NCBI RefSeq assembly: GCF_024223415.1
Contig: NZ_CP100500.1
Direction: 5' to 3' (one strand)
Source: Escherichia coli
GTDB taxonomy: Bacteria; Pseudomonadota; Gammaproteobacteria; Enterobacterales; Enterobacteriaceae
Length of the DNA stretch: 64,000 nt
How positions within the stretch are numbered: position 1 is the stretch's first letter; each line of letters opens with the position of its first letter. Of the stretch, positions 1-64,000 are shown in pieces. The notes beneath the pieces were generated by a model. The model worked only from the letters and a program-made list of their open reading frames with translations, had not been told where the DNA came from and did not search any database. Both the position numbers and the translations under genes were made by a program.

Positions 1-35
1 TGAAGCGTATTCACACTTCAGATCAGTGGATTCGA

Positions 36-245
36 TCAGATAGCTGTTACGTTAACAGCTGCCGGACCTTTCTGGCCGTCCTGAATTTCGAACTCAACGT
101 TCTGACCTTCAGCCAGAGTTTTGAAGCCATTACCCTGGATAGCGGAGAAGTGTACGAACACGTCTTTGCTGCCATCAGCAGGAGTAATGAAGCCAAAACC
201 TTTAGACTCGTTGAACCACTTAACCTGACCTTTAATCTTTGCCAT
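36..245 (-). CDS. cspC: cold-shock-domain protein CspC
   Basis: 69-aa [36 protein letters not shown]..., CspA-family with RNP motifs; position next to yobF as in K-12. Confidence 0.93.
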
Positions 246-257
246 TTGAAAAATTCC

Positions 258-401
258 TTAGATTGTTTTCTTCGCCCGCAGGCATAACATAGATAAAACT
301 GACACATTACTGCATGAGGCACCAATATAAGGCTCGGCAGAGAAGCGGTATTCAACGTCAACGTGTTTACTCAGGACTTCTTTACTGAAAATGCCACACA
401 T
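258..401 (-). CDS. yobF: small protein YobF (47 aa)
   Basis: Manual translation of minus strand gives [47 protein letters not shown]; below the 60-aa cutoff of the ORF track. Confidence 0.85.
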
Positions 402-1072
402 AAACAGAACTGTACCTCGTTTAACCCGAAATCTGTTATCACATACAACGTTAATTATGGCAAGCCATTTTTAAACATGTCTCGATCAGACGCACAAATC
501 TCGATACGTCTTCCACTTTTTTTGCACACTTATGCAACGGAATACGCGCCGATATATCATTGTGCTTAACCTTGCCAGTTCCGGCAGATACTTAAACTGG
601 CGTAGTTTCTAACATAGTTCAATAAGTTCAGTTGTTCCAGGCCAGTGGGAGAAGTTATTACATAGTGCGTGCAATATCACATTTTCTGCTATGCAATGAA
701 TAAAAAGTTATATCACTTTTTCTCATAAAACAGTCAGTTAACGGCTATCAATTACCCTAAAGAGAAGTCAATCCCCAAAGGGATTGTAAATTTAAAATAA
801 GAAAAATTGATGAGTGAGCAAAAAAATCAAGAGAGAAACGTTTCGCTAATAAATAATACCACGCTTAATCACAAATCCGATGTAAACATCCTAATAAATT
901 ATAATGAGGAAAATATCTTTTTCTGATATCCCGTTACGCAAATAAATAATATGATAATTATTTGAAGTCAGACCAGAGTTTTAATTTGAAGCAGTTGCAC
1001 CATGACAGTGCGTATAATCAGGATGAATTGAGTAACCCTTCAACGACGGGGTTACTCAAGATTGAGGAAGGA

Positions 1073-1360
1073 TTATCGTTCGGCGACCAGGCGAATAATA
1101 TCTTCGTCTTCAACCGATTTTTGACTCTCAATGGTCTTTTTATCTGCTTTCTCTGGTTCGTTTGCTTCGCACAAACGACGTAACAGTGCATTTTGACGTT
1201 TTTGCTGATCCAGCAACGCCTCAAGCAGTTCAATCTGTTCGTTAGTCCGAGAACTGGCACGATTAATAAAAAACCACAAGATGAGCCCGATAAGAAGAAC
1301 CACCACCGATACAACCAAAGACGCAATGTTCATCACGCCTGAATTTACAACTTCGTTCAT
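1073..1360 (-). CDS. yebO: small membrane protein YebO
   Basis: 95-aa ORF with N-terminal TM helix; position matches K-12. Confidence 0.85.
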   Translation of the reverse strand: MNEVVNSGVMNIASLVVSVVVLLIGLILWFFINRASSRTNEQIELLEALLDQQKRQNALLRRLCEANEPEKADKKTIESQKSVEDEDIIRLVAER

Positions 1361-1434
1361 TTCACCACCTCTGAGTAGAGGCGCTATTCTACCACTGCTG
1401 GAGAGGAAGAAAATCTAGTGCTGAAAAAATGATA

Positions 1435-1578
1435 TCACCACGGGATAAACTGGTTAATGGCACAAATTCCGCTGAAAAATTGTACATCCTGATCGCACAT
1501 CATGTTGAATACCTGCGCCCAAAGCAGCAAGCAAGCCAACACCACGACAACCAGAACGACCCATCGAAACTTTTTCAC
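1435..1578 (-). CDS. mgrB: PhoQ-inhibitory small membrane protein MgrB (47 aa, GTG start)
   Basis: Manual translation gives [47 protein letters not shown]; not in ORF track because under 60 aa. Confidence 0.85.
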
Positions 1579-1736
1579 TCCAATCTCCGTTTCACCTACC
1601 TTATGTCATTAAACTAGCATGCGTTAGTTAAACAGCGCCTAACTATGTCGATATTCGTGCTTTTTCGGAATGAGTCGCTTGCTTCAGCGCATATTGCCGC
1701 TACGATTAAGCGAACATAAAAAGAGAAGAGGTTGTA

Positions 1737-1976
1737 ATGCGATTCATCATTCGCACAGTTATGCTGATAGCACTGGTATGGATAGGATTATTACTCAGCG
1801 GATATGGCGTTTTGATTGGAAGCAAAGAGAATGCCGCAGGATTAGGTTTGCAATGTACCTATCTGACTGCCAGAGGCACCAGCACGGTACAATACTTGCA
1901 CACTAAAAGTGGTTTTTTGGGGATAACAGATTGCCCGCTGTTACGCAAAAGCAATATCGTGGTCGATAATGGTTAA
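1737..1976 (+). CDS. yobH: small protein YobH
   Basis: 79-aa ORF with signal/TM segment; K-12 synteny. Confidence 0.8.
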   Translation: MRFIIRTVMLIALVWIGLLLSGYGVLIGSKENAAGLGLQCTYLTARGTSTVQYLHTKSGFLGITDCPLLRKSNIVVDNG

Positions 1977-2119
1977 GGGCAATAAATAACCAGATTCTCA
2001 CTCCTGAGTAAAATACTCTTATAGCAAGCGCGTTTAATATAACGCCACCTTCAACTTTATTTTTCTCATGCTAAATAAAGAACCTGTCTGTTTGATATTC
2101 CGACAGGTTCTTACTCTCA

Positions 2120-2911
2120 TCAGAACGGATAGTCGTGATAACCCATTTGGGCAGAAATTTTGCGCGCTGCGGTATGCAACATTGCGACATATTCCTGTAA
2201 ACGCTCTTCAGAGAAACGCAACGTCGGGAAGGAGATGCTCAAACCGGCAATGACCACGCCAAAGCGATCAAATACCGGTACCGCAATGCATCGCAGCCCT
2301 TCTTCCTGCTCTTCGTTATCTTCGCCATACCCCTGCTCGCGCACCTGGTCCAGAACGGGTAATAACGCTTCTGTACTGGTGATGGTCCGCTCGGTACTGC
2401 GTTTATACTCCACGCCCTCAAGAATTTGCTTCACTTCATCGCGATCGCGCCATGCCAGCAGTACCTTACCAATCGCGGTGCTGTACAGCGGATTACGACG
2501 CCCAATCCGTGAATACATGCGCAAATTGTACATAGAGTCAATTTTGTGAATGTAAACAATACTGTCTTCGTCCAGTGCGCCGAGGTGGATAGTTTCTTTG
2601 GTCAGGCGGGAGATCTCACGCATCTGGATATCTGCGCTACGAATTAAATCGACGTTTTGTAACGCGCGAGCGCCCAGTTCAAACAATTTCAGGGTCAGGG
2701 AATATTTCTCCGACTCCCCTTCCTGCGCCACATAACCTAAGGTTTTCATGGTCTGTAAAAAGCGATAAACGGTGCTTTTTGACATCATGACGCGCTGCGA
2801 CAGCTCGGTTATCCCTATTTCGCGCTCTTCACCCAGCGCCTGCAAAATGCCAAAAACTTTTAGCACGGAAGATACAGAATCAGGCTGTTTATCCAGATCT
2901 GCGTTAGCCAT
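2120..2911 (-). CDS. kdgR: IclR-family transcriptional repressor KdgR
   Basis: 263-aa ORF with N-terminal HTH and IclR effector domain; synteny. Confidence 0.92.
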   Translation of the reverse strand: MANADLDKQPDSVSSVLKVFGILQALGEEREIGITELSQRVMMSKSTVYRFLQTMKTLGYVAQEGESEKYSLTLKLFELGARALQNVDLIRSADIQMREISRLTKETIHLGALDEDSIVYIHKIDSMYNLRMYSRIGRRNPLYSTAIGKVLLAWRDRDEVKQILEGVEYKRSTERTITSTEALLPVLDQVREQGYGEDNEEQEEGLRCIAVPVFDRFGVVIAGLSISFPTLRFSEERLQEYVAMLHTAARKISAQMGYHDYPF

Positions 2912-3087
2912 TTATCACCTCATTGCGAGTGTTTTATAAAAATCAGAACTGTTTTTTATTATAATTTCGCACCAGGGTGGTCGCAATCCATCTTTTGCCG
3001 GTTAGTTACAATTCTGCGACATCCACCGTGAATATCAGTGCTAGAATCATACCCCTGTTGATTATTCACCAAAGATATAAAATTCCT

Positions 3088-4461
3088 ATGCCAAAAGTTC
3101 AGGCCGACGGCCTGCCATTGCCCCAGCGATACGGTGCGATATTAACCATTGTGATTGGTATTTCGATGGCTGTCCTTGACGGCGCAATCGCCAACGTCGC
3201 CCTGCCAACAATCGCCACGGACCTTCATGCCACGCCAGCCAGTTCCATCTGGGTAGTGAACGCCTATCAAATCGCCATTGTCATCTCCCTGCTCTCGTTT
3301 TCGTTTCTGGGCGATATGTTTGGCTATCGACGTATTTATAAATGCGGTCTGGTCGTTTTTCTGTTGTCTTCACTGTTCTGCGCCCTTTCTGATTCGCTGC
3401 AAATGCTCACCCTTGCGCGTGTCATACAAGGTTTCGGCGGTGCAGCGTTGATGAGCGTTAATACCGCACTTATCCGCCTGATCTATCCACAACGTTTTCT
3501 GGGTAGAGGGATGGGCATAAACTCGTTTATTGTTGCCGTCTCTTCTGCTGCCGGGCCGACAATTGCTGCAGCAATCCTCTCCATCGCATCCTGGAAATGG
3601 TTATTTTTAATCAACGTACCGTTAGGTATTATCGCCCTGCTTCTGGCGATGCGTTTTCTGCCGCCCAATGGTTCTCGCGCCAGTAAACCCCGTTTCGACC
3701 TGCCCAGCGCCGTGATGAACGCGTTAACCTTCGGCCTGCTTATCACTGCGTTGAGTGGTTTCGCTCATGGGCAATCGCTGACGTTAATTGCTGCGGAACT
3801 GGTGGTAATGGTTGTTGTTGGTATTTTCTTTATTCGCCGCCAGCTTTCTCTTCCAGTACCGCTGCTACCGGTGGATTTACTGCGTATCCCGCTGTTTTCA
3901 CTTTCTATTTGCACATCTGTTTGCTCTATCTGCGCACAAATGCTGGCAATGGTTTCCCTGCCCTTTTACCTGCAAACCGTGCTCGGGCGTAGTGAAGTCG
4001 AAACAGGTTTACTTCTGACACCGTGGCCGTTAGCAACGATGGTGATGGCTCCGCTGGCAGGCTATTTGATTGAACGCGTACATGCAGGATTGCTGGGTGC
4101 TTTAGGATTATTCATCATGGCTGCGGGGCTTTTTTCCCTGGTTCTGCTGCCCGCGTCACCTGCGGATATCAATATTATCTGGCCGATGATCTTATGTGGC
4201 GCTGGATTTGGCTTGTTCCAGTCACCCAATAACCACACCATTATTACCTCCGCGCCTCGCGAACGTAGCGGTGGAGCCAGTGGCATGTTAGGAACGGCTC
4301 GTCTACTGGGTCAGAGTAGCGGCGCGGCGCTGGTGGCGCTGATGCTAAATCAGTTTGGAGATAATGGTACACACGTCTCGCTGATGGCTGCGGCTATTCT
4401 GGCAGTGATTGCTGCCTGTATCAGTGGGTTACGTATCACTCAGCCACGATCCAGGGCATAA
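3088..4461 (+). CDS. yebQ: MFS transporter YebQ
   Basis: Multi-TM MFS protein; start placed at internal Met (MPKVQADG...) to give the 457-aa K-12 length; the ORF track extends 37 codons upstream. Confidence 0.85.
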   Translation: MPKVQADGLPLPQRYGAILTIVIGISMAVLDGAIANVALPTIATDLHATPASSIWVVNAYQIAIVISLLSFSFLGDMFGYRRIYKCGLVVFLLSSLFCALSDSLQMLTLARVIQGFGGAALMSVNTALIRLIYPQRFLGRGMGINSFIVAVSSAAGPTIAAAILSIASWKWLFLINVPLGIIALLLAMRFLPPNGSRASKPRFDLPSAVMNALTFGLLITALSGFAHGQSLTLIAAELVVMVVVGIFFIRRQLSLPVPLLPVDLLRIPLFSLSICTSVCSICAQMLAMVSLPFYLQTVLGRSEVETGLLLTPWPLATMVMAPLAGYLIERVHAGLLGALGLFIMAAGLFSLVLLPASPADINIIWPMILCGAGFGLFQSPNNHTIITSAPRERSGGASGMLGTARLLGQSSGAALVALMLNQFGDNGTHVSLMAAAILAVIAACISGLRITQPRSRA

Positions 4462-4491
4462 AAAAAGCGCGTCGAGCAGGACGCGCTTTTT
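4461..4491. terminator. bidirectional intrinsic terminator between yebQ and htpX
   Basis: GCGCGTC-gagcag-GACGCGC stem-loop flanked by an A-run upstream and T-run downstream. Confidence 0.7.
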
Positions 4492-4506
4492 AGTATTTAC
4501 TTCATA

Positions 4507-5388
4507 TTACTTCAGGTATTCACCCGTACGCAGAGCTTCAATACGTTTATCCAGCGGCGGGTGAGTCATAAACAACTCACTGAGCGATTTCGACTTACCG
4601 TTAATGCAGAAAGCCATCATGCTGGTTGCTTCTTGCGGTTCATAGCTGGTTTTCAGGCGCTGCAGCGCGGCAATCATTTTCTCGCGACCAACCAGTTTTG
4701 CCGAACCGGCATCAGCATGGAATTCACGATGACGCGAGAACCACATGGTGATAATGCTCGCCAGAATACCAAACACCAGTTCCAGAACCGTTGCAACCGC
4801 AAAGTAGATCAGCGGGTTGCCGTTGCTCTCTTCACCTTCATCACGATTTCCGCCCATAAAACCCGCGGCAAGCTGCGCCAGAATACGGGAAATAAAGATA
4901 ACGAAGGTATTCACCACGCCCTGAATCAGCGTCATGGTGACCATATCGCCATTGGCGATGTGGCTGATTTCGTGAGCAATTACCGCCTCGGCTTCATCCG
5001 GGCTCATGTTCTGCAGCAAACCGGTGCTGACAGCAACCAGAGAGGCATCACGGCGCGCACCGGTTGCAAAAGCGTTGATGTCCGGCGCATGGTAGATAGC
5101 CACTTGCGGCATAGCGATCCCCGCCTGACGAGCCTGGGTTGCTACAGTATTGACCAGCCAACGTTCCCTTTCGTTACGCGGTTGCTCGATCACTTCCCCG
5201 CCAACAGATCGTAATGCCATCCATTTGGACATCAGAAGCGAAACGAAAGAACCACCAAAACCGAACAGCAAGGCCATGATCATCAGCCCCTGAACGCTGC
5301 TCGACTGTATCCCTGTCAGGCTCAGTACCAGCCCGAAAACGACCATTACGGCCAGGTTCGTTAGCAGGAAGAGCGCGATTCGCATCAT
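4507..5388 (-). CDS. htpX: membrane zinc metalloprotease HtpX
   Basis: 293-aa ORF with HEISH (HExxH) motif and TM segments. Confidence 0.95.
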
Positions 5389-5579
5389 AATTTTCTTTTT
5401 ACCTCAGTTTAACAAAACGCAATATGCGATACCCACATCGTATGGGTTACGCGACTATTTTCAAGTCTGGATAGTGCGTAAGTCACCAGAAAGACACAAC
5501 TTTACATTTTGTAGCATCTGATTTACGGCATCTTGCCGCTGTTAAAAAATCAGGCACAATTTCTTGTGCCTGATTGATA

Positions 5580-7628
5580 TTACTTGACGGGTGCGGGTTG
5601 TTCCGCGGGTCTGGCTTTTTCAAGCTTCGCCAGATCGAGTGCGATATTCACCGTCTCATCCAGATAAGGATCCGGCTCCTGGTAATCTTTCGGTAGATCA
5701 TCCAGTTTCTTCAACTCCGGTTTACCTTCGCGTTTAAAGCGTTCGTTCAAACGCGCCAGACGCGTCGCATCATCTTCATTATTCTCTTTCTCACGCACAG
5801 CGTAATTCAGAGAAACGATATTGCGCTTGTCCTTCATGGCGTTGAAGCGCGCGATATCCTTCATGATGTTCTGGAACTCAGGATCTTTCGCGATACGCGC
5901 ATTATGTTCCTTCAGCAGCTCCGGTTCAAAGGCCGTTAAATCGCCTGATTTCACATAGGTCGCGGCATCAATGCTATCCCACGGCAGCGCGTTATCTTCG
6001 AATTTCTCACCCGTTTCCGTTTCTTCATTACCCGTCGGCATGATGATGTCTGGCGTTACGCCTTTACGTTGCGTACTGCCGCCGTTAACGCGATAGAATT
6101 TCTGGATCGTGTACTGCACAGATCCCAGCGCTGGCCATTCAGGACGTAACATCTGATCGTAGATACGGTTCAATGAACGGTATTGCTGAACGGTGCCTTT
6201 ACCAAACGTCGGTTCACCCACAACCAGCGCACGACCGTAATCCTGCATTGCCGCGGCAAAAATTTCTGAAGCCGAAGCACTGAAACGGTCAACCAGTACC
6301 ACCAGCGGGCCTTTATAGAAGACCTGTCCGTCGGTATCGCTGTCTTCACGAACTTTACCGTTGTTATCGCGGACCTGAACAATAGGACCCGCAGGAATAA
6401 ACAGACCTGAGAGCGATACCGCTTCGGTCAACGCCCCACCGCCATTGCTACGCAGGTCGATGATCACACTGCTGACATTCTGTTTTTCCAGTTTCTGCAG
6501 TTGTACTTTGACATCGTCTGTCAAACCCACATAGAAGCCCGGAATATCCAGTACGCCGACTTTCTCTTTACCGACGGTCTTCACCGACATTTTAACCGCG
6601 CGGTCTTCGAGACGAATACGTTCACGGGTCAATGTTACAGTGCGGGTCTTGGTCCCTTTACCAGCAGGTAAAATTTCCAGACGAACTTTACTGCCCTTCG
6701 GCCCTTTAATTAAGGCAACCACATCATCAAGACGCCAGCCAATCACGTCAACCATCGGCTTGCCTGTTTGACCAACACCGACAATTTTGTCACCAACGCT
6801 GATAGCTTTACTCTTCGCTGCCGGACCACCTGCCACCATCGAATTGATAACGGTGTAGTCATCATCCATTTGCAGCACTGCGCCAATACCTTCCAGCGAC
6901 AAACTCATTTCAGTGTTGAACTGTTCGGTATTACGCGGGGAAAGATAGTTGGTATGCGGGTCGATTTCACGCGCAAACGCCGTCATTGCCAGCGAGAAAA
7001 CATCTTCGCTGTTGGTTTGCGCCAGACGACGAATGGCAAATTTGTAGCGGCGAGTCAGGGTTTCACGAATTTCTTTATCCGTTTTTCCTGCCAGCTTCAG
7101 GCTTAACTCGTCGAATTTGACTTTACTGTCCCACAGCGCGTTCAACTCAGCCTCGTTTTTCGGCCAGGGCGCTTTGCTGCGGTCAAGGTTATAAGTGTCG
7201 TTGCCGGTGAAATCCATCGGCTTTTCCAGTACCGACAAAGCGTACTGGTAACGTTCAAAACGACGCTTTTGCGCCAGATTGTAGAGATCGTAGAAAACGT
7301 CGAGTTTGCCTGAACGCAGTTCATCGCCTAACTCGGTTTTCTTTTTCGCGAACTGTTCAACATCGCTTGCCAACAGCACGTTGTGGCTGTAATCGAGCAG
7401 ATTCAGGTAGCGGTCAAAGATTTTGGCCGAAAATGCCTGATCGAGGTCAAACTGGCGATAATGAGAACGGGTGAAGCGCGACGTTACGCGCTCACTTACC
7501 GTCGCATGCTGCGTCTCTTCCTTTAATACCGGAATTTGATCAGCACGCGTGATATCTTCTACAGCGAAGGTCTGGCCTGCTATTGCAAGCAGGCCAGCTA
7601 ACGCGGTAAGCCTAAAAAACATGTTCAT
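5580..7628 (-). CDS. prc: tail-specific periplasmic protease Prc (Tsp)
   Basis: 682-aa product from Met MNMFFRLTALAGLLA (signal peptide), PDZ/S41 peptidase; the ORF track extends 16 codons upstream. Confidence 0.95.
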   Translation of the reverse strand: MNMFFRLTALAGLLAIAGQTFAVEDITRADQIPVLKEETQHATVSERVTSRFTRSHYRQFDLDQAFSAKIFDRYLNLLDYSHNVLLASDVEQFAKKKTELGDELRSGKLDVFYDLYNLAQKRRFERYQYALSVLEKPMDFTGNDTYNLDRSKAPWPKNEAELNALWDSKVKFDELSLKLAGKTDKEIRETLTRRYKFAIRRLAQTNSEDVFSLAMTAFAREIDPHTNYLSPRNTEQFNTEMSLSLEGIGAVLQMDDDYTVINSMVAGGPAAKSKAISVGDKIVGVGQTGKPMVDVIGWRLDDVVALIKGPKGSKVRLEILPAGKGTKTRTVTLTRERIRLEDRAVKMSVKTVGKEKVGVLDIPGFYVGLTDDVKVQLQKLEKQNVSSVIIDLRSNGGGALTEAVSLSGLFIPAGPIVQVRDNNGKVREDSDTDGQVFYKGPLVVLVDRFSASASEIFAAAMQDYGRALVVGEPTFGKGTVQQYRSLNRIYDQMLRPEWPALGSVQYTIQKFYRVNGGSTQRKGVTPDIIMPTGNEETETGEKFEDNALPWDSIDAATYVKSGDLTAFEPELLKEHNARIAKDPEFQNIMKDIARFNAMKDKRNIVSLNYAVREKENNEDDATRLARLNERFKREGKPELKKLDDLPKDYQEPDPYLDETVNIALDLAKLEKARPAEQPAPVK

Positions 7629-7647
7629 GCCTGGCCCGGCCTCCGTT

Positions 7648-8346
7648 TCAGAACACCAGGTGTTCTGCGCGCACAATCAAAGACATACCCGAATTCAGCT
7701 GGACGCGGACGCCGTCTTTGGTGATTTCTAATACGGTGGCATCCATCGCGTTTTGACCCGCTTTCACCTTCAGGGCTTGTCCGACAGTCAGAGCTGAAAT
7801 GTCAGAAACTGGGGTGTGCTGTTCTTCGCGAGGTGCTTTTGCTGTTTTTGGCGCTTTCTCTACCGGCTTTTGCGCACGAGGTTTACGTTCAGCGCCTTCT
7901 TTGCGGCGTGGCGTGGTCGGACGTGGCTTGCGTTCGCGACGCGGTGCGTCTTCTTTCTCACCAGCAGCTGCGGCAGCTTCGCGTTTTTTCGCTTGCTGTT
8001 CAGCACGCTGTGCCTGAACACGCGCTTTCGCTTCTTCAAGCTGCTTGCGAGCATGCTCTACATGTTGCTCGTCCAGCTCACCGCATGGGTTGCCGTCAAG
8101 ATCGACACGCGTTGCGCCGGGTTTAACACCGTAAAGGTAACGCCAGCTCGAAGTGTAGAGACGTAAAGCGGATCGTAATTGCGTTTTGCTCAGGTTCATT
8201 TCCCCGGCAACACGATCGACCAAATCCTGAAAAATACCGATTTTCAGCGGACGCGCTTCACCTTCCGCACTGAAACAGTGGGGAAAACGTTCGGCCAGAA
8301 ACGCGATTACTTCTTTACTGCTATTCAACTTAGGTTGATTTTCCAT
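7648..8346 (-). CDS. proQ: RNA chaperone ProQ
   Basis: 232-aa ORF with FinO-like N-domain and lysine/arginine-rich linker. Confidence 0.95.
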
Positions 8347-8442
8347 GAAATTTCCTGATTACAACGGACGTAGCCAACAAGCGCAGGCATGAACAGGCGT
8401 CATTATAATGACGCTATCAGTAAATGCTACGTTATCCGTTGA

Positions 8443-8940
8443 TTATCCTGCGACGCTCGCAAAGAATTTTTTGTAATCCGTCGTTGCAAGCACTTTTTCA
8501 AGCTGTGCCACAAGCTGACGTAAGCCTTGCTCGTCCTCGTCTGTAAAGCGACCGAAGACGGTACTATCGATGTCGAGAACACCAATAATCTGATTTTTCA
8601 CCACCAGCGGCAGAACAATTTCAGAATTACTCGCCGCATCACAGGCAATATGCCCGTCAAACGCGTGAACATCCTCGATACGCTGCACTTGATTGCGGGC
8701 AACCGCAGTGCCGCACACGCCGCGCCCGACGGGTATCCGGACACAGGCAATTTTGCCCTGAAATGGTCCGAGCACCAGTGTATCGTCCTCAAGCAAATAA
8801 AAACCTGCCCAGTTTACGTCAGTGAGACGCTCATATAACAACGCACTGGTGTTCGCAAGCGTTGCCAGAAAACTGGTTTCTCCCGCCATCAGCGCGTTAA
8901 AGTCGCGATTTAAATCCGCGTAAAATTCTGTTTTGTTCAT
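8443..8940 (-). CDS. msrC: free methionine-(R)-sulfoxide reductase MsrC (GAF domain)
   Basis: 165-aa product from Met MNKTEFYADL; GAF-domain protein; synteny. Confidence 0.9.
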   Translation of the reverse strand: MNKTEFYADLNRDFNALMAGETSFLATLANTSALLYERLTDVNWAGFYLLEDDTLVLGPFQGKIACVRIPVGRGVCGTAVARNQVQRIEDVHAFDGHIACDAASNSEIVLPLVVKNQIIGVLDIDSTVFGRFTDEDEQGLRQLVAQLEKVLATTDYKKFFASVAG

Positions 8941-9069
8941 TATATAATCACTTGGTTGTCTTACCTGGAACTGCCAGCCTATTAAAATAAGCATTAAATG
9001 CGTTAATGCTCAAGATCATTCCCATCATGGGTTAAGATTAATGTTAATTCTTATTACATTTGGCACGTC

Positions 9070-10353
9070 ATGGCTCTTAACACACCACAAATTACGCCGA
9101 CAAAAAAGATAACAGTGAGGGCAATCGGCGAGGAACTGCCGCGTGGTGATTACCAACGTTGTCCGCAATGTGACATGCTGTTTAGCCTACCCGAGATAAA
9201 TTCTCATCAGAGTGCCTATTGTCCGCGCTGTCAGGCAAAAATTCGCGACGGGCGCGACTGGTCGCTAACGCGCCTGGCGGCAATGGCCTTCACCATGCTG
9301 TTGCTTATGCCGTTTGCCTGGGGCGAACCGCTGTTGCATATCTGGCTGTTAGGTATTCGTATCGACGCCAATGTCATGCAAGGCATCTGGCAAATGACCA
9401 AACAGGGCGATACGATAACGGGGGCGATGGTCTTTTTCTGCGTTATTGGTGCCCCCCTCATTCTGGTGTCCTCCATAGCATATTTATGGTTTGGTAACCG
9501 ACTGGGAATGAATTTACGTCCGGTACTGCTGATGCTTGAGCGACTTAAAGAGTGGGTAATGCTCGATATCTACCTGGTCGGCATTGGCGTTGCTTCTATA
9601 AAGGTACAGGATTATGCCCATATCCAGGCGGGTGTCGGCTTGTTCTCTTTTGTGGCGTTGGTGATTTTAACGACGGTGACGTTGTCACATCTTAATGTCG
9701 AAGAACTGTGGGAGCGATTTTATCCGCAGCGTCCCGCTACGCGTAGGGACGAGAAACTTCGTGTCTGTCTTGGGTGCCATTTTACCGGCTATCCTGATCA
9801 GCGTGGTCGCTGCCCGCGTTGTCATATTCCGCTACGCCTGCGTCGCCGTCATAGTTTGCAAAAATGCTGGGCGGCGCTGTTAGCGTCAATCGTTTTGTTG
9901 TTACCTGCCAACCTGTTGCCTATTTCTATCATTTATCTGAATGGTGGCCGGCAGGAAGATACGATTCTTTCCGGGATTATGTCGCTGGCAAGTAGCAACA
10001 TTGCCGTTGCGGGAATCGTGTTTATCGCCAGTATTCTGGTACCGTTTACTAAAGTGATCGTCATGTTCACTTTACTGTTGAGCATTCATTTTAAATGCCA
10101 GCAAGGTTTACGCACACGCATTCTGTTACTGCGAATGGTGACCTGGATTGGTCGCTGGTCGATGCTCGACCTGTTTGTCATATCTTTAACCATGTCGCTG
10201 ATTAATCGCGATCAGATCCTCGCTTTTACTATGGGACCGGCTGCGTTTTATTTCGGCGCAGCGGTAATTTTGACTATTCTTGCTGTGGAATGGCTGGACA
10301 GCCGCTTACTTTGGGATGCACATGAGTCAGGAAACGCCCGCTTCGACGACTGA
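9070..10353 (+). CDS. letA: inner-membrane protein LetA (YebS), PqiA-like
   Basis: 427-aa polytopic membrane protein with two Cys-x2-Cys pairs; precedes letB. Confidence 0.9.
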
Positions 10354-12955
10354 AGCGCAGATTAAAAATAAACGCCGTATCTCACCTTTCTGGCTGCTGC
10401 CGTTCATCGCGCTAATGATTGCCGGTTGGCTGATTTGGGACAGTTATCAGGACCGGGGTAATACTGTCACCATCGACTTTATGTCGGCGGATGGTATTGT
10501 TCCAGGCCGTACGCCTGTTCGTTATCAGGGCGTTGAAGTCGGAACAGTGCAGGATATCAGCCTCAGCGACGATCTTCGTAAGATTGAAGTCAAGGTCAGC
10601 ATCAAATCCGATATGAAAGATGCGCTGCGCGAAGAGACTCAATTCTGGCTGGTGACGCCAAAGGCCTCATTGGCAGGTGTCTCCGGGCTGGACGCCCTCG
10701 TCGGTGGTAACTATATCGGCATGATGCCAGGTAAAGGTAAAGAGCAGGATCACTTTGTCGCACTCGATACCCAACCGAAGTATCGGCTGGATAACGGCGA
10801 TCTGATGATCCACCTGCAAGCTCCCGATCTCGGTTCGCTGAACAGCGGTTCATTGGTCTATTTCCGCAAGATCCCGGTGGGTAAAGTCTACGACTATGCC
10901 ATCAATCCCAATAAACAAGGCGTGGTGATTGATGTCCTGATCGAGCGGCGTTTTACCGACCTGGTGAAAAAAGGTAGCCGTTTCTGGAATGTTTCTGGCG
11001 TTGATGCCAACGTCAGTATCAGTGGCGCGAAGGTGAAACTGGAAAGTCTGGCGGCACTGGTTAACGGTGCGATTGCCTTCGATTCACCTGAAGAGTCGAA
11101 ACCTGCCGAGGCGGAAGATACCTTTGGTCTGTATGAAGATCTGGCCCACAGCCAGCGTGGCGTAATAATAAAACTGGAACTGCCGAGTGGGGCAGGATTA
11201 ACCGCCGACTCGACGCCGTTAATGTATCAGGGGCTGGAAGTCGGACAGCTGACTAAACTGGATTTAAATCCTGGTGGTAAAGTCACCGGAGAAATGACCG
11301 TTGATCCCAGCGTCGTTACGCTGTTACGGGAAAATACCCGCATCGAATTACGCAACCCGAAATTATCCCTTAGCGATGCCAATCTCAGCGCCCTGCTGAC
11401 CGGAAAAACCTTTGAGTTGGTGCCTGGCGATGGCGAGCCACGCAAAGAGTTCGTTGTTGTGCCAGGCGAAAAAGCACTGCTGCATGAACCTGATGTTCTG
11501 ACACTGACCCTGACAGCACCGGAAAGTTACGGTATTGATGCTGGTCAGCCGCTCATTCTTCACGGCGTGCAGGTAGGCCAGGTTATTGATCGTAAACTCA
11601 CCAGCAAAGGCGTTACCTTTACCGTCGCCATTGAGCCTCAGCATCGCGAACTGGTAAAAGGCGATAGCAAATTTGTCGTCAACAGCCGTGTCGACGTGAA
11701 GGTGGGGCTGGATGGCGTTGAGTTTCTCGGTGCCAGCGCCTCAGAATGGATTAACGGCGGGATACGTATTCTGCCGGGCGATAAAGGCGAGATGAAAGCC
11801 AGCTATCCACTGTATGCCAATCTGGAAAAAGCGCTGGAGAACAGCCTTAGCGATTTACCCACCACAACCGTGAGTTTGAGTGCAGAGACGCTGCCGGATG
11901 TGCAGGCAGGATCGGTAGTGCTGTACCGTAAATTTGAAGTTGGTGAAGTTATTACCGTGCGTCCGCGAGCTAACGCGTTTGATATCGATCTGCATATTAA
12001 GCCGGAGTATCGCAACCTTCTGACCAGCAATAGCGTGTTCTGGGCAGAAGGCGGGGCGAAAGTTCAGCTGAATGGCAGCGGCCTGACCGTACAGGCATCC
12101 CCGCTCTCCAGAGCATTAAAGGGAGCCATTAGCTTCGATAACCTCAGCGGTGCCAGCGCCAGTCAGCGTAAAGGAGACAAACGTATTCTGTATGCTTCCG
12201 AAACAGCAGCCCGTGCGGTTGGCGGGCAGATTACGCTTCACGCTTTCGATGCCGGAAAACTGGCGGTCGGGATGCCAATTCGCTATCTCGGTATTGATAT
12301 CGGGCAAATCCAGACGCTGGATCTGATTACCGCGCGCAATGAAGTACAGGCAAAGGCGGTACTTTACCCGGAATATGTCCAGACCTTCGCCCGCGGCGGT
12401 ACGCGCTTCTCAGTGGTCACACCGCAAATTTCGGCAGCTGGCGTTGAGCATCTTGATACTATCCTCCAGCCGTATATCAACGTCGAACCAGGCCGGGGCA
12501 ATCCTCGCCGCGACTTTGAATTACAAGAGGCCACCATTACTGATTCGCGTTACCTGGATGGCTTAAGCATTATTGTTGAAGCGCCGGAAGCCGGTTCGTT
12601 AGGCATCGGTACGCCTGTGCTGTTCCGTGGTCTGGAAGTCGGTACGGTTACCGGAATGACGCTGGGGACATTGTCAGATCGCGTGATGATTGCGATGCGC
12701 ATCAGTAAACGCTATCAACACCTGGTGCGTAACAATTCCGTCTTCTGGTTGGCATCGGGTTACAGTCTGGACTTTGGTCTGACGGGCGGCGTAGTGAAAA
12801 CCGGCACCTTTAACCAGTTTATCCGTGGCGGCATCGCCTTCGCCACGCCTCCGGGTACGCCACTGGCACCGAAAGCCCAGGAAGGCAAGCACTTCCTGTT
12901 GCAGGAAAGTGAACCGAAAGAGTGGCGTGAATGGGGTACTGCGCTTCCCAAATAA
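10322..12955 (+). CDS. letB: MCE-domain lipid transport protein LetB (YebT)
   Basis: 877-aa product from [10 protein letters not shown], repeated MCE domains; overlaps letA 3' end. Confidence 0.9.
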
Positions 12956-13028
12956 TGCCCACTGCTCCGGCGTGCCTGCGCCGGAGCGTTTATGCTAAAC
13001 TGCGCGCCTGTTTTTTTGCCAGTGGTAT

Positions 13029-14474
13029 ATGCTCGTGGCCCAACACACCGTTTATTTCCCGGACGCCTTTCTGACGCAAATGCGCGAAGCAATGCCTTCG
13101 ACGCTCTCTTTTGATGATTTTCTTGCCGCCTGTCAGCGCCCGTTGCGCCGCAGCATTCGCGTTAATACGCTGAAAATCTCCGTTGCTGATTTCCTGCAAT
13201 TAACCGCTCCTTATGGCTGGACGCTTACGCCAATTCCGTGGTGTGAAGAAGGTTTCTGGATTGAACGCGACGATGAAGATGCATTGCCATTGGGTAGTAC
13301 CGCCGAGCATTTAAGTGGCCTGTTTTATATTCAGGAAGCCAGTTCAATGTTGCCCGTCGCCGCCTTGTTTGCTGACGGTAATGCACCACAGCGGGTGATG
13401 GATATCGCTGCTGCGCCAGGCTCCAAAACGACGCAAATTGCCGCGCGGATGAATAACGAAGGGGCAATCCTTGCCAATGAGTTTTCCGCCAGTCGGGTAA
13501 AAGTGTTACATGCCAATATCAGCCGCTGTGGCATCAGTAATGTTGCGCTCACACATTTTGATGGCCGCGTGTTTGGTGCGGCAGTGCCAGAAATGTTCGA
13601 TGCCATTTTGCTGGACGCTCCCTGCTCTGGCGAAGGCGTGGTGCGTAAAGATCCCGATGCGCTAAAAAACTGGTCACCAGAAAGCAATCAGGAAATCGCA
13701 GCTACACAACGGGAGCTTATCGACAGCGCCTTTCATGCATTACGTCCTGGTGGTACGCTGGTTTACTCGACCTGTACCTTAAACAGGGAAGAAAACGAAG
13801 CCGTTTGCCTGTGGCTGAAAGAGACTTACCCTGACGCAGTAGAGTTTTTACCGCTTGGCGATCTCTTCCCTGGTGCAAACAAAGCGCTGACCGAAGAAGG
13901 CTTTTTGCATGTTTTCCCACAAATTTACGACTGCGAAGGCTTCTTCGTTGCTCGTCTGCGTAAAACTCAGGCCATTCCCGCCTTACCCACCCCAAAATAC
14001 AAAGTGGGCAATTTCCCGTTCAGCCCGGTGAAAGATCGCGAAGCCGGACAAATTCGTCAGGCGGCTGCAAGTGTTGGCTTAAACTGGGATGAAAACCTGC
14101 GCCCCTGGCAGCGTGACAAAGAACTGTGGTTGTTCCCGGTGGGCATTGAAGCCCTGATCGGTAAAGTCCGATTTTCTCGCCTGGGGATTAAACTTGCCGA
14201 GACGCATAACAAAGGTTATCGCTGGCAGCATGAAGCGGTTATTGCTCTTGCCTCCCCCGACAACGAGAACGCTTTTGAACTGACACCGCAAGAAGCGGAG
14301 GAGTGGTATCGCGGGCGCGATGTTTACCCGCAAGCCGCGCCAGTGGCGGATGACGTGTTGGTTACTTTCCAGCATCAGCCGATTGGTTTAGCCAAACGGA
14401 TTGGTTCGCGACTGAAAAACAGCTACCCGCGTGAACTGGTGCGGGACGGGAAACTTTTTACCAGTAACGCATGA
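13029..14474 (+). CDS. rsmF: 16S rRNA m5C1407 methyltransferase RsmF (YebU)
   Basis: AdoMet-dependent methyltransferase motifs; the true start may be the GTG two codons downstream. Confidence 0.9.
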
Positions 14475-14591
14475 CAGCGCACAAAAAAAGCGCACTTTTT
14501 GACTGGCACATTCGGCGGCCTCAACTAGGCTGAAAAATGGTGCGATCGGACTGGTCGTACCACAATCGGCAGCTAAATGGAGAGCACGAAG

Positions 14592-14828
14592 ATGAAAACC
14601 AGTGTGCGCATAGGCGCTTTTGAAATCGACGACGGCGAATTACACGGTGAATCGCCGGGTGATCGAACGTTAACCATTCCTTGTAAATCTGACCCCGATT
14701 TATGTATGCAACTGGATGCCTGGGATGCTGAAACCAGTATCCCTGCCCTGCTAAATGGCGAACACTCTGTCCTTTACCGTACCCGTTACGATCAACAATC
14801 TGATGCCTGGATTATGCGTCTTGCCTGA
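14592..14828 (+). CDS. yebV: uncharacterized protein YebV
   Basis: 78-aa product from MKTSVRIGAFEIDDGE; synteny. Confidence 0.8.
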   Translation: MKTSVRIGAFEIDDGELHGESPGDRTLTIPCKSDPDLCMQLDAWDAETSIPALLNGEHSVLYRTRYDQQSDAWIMRLA

Positions 14829-14932
14829 TCCAAAAAGAACCCGTCGGCATGGCGGGTTATTTGTCCTGGTTATTCCCCCGTTGTAAAATCTCTCCTAAAC
14901 TTAACGGTACGGCACCACACTTCGGGGATGAA

Positions 14933-15124
14933 ATGTTCGCGCTGGTACTTTTTGTTTGCTACCTGGATGGCGGTTGTGAAGATATTGTTGTGGATGTCTA
15001 CAACACGGAACAGCAGTGTCTTCATTCTATGAGCGATCAACGGATCCGCCATGGCGGTTGTTTTCCGATTGAGGATTTTATAGATGGTTTCTGGCGACCT
15101 GCACAGGAGTACGGTGATTTTTAA
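14933..15124 (+). CDS. yebW: uncharacterized protein YebW
   Basis: 63-aa product from MFALVLFVCYLDGG; synteny. Confidence 0.75.
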   Translation: MFALVLFVCYLDGGCEDIVVDVYNTEQQCLHSMSDQRIRHGGCFPIEDFIDGFWRPAQEYGDF

Positions 15125-15781
15125 TTATTGCAATTGCACAAGAGTCAGTTCGCCCCCAAAGACAGCACCGGTATCAATATAATGCAGGTTGCCAATATCC
15201 ACGCGATGTCGCAACGGTGTATGACCAAACCAGAAATGATCAGCACCTGTAATTCCCTGCACTTTTTGGCGTTCACTTAATCGCGAGCGGCTCCACAAGA
15301 CCTGATGCAAATCGACGTCCTTTTGCCATTCATAAACATCATCTGGATAATCGGCATGAGCAATAACATGCTTGCCGGTGCGACTGTGTACTTCAAGAAT
15401 AAAGGGCAAATGCTGACATTTCCCCAGCGCCGTTTTCGCTTGTTTCTGTTGATTATCTGCCAGCGCAATAAACCAGTCGCCGCCATTCATCAACCATAAA
15501 GACATCTGCTGGGATGCCAGCGCATCCATCGCCATCTGTTCATGATTGCCTCTTACCGCACGAACCCAATGTTGTTCCAGTAACTGCAGACAACGTAAAC
15601 TTTGCGGCCCACGATCGATAACGTCTCCCACTGAGATAAGTAAATCTCGCCACGGATCAAAACGACAATGCCATAATTTGCGGCGCAACTGCTCAAGACA
15701 ACCGTGTATATCGCCAGAAAGCCAGATATGTCGCCATTGATGACCCGCAATTCTCTGATAAACGGGCGCAGGCTGTTTCAT
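15125..15781 (-). CDS. pphA: serine/threonine protein phosphatase 1 (PphA/PrpA)
   Basis: Metallophosphatase motifs GDxHG, GDxxDRG, GNHE. Confidence 0.92.
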   Translation of the reverse strand: MKQPAPVYQRIAGHQWRHIWLSGDIHGCLEQLRRKLWHCRFDPWRDLLISVGDVIDRGPQSLRCLQLLEQHWVRAVRGNHEQMAMDALASQQMSLWLMNGGDWFIALADNQQKQAKTALGKCQHLPFILEVHSRTGKHVIAHADYPDDVYEWQKDVDLHQVLWSRSRLSERQKVQGITGADHFWFGHTPLRHRVDIGNLHYIDTGAVFGGELTLVQLQ

Positions 15782-15915
15782 CAATATTTTCCTCCCGCGC
15801 TAAAGATCACATAATCTTAACAAGAATGTTAAAAAATGCTGGACTCAGACAGTAGAGTGTGTGTTATGGTTGACTATAAAGTCAGCGAAGGAAATGCTTC
15901 TGGCTTTTAACAGAT

Positions 15916-16018
15916 AAAAAGAGACCGAACACGATTCCTGTATTCGGTCCAGGGAAATGGCTCTTGGGAGAGAGCCGTGCGCTAAAAGTTGGCATTAATG
16001 CAGGCTTAGTTGCCTTGC
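15916..16018 (-). ncRNA. sdsR: sRNA SdsR (RyeB)
   Basis: Minus-strand sequence GCAAGGCAACUAAGCCUGCAUUAAUGCC...CCGAAUACAGGAAUCGUGUUCGGUCUCUUUUU matches my recollection of SdsR, ending in a hairpin plus U-tract. Confidence 0.8.
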
Positions 16019-16105
16019 CCTTTAAGAATAGATGACGACGCCAGGTTTTCCAGTTTGCGTGCAAAATGGTCAATAAAAAGCGCGGTGGTCATCAGCTTAA
16101 ATGTT

Positions 16106-16148
16106 AAAAACCGCCCGTTCTGGTGAAAGAACTGAGGCGGTTTTTTTA
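16106..16148. terminator. bidirectional intrinsic terminator (yebY / RyeA)
   Basis: ACCGCC...GGCGGT stem followed by T7 on plus strand and preceded by A5. Confidence 0.65.
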
Positions 16149-16176
16149 TTGGAAATCAAAAGGCTATTTTAGGTAA

Positions 16177-16518
16177 TTAACAGAGTTTTTCAGCTCGTTC
16201 TATAAACGGTGCCAGACTCATTTTTTCGCCGGGATTGTTAGGATCATCAATCTGAATCACCGAAATGGGTTGGGCTTTAGTCTTCCCACTGGCAACTTCC
16301 TTCTGTGCGATATCGTTTAAAGGATACTGCACGAGGGTACTTGGGTTGATGACATACAAAGCATTACCCGGTCGGCAAGTCAGCATCACCTCTTCGCGAT
16401 TAAACGCCCATTTGTCTTTACCCACTTCAAAACGGCTGACGGTAATCACCTGCGGTGCCGCCAGCGCCGCTGCAGAACTGGTGAGTAACAGAAACGCCAG
16501 AATACTTTTTTTCATCAT
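16177..16518 (-). CDS. yebY: periplasmic protein YebY (DUF2511)
   Basis: 113-aa ORF with signal peptide; synteny with yebZ-yobA. Confidence 0.85.
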
Positions 16519-16530
16519 TTTCGTAATCCA

Positions 16531-17403
16531 TCAAAAAGGTTCGAGAGTCGCAAGCAGGCTGATGATCACCAGCACTACCGCACCTATCGCCCATTCGAGT
16601 TTAGTCATCCACACAAACCAGGGTGCCGCACGATCTTCATCCTGCCTCATGCGCGGTACAAGAACATAACGATTAGCCAGCGCAATGACCACCATAATCA
16701 TCACCAGGATGGCTTTGAGCAATAAGAGTTGGCCCCAGTAAGTCGTAAGCGTGGGGGGAAATCCGGTAATCAACAATGCATTAAGCACGCCGCTTGCCAG
16801 TACGCCGATCACCGCAAAATGCCCGCACCAGGAAAAACGCATCAGCGCCTGAATAGCCTGGTGTCGCCAACGGCCTTTGATGAGTTGCATACACCAGAGC
16901 ACCGGCAGTAATCCCCCAAACCACGCCGCCGCACAAATCAGGTGAATCGCGTGATTAGTCTGATGGATTTTCGCCGTTACCCCTTCATTCAGCGTCGCAT
17001 GCCCCACTCCCGCCAGCAGAATAAATTGCGCGGTAGTGAGCATAAACAGCAAACGTGGCATATTCCGCGGTTGCATAAGGGCGACGATCAACGTTACGAG
17101 GGCGAGAACAATTTGCCATAACCAGACGCCACCAAACTGCGTTTGCAAAACAGCCTGCCAAATGTTTGGCGAAAATACATCTTTCCATCCCGTTCCCATC
17201 AACCCGCCCTGAACGGCGAGCATTGCAGTGGCACTGATCAAACTCCAGACGGCAGCGTGCTGTTGTAAACGCAGAAAACGCTTCGCCAGCAAACGACGAA
17301 TCGTTAAGGGGGCCAGCCAGGCACCGTACATTGCGAAGCCAAAGACCAGCATCAGCGAGGTGAAATGGATAAATCGCAGCGCGATCCAGGTAAACGCCAG
17401 CAT
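16531..17403 (-). CDS. yebZ: CopD-family inner membrane protein YebZ
   Basis: 290-aa polytopic membrane protein. Confidence 0.88.
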   Translation of the reverse strand: MLAFTWIALRFIHFTSLMLVFGFAMYGAWLAPLTIRRLLAKRFLRLQQHAAVWSLISATAMLAVQGGLMGTGWKDVFSPNIWQAVLQTQFGGVWLWQIVLALVTLIVALMQPRNMPRLLFMLTTAQFILLAGVGHATLNEGVTAKIHQTNHAIHLICAAAWFGGLLPVLWCMQLIKGRWRHQAIQALMRFSWCGHFAVIGVLASGVLNALLITGFPPTLTTYWGQLLLLKAILVMIMVVIALANRYVLVPRMRQDEDRAAPWFVWMTKLEWAIGAVVLVIISLLATLEPF

Positions 17404-17406
17404 GAT

Positions 17407-17781
17407 TTATTTCACGCTAAAGGTGTAGTGTCCTTTCGTTTTATGCCCGTCCACCGAAACAACATGCCAGTCAACGGTGTAGGTTCCGGGTTTCAGCGAA
17501 TCGGCCAGTGGAACAATCAGTTGCTTTTGGTCCTGCTCATTTCGCTTCGCCGGTAATGTTTTAATATTTTCGTTTTTTGGCCCCGTGATTTTTGCACCAC
17601 TGAATCCTGTTTCAACACCTTCCGAGAAGTTTAAAGTGATTGCCTGCGGTGCAGCTGTCACTTGCGCGTTTGCCGCAGGATACTGATGCGTTAAATGCGC
17701 ATGTGCCCAGACGGAAGGTGTCACCAACGAAGTGGTCAGGATTGCCAGCGCGTAGCGAAGGGAGCGTGCAGTTGAAGCCAT
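17407..17781 (-). CDS. yobA: CopC-family periplasmic copper-binding protein YobA
   Basis: 124-aa ORF with signal peptide and His-rich N-terminus of mature protein. Confidence 0.88.
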   Translation of the reverse strand: MASTARSLRYALAILTTSLVTPSVWAHAHLTHQYPAANAQVTAAPQAITLNFSEGVETGFSGAKITGPKNENIKTLPAKRNEQDQKQLIVPLADSLKPGTYTVDWHVVSVDGHKTKGHYTFSVK

Positions 17782-17919
17782 ATTATCTATTCCTTTTTGT
17801 AATAACTTTTTTACAGAGCATAACCTTGTCTAATGTCTGAGTCGAGGATCATCAATTCCGGCTTGCCATCCAGGCTCACTCTTAGTAACTTTTGCCCGCG
17901 AATGATGAGGAGATTAAGA

Positions 17920-18150
17920 ATGCTGAAGAATCTGGCTAAACTGGATCAAACAGAAATGGATAAAGTGAATGTCGATTTGGCGGCGGCCGGGGTGGCATTT
18001 AAAGAACGCTACAATATGCCGGTGATCGCTGAAGCGGTTGAACGTGAACAGCCTGAACATTTGCGCAGCTGGTTTCGCGAGCGGCTTATTGCCCACCGTT
18101 TGGCTTCGATCAATCTGTCACGTTTACCTTACGAGCCCAAACTTAAATAA
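17920..18150 (+). CDS. holE: DNA polymerase III theta subunit
   Basis: 76-aa product from [35 protein letters not shown]. Confidence 0.9.
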
Positions 18151-18251
18151 AACTTATACAGAGTTACACTTTCTTACATAACGCCTGCTAAATTATGAGT
18201 ATTTTCTAAACCGCCCCAATAATTTGCAGTCATTTTGAAAAGGAAGTCATT

Positions 18252-18908
18252 ATGTCGTTCTGGAAAGTTGCAGCAGCGCAATATGAGCCTCGTAAAACCT
18301 CACTCACCGAACAGGTAGCTCATCATCTGGAGTTTGTGAGGGCCGCCGCCAGGCAACAATGTCAGCTGTTAGTTTTTCCATCGCTTTCTTTACTGGGGTG
18401 TGATTATTCGCGACGTGCCCTTCCTGCCCCACCCGATCTCTCACTGTTAGACCCGCTTTGTTATGCCGCAACGACCTGGCGAATGACCATCATTGCCGGC
18501 CTTCCCGTTGAATATAACGATCGCTTTATTCGTGGAATTGCGGTGTTCGCACCGTGGCGAAAAACGCCTGGGATCTACCATCAGAGTCATGGTGCATGTC
18601 TGGGCCGTCGTTCCAGAACCATCACGGTGGTCGATGAACAACCGCAAGGTATGGATATGGACCCGACCTGTTCACTGTTTACGACAGGGCAATGTCTGGG
18701 AGAACCCGACCTGCTGGCGTCGGCCCGTCGCTTACAATTTTTTTCACATCAGTACTCCATTGCCGTGCTGATGGCAAATGCCCGTGGTAACAGTGCACTA
18801 TGGGATGAACATGGTCGTCTCATCGTTCGCGCCGATCGTGGTTCATTATTGTTAGTCGGTCAGCGTTCATCACAGGGTTGGCAAGGCGATATCATTCCAT
18901 TACGCTAG
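18252..18908 (+). CDS. yobB: carbon-nitrogen hydrolase-family protein YobB
   Basis: 218-aa ORF; synteny. Confidence 0.8.
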   Translation: MSFWKVAAAQYEPRKTSLTEQVAHHLEFVRAAARQQCQLLVFPSLSLLGCDYSRRALPAPPDLSLLDPLCYAATTWRMTIIAGLPVEYNDRFIRGIAVFAPWRKTPGIYHQSHGACLGRRSRTITVVDEQPQGMDMDPTCSLFTTGQCLGEPDLLASARRLQFFSHQYSIAVLMANARGNSALWDEHGRLIVRADRGSLLLVGQRSSQGWQGDIIPLR

Positions 18909-18931
18909 GCTTTTTCGGCCTGGAGCATGCC

Positions 18932-21678
<2,747 letters not shown>

Positions 21679-21859
21679 TTATAAGGGTGGCAAAACTCAC
21701 CGGGGATGCAAGCGAAACAGGGCAGTCATTGCTTAGATGATGACAGGTAATGGCGCGAATATCGAATGTTATGCAGACAGAGAAAATCAGCCTGTTCAAA
21801 TGGCTGTGCGGTTCTGGATAGCCCGAAATAGTCAACTTCAGGCTATCCAGAGAGCGGGA

Positions 21860-22519
21860 TTATTCCGCCAAAGTGCGTTTTTGCTGTTCGAGATCGCGTT
21901 CAATGCCTTCACGAACATCCTGGGGGATTTTCAGCGCGTCACCCAGTGCATTCAGGTAACTGCGTTCCATAAAATGGTCAATATCAATAGCCGCGCAGCT
22001 CAGGAAATAGATTTCCAGCGCCTCTTCTTCATTGCGGACCCCGGTAGCCAGGCGTTGTGGATCCAGCGGTTGTTCGATTGCCTGCTCAATGAGTACCCGC
22101 CCCTGCTCTTCCACGCCGGCTTCACGCAATTGCTGGTCGATTGCCGCACGTTCTTTGGCATCAATATGACCATCACTTTTAGCGGCAAAGACTAGCGCAA
22201 GGATCAAACGTTCCGTACGCTCATCCAGCGGCGTACTTTGCGCGCCAAACTGCGGTTCGTCCTGATGCGCCGCGCGAATTTTATCTTTGTATTTATTCCA
22301 CAGCACCGTACCCGCTACCGCTCCGCCGCCAATCAGCAACGCGTTGGTGCCATATTTCGTAAGAAGTTTACGTGCTGATTTATTTGCGACCAGCAGTCCA
22401 GCCAGTCCACCTAATGCGCCCGGCACTAAAAGTTTGCCCAATCCCTGATCCGCAGACGAGGAGGTAGAAGAACTGCTTTGCCCAAGCAGGGATTGCAGTT
22501 GATTTAACCAGTTAGCCAT
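21860..22519 (-). CDS. yebE: inner membrane protein YebE (DUF533)
   Basis: 219-aa ORF; synteny. Confidence 0.85.
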
Positions 22520-22842
22520 ATTTGCTCCTCAATAACCATTTTAGTGCCTGTAGCATAGTGGATGAGGATGTCAGAAAATGTATATCGAGACAAAAGATGC
22601 GCAAATAAGCGGGGCTGTTGGCCGTTATTCAAAGAAATTCGCGCCAGGTAAGGTGTTTACTGTATATCAGGTGATAAGGGTATTTTAGGTGAAAGTAGTT
22701 TGACGTTTTGAGTGGCACTGTATGATGCTGATTGCCCGATGCTACGCTGTTGCGTCTTCTCAGGCCTACGATTGTGGTGTGTTGTGGCGGACAAGGCACT
22801 CGCGCCGCATCCGCCAACGGTCAATCGAATTATCAGAAGCCA

Positions 22843-23247
<405 letters not shown>

Positions 23248-23265
23248 TCAGGAGCGCAAGTTGCT

Positions 23266-23556
23266 TCAGGCCGCGTGTGAGGCATCTTCCTCTTCGGATT
23301 CAGCACCGACGACCTGTGGGGACGGTAATTTGCCGGTTTTCAGAATGGTGCTCAGCACATCTTTTTGTTCTGCCAGCCATAGCGAAAGGGCTTCACGTTG
23401 CTCGTCTTCCATTTGCACTGGAGAATTTGTCAGCCAGGTGTCAAGCAGATCCGCCGTATCAAGCATTTTGTCATAAGCATCGGCTTCCTTTTTGCTGGTA
23501 AACGACATTTTCTCTTCGCCCTCACGAATGACTACGTATTTAACTTCAACCGCCAT
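23266..23556 (-). CDS. yebG: SOS-inducible protein YebG
   Basis: 96-aa ORF; LexA box immediately upstream. Confidence 0.9.
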   Translation of the reverse strand: MAVEVKYVVIREGEEKMSFTSKKEADAYDKMLDTADLLDTWLTNSPVQMEDEQREALSLWLAEQKDVLSTILKTGKLPSPQVVGAESEEEDASHAA

Positions 23557-23575
23557 TTGCAGCCTCTCATAATAA

Positions 23576-23591
23576 CTGTGATTTTATACAG
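23576..23591. promoter_or_regulatory. LexA box (SOS box) of yebG
   Basis: CTGTGATTTTATACAG, CTGT-N8-ACAG palindrome ~20 bp upstream of yebG start. Confidence 0.75.
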
Positions 23592-23636
23592 TATATTTCT
23601 TTTCGGTTGAGAAATCAACACCAGCAATAAAGACAC

Positions 23637-23652
23637 ACGCAAACGTTTTCGT
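23637..23652. promoter_or_regulatory. PurR operator upstream of purT
   Basis: ACGCAAACGTTTTCGT matches the PurR box consensus ACGCAAACGTTTGCGT; ~40 bp upstream of purT start. Confidence 0.75.
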
Positions 23653-23689
23653 TTATACTGCGCGCGGAATTAATCAGGGGATATTAGTT

Positions 23690-24868
23690 ATGACGTTATT
23701 AGGCACTGCGCTGCGTCCGGCAGCAACTCGCGTGATGTTATTAGGCTCCGGTGAACTGGGTAAAGAAGTGGCAATCGAGTGTCAGCGTCTCGGCGTAGAG
23801 GTGATTGCCGTCGATCGCTATGCCGACGCACCAGCCATGCATGTCGCGCATCGCTCCCATGTCATTAATATGCTTGATGGTGATGCATTACGCCGTGTGG
23901 TTGAACTGGAAAAACCACATTATATCGTGCCGGAGATCGAAGCTATTGCCACCGATATGCTGATCCAACTTGAAGAGGAAGGACTGAATGTTGTCCCCTG
24001 CGCTCGCGCAACGAAATTAACGATGAATCGCGAGGGTATCCGTCGCCTGGCGGCAGAAGAGCTGCAGCTGCCCACTTCCACTTATCGTTTTGCCGATAGC
24101 GAAAGCCTTTTCCGCGAGGCGGTTGCCGCCATTGGCTATCCCTGCATTGTAAAACCGGTGATGAGCTCTTCCGGCAAGGGGCAGACGTTTATTCGCTCTG
24201 CAGAGCAACTTGCTCAGGCATGGGAATACGCTCAGCAAGGCGGTCGCGCCGGAGCGGGCCGCGTAATTGTTGAAGGCGTCGTTAAGTTTGACTTCGAAAT
24301 TACCCTGCTAACCGTCAGCGCGGTGGATGGCGTCCATTTCTGTGCACCAGTAGGTCATCGCCAGGAAGATGGCGACTACCGTGAATCCTGGCAACCACAG
24401 CAAATGAGCCCGCTTGCCCTTGAACGTGCGCAGGAGATTGCCCGTAAAGTGGTGCTGGCACTGGGCGGTTATGGTCTGTTTGGTGTCGAGCTGTTTGTCT
24501 GTGGTGATGAGGTGATTTTCAGTGAGGTCTCCCCTCGTCCACATGATACCGGGATGGTGACGTTAATTTCTCAAGATCTCTCAGAGTTTGCCCTGCATGT
24601 ACGTGCCTTCCTCGGACTTCCGGTTGGCGGGATCCGTCAGTATGGTCCTGCAGCTTCTGCCGTTATTCTGCCACAACTGACCAGTCAGAATGTCACGTTT
24701 GATAATGTGCAGAATGCCGTAGGCGCAGATTTGCAGATTCGTTTATTTGGTAAGCCGGAAATTGATGGCAGCCGTCGTCTGGGGGTGGCACTGGCTACGG
24801 CAGAGAGTGTTGTTGACGCCATTGAACGCGCGAAGCACGCCGCCGGACAGGTAAAAGTACAGGGTTAA
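23690..24868 (+). CDS. purT: formate-dependent GAR transformylase PurT
   Basis: 392-aa ATP-grasp enzyme. Confidence 0.95.
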
Positions 24869-24891
24869 ACCCGGCAAAAAAACGCTACAAA

Positions 24892-24918
24892 AATGCCCGA
24901 TCCTCGATCGGGCATTTT
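24892..24918. terminator. bidirectional intrinsic terminator between purT and eda
   Basis: ATGCCCGATC-ctc-GATCGGGCAT stem-loop with A-run before and T-run after. Confidence 0.7.
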
Positions 24919-24923
24919 GACTT

Positions 24924-39055: not shown

Positions 39056-39658
39056 GTGAATATTAATTACCCTGCTGAATATGAAATTGGAGATATCGTC
39101 TTTACATGTATAGGTGCTGCCTTATTTGGTCAAATATCAGCTGCATCAAATTGCTGGAGTAATCACGTCGGGATCATTATCGGTCATAACGGTGAAGACT
39201 TCCTGGTTGCAGAAAGCCGGGTTCCCCTTTCAACCATCACCACGCTATCTCGTTTTATTAAACGTTCGTCTAATCAACGCTATGCTATAAAGCGATTAGA
39301 CGCTGGGCTGACAGAACAACAAAAACAACGAATTGTTGAACAGGTTCCCTCCCGGCTACGCAAACTTTACCACACCGGTTTTAAATACGAATCTTCGCGC
39401 CAGTTCTGTTCAAAATTTGTTTTTGATATTTATAAAGAAGCGCTATGTATTCCGGTGGGTGAAATAGAGACGTTTGGAGAATTGTTAAATAGCAATCCGA
39501 ATGCAAAACTCACTTTCTGGAAATTCTGGTTCCTGGGTTCTATTCCGTGGGAGCGTAAAACCGTCACGCCAGCCAGTTTGTGGCATCATCCGGGTTTGGT
39601 GTTGATTCATGCGGAGGGAGTGGAAACGCCTCAGCCGGAACTGACCGAGGCGGTATAA
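39056..39658 (+). CDS. yebB: uncharacterized protein YebB (GTG start)
   Basis: 200-aa product from [16 protein letters not shown]; AT-rich upstream region; the ORF track extends 33 codons upstream. Confidence 0.75.
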
Positions 39659-39659
39659 C

Positions 39660-40181
39660 TTAACGCAGTCGCCCTCTCGCCAGGTTCAGCCGCGATTCGC
39701 TCATCTGCATCGCATTCTGACTAACGTGGCAGTGGGTGATGGCAATCGCCAGCGCATCGGCGGCATCCGCCTGTGGATTAGCGGGCAGTTTCAGCAAGGT
39801 GCGGACCATATGCTGCACCTGGCTTTTTTCGGCACTACCAATACCTACCACCGTTTGCTTTACCTGACGTGCCGCGTATTCAAATACTGGCAACTCCTGA
39901 TTCACCGCCGCCACAATCGCCACGCCGCGCGCCTGGCCCAGTTTCAGGGCTGAGTCAGCGTTCTTTGCCATAAAGACTTGTTCAATGGCGAAATAATCAG
40001 GCTGGAACTGGGTGATGATTTCCGTCACGCCCGCATAGATGAGTTTCAGACGAGACGGTAAATCATCCACTTTGGTGCGGATGCATCCGCTACCCAGGTA
40101 GGACAGTTGCCTACCTACCTGGCGGATGACGCCGTAGCCGGTCACGCGCGAACCCGGATCAATGCCGAGAATAATAGCCAT
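39660..40181 (-). CDS. ruvC: Holliday junction resolvase RuvC
   Basis: 173-aa product from [18 protein letters not shown]. Confidence 0.96.
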
Positions 40182-40215
40182 CACGCGTCTCCGTTTTGCT
40201 GTTTAGCAGGCCTCA

Positions 40216-40956
40216 TCAGAGAGTCGCTGCGACCTCATCAGAGATTTCACCGTTATGGTAAACTTCCTGCACGTCGTCGCAATCTTCCAGCATATCGATC
40301 AGACGCATCAGTTTCGGTGCGGTTTCTGCATCCATATCAGCTTTGGTAGACGGGATCATGGAAACTTCCGCGCTGTCTGCTTTCAGACCTGCCGCTTCCA
40401 GAGCGTCGCGCACTTTACCCATTTCTTCCCATGCAGTGTAGACATCAATCGCGCCGTCATCATAGGTCACAACGTCTTCAGCACCTGCTTCCAGTGCTGC
40501 TTCCATGATGGTGTCTTCATCGCCTTTCTCGAAGGAGATGACGCCTTTTTTGCTGAACAGATAGGCTACGGAACCATCAGTACCGAGGTTACCGCCACAT
40601 TTGCTGAATGCATGACGCACTTCAGCAACGGTACGGTTGCGGTTGTCAGACAGACATTCAATCATGATTGCCGTGCCGCCAGGACCGTAACCTTCGTAGA
40701 TGATGGTTTCCATGTTCGCATCATCATCACCGCCCACACCACGTGCAATTGCGCGGTTCAGCGTGTCACGGGTCATGTTGTTAGACAGTGCTTTATCCAC
40801 CGCTGCACGCAGACGCGGGTTAGCGTCCGGATCGCCACCGCCCAGCTTAGCCGCGGTTACCAGCTCACGAATGATTTTAGTGAAGATTTTACCGCGCTTA
40901 GCATCCTGCGCAGCTTTACGATGTCTGGTGTTGGCCCATTTACTATGACCTGCCAT
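40216..40956 (-). CDS. yebC: YebC/PmpR-family transcriptional regulator
   Basis: 246-aa [26 protein letters not shown]... Confidence 0.93.
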
Positions 40957-40984
40957 AAAAATATCTCCAGATAGCCCTGCCTGT

Positions 40985-41437
40985 TCAGGCAGCGTTAATT
41001 ACAAACTGTTCAATCGCCTGCCGGTTGCTCCAGGACTTAGTGAGCGCCGCCGCAGCAGGCGCATCAAGCCACTTGTAAGCCAGATGTTCAGTGAAAACGA
41101 TCTGCCGCTCGTGCGGAAGCGCAAGACAGAACCATGATTCCGTATTACGCGTCACGCCCGGCGCATAGCGATGACGTAAATGTGAAAAAATTTCAAACTC
41201 TACCGTGCGATGACAGTCAATTAAGGTCAGTTGTTCAGCGACAACATCAATGGTGACCTCTTCCTTTACTTCGCGCATGGCAGCTTGCGGCGCGGTTTCA
41301 CCCTCTTCCACGCTGCCGGTTACCGACTGCCAGAAATCGGGGTCATCACGCCGCTGCAACATCAGCACCCGTTTCGTATCTTGTGCGTAGATGACCACTA
41401 AGATCGAAACGGGACGCTTATACACTTTATCCTTCAC
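40985..41437 (-). CDS. nudB: dihydroneopterin triphosphate pyrophosphatase (Nudix)
   Basis: 150-aa product with Nudix box [20 protein letters not shown]; GTG start assumed; the ORF track extends 19 codons upstream. Confidence 0.88.
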
Positions 41438-41554
41438 GCTGCCTCTTCGTTGACTGCCTTCGCTCATCCCATTCACATAGTTATCTATGCTCATGGGTGT
41501 TCACTCAGTTGCCGCCTCGATGCAACGCGAATGATTTCGTGTATTTGAGTCATA

Positions 41555-43327
41555 TCAGTTATTCTCAGCCTTCTTCACAACCTGAATGCTCAGCTCAGCC
41601 AGTGCAGTCGGGTTAGCAAAGCTCGGTGCTTCAGTCATCAGACACGCTGCCGCCGTGGTTTTCGGGAAGGCGATAACGTCACGGATATTGTCGGTGCCGG
41701 TCAGCAGCATGGTCAGACGGTCAAGACCGAATGCCAGACCTGCGTGCGGCGGAGTACCGTATTTCAGAGCGTCGAGCAGGAAGCCGAATTTCTCGCGCTG
41801 TTCCTCTTCGTTGATACCCAGAATACCAAACACCGTCTGCTGCATATCACCATTATGGATACGTACTGAACCACCGCCCACTTCGTAACCATTGATGACC
41901 ATATCGTAAGCGTTCGCCACCGCATTTTCCGGTGCAGCTTTCAGCTCTGCAGCCGTCATGTCTTTCGGTGAGGTGAACGGATGGTGCATTGCCGTCAGGC
42001 CGCCTTCACCGTCGTCTTCAAACATCGGGAAGTCGATAACCCACAGCGGTGCCCATTTGCTTTCGTCGGTCAGACCAAGGTCTTTACCCACTTTCAGGCG
42101 CAGTGCGCCCATCGCGTCGGCAACAATTTTCTTGTTATCGGCACCGAAGAAAATCATATCGCCATCTTGCGCGGCAGTACGATCCAGGATGGCTTCGATG
42201 ATTTCTGCATTAAGGAACTTCGCTACCGGGCTGTTGATACCTTCCAGACCTTTCGCGCGTTCGTTAACTTTGATGTAAGCCAGACCTTTCGCGCCGTAGA
42301 TTTTAACGAAGTTACCGTATTCGTCGATCTGCTTACGGGTCAGCGATGCGCCACCCGGAACACGCAGAGCGGCAACGCGACCTTTCGGATCGTTCGCCGG
42401 ACCTGCAAATACTGCAAACTCAACAGATTTCAGCAGATCAGCAACGTCGGTCAGTTCCATCGGGTTACGCAGATCCGGTTTATCAGAACCATAACGGCGT
42501 TCGGCTTCCGCAAAGGTCATTACCGGGAAATCGCCCAGATCCACGCCCTTCACTTCCAGCCACAGATGGCGCACCAGCGCTTCCATCACTTCACGCACTT
42601 GCGGCGCGGTCATGAAAGAAGTTTCCACATCGATCTGAGTAAATTCAGGCTGACGATCAGCGCGCAGGTCTTCGTCACGGAAGCATTTAACGATCTGATA
42701 GTAGCGGTCAAAGCCGGACATCATCAGCAGCTGTTTGAACAACTGCGGGGATTGTGGCAGCGCGTAGAATTTACCTTTGTGCACACGAGAAGGCACCAGG
42801 TAGTCACGCGCGCCTTCCGGCGTGGCTTTGGTCAGCATCGGAGTTTCGATGTCGAGGAAGCCGTGGTCATCCATAAAACGGCGCACCAGGCTGGTGATTT
42901 TAGCGCGGGTTTTCAGGCGCTGAGCCATTTCCGGGCGACGCAGGTCGAGGTAGCGGTATTTCAGACGCGCTTCTTCGGTGTTGACGTGGTTAGAGTCAAG
43001 CGGCAGAACATCTGCGCGGTTGATGATAGTCAGCGAGGACGCCAGCACTTCGATTTCGCCGGTCGCCATATCGCGGTTAATATTTTTTTCGTCACGCGCA
43101 CGTACGGTGCCCGTGACCTGAATGCAGAACTCATTACGCAGTTCAGAGGCCAGCTTTAACGCGTCCGCACGATCCGGATCGAAAAATACCTGCACGATAC
43201 CTTCGCGGTCGCGCATATCGATGAAGATCAGGCTACCAAGATCACGACGACGGTTGACCCAACCACACAGAGTCACCTGCTGCCCCACGTGGGACAAACG
43301 GAGCTGTCCACAATATTCTGTACGCAT
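41555..43327 (-). CDS. aspS: aspartate--tRNA ligase
   Basis: 590-aa class II aaRS. Confidence 0.97.
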
Positions 43328-43636
43328 GAGATATCCCTTAACTTAGCTGCCGGCGGATGCCCCCTGCTGCGCAGGTGACCAAGTCGCAGCGTTAGCTGTA
43401 TGTCACAACTGAATGAAAAAAGGCGGCTATTATACTGGAAATTCTGCCGCACCGTAAGAGCCTGGCCCGCGCTGGAACGCCTCGTTACCACTTTATATCG
43501 GGCCTGAAATCAGACTCTACGCCAGTTTGCTATAAAGGTGTTGCCCGAACTCATAAAAATTAACAAAATTTGTCGTTCCGCCATCGGCTAATCGCATTAA
43601 GGTGTGAGGCACGATTTTGTTTTTTCAGGAGTCATT

Positions 43637-44203
43637 ATGCTTGAACTTAATGCTAAAACCACTGCGCTGGTGGTGATCGATTTACAAGAAGGCATCTTAC
43701 CTTTTGCCGGTGGTCCACATACTGCCGATGAGGTAGTTAATCGCGCCGGGAAGCTGGCGGCGAAATTTCGCGCCAGCGGTCAGCCCGTGTTTCTGGTGCG
43801 AGTTGGCTGGTCTGCCGATTACGCCGAAGCATTAAAACAGCCGGTTGATGCCCCCTCCCCCGCTAAAGTGTTGCCCGAAAACTGGTGGCAACATCCAGCT
43901 GTATTAGGTGCAACTGACAGTGATATCGAAATCATCAAACGTCAGTGGGGTGCGTTTTACGGTACGGATCTGGAGTTGCAATTACGCCGCCGAGGTATCG
44001 ATACAATAGTGTTATGTGGGATCTCGACCAATATCGGTGTTGAATCCACCGCCCGCAATGCCTGGGAACTTGGCTTTAATCTGGTGATTGCCGAAGACGC
44101 CTGTAGTGCCGCCAGCGCCGAGCAACACAATAACAGCATTAATCATATCTACCCGCGCATCGCCCGTGTGCGTAGCGTGGAAGAGATCCTTCACGCGTTA
44201 TGA
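43637..44203 (+). CDS. yecD: isochorismatase-family hydrolase YecD
   Basis: 188-aa product from [17 protein letters not shown]; the ORF track begins at an upstream GTG. Confidence 0.88.
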
Positions 44204-44310
44204 TTTACATCGGTCTACCGCAATGGTCGCATCCTAAATGGGTGCGGTTGGGGATCACCAGCCTTGAAGAGTATGCCCGCCACTTTAACTGCGTGATACG
44301 GGATTTTTAA
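44200..44310 (+). pseudogene. yecE: yecE 5' fragment, disrupted by prophage insertion
   Basis: Reads [32 protein letters not shown], then diverges from K-12 yecE and stops after 5 more codons; AT-rich phage-like DNA follows. Confidence 0.8.
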
Positions 44311-44411
44311 AAATCACTAAAGAACGCCCAAGAGCATGAGTTTTCTTTAGCATAATCAAAGCGTTGAATTTCCATGCCATATGAAAATCGGCAAAGTTCA
44401 TATGTAACAAA

Positions 44412-44471
44412 GTGTCCCAATCATGCCCCAAATTGCCCCACAACAGACATTTTTGCCCCATGCATGCCCCA
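44412..44471. repeat. phased direct repeats of TG(C/T)CCCA near the prophage-host junction
   Basis: Five copies (TGTCCCA, TGCCCCA x4) starting at 44413, 44424, 44434, 44454, 44465, spaced at ~10-bp multiples. Confidence 0.6.
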
Positions 44472-44492
44472 AAAAATCACTTTCCCTCACCC

Positions 44493-44542
44493 TTGACACT
44501 GTTTATCCATACAGTTAAAAATAATACTGTATACAAACACAG
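44493..44542 (+). promoter_or_regulatory. putative SOS-regulated promoter of phage dinI: -35 TTGACA with two LexA-box-like palindromes
   Basis: TTGACA at 44493-44498; CTGTTTATCCATACAG at 44499-44514; CTGTATACAAACACAG at 44527-44542; both fit CTGT-N8-ACAG. Confidence 0.6.
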
Positions 44543-44557
44543 TGTAGAGGGATTTTT

Positions 44558-44806
44558 ATGCGTATTGAAATCTGTATCGCTAAAGAAAAATTCAGCAAAA
44601 TGCCAAAAGGCTCTGTACCTGCTCTACAACAGGAAATGTCTCGCCGTATCAGAAAACAATACGACGATGTGGAGGTTATAGTAAAATCCGCCAGTAATGA
44701 CGGACTGACCATTTTAAGAGCCGTAGATAAAGAAAACGCTCAGAAGTTCATACAGGAAACGCTGCAGGAAGTCTGGGAAACTGCTGATGACTGGTTTTTT
44801 CACTAA
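44558..44806 (+). CDS. DinI-family DNA-damage-inducible protein (prophage-encoded)
   Basis: 82-aa [22 protein letters not shown]...[16 protein letters not shown], resembling DinI incl. C-terminal acidic WExADDWF motif; good SD (AGAGGG). Confidence 0.8.
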
Positions 44807-44873
44807 TCAGGACGTCAAATAAATAACAACTGTAATTATTCTCTCCAAATTAACAATCTCTGTATACATACTC

Positions 44874-44910
44874 AGGCGTGTTCACGCATACAACACGCCT
44901 TTCTGATATT
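44874..44910 (+). terminator. intrinsic terminator downstream of dinI-like gene
   Basis: AGGCGTGTT-cacgcatac-AACACGCCT followed by TTCTGATATTT. Confidence 0.55.
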
Positions 44911-44982
44911 TAATTGTTTACAGAAATATTGCCGAATAAAAATATAAACCATAGTCTTAAAAAAATAATAATTCCACTATAG

Positions 44983-45078
44983 CTATCCCAGAACAACCAG
45001 TACAAATAATAAAAGACATATCACAGCAACACTCCACACTGACAGCGCAAAAATAAATGCCGCCTTTGTTATCTTCAT
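44983..45078 (-). CDS. hypothetical 31-aa hydrophobic peptide (speculative)
   Basis: Manual translation: MKITKAAFIFALSVWSVAVICLLLFVLVVLG; single predicted TM helix; weak SD; lies in an AT-rich spacer. Confidence 0.2.
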   Translation of the reverse strand: MKITKAAFIFALSVWSVAVICLLLFVLVVLG

Positions 45079-45189
45079 ATACAAGCAACCTGTCCTGATA
45101 ATCACCAACTCATGTTTTATTCTTAACCATTCGTCACAAATACAACAAAAAATAACAGCAGCAGCACCGATATCACAATATAAGATACA

Positions 45190-45645
45190 TTATTCAACAC
45201 CTGAATCCCCCGCAGCTTCTCTCCCCTTTATAAAACGCCCCTTCCGGAATCCAGACCGCTGCAGTGCACGACGAAGATGACCGTATACCGTCTTGTCATT
45301 CTGCCCCGTCTCTTCTGTAATCTCCGCAATACTTAAACCTCTGTAATACCGGTTCAGTACCGCTCTGCGCTCTTCCAGCGTCAACACACCTCCGGCCGCT
45401 CTCAGATTCAGCATCGACTTATTCAGAATACAGCAGGCCTCTCCGGTAAAAAGAATACGAACAATATCTGTATACTCATCATCACAGAATACAAAATAAT
45501 ATCTGAATGACCTGCCTGACTGCACCCTTCTTCTGTCTGATATGGCATCTTCTATATATCTGATTCGACTGCTTACGGTTCCAAATATCTCTCGCAGGGC
45601 TTTTTCAAAATAAATATCTCTCGTCGCCAGGATTATATCCAGCAT
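45190..45645 (-). CDS. LuxR/GerE-type HTH transcriptional regulator (prophage accessory)
   Basis: 151-aa ORF; C-terminal LTLEERRAVLNRYYRGLSIAEITEETGQNDKTVYGHLRRALQR fits the GerE/LuxR HTH pattern; Arg codons almost all AGA/AGG/CGA and frequent ATA Ile. Confidence 0.6.
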   Translation of the reverse strand: MLDIILATRDIYFEKALREIFGTVSSRIRYIEDAISDRRRVQSGRSFRYYFVFCDDEYTDIVRILFTGEACCILNKSMLNLRAAGGVLTLEERRAVLNRYYRGLSIAEITEETGQNDKTVYGHLRRALQRSGFRKGRFIKGREAAGDSGVE

Positions 45646-45661
45646 CTCTGTACCTCATTAT

Positions 45662-45682
45662 ATCCCGGGGGACTCCCCCGGG
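45662..45682. other. GC-rich hairpin between eib-like gene and regulator
   Basis: TCCCGGGGG-ACT-CCCCCGGGA, 9-bp perfect stem, no U-tract. Confidence 0.5.
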
Positions 45683-45705
45683 ACAGATATCTAAATCCTG
45701 ACCTG

Positions 45706-46833
45706 TCAGAACTCAAAATTCACACCAGCATTCCACGATGCGGATGACCCACCTGCAGCAACTGCAACTTTTCCTGCCACATTCTCTGTGAAACGGTAGC
45801 CCACGCCCACCGCAATGGCCTGCTCATCACGGTAACCACCAACGGCTGCTGTCGCGTTAAATTTTCCAACACTGTATGGCTGGAAAAGACCGGCCAGTGC
45901 CGCGCTCTGGGCTGCACTCTCCCTTAACTCCTTCCGGTTCTCTTTAATCTGCTCCTGCATATTATTCATTCTCTCTGTCGCCATCTTCTGCCAGGCTTCC
46001 GTCAAATCCAGACGATGACTGTTATTCCTTATCGCTGCTGTATTTGAGGCTATTGCTGCATCCGTCTGCGCCCTGTTCTTCACAAGCACATCGCTGAGAT
46101 GTTCTGCCTGGCTTTTCACCTCGTTACGGACAGTACGCACACTGCTGTCTGTATATGTACGCGTCTCGTCCAGAACATCCGACTTCACCGCATCCGTGTA
46201 TTCCTGCGCAGAAGCCCTGGCAGCTGTAATATTACCGTTAAGTCTGTTTTCTGCCGATTCCACTCGACTCTTAGCATCAGCAACAGCATCACGGTAGACA
46301 GCTCCTATCTCACCGCGCAGGGCATCCCCCGACTCCCGTACAGCATCTGCAATGGCGTTGTCCATCTGTCCTTTTGTGGCCGCATCACTATCCTTAACAC
46401 CATCTGAAACATTTATAATCCGGCGGGTTTCCGGTGCACCATCAACTGAAAATCCATATCCTGAAGGACCGGCCCCTACAGAAAGTACATTGCTTTCTCC
46501 ATTCACCTGAGAGCCATACCCCAGAGCGACACTGTTGTCTGCATTAAAAACAGCTGTATTATTTCCCACAGCCATGGATTTATCCGCATCCCAAATTATT
46601 GCATCGGAACCAACAGCAAAGTTTTTTCCAGTAACACTACCATCACTGTTAAAATTTCCATTTCTGTCAACCACAGTTGCACTTTCAAGTGAATGAGTGC
46701 CATTATCAATCCAGATAATACCCGTCGATGACTCAGTAAGTGTTTTATGAGCCAAAGCCTGAGATGAGAGCAGCAGGGCCACACTCACTGCCAGCGCGCT
46801 TTTCTTTAAAAAAGCATCACGTCTTTTAAGCAT
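45706..46833 (-). CDS. trimeric autotransporter adhesin, Eib-like (E. coli immunoglobulin-binding protein family) candidate
   Basis: 375-aa product from MLKRRDAFLKKSALAVSVALLLSSQALA (signal peptide; SD AGGAG 9 nt upstream); coiled-coil stalk; C-terminal YadA-like anchor ...WNAGVNFEF; Eib genes are known prophage cargo; the ORF track extends 18 codons upstream. Confidence 0.7.
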   Translation of the reverse strand: MLKRRDAFLKKSALAVSVALLLSSQALAHKTLTESSTGIIWIDNGTHSLESATVVDRNGNFNSDGSVTGKNFAVGSDAIIWDADKSMAVGNNTAVFNADNSVALGYGSQVNGESNVLSVGAGPSGYGFSVDGAPETRRIINVSDGVKDSDAATKGQMDNAIADAVRESGDALRGEIGAVYRDAVADAKSRVESAENRLNGNITAARASAQEYTDAVKSDVLDETRTYTDSSVRTVRNEVKSQAEHLSDVLVKNRAQTDAAIASNTAAIRNNSHRLDLTEAWQKMATERMNNMQEQIKENRKELRESAAQSAALAGLFQPYSVGKFNATAAVGGYRDEQAIAVGVGYRFTENVAGKVAVAAGGSSASWNAGVNFEF

Positions 46834-47181
46834 TCTGTTATTCTCCTGTATTATTACTTCACCAGCCAGAACGGTAGTGCGGAGCAAAAATACAGTGATA
46901 AGAATCCTCTTTTATTAATTTAATAATATCAGGAATATTATTGTGTATAATATGCGCCCTCAATTTAAGCAGCAGAAAAGCAATGACGCGAAAATCATTA
47001 AAATACATAAAGATAAAACATCATAACTATAATTATAATAAGCGCGCTTATTTTAGCATCTGAACATTTAAAGTACTGCTATCACAAAACAATAAAAATC
47101 CTGGGTAATATCTCTGATGATTGAATGAGAAATTCACGATGTCTGGTGAGAATTCTGTTCAAAACGAGGAATGCAGACGTA

Positions 47182-47268
47182 CACGTGGCACGCACCACGT
47201 GATCCGTAGAAAAGCCTCTTGTTACGAATTTCGTAAACCGCACGTCTGTCTGGTCGTGCGGATTTTTT
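47182..47268 (+). other. three consecutive hairpins ending in an intrinsic terminator (candidate structured RNA 3' end)
   Basis: CACGTGG-cacgca-CCACGTG (47182-47201); perfect 15-bp palindrome TTACGAATTTCGTAA (47222-47236); CCGCACG-tctgtctggt-CGTGCGG + ATTTTTT (47238-47268). Confidence 0.45.
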
Positions 47269-47454
47269 ATCCGTCAACTTCACATGAAACCCGCCAGAGC
47301 ACTGTTTCCGGATTCAGACATCAGGCATATTATCATCCACAATATCGTGAACAAGATCACCTTTTTGCAATTCCTTTATTGATCGAAAGCAGTTAATCAC
47401 TGAAATTAATTACCGGAGTGAAAGCATTACTGCATAATAAATATAGATCCTTGC

Positions 47455-47488
47455 CCCCCTCTGACAGAATTTTCAGAGGGGTTTTTTT
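47455..47488 (+). terminator. strong plus-strand intrinsic terminator
   Basis: CCCCCTCTGA-cagaattt-TCAGAGGGGG followed by T7; plus-strand only. Confidence 0.65.
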
Positions 47489-47496
47489 TATCAGTT

Positions 47497-48072
47497 TCAC
47501 CATCCAACCCTGTACGCCAGAATGGTTTCACTGTCACTCAGTTCTGCTATTGCCTTTTTCATCTCCCTTTGCCTTATATGTATTTCAAGGCCTTTCCTGA
47601 ACATCGCTTTACCAGCAGCATCACTCAGGGATATCAGTTCATCTGCCGTCATCGGTACATCATTATTCTCTGCGTCCGTCCAGAAAAATCCTTCCGGCAA
47701 CACTCCGCCTCTGGCCGCTGATGCCGACATTCCAAGACGTGTCATGGCTTCCTTTCCATAATCCCATTTCCGTCCTCTGTGCTCAAAAACATACCCTGAC
47801 GCCTCCATCGCATCACGCCAGGCATTTATCTCCGCGTTTTTCATCCTGCGTGCTTCTTCCACAGCCATATCATCATTTGCCCGGTACTCACCTACCGGCC
47901 CTGCATCACCTCTTATGCAGGCTTCAAATATTTCACGACCGTAAGACTCAGGATCATCCGCACTTGCTGTAAATACACATTCTGTTTCCGCGTCTGAAAA
48001 CTTCACTATACAGTTTATGGTCGTATGACCCCTGTCAGCCCACACTGGTGACGTGATTTTATCGACCTTCAT
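47497..48072 (-). CDS. hypothetical phage protein at the tail-fibre-assembly (tfa) position
   Basis: 191-aa ORF immediately downstream of the stf-like gene with SD GGGGAGAAA; does not resemble lambda Tfa as far as I can recall; assignment is positional. Confidence 0.4.
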   Translation of the reverse strand: MKVDKITSPVWADRGHTTINCIVKFSDAETECVFTASADDPESYGREIFEACIRGDAGPVGEYRANDDMAVEEARRMKNAEINAWRDAMEASGYVFEHRGRKWDYGKEAMTRLGMSASAARGGVLPEGFFWTDAENNDVPMTADELISLSDAAGKAMFRKGLEIHIRQREMKKAIAELSDSETILAYRVGW

Positions 48073-48086
48073 TCATTTCTCCCCTG

Positions 48087-49892
48087 TCACCGTATTCTCT
48101 GAAACAGGCCCCAAATCGTCCCAATGATATTATTCACTGTCATGTTAGTTGTGCATAACATCCATGTACCAAGCATAGGATTGCCAAATAAAAAGCGGAT
48201 ATCTGTAAGTTTATCCGATGACGACGACACAATAACGGCCTGTCTGATACGATACCCGGGTATTTCACGGGTATTTGTTACCTCATGATTTCGTTCTATG
48301 ATCCCCAGAACATAAGACCCCACGGAATAAACACTTCCGACGCTCGCTGGCTGCCCCGGCTGTCCCTGTGGTCCTGCCGGGCCGCGTTCACCTGTATACC
48401 CTCTTGGCCCCTGAGGACCTGCCGGGCCGCGTTCACCTGTATCCCCCTTTAGTCCCTGTGGACCTGCCGGACCGCGTTCACCTGTATCGCCCTTTGGTCC
48501 CTGTGGACCACGCTCCCCCTGGGCTCCCAGCTCTTTCCATTCAGACCAGGGGCCATTACCGGTAAAATTACCAGTAACAGTTCTTACGAACTTTCGTGGT
48601 GGGTTCCAGGTTGTATATTCATGCTGGCAATATCCCCATGCACCAACTCTTACCTGAAGATAACCCGCTCTCTGAATCGGATAATTATTTTCTCGTGTAG
48701 CCCCACTGTCTGATGGCTGATAATAATCACCCTGATCGGTCACTCGTCCCAGTCGGTTCAGATCACCATTCAGCAGTTGTCCACGGGCTGACTCTCCTCT
48801 TGGTCCCTGAGGACCTGCCGGACCGCGTGCTCCTGTTTCACCTTTTGCTCCCTGTGGACCTGTCGGACCGCGTTCACCTGTTTCACCTTTTGGTCCCTGT
48901 GGTCCTGCCGGGCCGCGTTCACCTGTTTCACCCTTTGCTCCCTGTGGACCTTCCGGGCCACGTTCACCTGTATCCCCCTTTGGTCCCTGAGGACCTGCCG
49001 GGCCACGTTCACCTGTATCGCCCTTTGATCCCTGTGGACCTGCCGGGCCGCGTTCACCTGTATCCCCCTTTGGTCCCTGTGGACCTCCCGGATCTCCTTT
49101 ATCCCCCTTAGGGCCTTTTTCTCCTCGCTCACCCTTTTCTCCCTTCAGACCCTGAGGGCCTTCCGGACCACGTGCACCTGTTTCGCCCTTTGCTCCCTGT
49201 GGACCTGCCGGGCCGCGTTCACCTGTTTCGCCCTTTGCTCCCTGTGGACCTGCCGGGCCGCGTGCACCTGTTTCACCCTTTGGTCCCTGTGGACCTGCCG
49301 GGCCGCGTTCACCTGTATCGCCCTTTAGTCCCTGTGGACCTGCCGGACCGCGTTCACCTGTTTCACCTTTTGGTCCCTGTGGTCCTGCCGGGCCACGTGC
49401 TCCTGTTTCACCTTTTGGCCCCTGTGGCCCGGTAATGCCTCTTTCACCACGAGCGCCGGTATCCCCTTTCTCTCCTCGTGGTCCCCGGGCAGATGCTGCT
49501 CGTTTCCGGGCTTCCTCCGCCTCAGATGCCGCGGACTCTGCTCTGTGCAGTATGGACTGCACCACAGCCTCCAGCTCTGACAACGCCTTCGGATAATAAG
49601 GAGCATCTTCCAGCTCCATCAGAAATTTATTCAGTGTTCCCGGTGAAGAATCCTCCCTGACCACGATATCTCCCACATACGAAGGACGGTAACCTTCTGT
49701 ATTGAGTGTCACCCTGTATATTCCTGGCTCCACATCCATACTGTAACTCCCCGTCTCTTCCGGCATGCCATAAGCCACTGTCGTGGCGATGACTGTCTCG
49801 CTGGTTCTCTTCGCTTTCAGCTCAATAATGCATCCCGGTACCGGTTTTCCGGTTCCGTCCCTCAGCACGCCTGAAATTTTTACAGCCGCCAT
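48087..49892 (-). CDS. stf: side tail fibre protein (Stf-like) with collagen-like G-X-Y repeats
   Basis: 601-aa ORF; N-terminus [18 protein letters not shown]... resembles lambda Stf N-domain; two long blocks of GPxGxKGxTGxRG repeats; distinct C-terminal domain. Confidence 0.8.
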
Positions 49893-49964
49893 ACTCGCTC
49901 CATAAAAAATAATCCCGCAAAATTGCGGGCGTCGTCATTCATTTACAATCGGGTGTTTTTATGA

Positions 49965-50210
49965 TTACTTCACGCACGAAACTTTCGTAAACATATCTTC
50001 ACTCACCCACTGACCATAAAATCTCGGAGCTGATACTTTATACACAGTGCCGCTTTTCGTTTCTATTTTCCCTGTAAGATCTACCGTATAAGCTCGCTGT
50101 AAAACCCCGGGACTCAGCACACCGGTGCACCGGACTCTCTCCGTAACGGAACGGTACCCCGCGCAACCTGATACAAGAAACAGCAAAAAAGTGCAGACGA
50201 TTATTTTCAT
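49965..50210 (-). CDS. small lipoprotein, Cor-like candidate
   Basis: 81-aa ORF with signal peptide and lipobox LVSGC; sits at the lom/cor position; no homology recalled. Confidence 0.5.
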   Translation of the reverse strand: MKIIVCTFLLFLVSGCAGYRSVTERVRCTGVLSPGVLQRAYTVDLTGKIETKSGTVYKVSAPRFYGQWVSEDMFTKVSCVK

Positions 50211-50231
50211 TACATGCCCTCAACATAACTA

Positions 50232-50894
50232 TCAGTACGCATCATAAATTTCTGCATTTATGTAATAACAGAGGTTATTAACAACACCTGAATTATCATT
50301 GGGCGCCGCTACGTTATCTTCAGCAAAAGTTGACTGACGCCATAACTGTGAGTTTCTGGCATTAAAACTGGCGGTATACCAGTAATAACTCTCCCCTTCC
50401 TGAACTGTCGTCCACTGGGTACACCCCGGCATTACGGCCACATCATGTCCCACACTGATCGGTACATCCTTTTCCCATATTCGCGTCATTTTTACTTCCA
50501 GTGGCAGCATTTCCGTGTTCCAGACCACCCTGCCATGACTGTCGCACAACTGTATTCCCCATTGCGGCCATACATTCACCATGTTGGCAAAAACATAAAC
50601 AACATATGTGCTGTCCTGTTCCATGCCCGGCTCCTGCCCTGTACCAGCGCTGAAAATGTCATACTGCCAGGTACCGTTAAGCTGAACCATTTCACCATGG
50701 AAGGACTGATTACCGCTTATCTGTTTAATAAAAATCACGCAACGATAATTCGTCGGCACCCCAGTGTCGATAAACTGCATCACCGCATCACGCGCACTCA
50801 GTGTGAAATGAAAACGGCGCACAAGGTTCAGTGGCGGCGCAACAGGTGATATCCATTCTCTCCCCCGCTCATCAGTTAATTTAAGTGCAAACAT
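50232..50894 (-). CDS. hypothetical tail-associated protein
   Basis: 220-aa ORF; start ATG overlaps stop of upstream 86-aa ORF (ATGA). Confidence 0.55.
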   Translation of the reverse strand: MFALKLTDERGREWISPVAPPLNLVRRFHFTLSARDAVMQFIDTGVPTNYRCVIFIKQISGNQSFHGEMVQLNGTWQYDIFSAGTGQEPGMEQDSTYVVYVFANMVNVWPQWGIQLCDSHGRVVWNTEMLPLEVKMTRIWEKDVPISVGHDVAVMPGCTQWTTVQEGESYYWYTASFNARNSQLWRQSTFAEDNVAAPNDNSGVVNNLCYYINAEIYDAY

Positions 50895-51154
50895 CAGATC
50901 CCCCTTATCATGACCAGCACGGGTCTTAACCAGCTTGTGTTGGCATAGTGCACTGTCCAGCCGGATACACTGGCACTGGTATGACTTCCCTGACCGTTAA
51001 TCAGAATGGCCGGTGAACAGACTTCCAGACGCCAGCCCTGCAAAGGAGTATAAGAACGCTGCCCCGTCCCTTCAGTGATCACATCCAGCACCCCTGTTGG
51101 GTTTATTTCATGTGTCACAAGGCGCCCTTTGCGCCATACCCGGACTCCGAACAT
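50894..51154 (-). CDS. hypothetical small protein coupled to J
   Basis: 86-aa ORF; start overlaps J stop (TAATG). Confidence 0.5.
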   Translation of the reverse strand: MFGVRVWRKGRLVTHEINPTGVLDVITEGTGQRSYTPLQGWRLEVCSPAILINGQGSHTSASVSGWTVHYANTSWLRPVLVMIRGI

Positions 51155-54100
51155 TACAGTCTCCCCAGTCGTACTCTTAACACATTGTTATCGTCATATA
51201 CGTCGATTCGCTCGCCATTGAAAAACAGGCGGCCTGCGCCGGGCCTTCCTGAGTTAATTTCAAGGCTGCCGTTTCTTGATAAACGCCACCCCGGACTACC
51301 GGAATGAAAATTATCTGACCGGATATCTCCCGTCACTCTGGCAAAATCCACGGTCAGTTTTTTCATGAAAACATCATTCATGAACAGCTGATCACCCTGA
51401 GCCACAAACAAAGGTGTTGTATTGCCATTTTCCGGGTTAATCATCGCAATACGATCTGCCTGCATCAGGATCTGACTCTGAATTCCGTCAGACGTATTTT
51501 CGATTCCGGCACCAATACCTGCAATATAGAGACGTCCATCCCGTGTCTGCTGCAGCTTCACAGCCCACATGCTGTTCAGGTTCCGGCGCGTGTCCTCCTG
51601 AACTTTCTGTATCTGCTCAATGCTGGCATTCCAGGATCCCAGTTTTTTATCCGTGCTCTGTGTGATCTGACTTCCCTTATCATCAACATACTGTCTGATC
51701 TGCGCTATCTGTCGGCTGTTCTCCTCCGTGCTCCTGCTTACTGTCTGCCGGATTTCGCTTCCCATCCTGTCAACTTTTCTGTCAACTTCCGCAATGGCCA
51801 TTGACTGTTCAGCGCTCTTTTTCGCCACAACAGTACTTATTTGCGCACTTTTATCATCAACATACTGCCTGACCTGCGCTATCTGTCGGCTGTTCTCCTC
51901 CGTGCTCCTGCTCACTGTCTGCCGGATTTCACTGCTCACGCTGTCAACTTTCCTGTCGACTTTCGCAATGGCCAGCGACTGTTCACCGCTCTTTTTCGCC
52001 ACCAGTTCCGTTATGCTGTTTTCAGACGCCGTGATTTTTTTCGTCACCTCTGCGATATCACGCTCCGCACGCTGCCTCACATCTTTCTCCAGCTGCGTCA
52101 TTTCGCGGTTAATCGCATTCTCCAGTTGCTCAACTTCAGTGCGCCGTGCAGAGGCATCAATGCGTTCATTGATCTCCCGTCCCAGATGCGTTTTATTTAT
52201 CGCCCCCCTGAAAAAATTAAGGTAACCGGCAGGATCATTACTCGCCCGACCGACTGCCTCCACGAATGCCGATTTACCGACAGTGTTAACACTGCGGATA
52301 TAAAAGTAATAATCATGGCCAGGTTTAATATTCTGGCCGGAGACAAGCCACTGACTTCCGGTACCAAGATAACGGGCTGTGGTTTCAACCTGCCTGATAT
52401 CGGTAATCCGCGTTTCCGAGAACCAGAACTCAAACTGTACCGTCGGATCGTAAACCGCAAGATGCGGCGTGGCGGTTATCTGAAAATAGCCCGGCGTCAG
52501 CTCAATCCGCGACGGCGCTGCCGGTGCGGCAATCCGGAACGATACCGACGCCGGGTCTCCCTGCTGCCCCCGGGCATTTACTGCCCGGACTGTCAGCCTG
52601 TAGTTCCCCGGCGCCAGCTGCCTGAAGCGGTATGTGGTTTCCGTCGTCCGGGCCGTGCTGACCAGCCGCTCACTGCCATCATCCGCGGCCACGGTCAGGC
52701 GAAGCAGGAAGCTCACGCCCTTCACCACCTTCGGCGTGTCCCAGCGCGCCAGCACCTGATATTCCCCGCTGTCTGCGGTGACTTCTGCGGTCAGGTGCTG
52801 CACCGCTGGCGGCGTGACACCATTCACCGTTCCGCTCTGGTCGCCGTCAAAGTGCGCCCCGTTATCCACGATGGCCTCTTTTTCCGGTACATGCTGCACG
52901 GCAGTGATGGCATACGTGCCGTCGTCGTTCTCACGGATACTCACGCAGCGGAACAGGCGCTGGCGCAGCGTCGGCAGCTTCAGCCCCCACACGCTGTACT
53001 CGGCAACGCCGTCAGGAACCCGGCTCACTTTTACCTTCACGCCGTCGGTGACGGACTGAACCTCCACGCTGACCGGATTGCCACTTCCGTCAACCAGACT
53101 TATCAGCGTGGTACCGGAGGATGGCAGCGTGATTTCACGGTCGAGCGTCAGCGTCCGGGTCTGGCTGTTCACCGCCAGCACACGACCACCGGTGCTGATA
53201 CCGGCATAGTCATCATCACAGATTTCAATGACATCGCCCGGTACATGGCGAAGCCCTTCAGCACCCACGCTGAAATCCACGGTCTGCGTCTCCAGCAGTT
53301 CTGTTTTAATCAGCCACAGCCCGGCGCGGTGTGCCTGCCCCCGGCTGGTACAGCCAAAGGCATCCATCTTCGTGACGTTACGACCGTAACGGGCAATGGC
53401 CTGCGTGTCCTCCACAAGCTCTGTCGCCGTCTCCTGGCCGTTATCCGGGTCACTCCAGTTCACCTCAACGGCATTATGGCGGTCCTTCAGGGCGCTGAAG
53501 CTGTAGCGGAACGGCGCGCCATCATCCGGCATCACCACATTACTGCGGTTATAGGTCCACACCTTATCCGACGGTCGGTCCTGCACGAACGTCAGCGTCT
53601 GCCCGTTCCATACCGGCATACAGCGCATCGCCGAGCAGAAATCACTGAGCACATCCCACGCCTTACGCTGCCTGGTCAGCCAGGCATTACAGGTGATGCG
53701 CGGCTCCGTGCCACCAGAGCCGTCCGGCACCGACTGGTCGCAGTACTGGCCGATGACATACAGCGCCCATTTGTCCACATCCGCTGCGCCAACACGTTTC
53801 CCCATGCCGTAGCGCGGGTGGGTCAGCATATCCCACAGACACCAGGCCGGGTTATCGCTGTATGCCGGTTTAAACGTTCCGTCCCAGATACCGCTGTATT
53901 GCCGCGTCTGCGGGTTATAGTTCGACGGCACCTGCAGAATGCGCCCGCGAAGATGATAATTACGGCTCACCTGCTGGCTGCCGAACTGCTCCGAATCCAC
54001 CTGCACACCGACCAGTGCCGTGTTCGGGTAGCACTGTTTCACATCGATGATTTCGGTGTATGACGACCAGAGCGTTTTGTTCTGCAGCTGGTCTGTGGTG

Positions 54101-54663
54101 CTGTCCGGCGTCATCCTGCGCATCCGGATACTGAACGGGCGCGGCGGCAGGTTACCCACCACCACCGGGGCCAGATACTGCGAGGTGGTTTTGCCCTTAA
54201 TGGTGATGTCTTTTTCCGTTAACCAGCGACCGTTACGCTGTATCTGAACCAGCAGGCGGACTTCCGACGGATTCCGGTCCCCCTTTGAGGTGGTTTCCAC
54301 CAGTGCCTGCACACCGAAGGTCAGGCGCAGACGGTCGATGTTTGCCGACGTGATGGTCCGGGTAATCGGCGTGTCGTACTTCACTTCCGTACCCAGCACC
54401 GTCTCGGAGCCGGAGGATTCAAATCCCTCCGGCGGCGTCTGCTCCTGCTCACCGGCCCGGAATACCACCGTGACGCCGGATATATTGGTATTCCCCTCAC
54501 TGTCCAGCACCGGCGTACCGTTCAGCAGCACGCTTTTTAATCCATCCACCGGTCCTTGTATCGGCCCTTCGCTGATGACATCGATCACACTCAGCAACTG
54601 CGTGGACTTCAGGTTGTCCTTCGCTTCGCGCGGGGTATGCCCCTTACTGCTGCCTTTACCCAT
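51154..54663 (-). CDS. J: tail tip / host specificity protein J (central fibre), variant C-terminus
   Basis: 1169-aa ORF; N-terminal ~900 aa match lambda gpJ as I recall it ([24 protein letters not shown]...); C-terminal ~270 aa differ and include two 58-aa tandem repeats. Confidence 0.92.
51678..52025. repeat. 174-bp tandem duplication inside J
   Basis: Two adjacent ~174-bp copies (starting 51678 and 51852), ~90% identical, encoding [20 protein letters not shown]... Confidence 0.8.
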
Positions 54664-54679
54664 TCCTCACACTCCATAA

Positions 54680-54706
54680 ACAACAAAGCCGCCCAAAAGG
54701 CGGCTC
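54680..54706 (-). terminator. intrinsic terminator-like hairpin downstream of moron lipoprotein gene
   Basis: Minus strand: AGCCGCC-ttttg-GGCGGCT followed by TTGTTGTTTAT, just upstream of the J ribosome binding site. Confidence 0.5.
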
Positions 54707-54729
54707 ATGAGTTACGGCAGGATTAACTA

Positions 54730-55068
54730 TTATTTACATGCATTAACACTATCAGCAAAAATTTTTGGCGTTAATGCTGGTACGCGTTCATAAAGAGTAA
54801 AACTACTGCCATTTCCTGCTTTTTTGATATCAAGCACAACATCATACCCACCCATAGCCTGTGGAACTAAAAGGCTTACCCCATTCTCAATAGGAATGGA
54901 TGTTATAGGTGTTCCATTACCAGCCCATTGTCTGGATATGCAGCCTGACAATTCATCAATATTTTTTAATGAATTACCTTCCATTACAGGCTTGCCGGAT
55001 TTTACGTAATCCAAAGATTTACATCCTGTTAAGGCAATAATCGTGCAGAATAAAATCGTTTTGTTCAT
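54730..55068 (-). CDS. AT-rich moron lipoprotein inserted between tail genes I and J
   Basis: 112-aa product from MNKTILFCTIIALTGC (lipobox LTGC); markedly AT-rich versus flanking genes; own promoter-like AT-rich upstream region and downstream hairpin. Confidence 0.65.
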   Translation of the reverse strand: MNKTILFCTIIALTGCKSLDYVKSGKPVMEGNSLKNIDELSGCISRQWAGNGTPITSIPIENGVSLLVPQAMGGYDVVLDIKKAGNGSSFTLYERVPALTPKIFADSVNACK

Positions 55069-55140
55069 ATAGCTAACCAACAGAATAATTATCAGTGTTC
55101 GATATAAATATTAAATCAGTTAGAACATGAGTAAATAATA

Positions 55141-55782
55141 TTACCGCCCAATTACCACAACCTGACCACCATCCCCTTCATCTGCCGTGCTAATCTCCTG
55201 AGATGCCACACGTGACCCCACGCGCATTTCACCGTACAGAACAGGCAGGACATTGCCCTGGGCAACCATGTTATCCAATGAGGAAAAATAGGTATTTTGC
55301 TTACCGTTATCAGTGGCTGACACTTTAGGCGTTTTGGCTTTCGGTGCCAGCATCTGCGCAACACCGCCTAAAACCATACCTGCCCCAAGAGAGAACATGA
55401 GATTACTTGCAACAATACTAAGCCCCGGCATCCAGATTGCCGTAGCAATTAGCGCCGCACCCAGCACTGCCTGAAAAATACCGCCACTTTTGGCACCCGC
55501 CAGACGCGGTACGATGTGGATCACGGCACCATTTGCCAGCGGCTCATTAAGACGGGCAGATAATTCGTTTTCGCCTGCATCACGCCCGGCAATGCGCACC
55601 TGATACCAGCCGTCATTCAGTTTCTGACGAAACGCCGGGAGCTGTGTGGCCAGTGCCCGGATGGCTTCAGCCCCCGTTTTCACACGAAGGTCGATGCGGC
55701 GGCCAAATCGTTGCAAATCCCCGTAAAGGCAGATGCGTGCCATGCCCGGTGACGCCTGAGGGAGTGTGTGCGTCGCTGCCAT
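55141..55782 (-). CDS. I: tail assembly protein I
   Basis: 213-aa ORF similar to lambda gpI; follows K with overlap. Confidence 0.88.
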   Translation of the reverse strand: MAATHTLPQASPGMARICLYGDLQRFGRRIDLRVKTGAEAIRALATQLPAFRQKLNDGWYQVRIAGRDAGENELSARLNEPLANGAVIHIVPRLAGAKSGGIFQAVLGAALIATAIWMPGLSIVASNLMFSLGAGMVLGGVAQMLAPKAKTPKVSATDNGKQNTYFSSLDNMVAQGNVLPVLYGEMRVGSRVASQEISTADEGDGGQVVVIGR

Positions 55783-56423
55783 TTGTCGGTGTACCTCTCT
55801 CGTTTGCTAAGTTGTTCAGGAATATGGTGCAGCAGCCCGCCGTCGCCGCAGTAAATGGCGGCATGATTCGGCACCGATGAACCAAAACAGCACAGCAGCA
55901 CGTCGCCGGGCTGCGCCTCTGTCAGTGCGACACGGTAAAAACCAGTCGCCTCCATATTGTCAAGATAGAGATTCTGACCGTTACGCCACCAGTCATCCCC
56001 GCGATGAAAATCCGGCATCTCAATTCCCGCCAGATGGTAAGCATCCCGGAACAGCGTGTAACAGTCCGTCACCCCGTGCTCAAAGCACCGCCCGGTGAGA
56101 TGCGGCACACAGCGGAACTTGTGAATCGCCCCCCGGCAGACCAGCCACCACGGCAAATCACTCTGCACCTGCAGCCGCCGGTCGGCCTCACTCAGCCAGG
56201 GCAGACCACCGGGGTGACTGTGGACCAGTGCCACAATCTCACCCTGCATTTCTGCCTGCAGCCAGTCCTCCGGCGACATCCGGAAATACGCCTCCGGCTC
56301 ACCGGAGATATTCACGCAGGGGAAATATCTTTCCCCCTCCGGCGCTCTCACCACGAAGCCGCACGACTCCGCTGGCGCACATCGCCGGGCGTGCGCCAGA
56401 ATCGCTGATTCTGTCTCTGTCAT
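55680..56423 (-). CDS. K: tail assembly protein K (NlpC/P60 + JAB-like)
   Basis: Product from MTETESAILAHARRCAPAESCGFV..., matching lambda gpK as recalled; the ORF track extends upstream. Confidence 0.88.
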   Translation of the reverse strand: MTETESAILAHARRCAPAESCGFVVRAPEGERYFPCVNISGEPEAYFRMSPEDWLQAEMQGEIVALVHSHPGGLPWLSEADRRLQVQSDLPWWLVCRGAIHKFRCVPHLTGRCFEHGVTDCYTLFRDAYHLAGIEMPDFHRGDDWWRNGQNLYLDNMEATGFYRVALTEAQPGDVLLCCFGSSVPNHAAIYCGDGGLLHHIPEQLSKRERYTDKWQRRTHSLRRHRAWHASAFTGICNDLAAASTFV

Positions 56424-56427
56424 GGAA

Positions 56428-57126
56428 TTACTGCGAAAGTTTGTGAATGGAAAGAAAACCGCCAAAGTTGCCGACGTTATTGCGAAACTTACAGCCGCTC
56501 AGGCATTTGCTGCATTTATCCTTCGTGATATCGGACGTCGGCTGATCATATTCATCCGCGACCGCCGGACCGCTATAACCGCACTCATCGCCGCGATAGG
56601 TCCAGGTGCAGGTGTTGGCCAGCATGATACGTCCCGGAAAAACAGCGCCGTCCGTTTCCGTCGGCGTGGCCAGTACAAAGGTCGCGCTGACCGCTGTCAA
56701 ATCACTGCACTGCTCGATGCGCCAGCGGCTGATAACCTCCTGCTCCGGATCGGCGTCACTGTTTCCGTTGACGAAGTTCACCGCATCCAGAAAACGGGCA
56801 TAAACTTTACGCCGGACCACCGTTCCGCCGACCAGACTCTGCATATCTTCCACCATACCGGTGACCATACCGTACAGGTTAGAAACCGTCAGCGTGGGGC
56901 GCGTACTGGTGCCTTTGCCATTCAGTTCAAAACCACTCCCCTGAATGGGATACGGCTGATACTGTCGCCCCTGCCAGGTGACCGGCTCACCTTTTTCGTT
57001 CTGCTCATTACAGAAAAAATAACGTTCTCCACCGACCTCTGTCAGATCGATTTCCCAGAGCACCACGCTGGCCGACTGCTCCGCACGGGTGCATTCATTC
57101 AGTGTTTCCTGCCGGATATCCTGCAT
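56428..57126 (-). CDS. L: minor tail protein L
   Basis: 232-aa ORF MQDIRQETLNECTRAEQSASVVLWEIDL..., lambda gpL length and sequence as recalled. Confidence 0.92.
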   Translation of the reverse strand: MQDIRQETLNECTRAEQSASVVLWEIDLTEVGGERYFFCNEQNEKGEPVTWQGRQYQPYPIQGSGFELNGKGTSTRPTLTVSNLYGMVTGMVEDMQSLVGGTVVRRKVYARFLDAVNFVNGNSDADPEQEVISRWRIEQCSDLTAVSATFVLATPTETDGAVFPGRIMLANTCTWTYRGDECGYSGPAVADEYDQPTSDITKDKCSKCLSGCKFRNNVGNFGGFLSIHKLSQ

Positions 57127-57455
57127 CAGTTCACCACCTGTTCAAACTCTGCGCTGAACTCAACACGCAGCATACTGACCCGCGACGACCATTTTGCGCA
57201 GGTCACCTTTATCTGCCGCCACTCATAAGGCGGCGTCCACAGAAAGGATTTCCAGCCCCCGTGCTCTTCCAGAAACGACTCCAGTACCGTGGCCTCCTCA
57301 CGGGGGACAGAAAGCGTCACGCTGTACGTTTTCAGGTTGGCATTCAGCCCGGCAGGCGCTCGCTGGGAATAGCCATCACCAAAGCGCACCTTTCTTACAG
57401 AAGGGACCGAAGCCACATCCATACCGGGTTTCACTTTCCAGCGGAAGGTTTTCAT
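57126..57455 (-). CDS. M: minor tail protein M
   Basis: 109-aa ORF, lambda gpM length; overlaps L start. Confidence 0.9.
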   Translation of the reverse strand: MKTFRWKVKPGMDVASVPSVRKVRFGDGYSQRAPAGLNANLKTYSVTLSVPREEATVLESFLEEHGGWKSFLWTPPYEWRQIKVTCAKWSSRVSMLRVEFSAEFEQVVN

Positions 57456-60013
57456 CGTCCACCTCCGGAGAACAGACCACCATCACGCATCTGTGTCTGA
57501 ATTTCATCACGGGCACCCTTGCGGGCCATGTCATACACCGCCTTCAGCATCTGTGGACCTGGCAGACCATTCGTACCGTCGTTCTGAATCACCACGTTGT
57601 TGTTCTGCTCAAACCTGATACCCTCTGAACGCCGCATTTGTGCCGGACTTCCGGTGCCACCGACATAACCACCAGTGGCATAGCCGCGCATCAGCCGGTA
57701 GAGATTTCCCACGCCAATCCGGCTGGTTGCCTCCTTCGTGAAGACAAACTCACCACGGTGAACAATCCCCGCTGGCTCATATTTGCCGCCGGTTCCCGTA
57801 AATCCCCCGGTCGCAAAATGGAATTTTGCCGCAGCAGCCTGAATGGCTGTACCGCCTGACACTGATGCGCCACCACCGGCAGCACCGCCAATGACGCTGC
57901 CGATACTCCCGACAATCCCCACCATTGCCTGCTTAAGCAGAATTTCTGTCATCATGGACAGCACGGAACGGGTGAAGCTGCGCCAGTTCTGCTCACTGCC
58001 GGTCAGCATCGCCGCCATATTCTGTGCAATTCCATCAAAGGTCTGCGTGGCTGCACTTTTTACCTGCGACATACTGTCCGTGGCGCTCTCTTCCCACTCA
58101 CTCCAGCCGGACTTCAGGCCTGCCATCCAGTTCCCGCGAAGCTGGTCTTCAGCCGCCCAGGTCTTTTTCTGCTCTGACATGACGTTATTCAGCGCCAGCG
58201 GATTATCGCCATACTGTTCCTTCAGGCGCTGTTCCGTGGCTTCCCGTTCTGTCTGCCGGTCAGTCAGCCCCCGGCTTTTCGCATCAATGGCGGCCCGTTT
58301 TGCCCGTTGCTGCTGTGCGAATTTATCCGCCTGCTGCGCCAGCGCGTTCAGGCGCTCCTGATACGTAACCTTGTCGCCAAGTGCAGCCAGCTGGCGTTTG
58401 TACTCCAGCGTCTCATCTTTATGCGCCAGCAGGGATTTCTCCTGTGCAGACAGCTGGCGACGTTGCGCCGCCTCCTCCAGTACCGCGAACTGACTCTCCG
58501 CCTTCCACAAATCCCGGCGCTGCTGGCTGATTTTCTCATTTGCTCCGGCATGCTTCTCCAGCGTCCGGAGTTCTGCCTGAAGCGTCAGCAGGGCGGCATG
58601 AGCACTGTCTTCCTGACGATCGCCCGCAGACACCTTCACGCCGGACTGTTTCGGCTTTTTCAGCGTCGCTTCATAATCCTTTTTCGCCGCCGCCATCAGC
58701 GTGTTGTAATCTGCCTGCAGGATTTTTCCGTCTTTCAGTGCCTTGTTCAGTTCTTCCTGACGGGCGGTATATTTCTCCAGCGGTGTCTGCAGGCGTTCGT
58801 AAGCCTTCTGCGCCTCTTCGGTATATTTCAGCCGTGACGCTTCGGTATCGCTCTGCTGCTGCGCATTTTTGTCCTGTTGACTCTGCTGCTCAGCCTTCTT
58901 TCGGGCGGCTTCAAGCGCAAGACGGGCCTTTTCACGATCATCCCAGTAACGCGCCCGCGCTTCATCGTTAACAAAATAATCATCCTTGCGCAGATTCCAG
59001 ATATCGTCCGCTTTCTTAAACGCGGCCTCTGCCTTAATCAGCATCTCCTGCGCGGTATCAGGACGACCAGTATCCAGCACCGCATCCCACATGGATTTGA
59101 ATGCCCGTGCTGTCCTGTCTGCCCAGGTTTCCAGCGTGCCCATGTTCTCTTTCAGGCGGCGGGTCTGGTCATCAAACCCTTTCGTTGCGGCCTCGTTCGC
59201 CGCCTGCAATGCCCCTGCCTCATCGCCGGAACGCTGCAACTGAGCAACATACGCAATCTGCTCCGCCGTCACGTTATGGAACTGGCGCGCCATCGCCGTC
59301 AGCCCCGACGTCGGGTCTGTGGTCAGCTTCCCGAAGGCTTCAGCGACCTTGTCCACCTCCACGCCGGATGCAGAGGAGAAACGCGCCACACTCTGGCTGA
59401 TGGACGCAATCTGAGCCTCACCGCTTACCCCCGCCTTAACCAGTGCGCTGAGTGACTCGCTGGTCTGGTTAAACGTCAGCCCTGCCGCCTGCCCGGCTCT
59501 GGACAGGACCAGCATACGATCTGCCGTCAGTCCCGCCTGATTGCCGGAAAGGACCAGCGTTTTGTTGAAATCGGACAGGGTTGAGTTGCCCTGATACCAG
59601 GCATACGCCAGCGCACCGGTCGCCACCGCCAGCGAGGTGGCCCCGACCATCGGCAGGGTGATCGCACCGGCAAGCCCCCTGAACATGGGGATCATCCCGC
59701 CGAAGGAGTCCTTCACCTGACCACCCTGTTGCAGCAGGATCAGCCACGGACTCTGCCCGCCTGCAAGCTGTGTGGCCACGTCGGTGAACTGTGCAGGCAG
59801 CATACGCATGGCGGCTTTATACTGTCCGACGGAAATCCCCGCTTTCTGTGCAGCCAGCGCCTGCCGGTTCATTGACTGTTCAACGACTGCCGCTGTTTTT
59901 TTCGCATCACTTTCCGTACCGGAAAAATGACGCCTGACTCTGGCCATCTGCTCGTCAAACCTGGCCGCATCCAGACTTAAATCAACGACCAGATCGCCTA
60001 CCGGTTCAGCCAT
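57452..60013 (-). CDS. H: tail tape measure protein H
   Basis: 853-aa ORF, same length as lambda gpH; matches recalled sequence over most of its length. Confidence 0.93.
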   Translation of the reverse strand: MAEPVGDLVVDLSLDAARFDEQMARVRRHFSGTESDAKKTAAVVEQSMNRQALAAQKAGISVGQYKAAMRMLPAQFTDVATQLAGGQSPWLILLQQGGQVKDSFGGMIPMFRGLAGAITLPMVGATSLAVATGALAYAWYQGNSTLSDFNKTLVLSGNQAGLTADRMLVLSRAGQAAGLTFNQTSESLSALVKAGVSGEAQIASISQSVARFSSASGVEVDKVAEAFGKLTTDPTSGLTAMARQFHNVTAEQIAYVAQLQRSGDEAGALQAANEAATKGFDDQTRRLKENMGTLETWADRTARAFKSMWDAVLDTGRPDTAQEMLIKAEAAFKKADDIWNLRKDDYFVNDEARARYWDDREKARLALEAARKKAEQQSQQDKNAQQQSDTEASRLKYTEEAQKAYERLQTPLEKYTARQEELNKALKDGKILQADYNTLMAAAKKDYEATLKKPKQSGVKVSAGDRQEDSAHAALLTLQAELRTLEKHAGANEKISQQRRDLWKAESQFAVLEEAAQRRQLSAQEKSLLAHKDETLEYKRQLAALGDKVTYQERLNALAQQADKFAQQQRAKRAAIDAKSRGLTDRQTEREATEQRLKEQYGDNPLALNNVMSEQKKTWAAEDQLRGNWMAGLKSGWSEWEESATDSMSQVKSAATQTFDGIAQNMAAMLTGSEQNWRSFTRSVLSMMTEILLKQAMVGIVGSIGSVIGGAAGGGASVSGGTAIQAAAAKFHFATGGFTGTGGKYEPAGIVHRGEFVFTKEATSRIGVGNLYRLMRGYATGGYVGGTGSPAQMRRSEGIRFEQNNNVVIQNDGTNGLPGPQMLKAVYDMARKGARDEIQTQMRDGGLFSGGGR

Positions 60014-60440
60014 ACCGGACTCCTCCTGCGATCCCTTCTGATACTGTCATCAGCATTACGTCATCCTCCGTCATGTCCGCCACATCCGGGGATGCAGGGA
60101 TAACTTCATTCCCGTCCGGGCCAAAGCGGACGCCTCCGGCAAGCCCTGCCGCTTTCTGCATCAGCACATCATCTTCAGGCTCTTCGTCAGCCTCGCGCCG
60201 GTTCAGCAGACTGAAATCCAGCGGATGCATATCCGGATCGCTGAAAAACAGGCTGAGCACGGTGTACGTCAGCCCGGAAAAGTGCATATCCAGCAGAACA
60301 TCATGAAAATAATGGGTACTGTAAAAGCGGTGCCAGTCGGCATACTCCGTGGATGACATCCCGGCAAGCATGGCGCGCCAGTCGGGTCGCCCCATCTCAC
60401 GCGCCAGTTTCAGGGCAAAACTCAGCTCACCGTCGAACAC
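60006..60440 (-). CDS. T: tail assembly chaperone T segment (expressed as G-T fusion by -1 frameshift)
   Basis: 144-aa ORF MFDGELSFALKLAREMGRPDWRAMLAG..., lambda gpT-like; overlaps 3' end of G in the -1 frame. Confidence 0.88.
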   Translation of the reverse strand: MFDGELSFALKLAREMGRPDWRAMLAGMSSTEYADWHRFYSTHYFHDVLLDMHFSGLTYTVLSLFFSDPDMHPLDFSLLNRREADEEPEDDVLMQKAAGLAGGVRFGPDGNEVIPASPDVADMTEDDVMLMTVSEGIAGGVRYG

Positions 60441-60844
60441 TTTCCCGCAGAAACAGGCTCTGCAGGCCCGGCGTCATCTGCCTGTTCAGGGGCATTATTC
60501 ACAACAAACTCAGACATTCCGGACAGACGTAACACCACGTTTTCAGCCTGAGCAATTGCCTCCGTGGGCCAGGTGGTAAGCACTTCCTGCTCAATCTGCG
60601 TAATGGCTTCATTCATGGGCAGCAGCTTTGTCTTCTGCGGATGGTTATGCCACAGAGACATCGCCACCAGAAACGCCCCGCCTCTGATAAGATCCTCTAC
60701 AGACACCTGCAGGTTGCCACTGGATTCAGCCTTTTTTTCCTGCTCTTTCAACCAGGCAAGATGCTCAATACGCTGCAGGGCTGACAGTTCAGAAAGCGTG
60801 ACGGTCACGCCGTTATGTTCAAATGATTCGTTTTTCAGGAACAT
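60422..60844 (-). CDS. G: tail assembly chaperone G
   Basis: 140-aa ORF, lambda gpG length. Confidence 0.9.
   Translation of the reverse strand: MFLKNESFEHNGVTVTLSELSALQRIEHLAWLKEQEKKAESSGNLQVSVEDLIRGGAFLVAMSLWHNHPQKTKLLPMNEAITQIEQEVLTTWPTEAIAQAENVVLRLSGMSEFVVNNAPEQADDAGPAEPVSAGKCSTVS
60440..60446 (-). other. G-T programmed -1 ribosomal frameshift slippery site
   Basis: GGGAAAG heptamer on the minus strand, a few codons before the G stop, as in lambda. Confidence 0.8.
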
Positions 60845-60859
60845 CGCTGACTCTCCGGA

Positions 60860-61600
60860 TTAACTGGCGGTGACGTTGATTTCTGCAACCGCAGCAAGTT
60901 CACCATTACCGGATACGACCGGAATGTTGACCCTGCCTGCAGCAACGCCCTTCACGGTGATGGTCATACCACTGACCGACACGGTGGCTTTTGTTTTATC
61001 CGCAGACACCGCACGGAAGCTCTTGTCGGTTGCGCCTTCCGGCTGGAATGCCACGGTCAGCGTGGTGCTCTGCCCTTTCACCACCGAGGTGCTGGCAGGC
61101 GTCACGGTCATGCCGGTTGCCGCTGTTAGCGTGCTGCGATCTTCTGCCATCGACGGACGTCCCACGTTGGTGACTTTCACCGTGCGGGTGATCACTTCCT
61201 TCGCTGTCACCGCCTTACCGATGCTGCTGACCCAGCCGCGGAACACATCGACCGTGCCGTTCGGGAAGCGGATTTTATAGGCACGGGTATCACCTTCATT
61301 AAACCACGCCAGCAGCGCCTGCTGCCCCTGCTCTCCGGGCATCCACGCCAGCGTGAAGCTGGTATCTCCGGCGGATTTCTGCCCCTGTCCGGTCGCGGCC
61401 CAGTCCGAATCTTCATCATCGAGATAGCTGTCGTCATAGAAATCTGCGGTCAGTTCGCCGGGCGTCAGGTCTTTAACTTTAGCCAGACGCGACCAGTCAT
61501 TGTCTGAAAGCGGGTTCGCATAAGGGTCACCGTTCCCCTTATAAACCCACAGTGTGGTCCCGGCCCCTTTCACCGGTGCCAGAGGATTTGGTGTTGGCAT
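60860..61600 (-). CDS. V: major tail protein V
   Basis: 246-aa product from [22 protein letters not shown]...; C-terminal Ig-like domain; the ORF track extends 10 codons upstream. Confidence 0.93.
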
Positions 61601-61607
61601 ATCGTCC

Positions 61608-62003
61608 TCACATTTCATAGGTAATGACATAAGTCAGATCGGCTGAACTCCACAGGCCCGCATCATCGTCGCGCCGGTAGTCATAGCCACTGGCCACCAT
61701 ACTGGTGATCAAATCTGACAGTGCCGGGATATCGCTCATCACCGGATAAATCCGGGACTCCATCCACGAATCCAGCTCTGAATCCGGCACCTGAGCAGGC
61801 AGGAAAACTTCAATATGCAGCTCCGCCTGCCAGGTATCGCTGTCCAGCTCTTCGCCCGTGTATTCAGCGCCGGTGAGATAAACGGCAACTGCCGGAAAAT
61901 CCGCCTCATCAAAAACAGCGGGGCGACCATCAAAAAACGTCGCCCCGGTGTCATGCTTCTCCAGTGCATCCAGTACGGCTGTACGGATATCAGTATTTTT
62001 CAT
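61608..62003 (-). CDS. U: tail terminator protein U
   Basis: 131-aa ORF, lambda gpU length. Confidence 0.92.
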
Positions 62004-62575
62004 CGCTTTATCACAATCCTCAGTTGTTGTTTCAGCGCATAGCTCAGTTCTTTTGGCAGACGTTCGCGTCGGATACGGTTAACGTTCTCATCAAAAGCCT
62101 GTTTCAGTGGGGCCGACATCGGAATTTTCACCACCTGAATGGGAAGACGATTACGCTTTTTCCTTCCCTTATCGTCATTGCCCTTCGCATACCTGGCTTC
62201 TGGCAGACGTTGCATAACATGCCAGCGCCCATTATTCAGTCGCTGGATGAATGCCCGCTGATAACGATGCTGACCGGCTTTGAGTATGCTGTTCGGGCGA
62301 CGTCCCAGCATCCTGATCCCCAGCTTAATCACAGGAAGATCGCCGCGGTTAACGATAATTTTTGCGTTCGGATTTCTGACCGTAGCCCGTTTCAGTCTGG
62401 ATCGCTCTTTAACAAGTTTTCTCGGCACCCGGGTTTCACGGGCGACCTGAGACGAAGACTGATTAATCGCCGTTGTGGCCACGCGGTTAATGGCCATTGC
62501 GGCGGCACCAGGCACCGCCGTTCTGCTGATACGGCTGAGGTTTTCAACGGCCTGCTCAAGACCCTGTATGGCCAT
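62000..62575 (-). CDS. Z: tail completion protein Z
   Basis: 191-aa ORF MAIQGLEQAVENLSRISRTAVPGAAAMAINRV..., lambda gpZ-like. Confidence 0.9.
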   Translation of the reverse strand: MAIQGLEQAVENLSRISRTAVPGAAAMAINRVATTAINQSSSQVARETRVPRKLVKERSRLKRATVRNPNAKIIVNRGDLPVIKLGIRMLGRRPNSILKAGQHRYQRAFIQRLNNGRWHVMQRLPEARYAKGNDDKGRKKRNRLPIQVVKIPMSAPLKQAFDENVNRIRRERLPKELSYALKQQLRIVIKR

Positions 62576-62586
62576 ACATCCCCCTT

Positions 62587-62949
62587 TCAGCGGCGACGAT
62601 TAACGGCAGGCGGTACGCCCCGCCCAAGCCAGAGATGACAGCTTCCGCCATCATCCGGCGAAACCCGGTCTATCCAGAAGTTTTCCTCACCGATGGTCAG
62701 CGTGTCTCCACGCCGCAGTTGCCGCACATCATCAGTCCGGACAAACAGGGACGGGCTGGAGCCTTCAACGCGCACGCCCTGTCCGGCATAGCTGATATTT
62801 TCAGGGTCATCAAAAACACCACGTATTACTGCGCCGGGCTGCTCACCGGATGTAATGGTGGCTGACGTTCCCATATGCCCGCGTATCGTTTCATCAGCCC
62901 GGGCAATGGCTGTATCAAAACCGTTATCCCTGATATTAATAACTTTCAT
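62587..62949 (-). CDS. FII: head-tail connector protein FII
   Basis: C-terminal ~100 aa match lambda gpFII as recalled (...AIARADETIRGHMGTSATITSGEQ...); N-terminus differs; the ORF track extends upstream. Confidence 0.85.
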   Translation of the reverse strand: MKVINIRDNGFDTAIARADETIRGHMGTSATITSGEQPGAVIRGVFDDPENISYAGQGVRVEGSSPSLFVRTDDVRQLRRGDTLTIGEENFWIDRVSPDDGGSCHLWLGRGVPPAVNRRR

Positions 62950-63298
62950 CTGTAACAAGCCCCTCCAGGACAAGTTCCGCAACATTCACTGGATCAACTC
63001 TGACAGTCATACCTGTAACAACAATCTCCATATCACTGTCATCATGCGGATGTTTTCCCGCCACATGCAGGGTTTTGAGTACACGAACAGTGCTCATTTC
63101 ATCCCCGCCAGTGGAGTGGCTATACGTCATCAAATGCCTTTCGTTCTCATCACTCTCCTGGTTTTTGTCCTCTGCTTCCTCTTCCCATTCCGCCACCCGC
63201 TGCGCTATCTCTGCGGCACTCCCGGATATATCCGGCTCACGCCCCAGAATCAGGGCCAGTTCATCAAGCCGTTTCAGATTTTGCTCTTTCGTTGCCAT
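62936..63298 (-). CDS. FI: DNA packaging / head assembly protein FI-like
   Basis: ~120-aa product from MATKEQNLKRLDELA... at the lambda FI position; sequence diverged from lambda FI. Confidence 0.7.
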   Translation of the reverse strand: MATKEQNLKRLDELALILGREPDISGSAAEIAQRVAEWEEEAEDKNQESDENERHLMTYSHSTGGDEMSTVRVLKTLHVAGKHPHDDSDMEIVVTGMTVRVDPVNVAELVLEGLVTDESY

Positions 63299-63349
63299 AT
63301 CAGCCCCCTGTGAAAAAAGACACGGGGGCATTTCGCCCCCGCTCACGGA

Positions 63350-64000
63350 TTATTTCACCTGTACCACCACAAACTCATCCGGGTCCGGCAACACCATCAG
63401 CGGCGCGGACTGCGTCATGGTAAATTCACGGGCGGGATCCCCCACCGTCAGCCAGTGTTTCGGATAACGGGAAGAGGCCACCACTCCTTCAGACAACGCC
63501 TGTGCATCCTGAATGGCACCGTAACAACGGATCCCATCTGCAGCAGTATTCCCCAGGACCAGCGTGCCGTCTGGCAGATAACGTTTTTCGGTACCGTCCT
63601 CTGCCACATAAGACGTTTTCGCCACCACAATGGCCAGATCACCGTAATACCCTTTGAAAGACACCACCGCCCCCAGGTCTTTCACTGCCGTTTCGAGTTG
63701 CGAATTTGAACCGCGACGGGTATCCAGTTTTTCGCGGAACAGCTTAAAACCATTCAGCAGACGCCAGACGGTACCGTCCATAATGGCAATATTCACAAGG
63801 CCGCTGGCCTGGTCGCAGTAGAGGTCAATATCATGCGCAGGATCGAACGTGTCACGATCGTGCTCAGACCATTTTTTACCACTGGCCTGCGTAATGTTAT
63901 TCTTCGTCGACCTGCCAAAATCGACCTCAATTTTCTCGAACTGGTCTCCTTCCATGGTGTATTTGCCATACAGCACGGCATTTACCGCCTGCATTTCTTC
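63350..64000 (-). CDS. E: major capsid protein E (C-terminal part; gene continues beyond window end)
   Basis: 214-aa partial ORF ...AVNAVLYGKYTMEGDQFEKIEVDFGRST...PDEFVVVQVK at the lambda E position. Confidence 0.9.
   Translation of the reverse strand, partial: EEMQAVNAVLYGKYTMEGDQFEKIEVDFGRSTKNNITQASGKKWSEHDRDTFDPAHDIDLYCDQASGLVNIAIMDGTVWRLLNGFKLFREKLDTRRGSNSQLETAVKDLGAVVSFKGYYGDLAIVVAKTSYVAEDGTEKRYLPDGTLVLGNTAADGIRCYGAIQDAQALSEGVVASSRYPKHWLTVGDPAREFTMTQSAPLMVLPDPDEFVVVQVK

Follow-up and report, generated by a model that had tools for sequence, protein, structure and literature searches.

Mosaic tail end of a lambdoid prophage in Escherichia coli with a lambda-type block that ends inside gene J

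Where does the lambda-type tail module of this prophage begin and end, and what are its neighbours related to? The window (the whole stretch of 64,000 nucleotides of E. coli contig NZ_CP100500.1 that was analysed) contains the tail-gene end of the late operon of a lambdoid prophage that sits in yecE on the chromosome. The prophage runs past the window edge, and its tail genes are all located on the minus strand, as is every feature described below. A first-pass annotation had proposed that a lambda-type module, with candidate joints at FI/FII and I/J, is joined to unrelated distal genes. Mosaicism of an ordinary lambda-like prophage is a textbook, well-understood phenomenon. Identity to lambda (J02459) was bimodal with abrupt switches: 93-100% from FII to J codon 828, about 40% in FI and, in the nucleotide comparison, no alignment distal to window position ~52180.

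Between FII and I, window positions 55145-62928 (minus strand) correspond to lambda 7624-15440 at 93.5% nucleotide identity. Blastn against J02459 aligned window 55145-62143 with lambda 15440-8412 (93.5% over 7042 nt) and window 62319-62928 with lambda 8233-7624 (88.0%), and megablast to lambda-type phages aligned 55148-62928 at 94.3%. The earlier claim that proteins I to Z match lambda in sequence was largely borne out by this comparison. Compared with the lambda tail module (FII-Z-U-V-G/T-H-M-L-K-I-J; J02459 nt 7612-18903), gene order, product lengths and the G-T frameshift site are all kept, with 93-94% nucleotide identity between FII codon ~12 and J codon ~828. At the protein level, identity to lambda is 73% for Z (tail completion, 62000..62575, 191 aa against 192 in lambda), 96.2% for U (tail terminator, 61608..62003, 131 aa) and 93.9% for V (major tail tube, 60860..61600, 246 aa from the lambda-equivalent ATG). 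In the G and G-T frameshift chaperone genes (60006..60844), G (140 aa) is 80.7% and the T frame (144 aa) 100% identical to lambda, and the slippery site GGGAAAG is found at 60440-60446, i.e. nt 399 of G, at the same place as in lambda. They are followed by the tape measure protein H (57452..60013, 853 aa, 96.7%), the tail tip proteins M (57126..57455, 109 aa, 100%) and L (56428..57126, 232 aa, 97.0%), the C40 peptidase tail tip assembly protein K (55680..56423, 247 aa from ATG, 93% over lambda K 1-199; annotated as a 744-nt C40 peptidase gene in syntenic prophages and phage 21) and the tail tip assembly protein I (55141..55782, 213 aa against 223 in lambda, 82%). The lengths that had been quoted for H, M, L, U, G and V are all correct.

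The block is nevertheless uneven, with identities to lambda of 41-100% in 100-nt windows and divergent patches in Z (62030-62485), G (60631-60730), the H C-terminus (57531-57730) and mid-I (55362-55631). One way to account for such variation would be descent without recombination, in which the genes diverged vertically from one lambdoid ancestor, each at its own rate, and are similar at family level only. The patches in G and the H C-terminus, whose identity to every reference compared is 81-82% or 69-82%, could in principle be such fast-evolving spots. However, adjacent segments have different nearest relatives that are 99-100% identical and reside in unrelated genomes. E and the FI 5' half match phage 21/D2/CB9615, FII matches lambda/D2 (96%, against only 77% for phage 21), mid-Z matches F1022 (100%; 45-73% to lambda), the I 3' half with the adjacent insertion matches CB9615 (99-100%), and distal J with everything downstream matches TUM1886/F1022 (100%). 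Moreover, the sequence switches from >93% identity to unalignable within tens of nucleotides, and the presence or absence of the 417-bp insertion described below cannot come from rate variation. We consider purely vertical divergence extremely improbable and interpret the segments as products of recombination.

On the left side of the block, the 3' part of the major capsid gene, an E homologue (63350..64000, running off the window), shares 64% amino acid and ~60-70% nucleotide identity with lambda E, 92-95% nucleotide identity with phage 21/D2/CB9615 and 98-100% with the TUM1886/F1022 prophages. The DNA-packaging gene FI (62936..63298, 120 aa; annotated as gpFI in syntenic prophages) is a non-lambda allele and is diverged from lambda FI as the first-pass annotation had stated (32% amino acid identity). 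FI is itself mosaic, its 5' half being 100% identical to phage 21/D2 and its 3' half matching only the TUM1886/F1022 type; mid-FI and the patches in Z, G, H and I thus make the joints more numerous than originally proposed. The head-tail joining gene FII (62587..62949, 120 aa; NCBIfam NF049848 tail_join_FII, E 9e-20) is of lambda type except for its first ~12 codons: its N-terminus reads MKVINIRDNGFDT compared to (M)ADFDNLFDA in lambda, a difference that had been noticed correctly, and the remaining 113 aligned residues (residues 20-132 of the open reading frame versus lambda FII 5-117) are 94.7% identical. In the nucleotide alignment, lambda homology starts 8 nt past the FI stop codon, within the first ~12 FII codons, which places the left joint at ~62928-62940. 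The FI/FII boundary is a true recombination joint. Phage 21 (OL657228), whose E and FI 5' half are 92-100% identical to the window and whose tail genes are lambda-like, differs in its FII and in a J that carries the lambda-type receptor-binding domain (PF12421); phage 21 J shares ~94% identity with its lambda counterpart, and the phage uses LamB (PMC11336670).

On the right side, lambda homology stops directly behind the I stop codon. It is interrupted there by an AT-rich insertion of 417 bp (about 54720-55140; GC 0.37 versus 0.57-0.60 in the flanks), which is absent from lambda, phage 21, D2, TUM1886 and F1022. It contains a lipoprotein gene (54730..55068, 112 aa, lipobox LTGC) whose product matches phrog_914, a family without assigned function (E 6e-33); Pfam and NCBIfam gave no match, and no promoter was found for the gene by consensus scan. 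Downstream of it and just upstream of the J start, the scan detected a terminator-like hairpin with a T-run (54676..54706; 9 pairs, 6 of them GC) that aligns with lambda 15468-15497 and is also present in phages devoid of the insertion, namely lambda and phage 21, where it is an annotated terminator. At this hairpin and the J start, lambda identity resumes: window 52181-54694 matches lambda 17987-15474 at 93.4% over 2515 nt (blastn), a level equal to that of the I-to-Z block, and continues to J codon ~828. Since lambda-level identity resumes at the J start, the interruption between I and J is an insertion rather than a module edge, and I/J as right-hand module boundary is refuted. A lambda-type module of Z to I and most of FII that is bounded exactly at FI/FII and I/J, with all genes distal to I unrelated, would accommodate the confirmed FI/FII joint and the break after I, but is unlikely in view of the resumed identity in J and of distal genes that have homologues, in syntenic order, in other lambdoid (HK97-like) phages.

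A 477-bp query across the insertion had a 100% identical counterpart in E. coli O55:H7 CB9615, likewise located between I and J, and matched 336 of 5426 E. coli genomes. In a four-way alignment, window ~54640-55600 showed 0-1 mismatches per 100 nt to CB9615, while the flanks showed 0-1 to TUM1886/F1022. The 3' half of I (about 55141-55600) falls within this CB9615-type patch (0-1 mismatches per 100 nt to CB9615 versus 7-50 to F1022/TUM1886). The I/J site is therefore a moron-like insertion on a ~1-kb patch comprising the I 3' half and the lipoprotein gene. The CB9615 prophage (at ~5.34 Mb of NC_013941), which is 99-100% identical over this patch, differs in having a J of lambda length (1132 aa) followed by a lom-family gene, i.e. 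another host-recognition end. E. coli TUM1886 (NZ_CP128970) and F1022 (NZ_OY754357) carry prophages at the same chromosomal site as the window prophage that are 98-100% identical to it in the head end, in FI and FII, in most tail genes, in distal J, in the two small ORFs behind J and in the fibre genes, and share the FI/FII and intra-J joints; they differ by lacking the I/J lipoprotein insertion, by another allele of the I 3' half and by the lengths of the fibre and YadA-like genes. A search of 5426 complete E. coli genomes found no other case of exactly this moron together with this distal J allele (best coverage 89%), and an assembly chimera of two resident prophages is therefore conceivable, in which the CB9615-type patch was mis-assembled into a TUM1886/F1022-type prophage from near-identical tail genes; matching tail regions number 3 per E. 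coli genome in the median and 24 at most. Yet the reading frames are intact across both crossover zones, all other joints recur in independent complete genomes, and patchwise exchange is the expected natural result of homologous recombination between lambdoid prophages. We regard such an artefact as very unlikely and take the patch to be a product of natural recombination.

The claim that everything beyond I is different from lambda does not hold for J codons 1 to ~828 (52181..54663), which encode hub domains and two FNIII/Ig domains of lambda type, the Pfam domains being placed as in lambda J. The distal part of J (about codons 829-1169; 51154..52180) is of non-lambda type and consists of an extended alpha-helical shaft and a central-straight-fibre domain. 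Joint alignment placed the right module joint at ~52172-52217, and in the published domain order of gpJ the shaft comprises residues 809-861 (PMC11101478). The edge of the lambda-type module thus lies inside J, in the alpha-helical shaft, and not at I/J. The distal shaft contains a 174-bp tandem duplication (51677-52002; TRF period 174, 1.9 copies). PF09327 is located at 1015-1140 in the window J compared to 845-972 in lambda J, and PF12421, the Ig-like LamB-binding domain at 1001-1132 of lambda J, was not found in the window J by Pfam. As judged by domain content, the distal third of J has been replaced by a version without the lambda-type receptor-binding domain. Its best match among isolated phages is 46% identical in amino acids, it is 100% identical in TUM1886, and PDB sequence matches to it are confined to the central-straight-fibre part of lambda gpJ.

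Downstream of this break lies a cassette composed of the J end with its duplicated shaft, two translationally coupled small genes and a Cor-like ORF; unlike in lambda, these small ORFs and the cor-like gene are present instead of lom. The start of the first small ORF (50894..51154, 86 aa) shares 1 nt with the J stop codon, and its product matches phrog_557 weakly; the start of the second (50232..50894, 220 aa) shares 1 nt with the stop codon of the first, and its product matches phrog_425 (E 3e-27). The cassette is syntenic with that of the HK97-like phage Fraca (LR597645), in which J is followed by ORFs of 100 and 224 aa and a cor lipoprotein gene; Fraca J has the same domain layout as the window J and stops shortly past the PF09327 fibre domain without a receptor-binding domain. 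The first-pass view of the distal genes as unrelated additions consequently fails, while its mosaic architecture stands. Amino acid identities to Fraca are only 25-30%, and the window cassette is grafted on a J hub of lambda rather than HK97 type. The second small protein (220 aa) shares 25% identity with the 224-aa protein of Fraca (E 5e-11) and otherwise has only matches of <30% amino acid identity among isolated phages, and the first (86 aa) showed no significant similarity to the 100-aa protein of Fraca. Neither these two proteins nor their Fraca counterparts gave a meaningful match among PDB chains. The arrangement resembles the 'RBP locus downstream of gpJ' of small siphophages (Maffei et al., bioRxiv 10.1101/2021.03.08.434280), and receptor-specificity loci directly downstream of gpJ are known to occur with cognate exclusion proteins (bioRxiv 10.1101/2021.03.08.434280; 10.64898/2026.04.02.716166). 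Based on these parallels, the 86-aa protein is a candidate tip or receptor-recognition accessory protein and the 220-aa protein a candidate receptor-binding or accessory protein. The third ORF (49965..50210, 81 aa, lipobox VSGC) matches phrog_1119 'Cor superinfection exclusion protein' over its full length (E 8e-7) and is 29% identical to the Fraca cor product (E 3e-9); no CDS is annotated in the equivalent gap of the TUM1886/F1022 RefSeq records. As the profile score is modest (30 bits) and the identity 29%, the Cor assignment and a role in exclusion are putative; Cor is known to inactivate FhuA, and morons were defined in the same work (PMC3594210). The region continues with a Stf-like side tail fibre gene (48087..49892, 601 aa) encoding collagen-like repeats (PF08400 phage_tail_N, E 3e-39; PF01391 Collagen, E 2e-48) and a gene for a tail fibre assembly or tip protein (DUF4376; 47497..48072, 191 aa; PF14301, E 2e-20; phrog_1141, E 5e-62).

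The segment boundaries, the nearest relatives that differ from segment to segment, the domain content and the synteny were observed directly. Taking the segments and the reading of the cassette jointly, we consider it highly probable that the region is a patchwork which arose as co-circulating lambdoid phages and prophages recombined with one another. Four segments would have been combined: head genes, with E and the FI 5' half of phage 21/D2 type and an FI 3' half seen only in TUM1886/F1022 prophages; a ~10.7-kb lambda-type block reaching from 8 nt past the FI stop (FII codon ~8-12) to J codon ~828; the ~1-kb patch with its 417-bp lipoprotein moron, presumably acquired from a prophage of CB9615 type through crossovers in the conserved part of I and at the J start; and a host-recognition cassette probably swapped in at a break in the J alpha-helical shaft, just past the second FNIII/Ig domain. 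The conserved lambda-type tail would build the tube and the hub, whereas host range would be determined by the swapped distal cassette, in which the two small proteins probably bind the receptor, or help to bind it, at the tip of a J lacking its receptor-binding domain. Expression of the Cor-like outer-membrane lipoprotein in the lysogen would probably block the same receptor against superinfection.

The lambda-type tail module that a first-pass annotation had proposed for this prophage, with genes I through FI at 55140-63350, was compared with the phage lambda genome (J02459) by blastn and by a global alignment scored per 100 columns. Nucleotide identity to lambda is high across the module and lies above the family level of protein similarity. 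The blastn search aligned 55145-62143 with lambda 15440-8412 (93.5% over 7042 nt) and 62319-62928 with lambda 8233-7624 (88.0% over 610 nt). A third match, unforeseen in the annotation and contradicting its statement that everything beyond I is different, joins 52181-54694 to lambda 17987-15474 (93.4% over 2515 nt, covering J up to codon ~828). Both the ORF map and the pairwise alignments give the gene order FII-Z-U-V-G/T-H-M-L-K-I-J, with product sizes like those of lambda. In the global alignment, the capsid gene E and FI showed ~60% and ~40% identity, respectively, and identity leaps to 93-98% where FII begins. U, V, T, H, M, L and K range from 87 to 100%, and dips were seen in Z (45-73%, lambda 8067-8524), in G (78%), at the C-terminus of H (69-82%) and in the middle of I (41-71%). 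Past a 417-bp segment between I and J, identity is 88-99% from where J begins up to lambda nt ~17,990, beyond which this alignment contains nothing except a weak island of 58-73% identity.

At the protein level, all product lengths listed in the annotation were confirmed (H 853, M 109, L 232, U 131, G 140 and V 246 residues), and these proteins share 81 to 100% of their residues with lambda. The corresponding values are 73% for Z, 82% for I (213 vs 223 aa), 64% for E and 32% for FI, the last of which had rightly been described as diverged. The slippery site GGGAAAG, where a programmed -1 frameshift yields G-T, is found at nt 399 of 423 in G both here and in lambda, and the T frame is 100% identical to lambda. 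The N-terminus of FII differs as described: the first ~12 residues (MKVINIRDNGFDT) are unlike lambda and the other 113 aligned residues are 94.7% identical. The idea that ORF calling from an upstream ATG created this difference is partly true: the ORF of 132 aa corresponds to a gene of 120 aa, annotated at this length in syntenic prophages, but the ~12 residues do differ. On the opposite strand, a 740-aa open frame runs antisense to J (51841-54063, plus strand) and the GC-rich tail genes are overlain by several further long plus-strand ORFs; these frames most likely do not code for protein and only mirror the genes on the minus strand.

Recombination joints had been placed at FI/FII and at I/J. 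The former was recovered in the nucleotide alignment, in which lambda homology starts at 62928, 8 nt past the FI stop codon (62936-62938). FII starts at 62949 and overlaps FI, and the joint, ~20 nt inside FII, is effectively at the gene boundary. The latter needs to be relocated, as the edge falls inside J: identity is high to ~52200, fades over ~30 nt, and none is alignable from ~52172, corresponding to J codon ~828. In the lambda tail-tip structures, the hub domains and a pair of FNIII domains of gpJ precede an alpha-helical shaft (residues 809-861), which leads into the central straight fibre and the receptor-binding domain (RBD) (PMC11101478), and the second Ig/FNIII domain as delimited by Pfam ends at residue 818 in both the window J and lambda J. 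Because the domain order and the Pfam boundaries agree with a break at codon ~828, we place the module edge at the start of the helical shaft and not at I/J. A match to phage 21 (OL657228) reaching 51353 was considered as a sign of a phage-21-like distal J and rejected, being 81% identical over 179 nt; moreover, the J of phage 21 has a lambda-type RBD.

Segments of 200 nt were compared with six references, the phages lambda, 21 and D2 and the prophages of three E. coli genomes: the two closest, TUM1886 (NZ_CP128970) and F1022 (NZ_OY754357), in which the prophage occupies the same chromosomal site as here, and O55:H7 CB9615 (NC_013941). For E and the 5' half of FI, the identity to phage 21, D2 and CB9615 is 92-100%; for the 3' half of FI, TUM1886 and F1022 are the sole matches among the six references. 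FII shares 96% of its nucleotides with lambda and D2 and 77% with phage 21, the divergent patch in Z is 100% identical to F1022, and the patch in G shows ~81% identity to each of the six. From the 3' half of I through the insertion, the sequence is 99-100% identical to CB9615 and missing or divergent in the others, and distal J and everything downstream are 100% identical to TUM1886 and F1022 and missing in lambda, phage 21 and D2. Vertical divergence with no recombination is excluded by these abrupt transitions and by the conflicting nearest relatives of the segments. FI itself (62936-63298, minus strand) is chimeric, with a 5' half 100% identical to phage 21, D2 and CB9615 and a 3' half of the TUM1886/F1022 type only. 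This composition implies a further putative joint in the middle of FI, around 63200.

A four-way alignment was used for the I/J region. Between ~54640 and 55600, the window differs from CB9615 at 0-1 positions per 100 nt and from F1022/TUM1886 at 7-100; in both flanks it differs from F1022/TUM1886 at 0-1 and from CB9615 at 2-7 positions per 100 nt. Since the mismatch pattern swaps between CB9615 and F1022/TUM1886, rate variation cannot account for the patch, and the alignment identifies it as a ~1-kb homologous-recombination patch, bounded by crossovers within conserved I and where J begins. A CB9615-type patch could also stem from a chimeric assembly, given that there are several near-identical tail regions per E. 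coli genome and that the insertion and this distal J occur together in no complete E. coli genome of the collection searched. We assign this explanation a low probability because all reading frames are intact and every other joint recurs in independent genomes, and we retain homologous recombination as the source of the patch.

The 417 bp between I and J are missing in lambda, phage 21, D2, TUM1886 and F1022 and have a GC content of 0.37 vs 0.57-0.60 in the flanking genes. This AT-rich insertion carries the gene for a 112-aa lipoprotein (54730-55068, minus strand; lipoprotein signal MNKTILFCTIIALTGC), which matches phrog_914 (function unknown; E 6e-33) and whose homologues are unnamed enterobacterial proteins sharing two further invariant cysteines. 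Searches of Pfam and NCBIfam found neither this protein nor the 86-aa and 220-aa proteins encoded downstream of J. In CB9615, the insertion is present at the same I/J position but adjoins a lambda-length J and a lom-family gene, and the HK97-like phage Fraca (LR597645) encodes a 33%-identical homologue of the lipoprotein between K and I. With a 477-bp query spanning the insertion, matches were obtained in 336 of 5426 complete E. coli genomes (~6%). A tblastn search of 50,697 phage records with the lipoprotein returned none at E<=1e-5 and, at a relaxed threshold, only matches of 30-33% (Fraca, LMessi); the family is essentially prophage-only. The AlphaFold model of the lipoprotein is confident (pLDDT 85). 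Its best fold match in the PDB is the Francisella lipoprotein Flpp3 (TM ~0.5, E 0.013) and its best viral match an uncharacterised protein of Pseudomonas phage phiAH14a (TM 0.70 for the query and 0.84 for the target, E 2.5e-5), and these PDB and viral fold searches gave no informative relative from which a function could be inferred.

Morons are extra transcription units inserted between conserved phage genes, with a deviating base composition, a promoter and terminator of their own and expression from the repressed prophage (definition of Juhala and Hendrix, summarised in PMC3594210); in its placement and base composition the insertion fits this definition. The promoter scan yielded no minus-strand promoter at its threshold for the lipoprotein gene, and by eye an 8/12 candidate only (TTTACT, 16 nt, TAATAT) was seen. 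The terminator-like hairpin after the gene is the conserved I-J terminator, which is also present in the insertion-free lambda and phage 21.

Distal J (residues ~829-1169) opens with a long helical segment. A tandem duplication in this alpha-helical shaft (51677-52002, minus strand; 174 bp or 58 codons, 1.9 copies, 90% match) extends the predicted coiled-coil segment, and the J of F1022 measures 1180 aa vs 1169 aa here. The fibre domain PF09327 covers residues 1015-1140, and the protein stops 29 residues after it. The C-terminal Ig-like receptor-binding domain of a lambda-type J, which binds LamB, corresponds to PF12421. This domain is located at residues 1001-1132 in lambda J and 1038-1160 in phage 21 J, and neither PF12421 nor any other RBD was matched by Pfam in the window J; Fraca J has the same RBD-less layout. 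In the PDB, the sequence of J matched only J-like proteins of full length (1148-1172 aa) and, of lambda gpJ, the fibre part.

J is followed by the 86-aa and 220-aa ORFs, each of which has a start that overlaps the preceding stop codon by 1 nt. Both proteins are without a close relative in any isolated phage; the best isolated-phage matches reach 46% for distal J and <30% aa identity for the 220-aa protein. PDB sequence searches with the two proteins and their Fraca counterparts gave no meaningful matches, and no solved structure contains them. The gene order of Fraca (J, 100 aa, 224 aa, cor) equals the order in the window (J, 86 aa, 220 aa, Cor-like), with 25% identity between the 220-aa protein and its Fraca counterpart and a match of the 86-aa protein that is not significant. 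As described for small siphophages whose J is devoid of a binding domain of its own, receptor-specificity genes follow gpJ immediately and are accompanied by a cognate exclusion gene, and families of the downstream proteins have been matched to FhuA, BtuB, LptD or YncD (bioRxiv 10.1101/2021.03.08.434280; 10.64898/2026.04.02.716166). The elements of this locus, i.e. an RBD-less J, small downstream genes and a Cor-like ORF, are also present here. Because the arrangement equals the published small-siphophage layout and is syntenic with Fraca, we infer that the distal genes probably represent an alternative host-recognition cassette and not unrelated cargo.

Known Cor proteins (phi80, N15, HK022) are small (~75-80 aa) superinfection-exclusion lipoproteins. 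The Cor-like ORF, placed just downstream of the J-distal genes (49965-50210, minus strand), encodes 81 aa beginning MKIIVCTFLLFLVSGC, with a lipoprotein signal peptide and lipobox. It matches phrog_1119 ('Cor superinfection exclusion protein', E 8e-7; residues 1-79 vs positions 1-74 of the 78-position profile) and is 29% identical to the annotated cor of Fraca (E 3e-9); no Pfam model matched the protein, and the RefSeq records of TUM1886 and F1022 have no CDS annotated at the equivalent position. The similarity of the predicted protein to the Cor family is thus modestly supported. The Cor proteins of HK022, N15 and phi80 inactivate FhuA (PMC3594210).

Beyond this ORF lies the side tail fibre gene (48087-49892, minus strand), which contains long collagen-like Gly-X-Y repeats (Pfam Collagen, 6 stretches). 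This region varies among the closest prophages, the segments at 48200-48900 being 90-95% identical or missing. The genes at the prophage end (45190-46887, minus strand), for a YadA-like trimeric autotransporter adhesin and for a small HTH protein with sigma-70 region 4, are probably of the cargo or virulence type; the adhesin has 393 aa here vs 513-548 aa in related prophages, and its gene length is strain-variable. Up to ~44.3 kb, the window consists of E. coli chromosomal DNA that carries edd, zwf, pyk, aspS and yecD and matches thousands of complete genomes at 98-99% identity. The junction, at ~44300, is marked by a truncated yecE start (44200-44310, plus strand) directly after yecD (43604-44203), and on its prophage side a DinI-like gene (44558-44806) follows closely. 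Prophage DNA extends from the yecE junction to the end of the window and contains, besides these end genes, the tail fibre genes and the minus-strand tail and head genes. Its closest complete-genome relative shows 97.6% identity over 81% of a 20-kb query.

Modular, recombination-driven evolution of lambdoid phages is a principle established decades ago, and distal-J host-range swapping, tail-operon morons and Cor-type exclusion genes are all established as well. As one more example of this evolution, the prophage combines known module types in a new way and is not a new kind of system. A more far-reaching reading, which we regard as rather unlikely, is that two coupled small proteins would supply receptor specificity to the RBD-less J on a lambda-type tail, with the divergent Cor-like lipoprotein protecting this cassette; independently, the phrog_914 lipoprotein would be a new prophage-expressed envelope factor that, for example, masks a receptor or blocks entry and moves from one lambda-type tail to another through homologous recombination, whatever the J type.

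The practical value is modest, with possible leads for gpJ chimera engineering and for superinfection exclusion studies. Minor leads are the RBD-less J cassette, the Cor-like ORF and the phrog_914 lipoprotein recurring at the I/J site, a member of an uncharacterised family for which I/J is the site in the one context examined. The corrected module map places the host-range joint within J, at the alpha-helical shaft, and indicates that a lambda-type hub is able to carry an HK97-style RBD-less distal cassette.

What the first reader, a model, noticed from the sequence alone, without database searches (positions are those of the whole stretch)
60420..60450. Conserved G-T -1 programmed frameshift site
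The slippery heptamer GGGAAAG sits a few codons before the G stop, with the T frame open in -1, exactly as in lambda. This confirms that T is made only as a G-T fusion and that the tail chaperone module is intact.
Basis: partly seen in the sequence, partly recalled or inferred. Interest (0 to 1): 0.2.

Follow-up and report, generated by a model that had tools for sequence, protein, structure and literature searches.

The report
Lambda-type G-T tail chaperone frameshift site
This is the well-known ribosome slip site of phage lambda's tail-assembly genes G and T, sitting intact in a lambda-like prophage of an E. coli chromosome; it is real but entirely ordinary.

Summary
GGGAAAG occupies 60446..60440 (-) and reads CTTTCCC on the plus strand. 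It is in X XXY YYZ register with G (60844..60422, 140 aa), at GGA = codon 134 and AAG = codon 135, five codons before the G stop. The -1 frame is closed until 60474, then open for 155 codons to the T stop (60008..60006). A -1 slip gives a 279-aa G-T fusion. The heptamer alone is not significant (8 copies in the window, 7.6 expected). Its context is what counts: the region is 93% identical to lambda G-T, with no base difference from lambda for 87 nt around the site. T is 100% and G 81% identical to lambda's proteins, and both NCBIfam equivalogs score far above cut-off. In 77 of 78 related viral contigs the heptamer sits in the same register and at the same distance from the stop. In 27 of 74 relatives the first -1 codon is not a start codon, yet the T peptide is conserved from that codon. 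This supports "T only as a fusion", but the sequence cannot prove it; that rests on lambda experiments. Z, U, V, G, T, H, M, L, K, I and J are all full length. No stimulatory RNA structure is supported. Already known; low interest.

The parts
60440..60446 (-). Slippery heptamer G GGA AAG (X XXY YYZ), codons 134-135 of G
   Evidence: no difference from lambda; present in register in 77/78 relatives
60422..60844 (-). Gene G, tail assembly chaperone, 140 aa; stop TGA at 60424..60422, five codons after the heptamer
   Evidence: PF06894 E=2e-51; TIGR01674 184.6 bits against cut-off 74.45; 81% aa identity to lambda G
60425..60473 (-). G/-1 frame overlap: the only 49 nt in which a -1 shift can join G to T (-1 frame stop at 60476..60474 upstream, G stop downstream)
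   Evidence: 15 in-register slots
60006..60440 (-). T reading frame (-1 relative to G): 144 codons from the Z base of the heptamer to the stop at 60008..60006. It is translated as the C-terminal part of the 279-aa G-T fusion (G codons 1-135, 60844..60440, then base 60440 read again)
   Evidence: PF06223; TIGR01715 185.8 bits against cut-off 77.35; 100% aa identity to lambda T; third-position bias of variable sites in this frame
57452..60013 (-). Gene H, tape measure protein (853 aa), the partner bound by G and by the G part of GT; its start overlaps the T stop
   Evidence: 96.7% aa identity to lambda H
60860..61600 (-). Gene V, major tail tube protein, the partner recruited by the T domain. 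The mechanical ORF runs to 61630; the lambda-like start is at 61600
   Evidence: 93.9% aa identity to lambda V over 246 aa

Best explanation
This is the programmed -1 ribosomal frameshift site of the lambda-type tail assembly chaperone genes G and T, in a lambdoid prophage on the minus strand of an E. coli chromosome. Most ribosomes translating G read ...GCG GGA AAG UGU UCG ACG GUG AGC UGA and release the 140-aa gpG. A small fraction (about 4% in lambda) slip back one base when tRNA-Gly and tRNA-Lys sit on GGA and AAG. The tRNAs re-pair with GGG and AAA, and the ribosome continues in the -1 frame with GUG UUC GAC... for 144 more codons, which gives the 279-aa gpGT. By the lambda model, gpG and the G part of gpGT coat the tape measure protein H, and the T part recruits the tube protein V. 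Neither chaperone stays in the finished tail, and the G:GT ratio of about 30:1 is needed for correct assembly. Shown here: the heptamer, its register, the frame geometry, homology to lambda, conservation across relatives, coding constraint in the -1 frame, and the lack of a credible independent start for T. Inferred from lambda experiments: that slippage happens, its rate, and the roles of the proteins.
For: Geometry. Homology: the DNA is 93.3-93.5% identical to lambda, and there is no base difference at 60463..60376, the stretch that holds the site. T is 100% and G 81% identical to lambda's proteins. Pfam PF06894 and PF06223 and NCBIfam equivalogs TIGR01674 and TIGR01715 are met. PHROG 32165, a 290-position profile, matches G at positions 1-142 and T at 140-285, so that family is modelled on fused GT proteins. 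Synteny V-G-T-H is as in lambda. Conservation: 77/78 IMG/VR relatives with 67-98% G identity carry GGGAAAG in register, 5 codons before the G stop, with a long -1 ORF, even where the sequence upstream of TCTGC is unrelated (TGATGATGATTTT...). T-frame coding: variable sites at codon positions 1/2/3 number 6/10/22 of about 58 each, p=0.0008. No own start: in 27 of 74 relatives the first -1 codon is GTC, GCC or GTT, and in that group the T frame opens only 5 codons upstream of it. Anti-SD pairing for every T-frame start candidate is -1.5 to -3.4 kcal/mol, against -5.9 to -10.8 for Z, U, V, G, H, M and L. Literature: lambda slippery sequence GGGAAAG and 0 frame kept about 96% of the time (PMC3296357); 30:1 ratio, and G binds H while T binds V (PMC5009743); G_GGA_AAG and the role of tRNA-Lys mnm5s2U (PMC7618472).
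Against: There is no direct evidence of expression or slippage for this prophage, and the window ends inside the capsid gene E, so inducibility of the prophage is unknown. The window does have a GTG at the first -1 codon, so independent initiation cannot be excluded from this sequence alone. No stimulatory RNA element is supported: the fold z-score is -1.36 and there are no compensatory changes. That is consistent with a low-efficiency site but adds no positive evidence.
Confidence: 0.95

Rival explanations
1. T is an ordinary separate gene that starts at the GTG (60440..60438) inside the heptamer, as GenBank and RefSeq records annotate it, and the heptamer is incidental.
For: A GTG is present at the first -1 codon in the window and in 47 of 74 relatives. 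Lambda J02459, PhiR46_1 and PGAP on E. coli B771 all list T as a stand-alone CDS from that GTG.
Against: Anti-SD pairing upstream of this GTG is only -3.4 kcal/mol with a 2-nt spacing, weaker than at all seven neighbouring real starts. In 27 of 74 relatives the codon is GTC, GCC or GTT, which cannot initiate, while the encoded V/A-FDGEL... is conserved. In that group the T frame is closed by TGA TGA TGA five codons upstream. Published lambda work attributes T-frame expression to frameshifting.
Confidence: 0.03
2. The site is an intact-looking relic in a defective prophage, so it is never translated and has no present function.
For: The window covers only the tail half of the prophage and stops inside gene E, so the head, lysis, replication and immunity regions are unseen. 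Lambdoid tail regions are very common in E. coli: this 8-kb query matched 4435 of 5426 genomes, with a median of 2 places per genome. Some relatives are damaged (L021 has G cut to 124 aa; L040 has a T part of 103 aa).
Against: Every tail gene from Z to J is full length against lambda, with no frame breaks, and T differs from lambda only by 4 synonymous changes. This reading concerns activity, not identity: the element would still be the G-T slip site.
Confidence: 0.12
3. The G-to-T frame change is produced by RNA polymerase slippage (transcriptional realignment) on the A run, not by the ribosome.
For: The heptamer contains short homopolymer runs (GGG, AAA).
Against: From established knowledge, productive transcriptional slippage needs runs of roughly 7 or more A or T, and here the runs are 3 nt. 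The X XXY YYZ register is strictly conserved with respect to the G frame. That is what tandem tRNA re-pairing requires, and it would be irrelevant for polymerase slippage. The dependence of the lambda G:GT ratio on tRNA-Lys U34 modification also points to the ribosome (PMC3296357).
Confidence: 0.01

Closest known systems
Bacteriophage lambda G / G-T tail assembly chaperone -1 programmed ribosomal frameshift (Levin, Hendrix & Casjens 1993; Xu, Hendrix & Duda 2004, 2013, 2014)
   Same: The heptamer is the same (G GGA AAG), in the same register and at the same distance (5 codons) from the G stop. There is no base difference from lambda at 60463..60376, around the site. The T protein is identical, the fusion is the same 279 aa, and the V-G-T-H gene order is the same.
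   Different: G is a diverged allele: 81% aa identity, with 54 of the 58 nucleotide differences in the 871-nt region lying in G upstream of 60464. A G-to-T change at 60476 creates a -1-frame TGA that shortens the G/T overlap from 61 to 49 nt, a variant shared with about 20 relatives. Neither difference touches the slip site.
Lambdoid phages and prophages of E. coli (HK630, 434, PhiR46_1, Turner and others)
   Same: The G-T region is 93.5-98.7% identical, with the same site. The closest phage records are Turner and PhiR46_1 at 98.7%.
   Different: No record in the phage collection is identical. Across 8 kb of tail genes the best E. coli chromosome match is 97.9%. This is ordinary lambdoid mosaicism.
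G-T-like frameshifts of other long-tailed phages (for example TP901-1, which also uses GGGAAAG)
   Same: The logic is the same: two overlapping chaperone ORFs lie between the major tail gene and the tape measure gene and are joined by a -1 slip (PMC4493119; PMC5009743).
   Different: Those proteins share little or no sequence similarity with lambda G and T. The present element is a close sequence homologue of lambda's, not merely an analogue.
E. coli dnaX -1 frameshift (A AAA AAG)
   Same: A -1 slip with tRNA-Lys on an AAG codon in the A site (established knowledge).
   Different: dnaX is driven to about 50% by an upstream SD-like element and a downstream hairpin. Here no upstream SD-like element is conserved (the upstream sequence differs completely between subgroups) and no downstream structure is supported. 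This fits a low-efficiency site.

Membership tests
Lambda-type G/GT tail assembly chaperone with -1 PRF | Two overlapping ORFs located between the major tail (tube) gene and the tape measure gene | tested here: met
   The order V (60860..61600) - G - T - H (57452..60013) lies on the minus strand. Pfam assignments and one-to-one matches to lambda genes support it.
Lambda-type G/GT tail assembly chaperone with -1 PRF | The upstream ORF is a gpG homologue | tested here: met
   PF06894 E=2.1e-51; TIGR01674 equivalog 184.6 bits against cut-off 74.45; 81% identity to lambda G over 140/140 aa.
Lambda-type G/GT tail assembly chaperone with -1 PRF | The downstream ORF is a gpT homologue, in the -1 frame relative to G, overlapping the 3' end of G | tested here: met
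   Frame analysis; PF06223; TIGR01715 equivalog 185.8 bits against cut-off 77.35; 100% identity to lambda T.
Lambda-type G/GT tail assembly chaperone with -1 PRF | A slippery heptamer X XXY YYZ in the G register inside the overlap, upstream of the G stop | tested here: met
   G GGA AAG at 60446..60440, codons 134-135, with the stop 5 codons later.
Lambda-type G/GT tail assembly chaperone with -1 PRF | The slip site is conserved in relatives despite divergence of the flanking coding sequence | tested here: met
   77/78 IMG/VR loci with a complete G (67-98% aa identity) have it in the same register and at the same distance. TCTGCGGGAAAG is invariant while the upstream sequence is unrelated between subgroups.
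Lambda-type G/GT tail assembly chaperone with -1 PRF | The T frame has no translation start of its own (T is made only as a fusion) | tested here: inconclusive
   The window has a GTG at the first -1 codon, so the sequence alone cannot exclude initiation. Against it: the weakest anti-SD pairing among local starts, and GTC/GCC/GTT in 27 of 74 relatives with the peptide conserved from that codon. Direct proof exists only for lambda, in the literature.
Lambda-type G/GT tail assembly chaperone with -1 PRF | Frameshifting actually occurs at a few percent and yields the G-T fusion needed for tail assembly | not testable with these tools
   This needs protein or ribosome-profiling data from this lysogen. 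The lambda values (about 4%, 30:1) come from PMC3296357 and PMC5009743.

The most novel reading that the evidence does not exclude
The predicted helix that starts 8 nt 3' of the heptamer (60432..60425 paired with 60369..60362, enclosing a GC-rich hairpin at 60406..60371) could be a weak, conserved stimulator that tunes the G:GT ratio. The lambda site is generally treated as working without a strong stimulator. The spacing is canonical, and every observed substitution in these helices keeps pairing through one-sided G-U/G-C changes, apart from two sequences that lose one pair of the inner hairpin. But there are no compensatory double changes, the single-sequence fold is not better than shuffles (z=-1.36), and the same bases are constrained by T coding.
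Probability: 0.08. Interest if true: 0.2.

Novelty: already known. Interest (0 to 1): 0.04.

Why it matters
It matters little as a discovery. The G-T frameshift of lambda has been a textbook case of recoding since 1993, and this copy has no base difference from lambda around the site. Its practical value is for annotation. It marks the V-G-T-H tail module of this prophage as undamaged. It also shows that the stand-alone 'T' CDS given by GenBank and PGAP records for this region should be a joined G-T feature with ribosomal slippage. The comparative data here give a simple sequence-only argument for that correction: 27 of 74 relatives have no possible start codon at the annotated T start.

Tried and rejected
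(1) Significance of the heptamer as a motif: rejected, because there are 8 copies against 7.6 expected. Only its register and frame context are informative.

(2) Downstream stimulatory RNA structure: the single-sequence fold has z=-1.36, with 19 of 200 shuffles folding as well. An RNAalifold run on 13 distinct relatives gives 0 of 27 pairs with compensatory change and a covariation term of -0.76. The structure is not supported.

(3) Upstream SD-like stimulator as in dnaX: the sequence upstream of TCTGC is unrelated between subgroups, so nothing is conserved there.

(4) Rfam scan of the whole window: no family lies at or near the site, only host sRNAs and the cspA element elsewhere.

(5) Independent start for T at the GTG or at internal ATGs: poor anti-SD pairing and non-conservation of the GTG.

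(6) An ungapped codon-position tally over 300 nt was invalid beyond about +205 because of an indel in the divergent subgroup, so it was redone on offsets 25..199.

(7) Reading Xu et al. 2013 (PMC3762263) failed because the paper is not held. Statements on lambda experiments therefore rest on reviews and papers that cite it.

Full report
**1. What is in the sequence**

The genes in this part of the window run on the minus strand. Read on that strand, the stretch is ...CCT GTT TCT GCG GGA AAG TGT TCG ACG GTG AGC TGA.

- GGGAAAG occupies 60446..60440 (-). The plus strand shows CTTTCCC at 60440..60446.
- The ORF that contains it starts with ATG at 60844 and ends with TGA at 60424..60422 (140 aa).
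- Counting from 60844, GGA is codon 134 and AAG is codon 135. The heptamer is therefore in the X XXY YYZ phase needed for tandem -1 re-pairing, and five codons (C S T V S) separate it from the stop.
- In the -1 frame the last upstream stop is at 60476..60474 and the next is at 60008..60006, so 155 codons are open.
- A -1 shift can join the two frames only within the 49 nt from 60473 to 60425, and the heptamer lies there.
- Re-reading base 60440 gives GTG TTC GAC..., that is VFDGELSFALK..., for 144 codons. The fusion is 279 aa.

**2. Is it more than chance?**

As a bare motif it is not: 8 copies occur in the window against 7.59 +/- 2.55 expected. In context it clearly is.

- Only 15 in-register slots exist in the overlap. 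About 0.07 heptamers of the form XXXYYYZ and about 0.001 copies of GGGAAAG are expected there by chance.
- Of the eight copies, only this one combines a long 0-frame ORF upstream (138 codons), a 0-frame stop close by (5 codons) and a long -1 extension (144 codons).

The decisive argument is homology, not statistics.

**3. Identity**

- The 871 nt from 60860 to 59990 match 109 phage records. They are 93.5% identical to lambda J02459 9695-10565 and 98.7% identical to phages Turner and PhiR46_1.
- An alignment of 141 nt around the site with lambda, HK630 and PhiR46_1 is invariant from 26 nt upstream of the heptamer to the end of the alignment, 58 nt downstream.
- Base by base against lambda, 54 of the 58 differences lie in G upstream of 60464. 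There are none between 60463 and 60376. The four in T are synonymous.
- T is 100% identical to lambda T and G is 81% identical to lambda G.
- G hits PF06894 (E=2e-51) and T hits PF06223.
- The conceptual fusion hits the NCBIfam equivalogs TIGR01674 (lambda G) and TIGR01715 (lambda T) at more than twice their cut-offs.
- PHROG 32165, a 290-position profile, is matched by G at positions 1-142 and by T at 140-285, so it is a family built on fused GT proteins.
- The neighbours are V (tube), U and Z upstream, and H (tape measure), M, L, K, I and J downstream. All are full length against lambda.

**4. Context**

- The window is E. coli chromosome. The left 44 kb carries host genes (ruvC, yebC, nudB, aspS, yecD) and host sRNAs.
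- A lambdoid prophage begins next to yecD and runs off the right end of the window inside the capsid gene E.
- The tail region matches 4435 of 5426 complete E. coli genomes, with the best match at 97.9% over 8 kb.

**5. Conservation of the site**

I fetched 80 related loci from IMG/VR using the G protein as query. For each I located the G frame by tblastn, without using the heptamer as an anchor.

- 77 of the 78 loci with a complete G (67-98% aa identity) have GGGAAAG in register, five codons before the G stop, with a long -1 ORF.
- The exception, L021, keeps the site but has G cut to 124 aa.
- In the most divergent subgroup (G of 143 aa) the sequence upstream is quite different (TGATGATGATTTT-TCTGCGGGAAAG), yet TCTGCGGGAAAG is unchanged.

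**6. Is T made only as a fusion?**

Sequence cannot prove this, but three results bear on it.

- In 27 of 74 relatives the first -1 codon is GTC, GCC or GTT rather than GTG. None of these can initiate, yet the peptide V/A-FDGEL.FAL.LAREMGRPDW is conserved from exactly that codon. In that subgroup the T frame is closed by TGA TGA TGA only five codons upstream of it.
- In the window, pairing with the anti-Shine-Dalgarno sequence upstream of the GTG and of the three early in-frame ATGs is -1.5 to -3.4 kcal/mol. It is -5.9 to -10.8 for the starts of Z, U, V, G, H, M and L.
- Variable sites in the first 175 nt after the G stop fall mainly on T-frame third positions (6, 10 and 22 of about 58 each; p=0.0008). 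The -1 frame is therefore under coding constraint directly after the overlap.

Database records nevertheless list T as a separate CDS from the GTG. HK630 calls the product 'GT' but gives only the T coordinates.

**7. Mechanism**

The following comes from the literature on lambda.

- The slippery sequence is GGGAAAG, and the 0 frame is kept about 96% of the time (PMC3296357).
- The gpG:gpGT ratio of about 30:1 is critical for assembly, and neither protein is in the virion.
- G and the G part of GT bind the tape measure protein, while the T domain binds the major tail protein (PMC5009743).
- Hypomodified tRNA-Lys (mnm5s2U34) slips more on G_GGA_AAG (PMC7618472).

I looked for stimulators and found none that is supported.

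- The 107 nt from the heptamer onward fold no better than shuffles (z=-1.36).
- A consensus fold of 13 distinct relatives has no compensatory pair changes.
- Nothing upstream is conserved between subgroups.
- A helix that starts 8 nt after the heptamer (60432..60425 with 60369..60362) has canonical spacing, but its conservation is explained equally well by T coding.

Transcriptional slippage is unlikely because the runs are only 3 nt long, and because the conserved codon register matters only for the ribosome.

**8. Verdict**

The element is the already known lambda G-T frameshift site, with no base difference from lambda around the slip site, in an ordinary lambdoid prophage. Interest is low. 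The only practical lesson concerns annotation of T as a joined G-T feature.

Noticed in passing
window 60006..60440 (-); L001, L003, L004: GenBank and RefSeq records (lambda J02459, PhiR46_1, PGAP on E. coli B771) annotate T as a stand-alone CDS starting at the GTG inside the heptamer, with no ribosomal-slippage join. HK630 names the product 'GT' but gives only the T coordinates.
   Followed up: yes
window 51154..63346 (-): The tail and head-tail genes are a strong mosaic relative to lambda. Amino-acid identities are T and M 100%, L 97%, H 96.7%, U 96%, FII 95%, V 94%, K 93%, G 81%, I 78%, Z 63% and FI 28%. The switch from diverged G to lambda-like T falls about 20 nt upstream of the slip site (last difference at 60464).
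   Followed up: partly
window 60474..60476 (-): A T where lambda has G (Asp for Glu in G) creates a TGA in the -1 frame. This shortens the G/T overlap from 61 to 49 nt. About 20 related loci share the variant, and it lies upstream of the slip site, so it should be harmless.
   Followed up: yes
window 51154..54663 (-): J is 1169 aa against 1132 in lambda. It is 93% identical up to residue 836 and then diverges (56% over a short stretch), although a Phage_Tail_Tip domain is still present at 1015-1140. This suggests a receptor specificity different from lambda's.
   Followed up: no
window 50232..50894 (-): In the position of lom downstream of J there is a 220-aa ORF with no lambda lom similarity and no Pfam hit.
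   Followed up: no
window 45190..49892 (-): The distal prophage end carries several genes: a collagen-repeat side tail fibre (48087..49892), a DUF4376 protein (47497..48072), a YadA-like trimeric autotransporter adhesin (45706..46887) and a small protein with a sigma-70 region-4-like HTH (45190..45645). Host yecD and aspS follow.
   Followed up: no
window 15912..16056 (both strands); window 1..421 (-): Rfam finds the overlapping host sRNAs SraC/RyeA (+) and SdsR/RyeB (-), and a complete cspA thermoregulator at the left edge of the window.
   Followed up: no
L021, L040, L060: Some related viral contigs carry damaged copies. L021 keeps the slip site but G is cut to 124 aa. L040 has a T part of only 103 aa. 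L060 diverges abruptly about 84 nt after the heptamer, with an early -1 stop.
   Followed up: partly
window 60362..60432 (-): A predicted helix (60432..60425 with 60369..60362) starts 8 nt 3' of the heptamer and encloses a GC-rich hairpin (60406..60371). Nearly all substitutions in relatives are one-sided and keep pairing; two sequences lose one pair of the inner hairpin. There is no compensatory change and the fold is not better than shuffles.
   Followed up: yes
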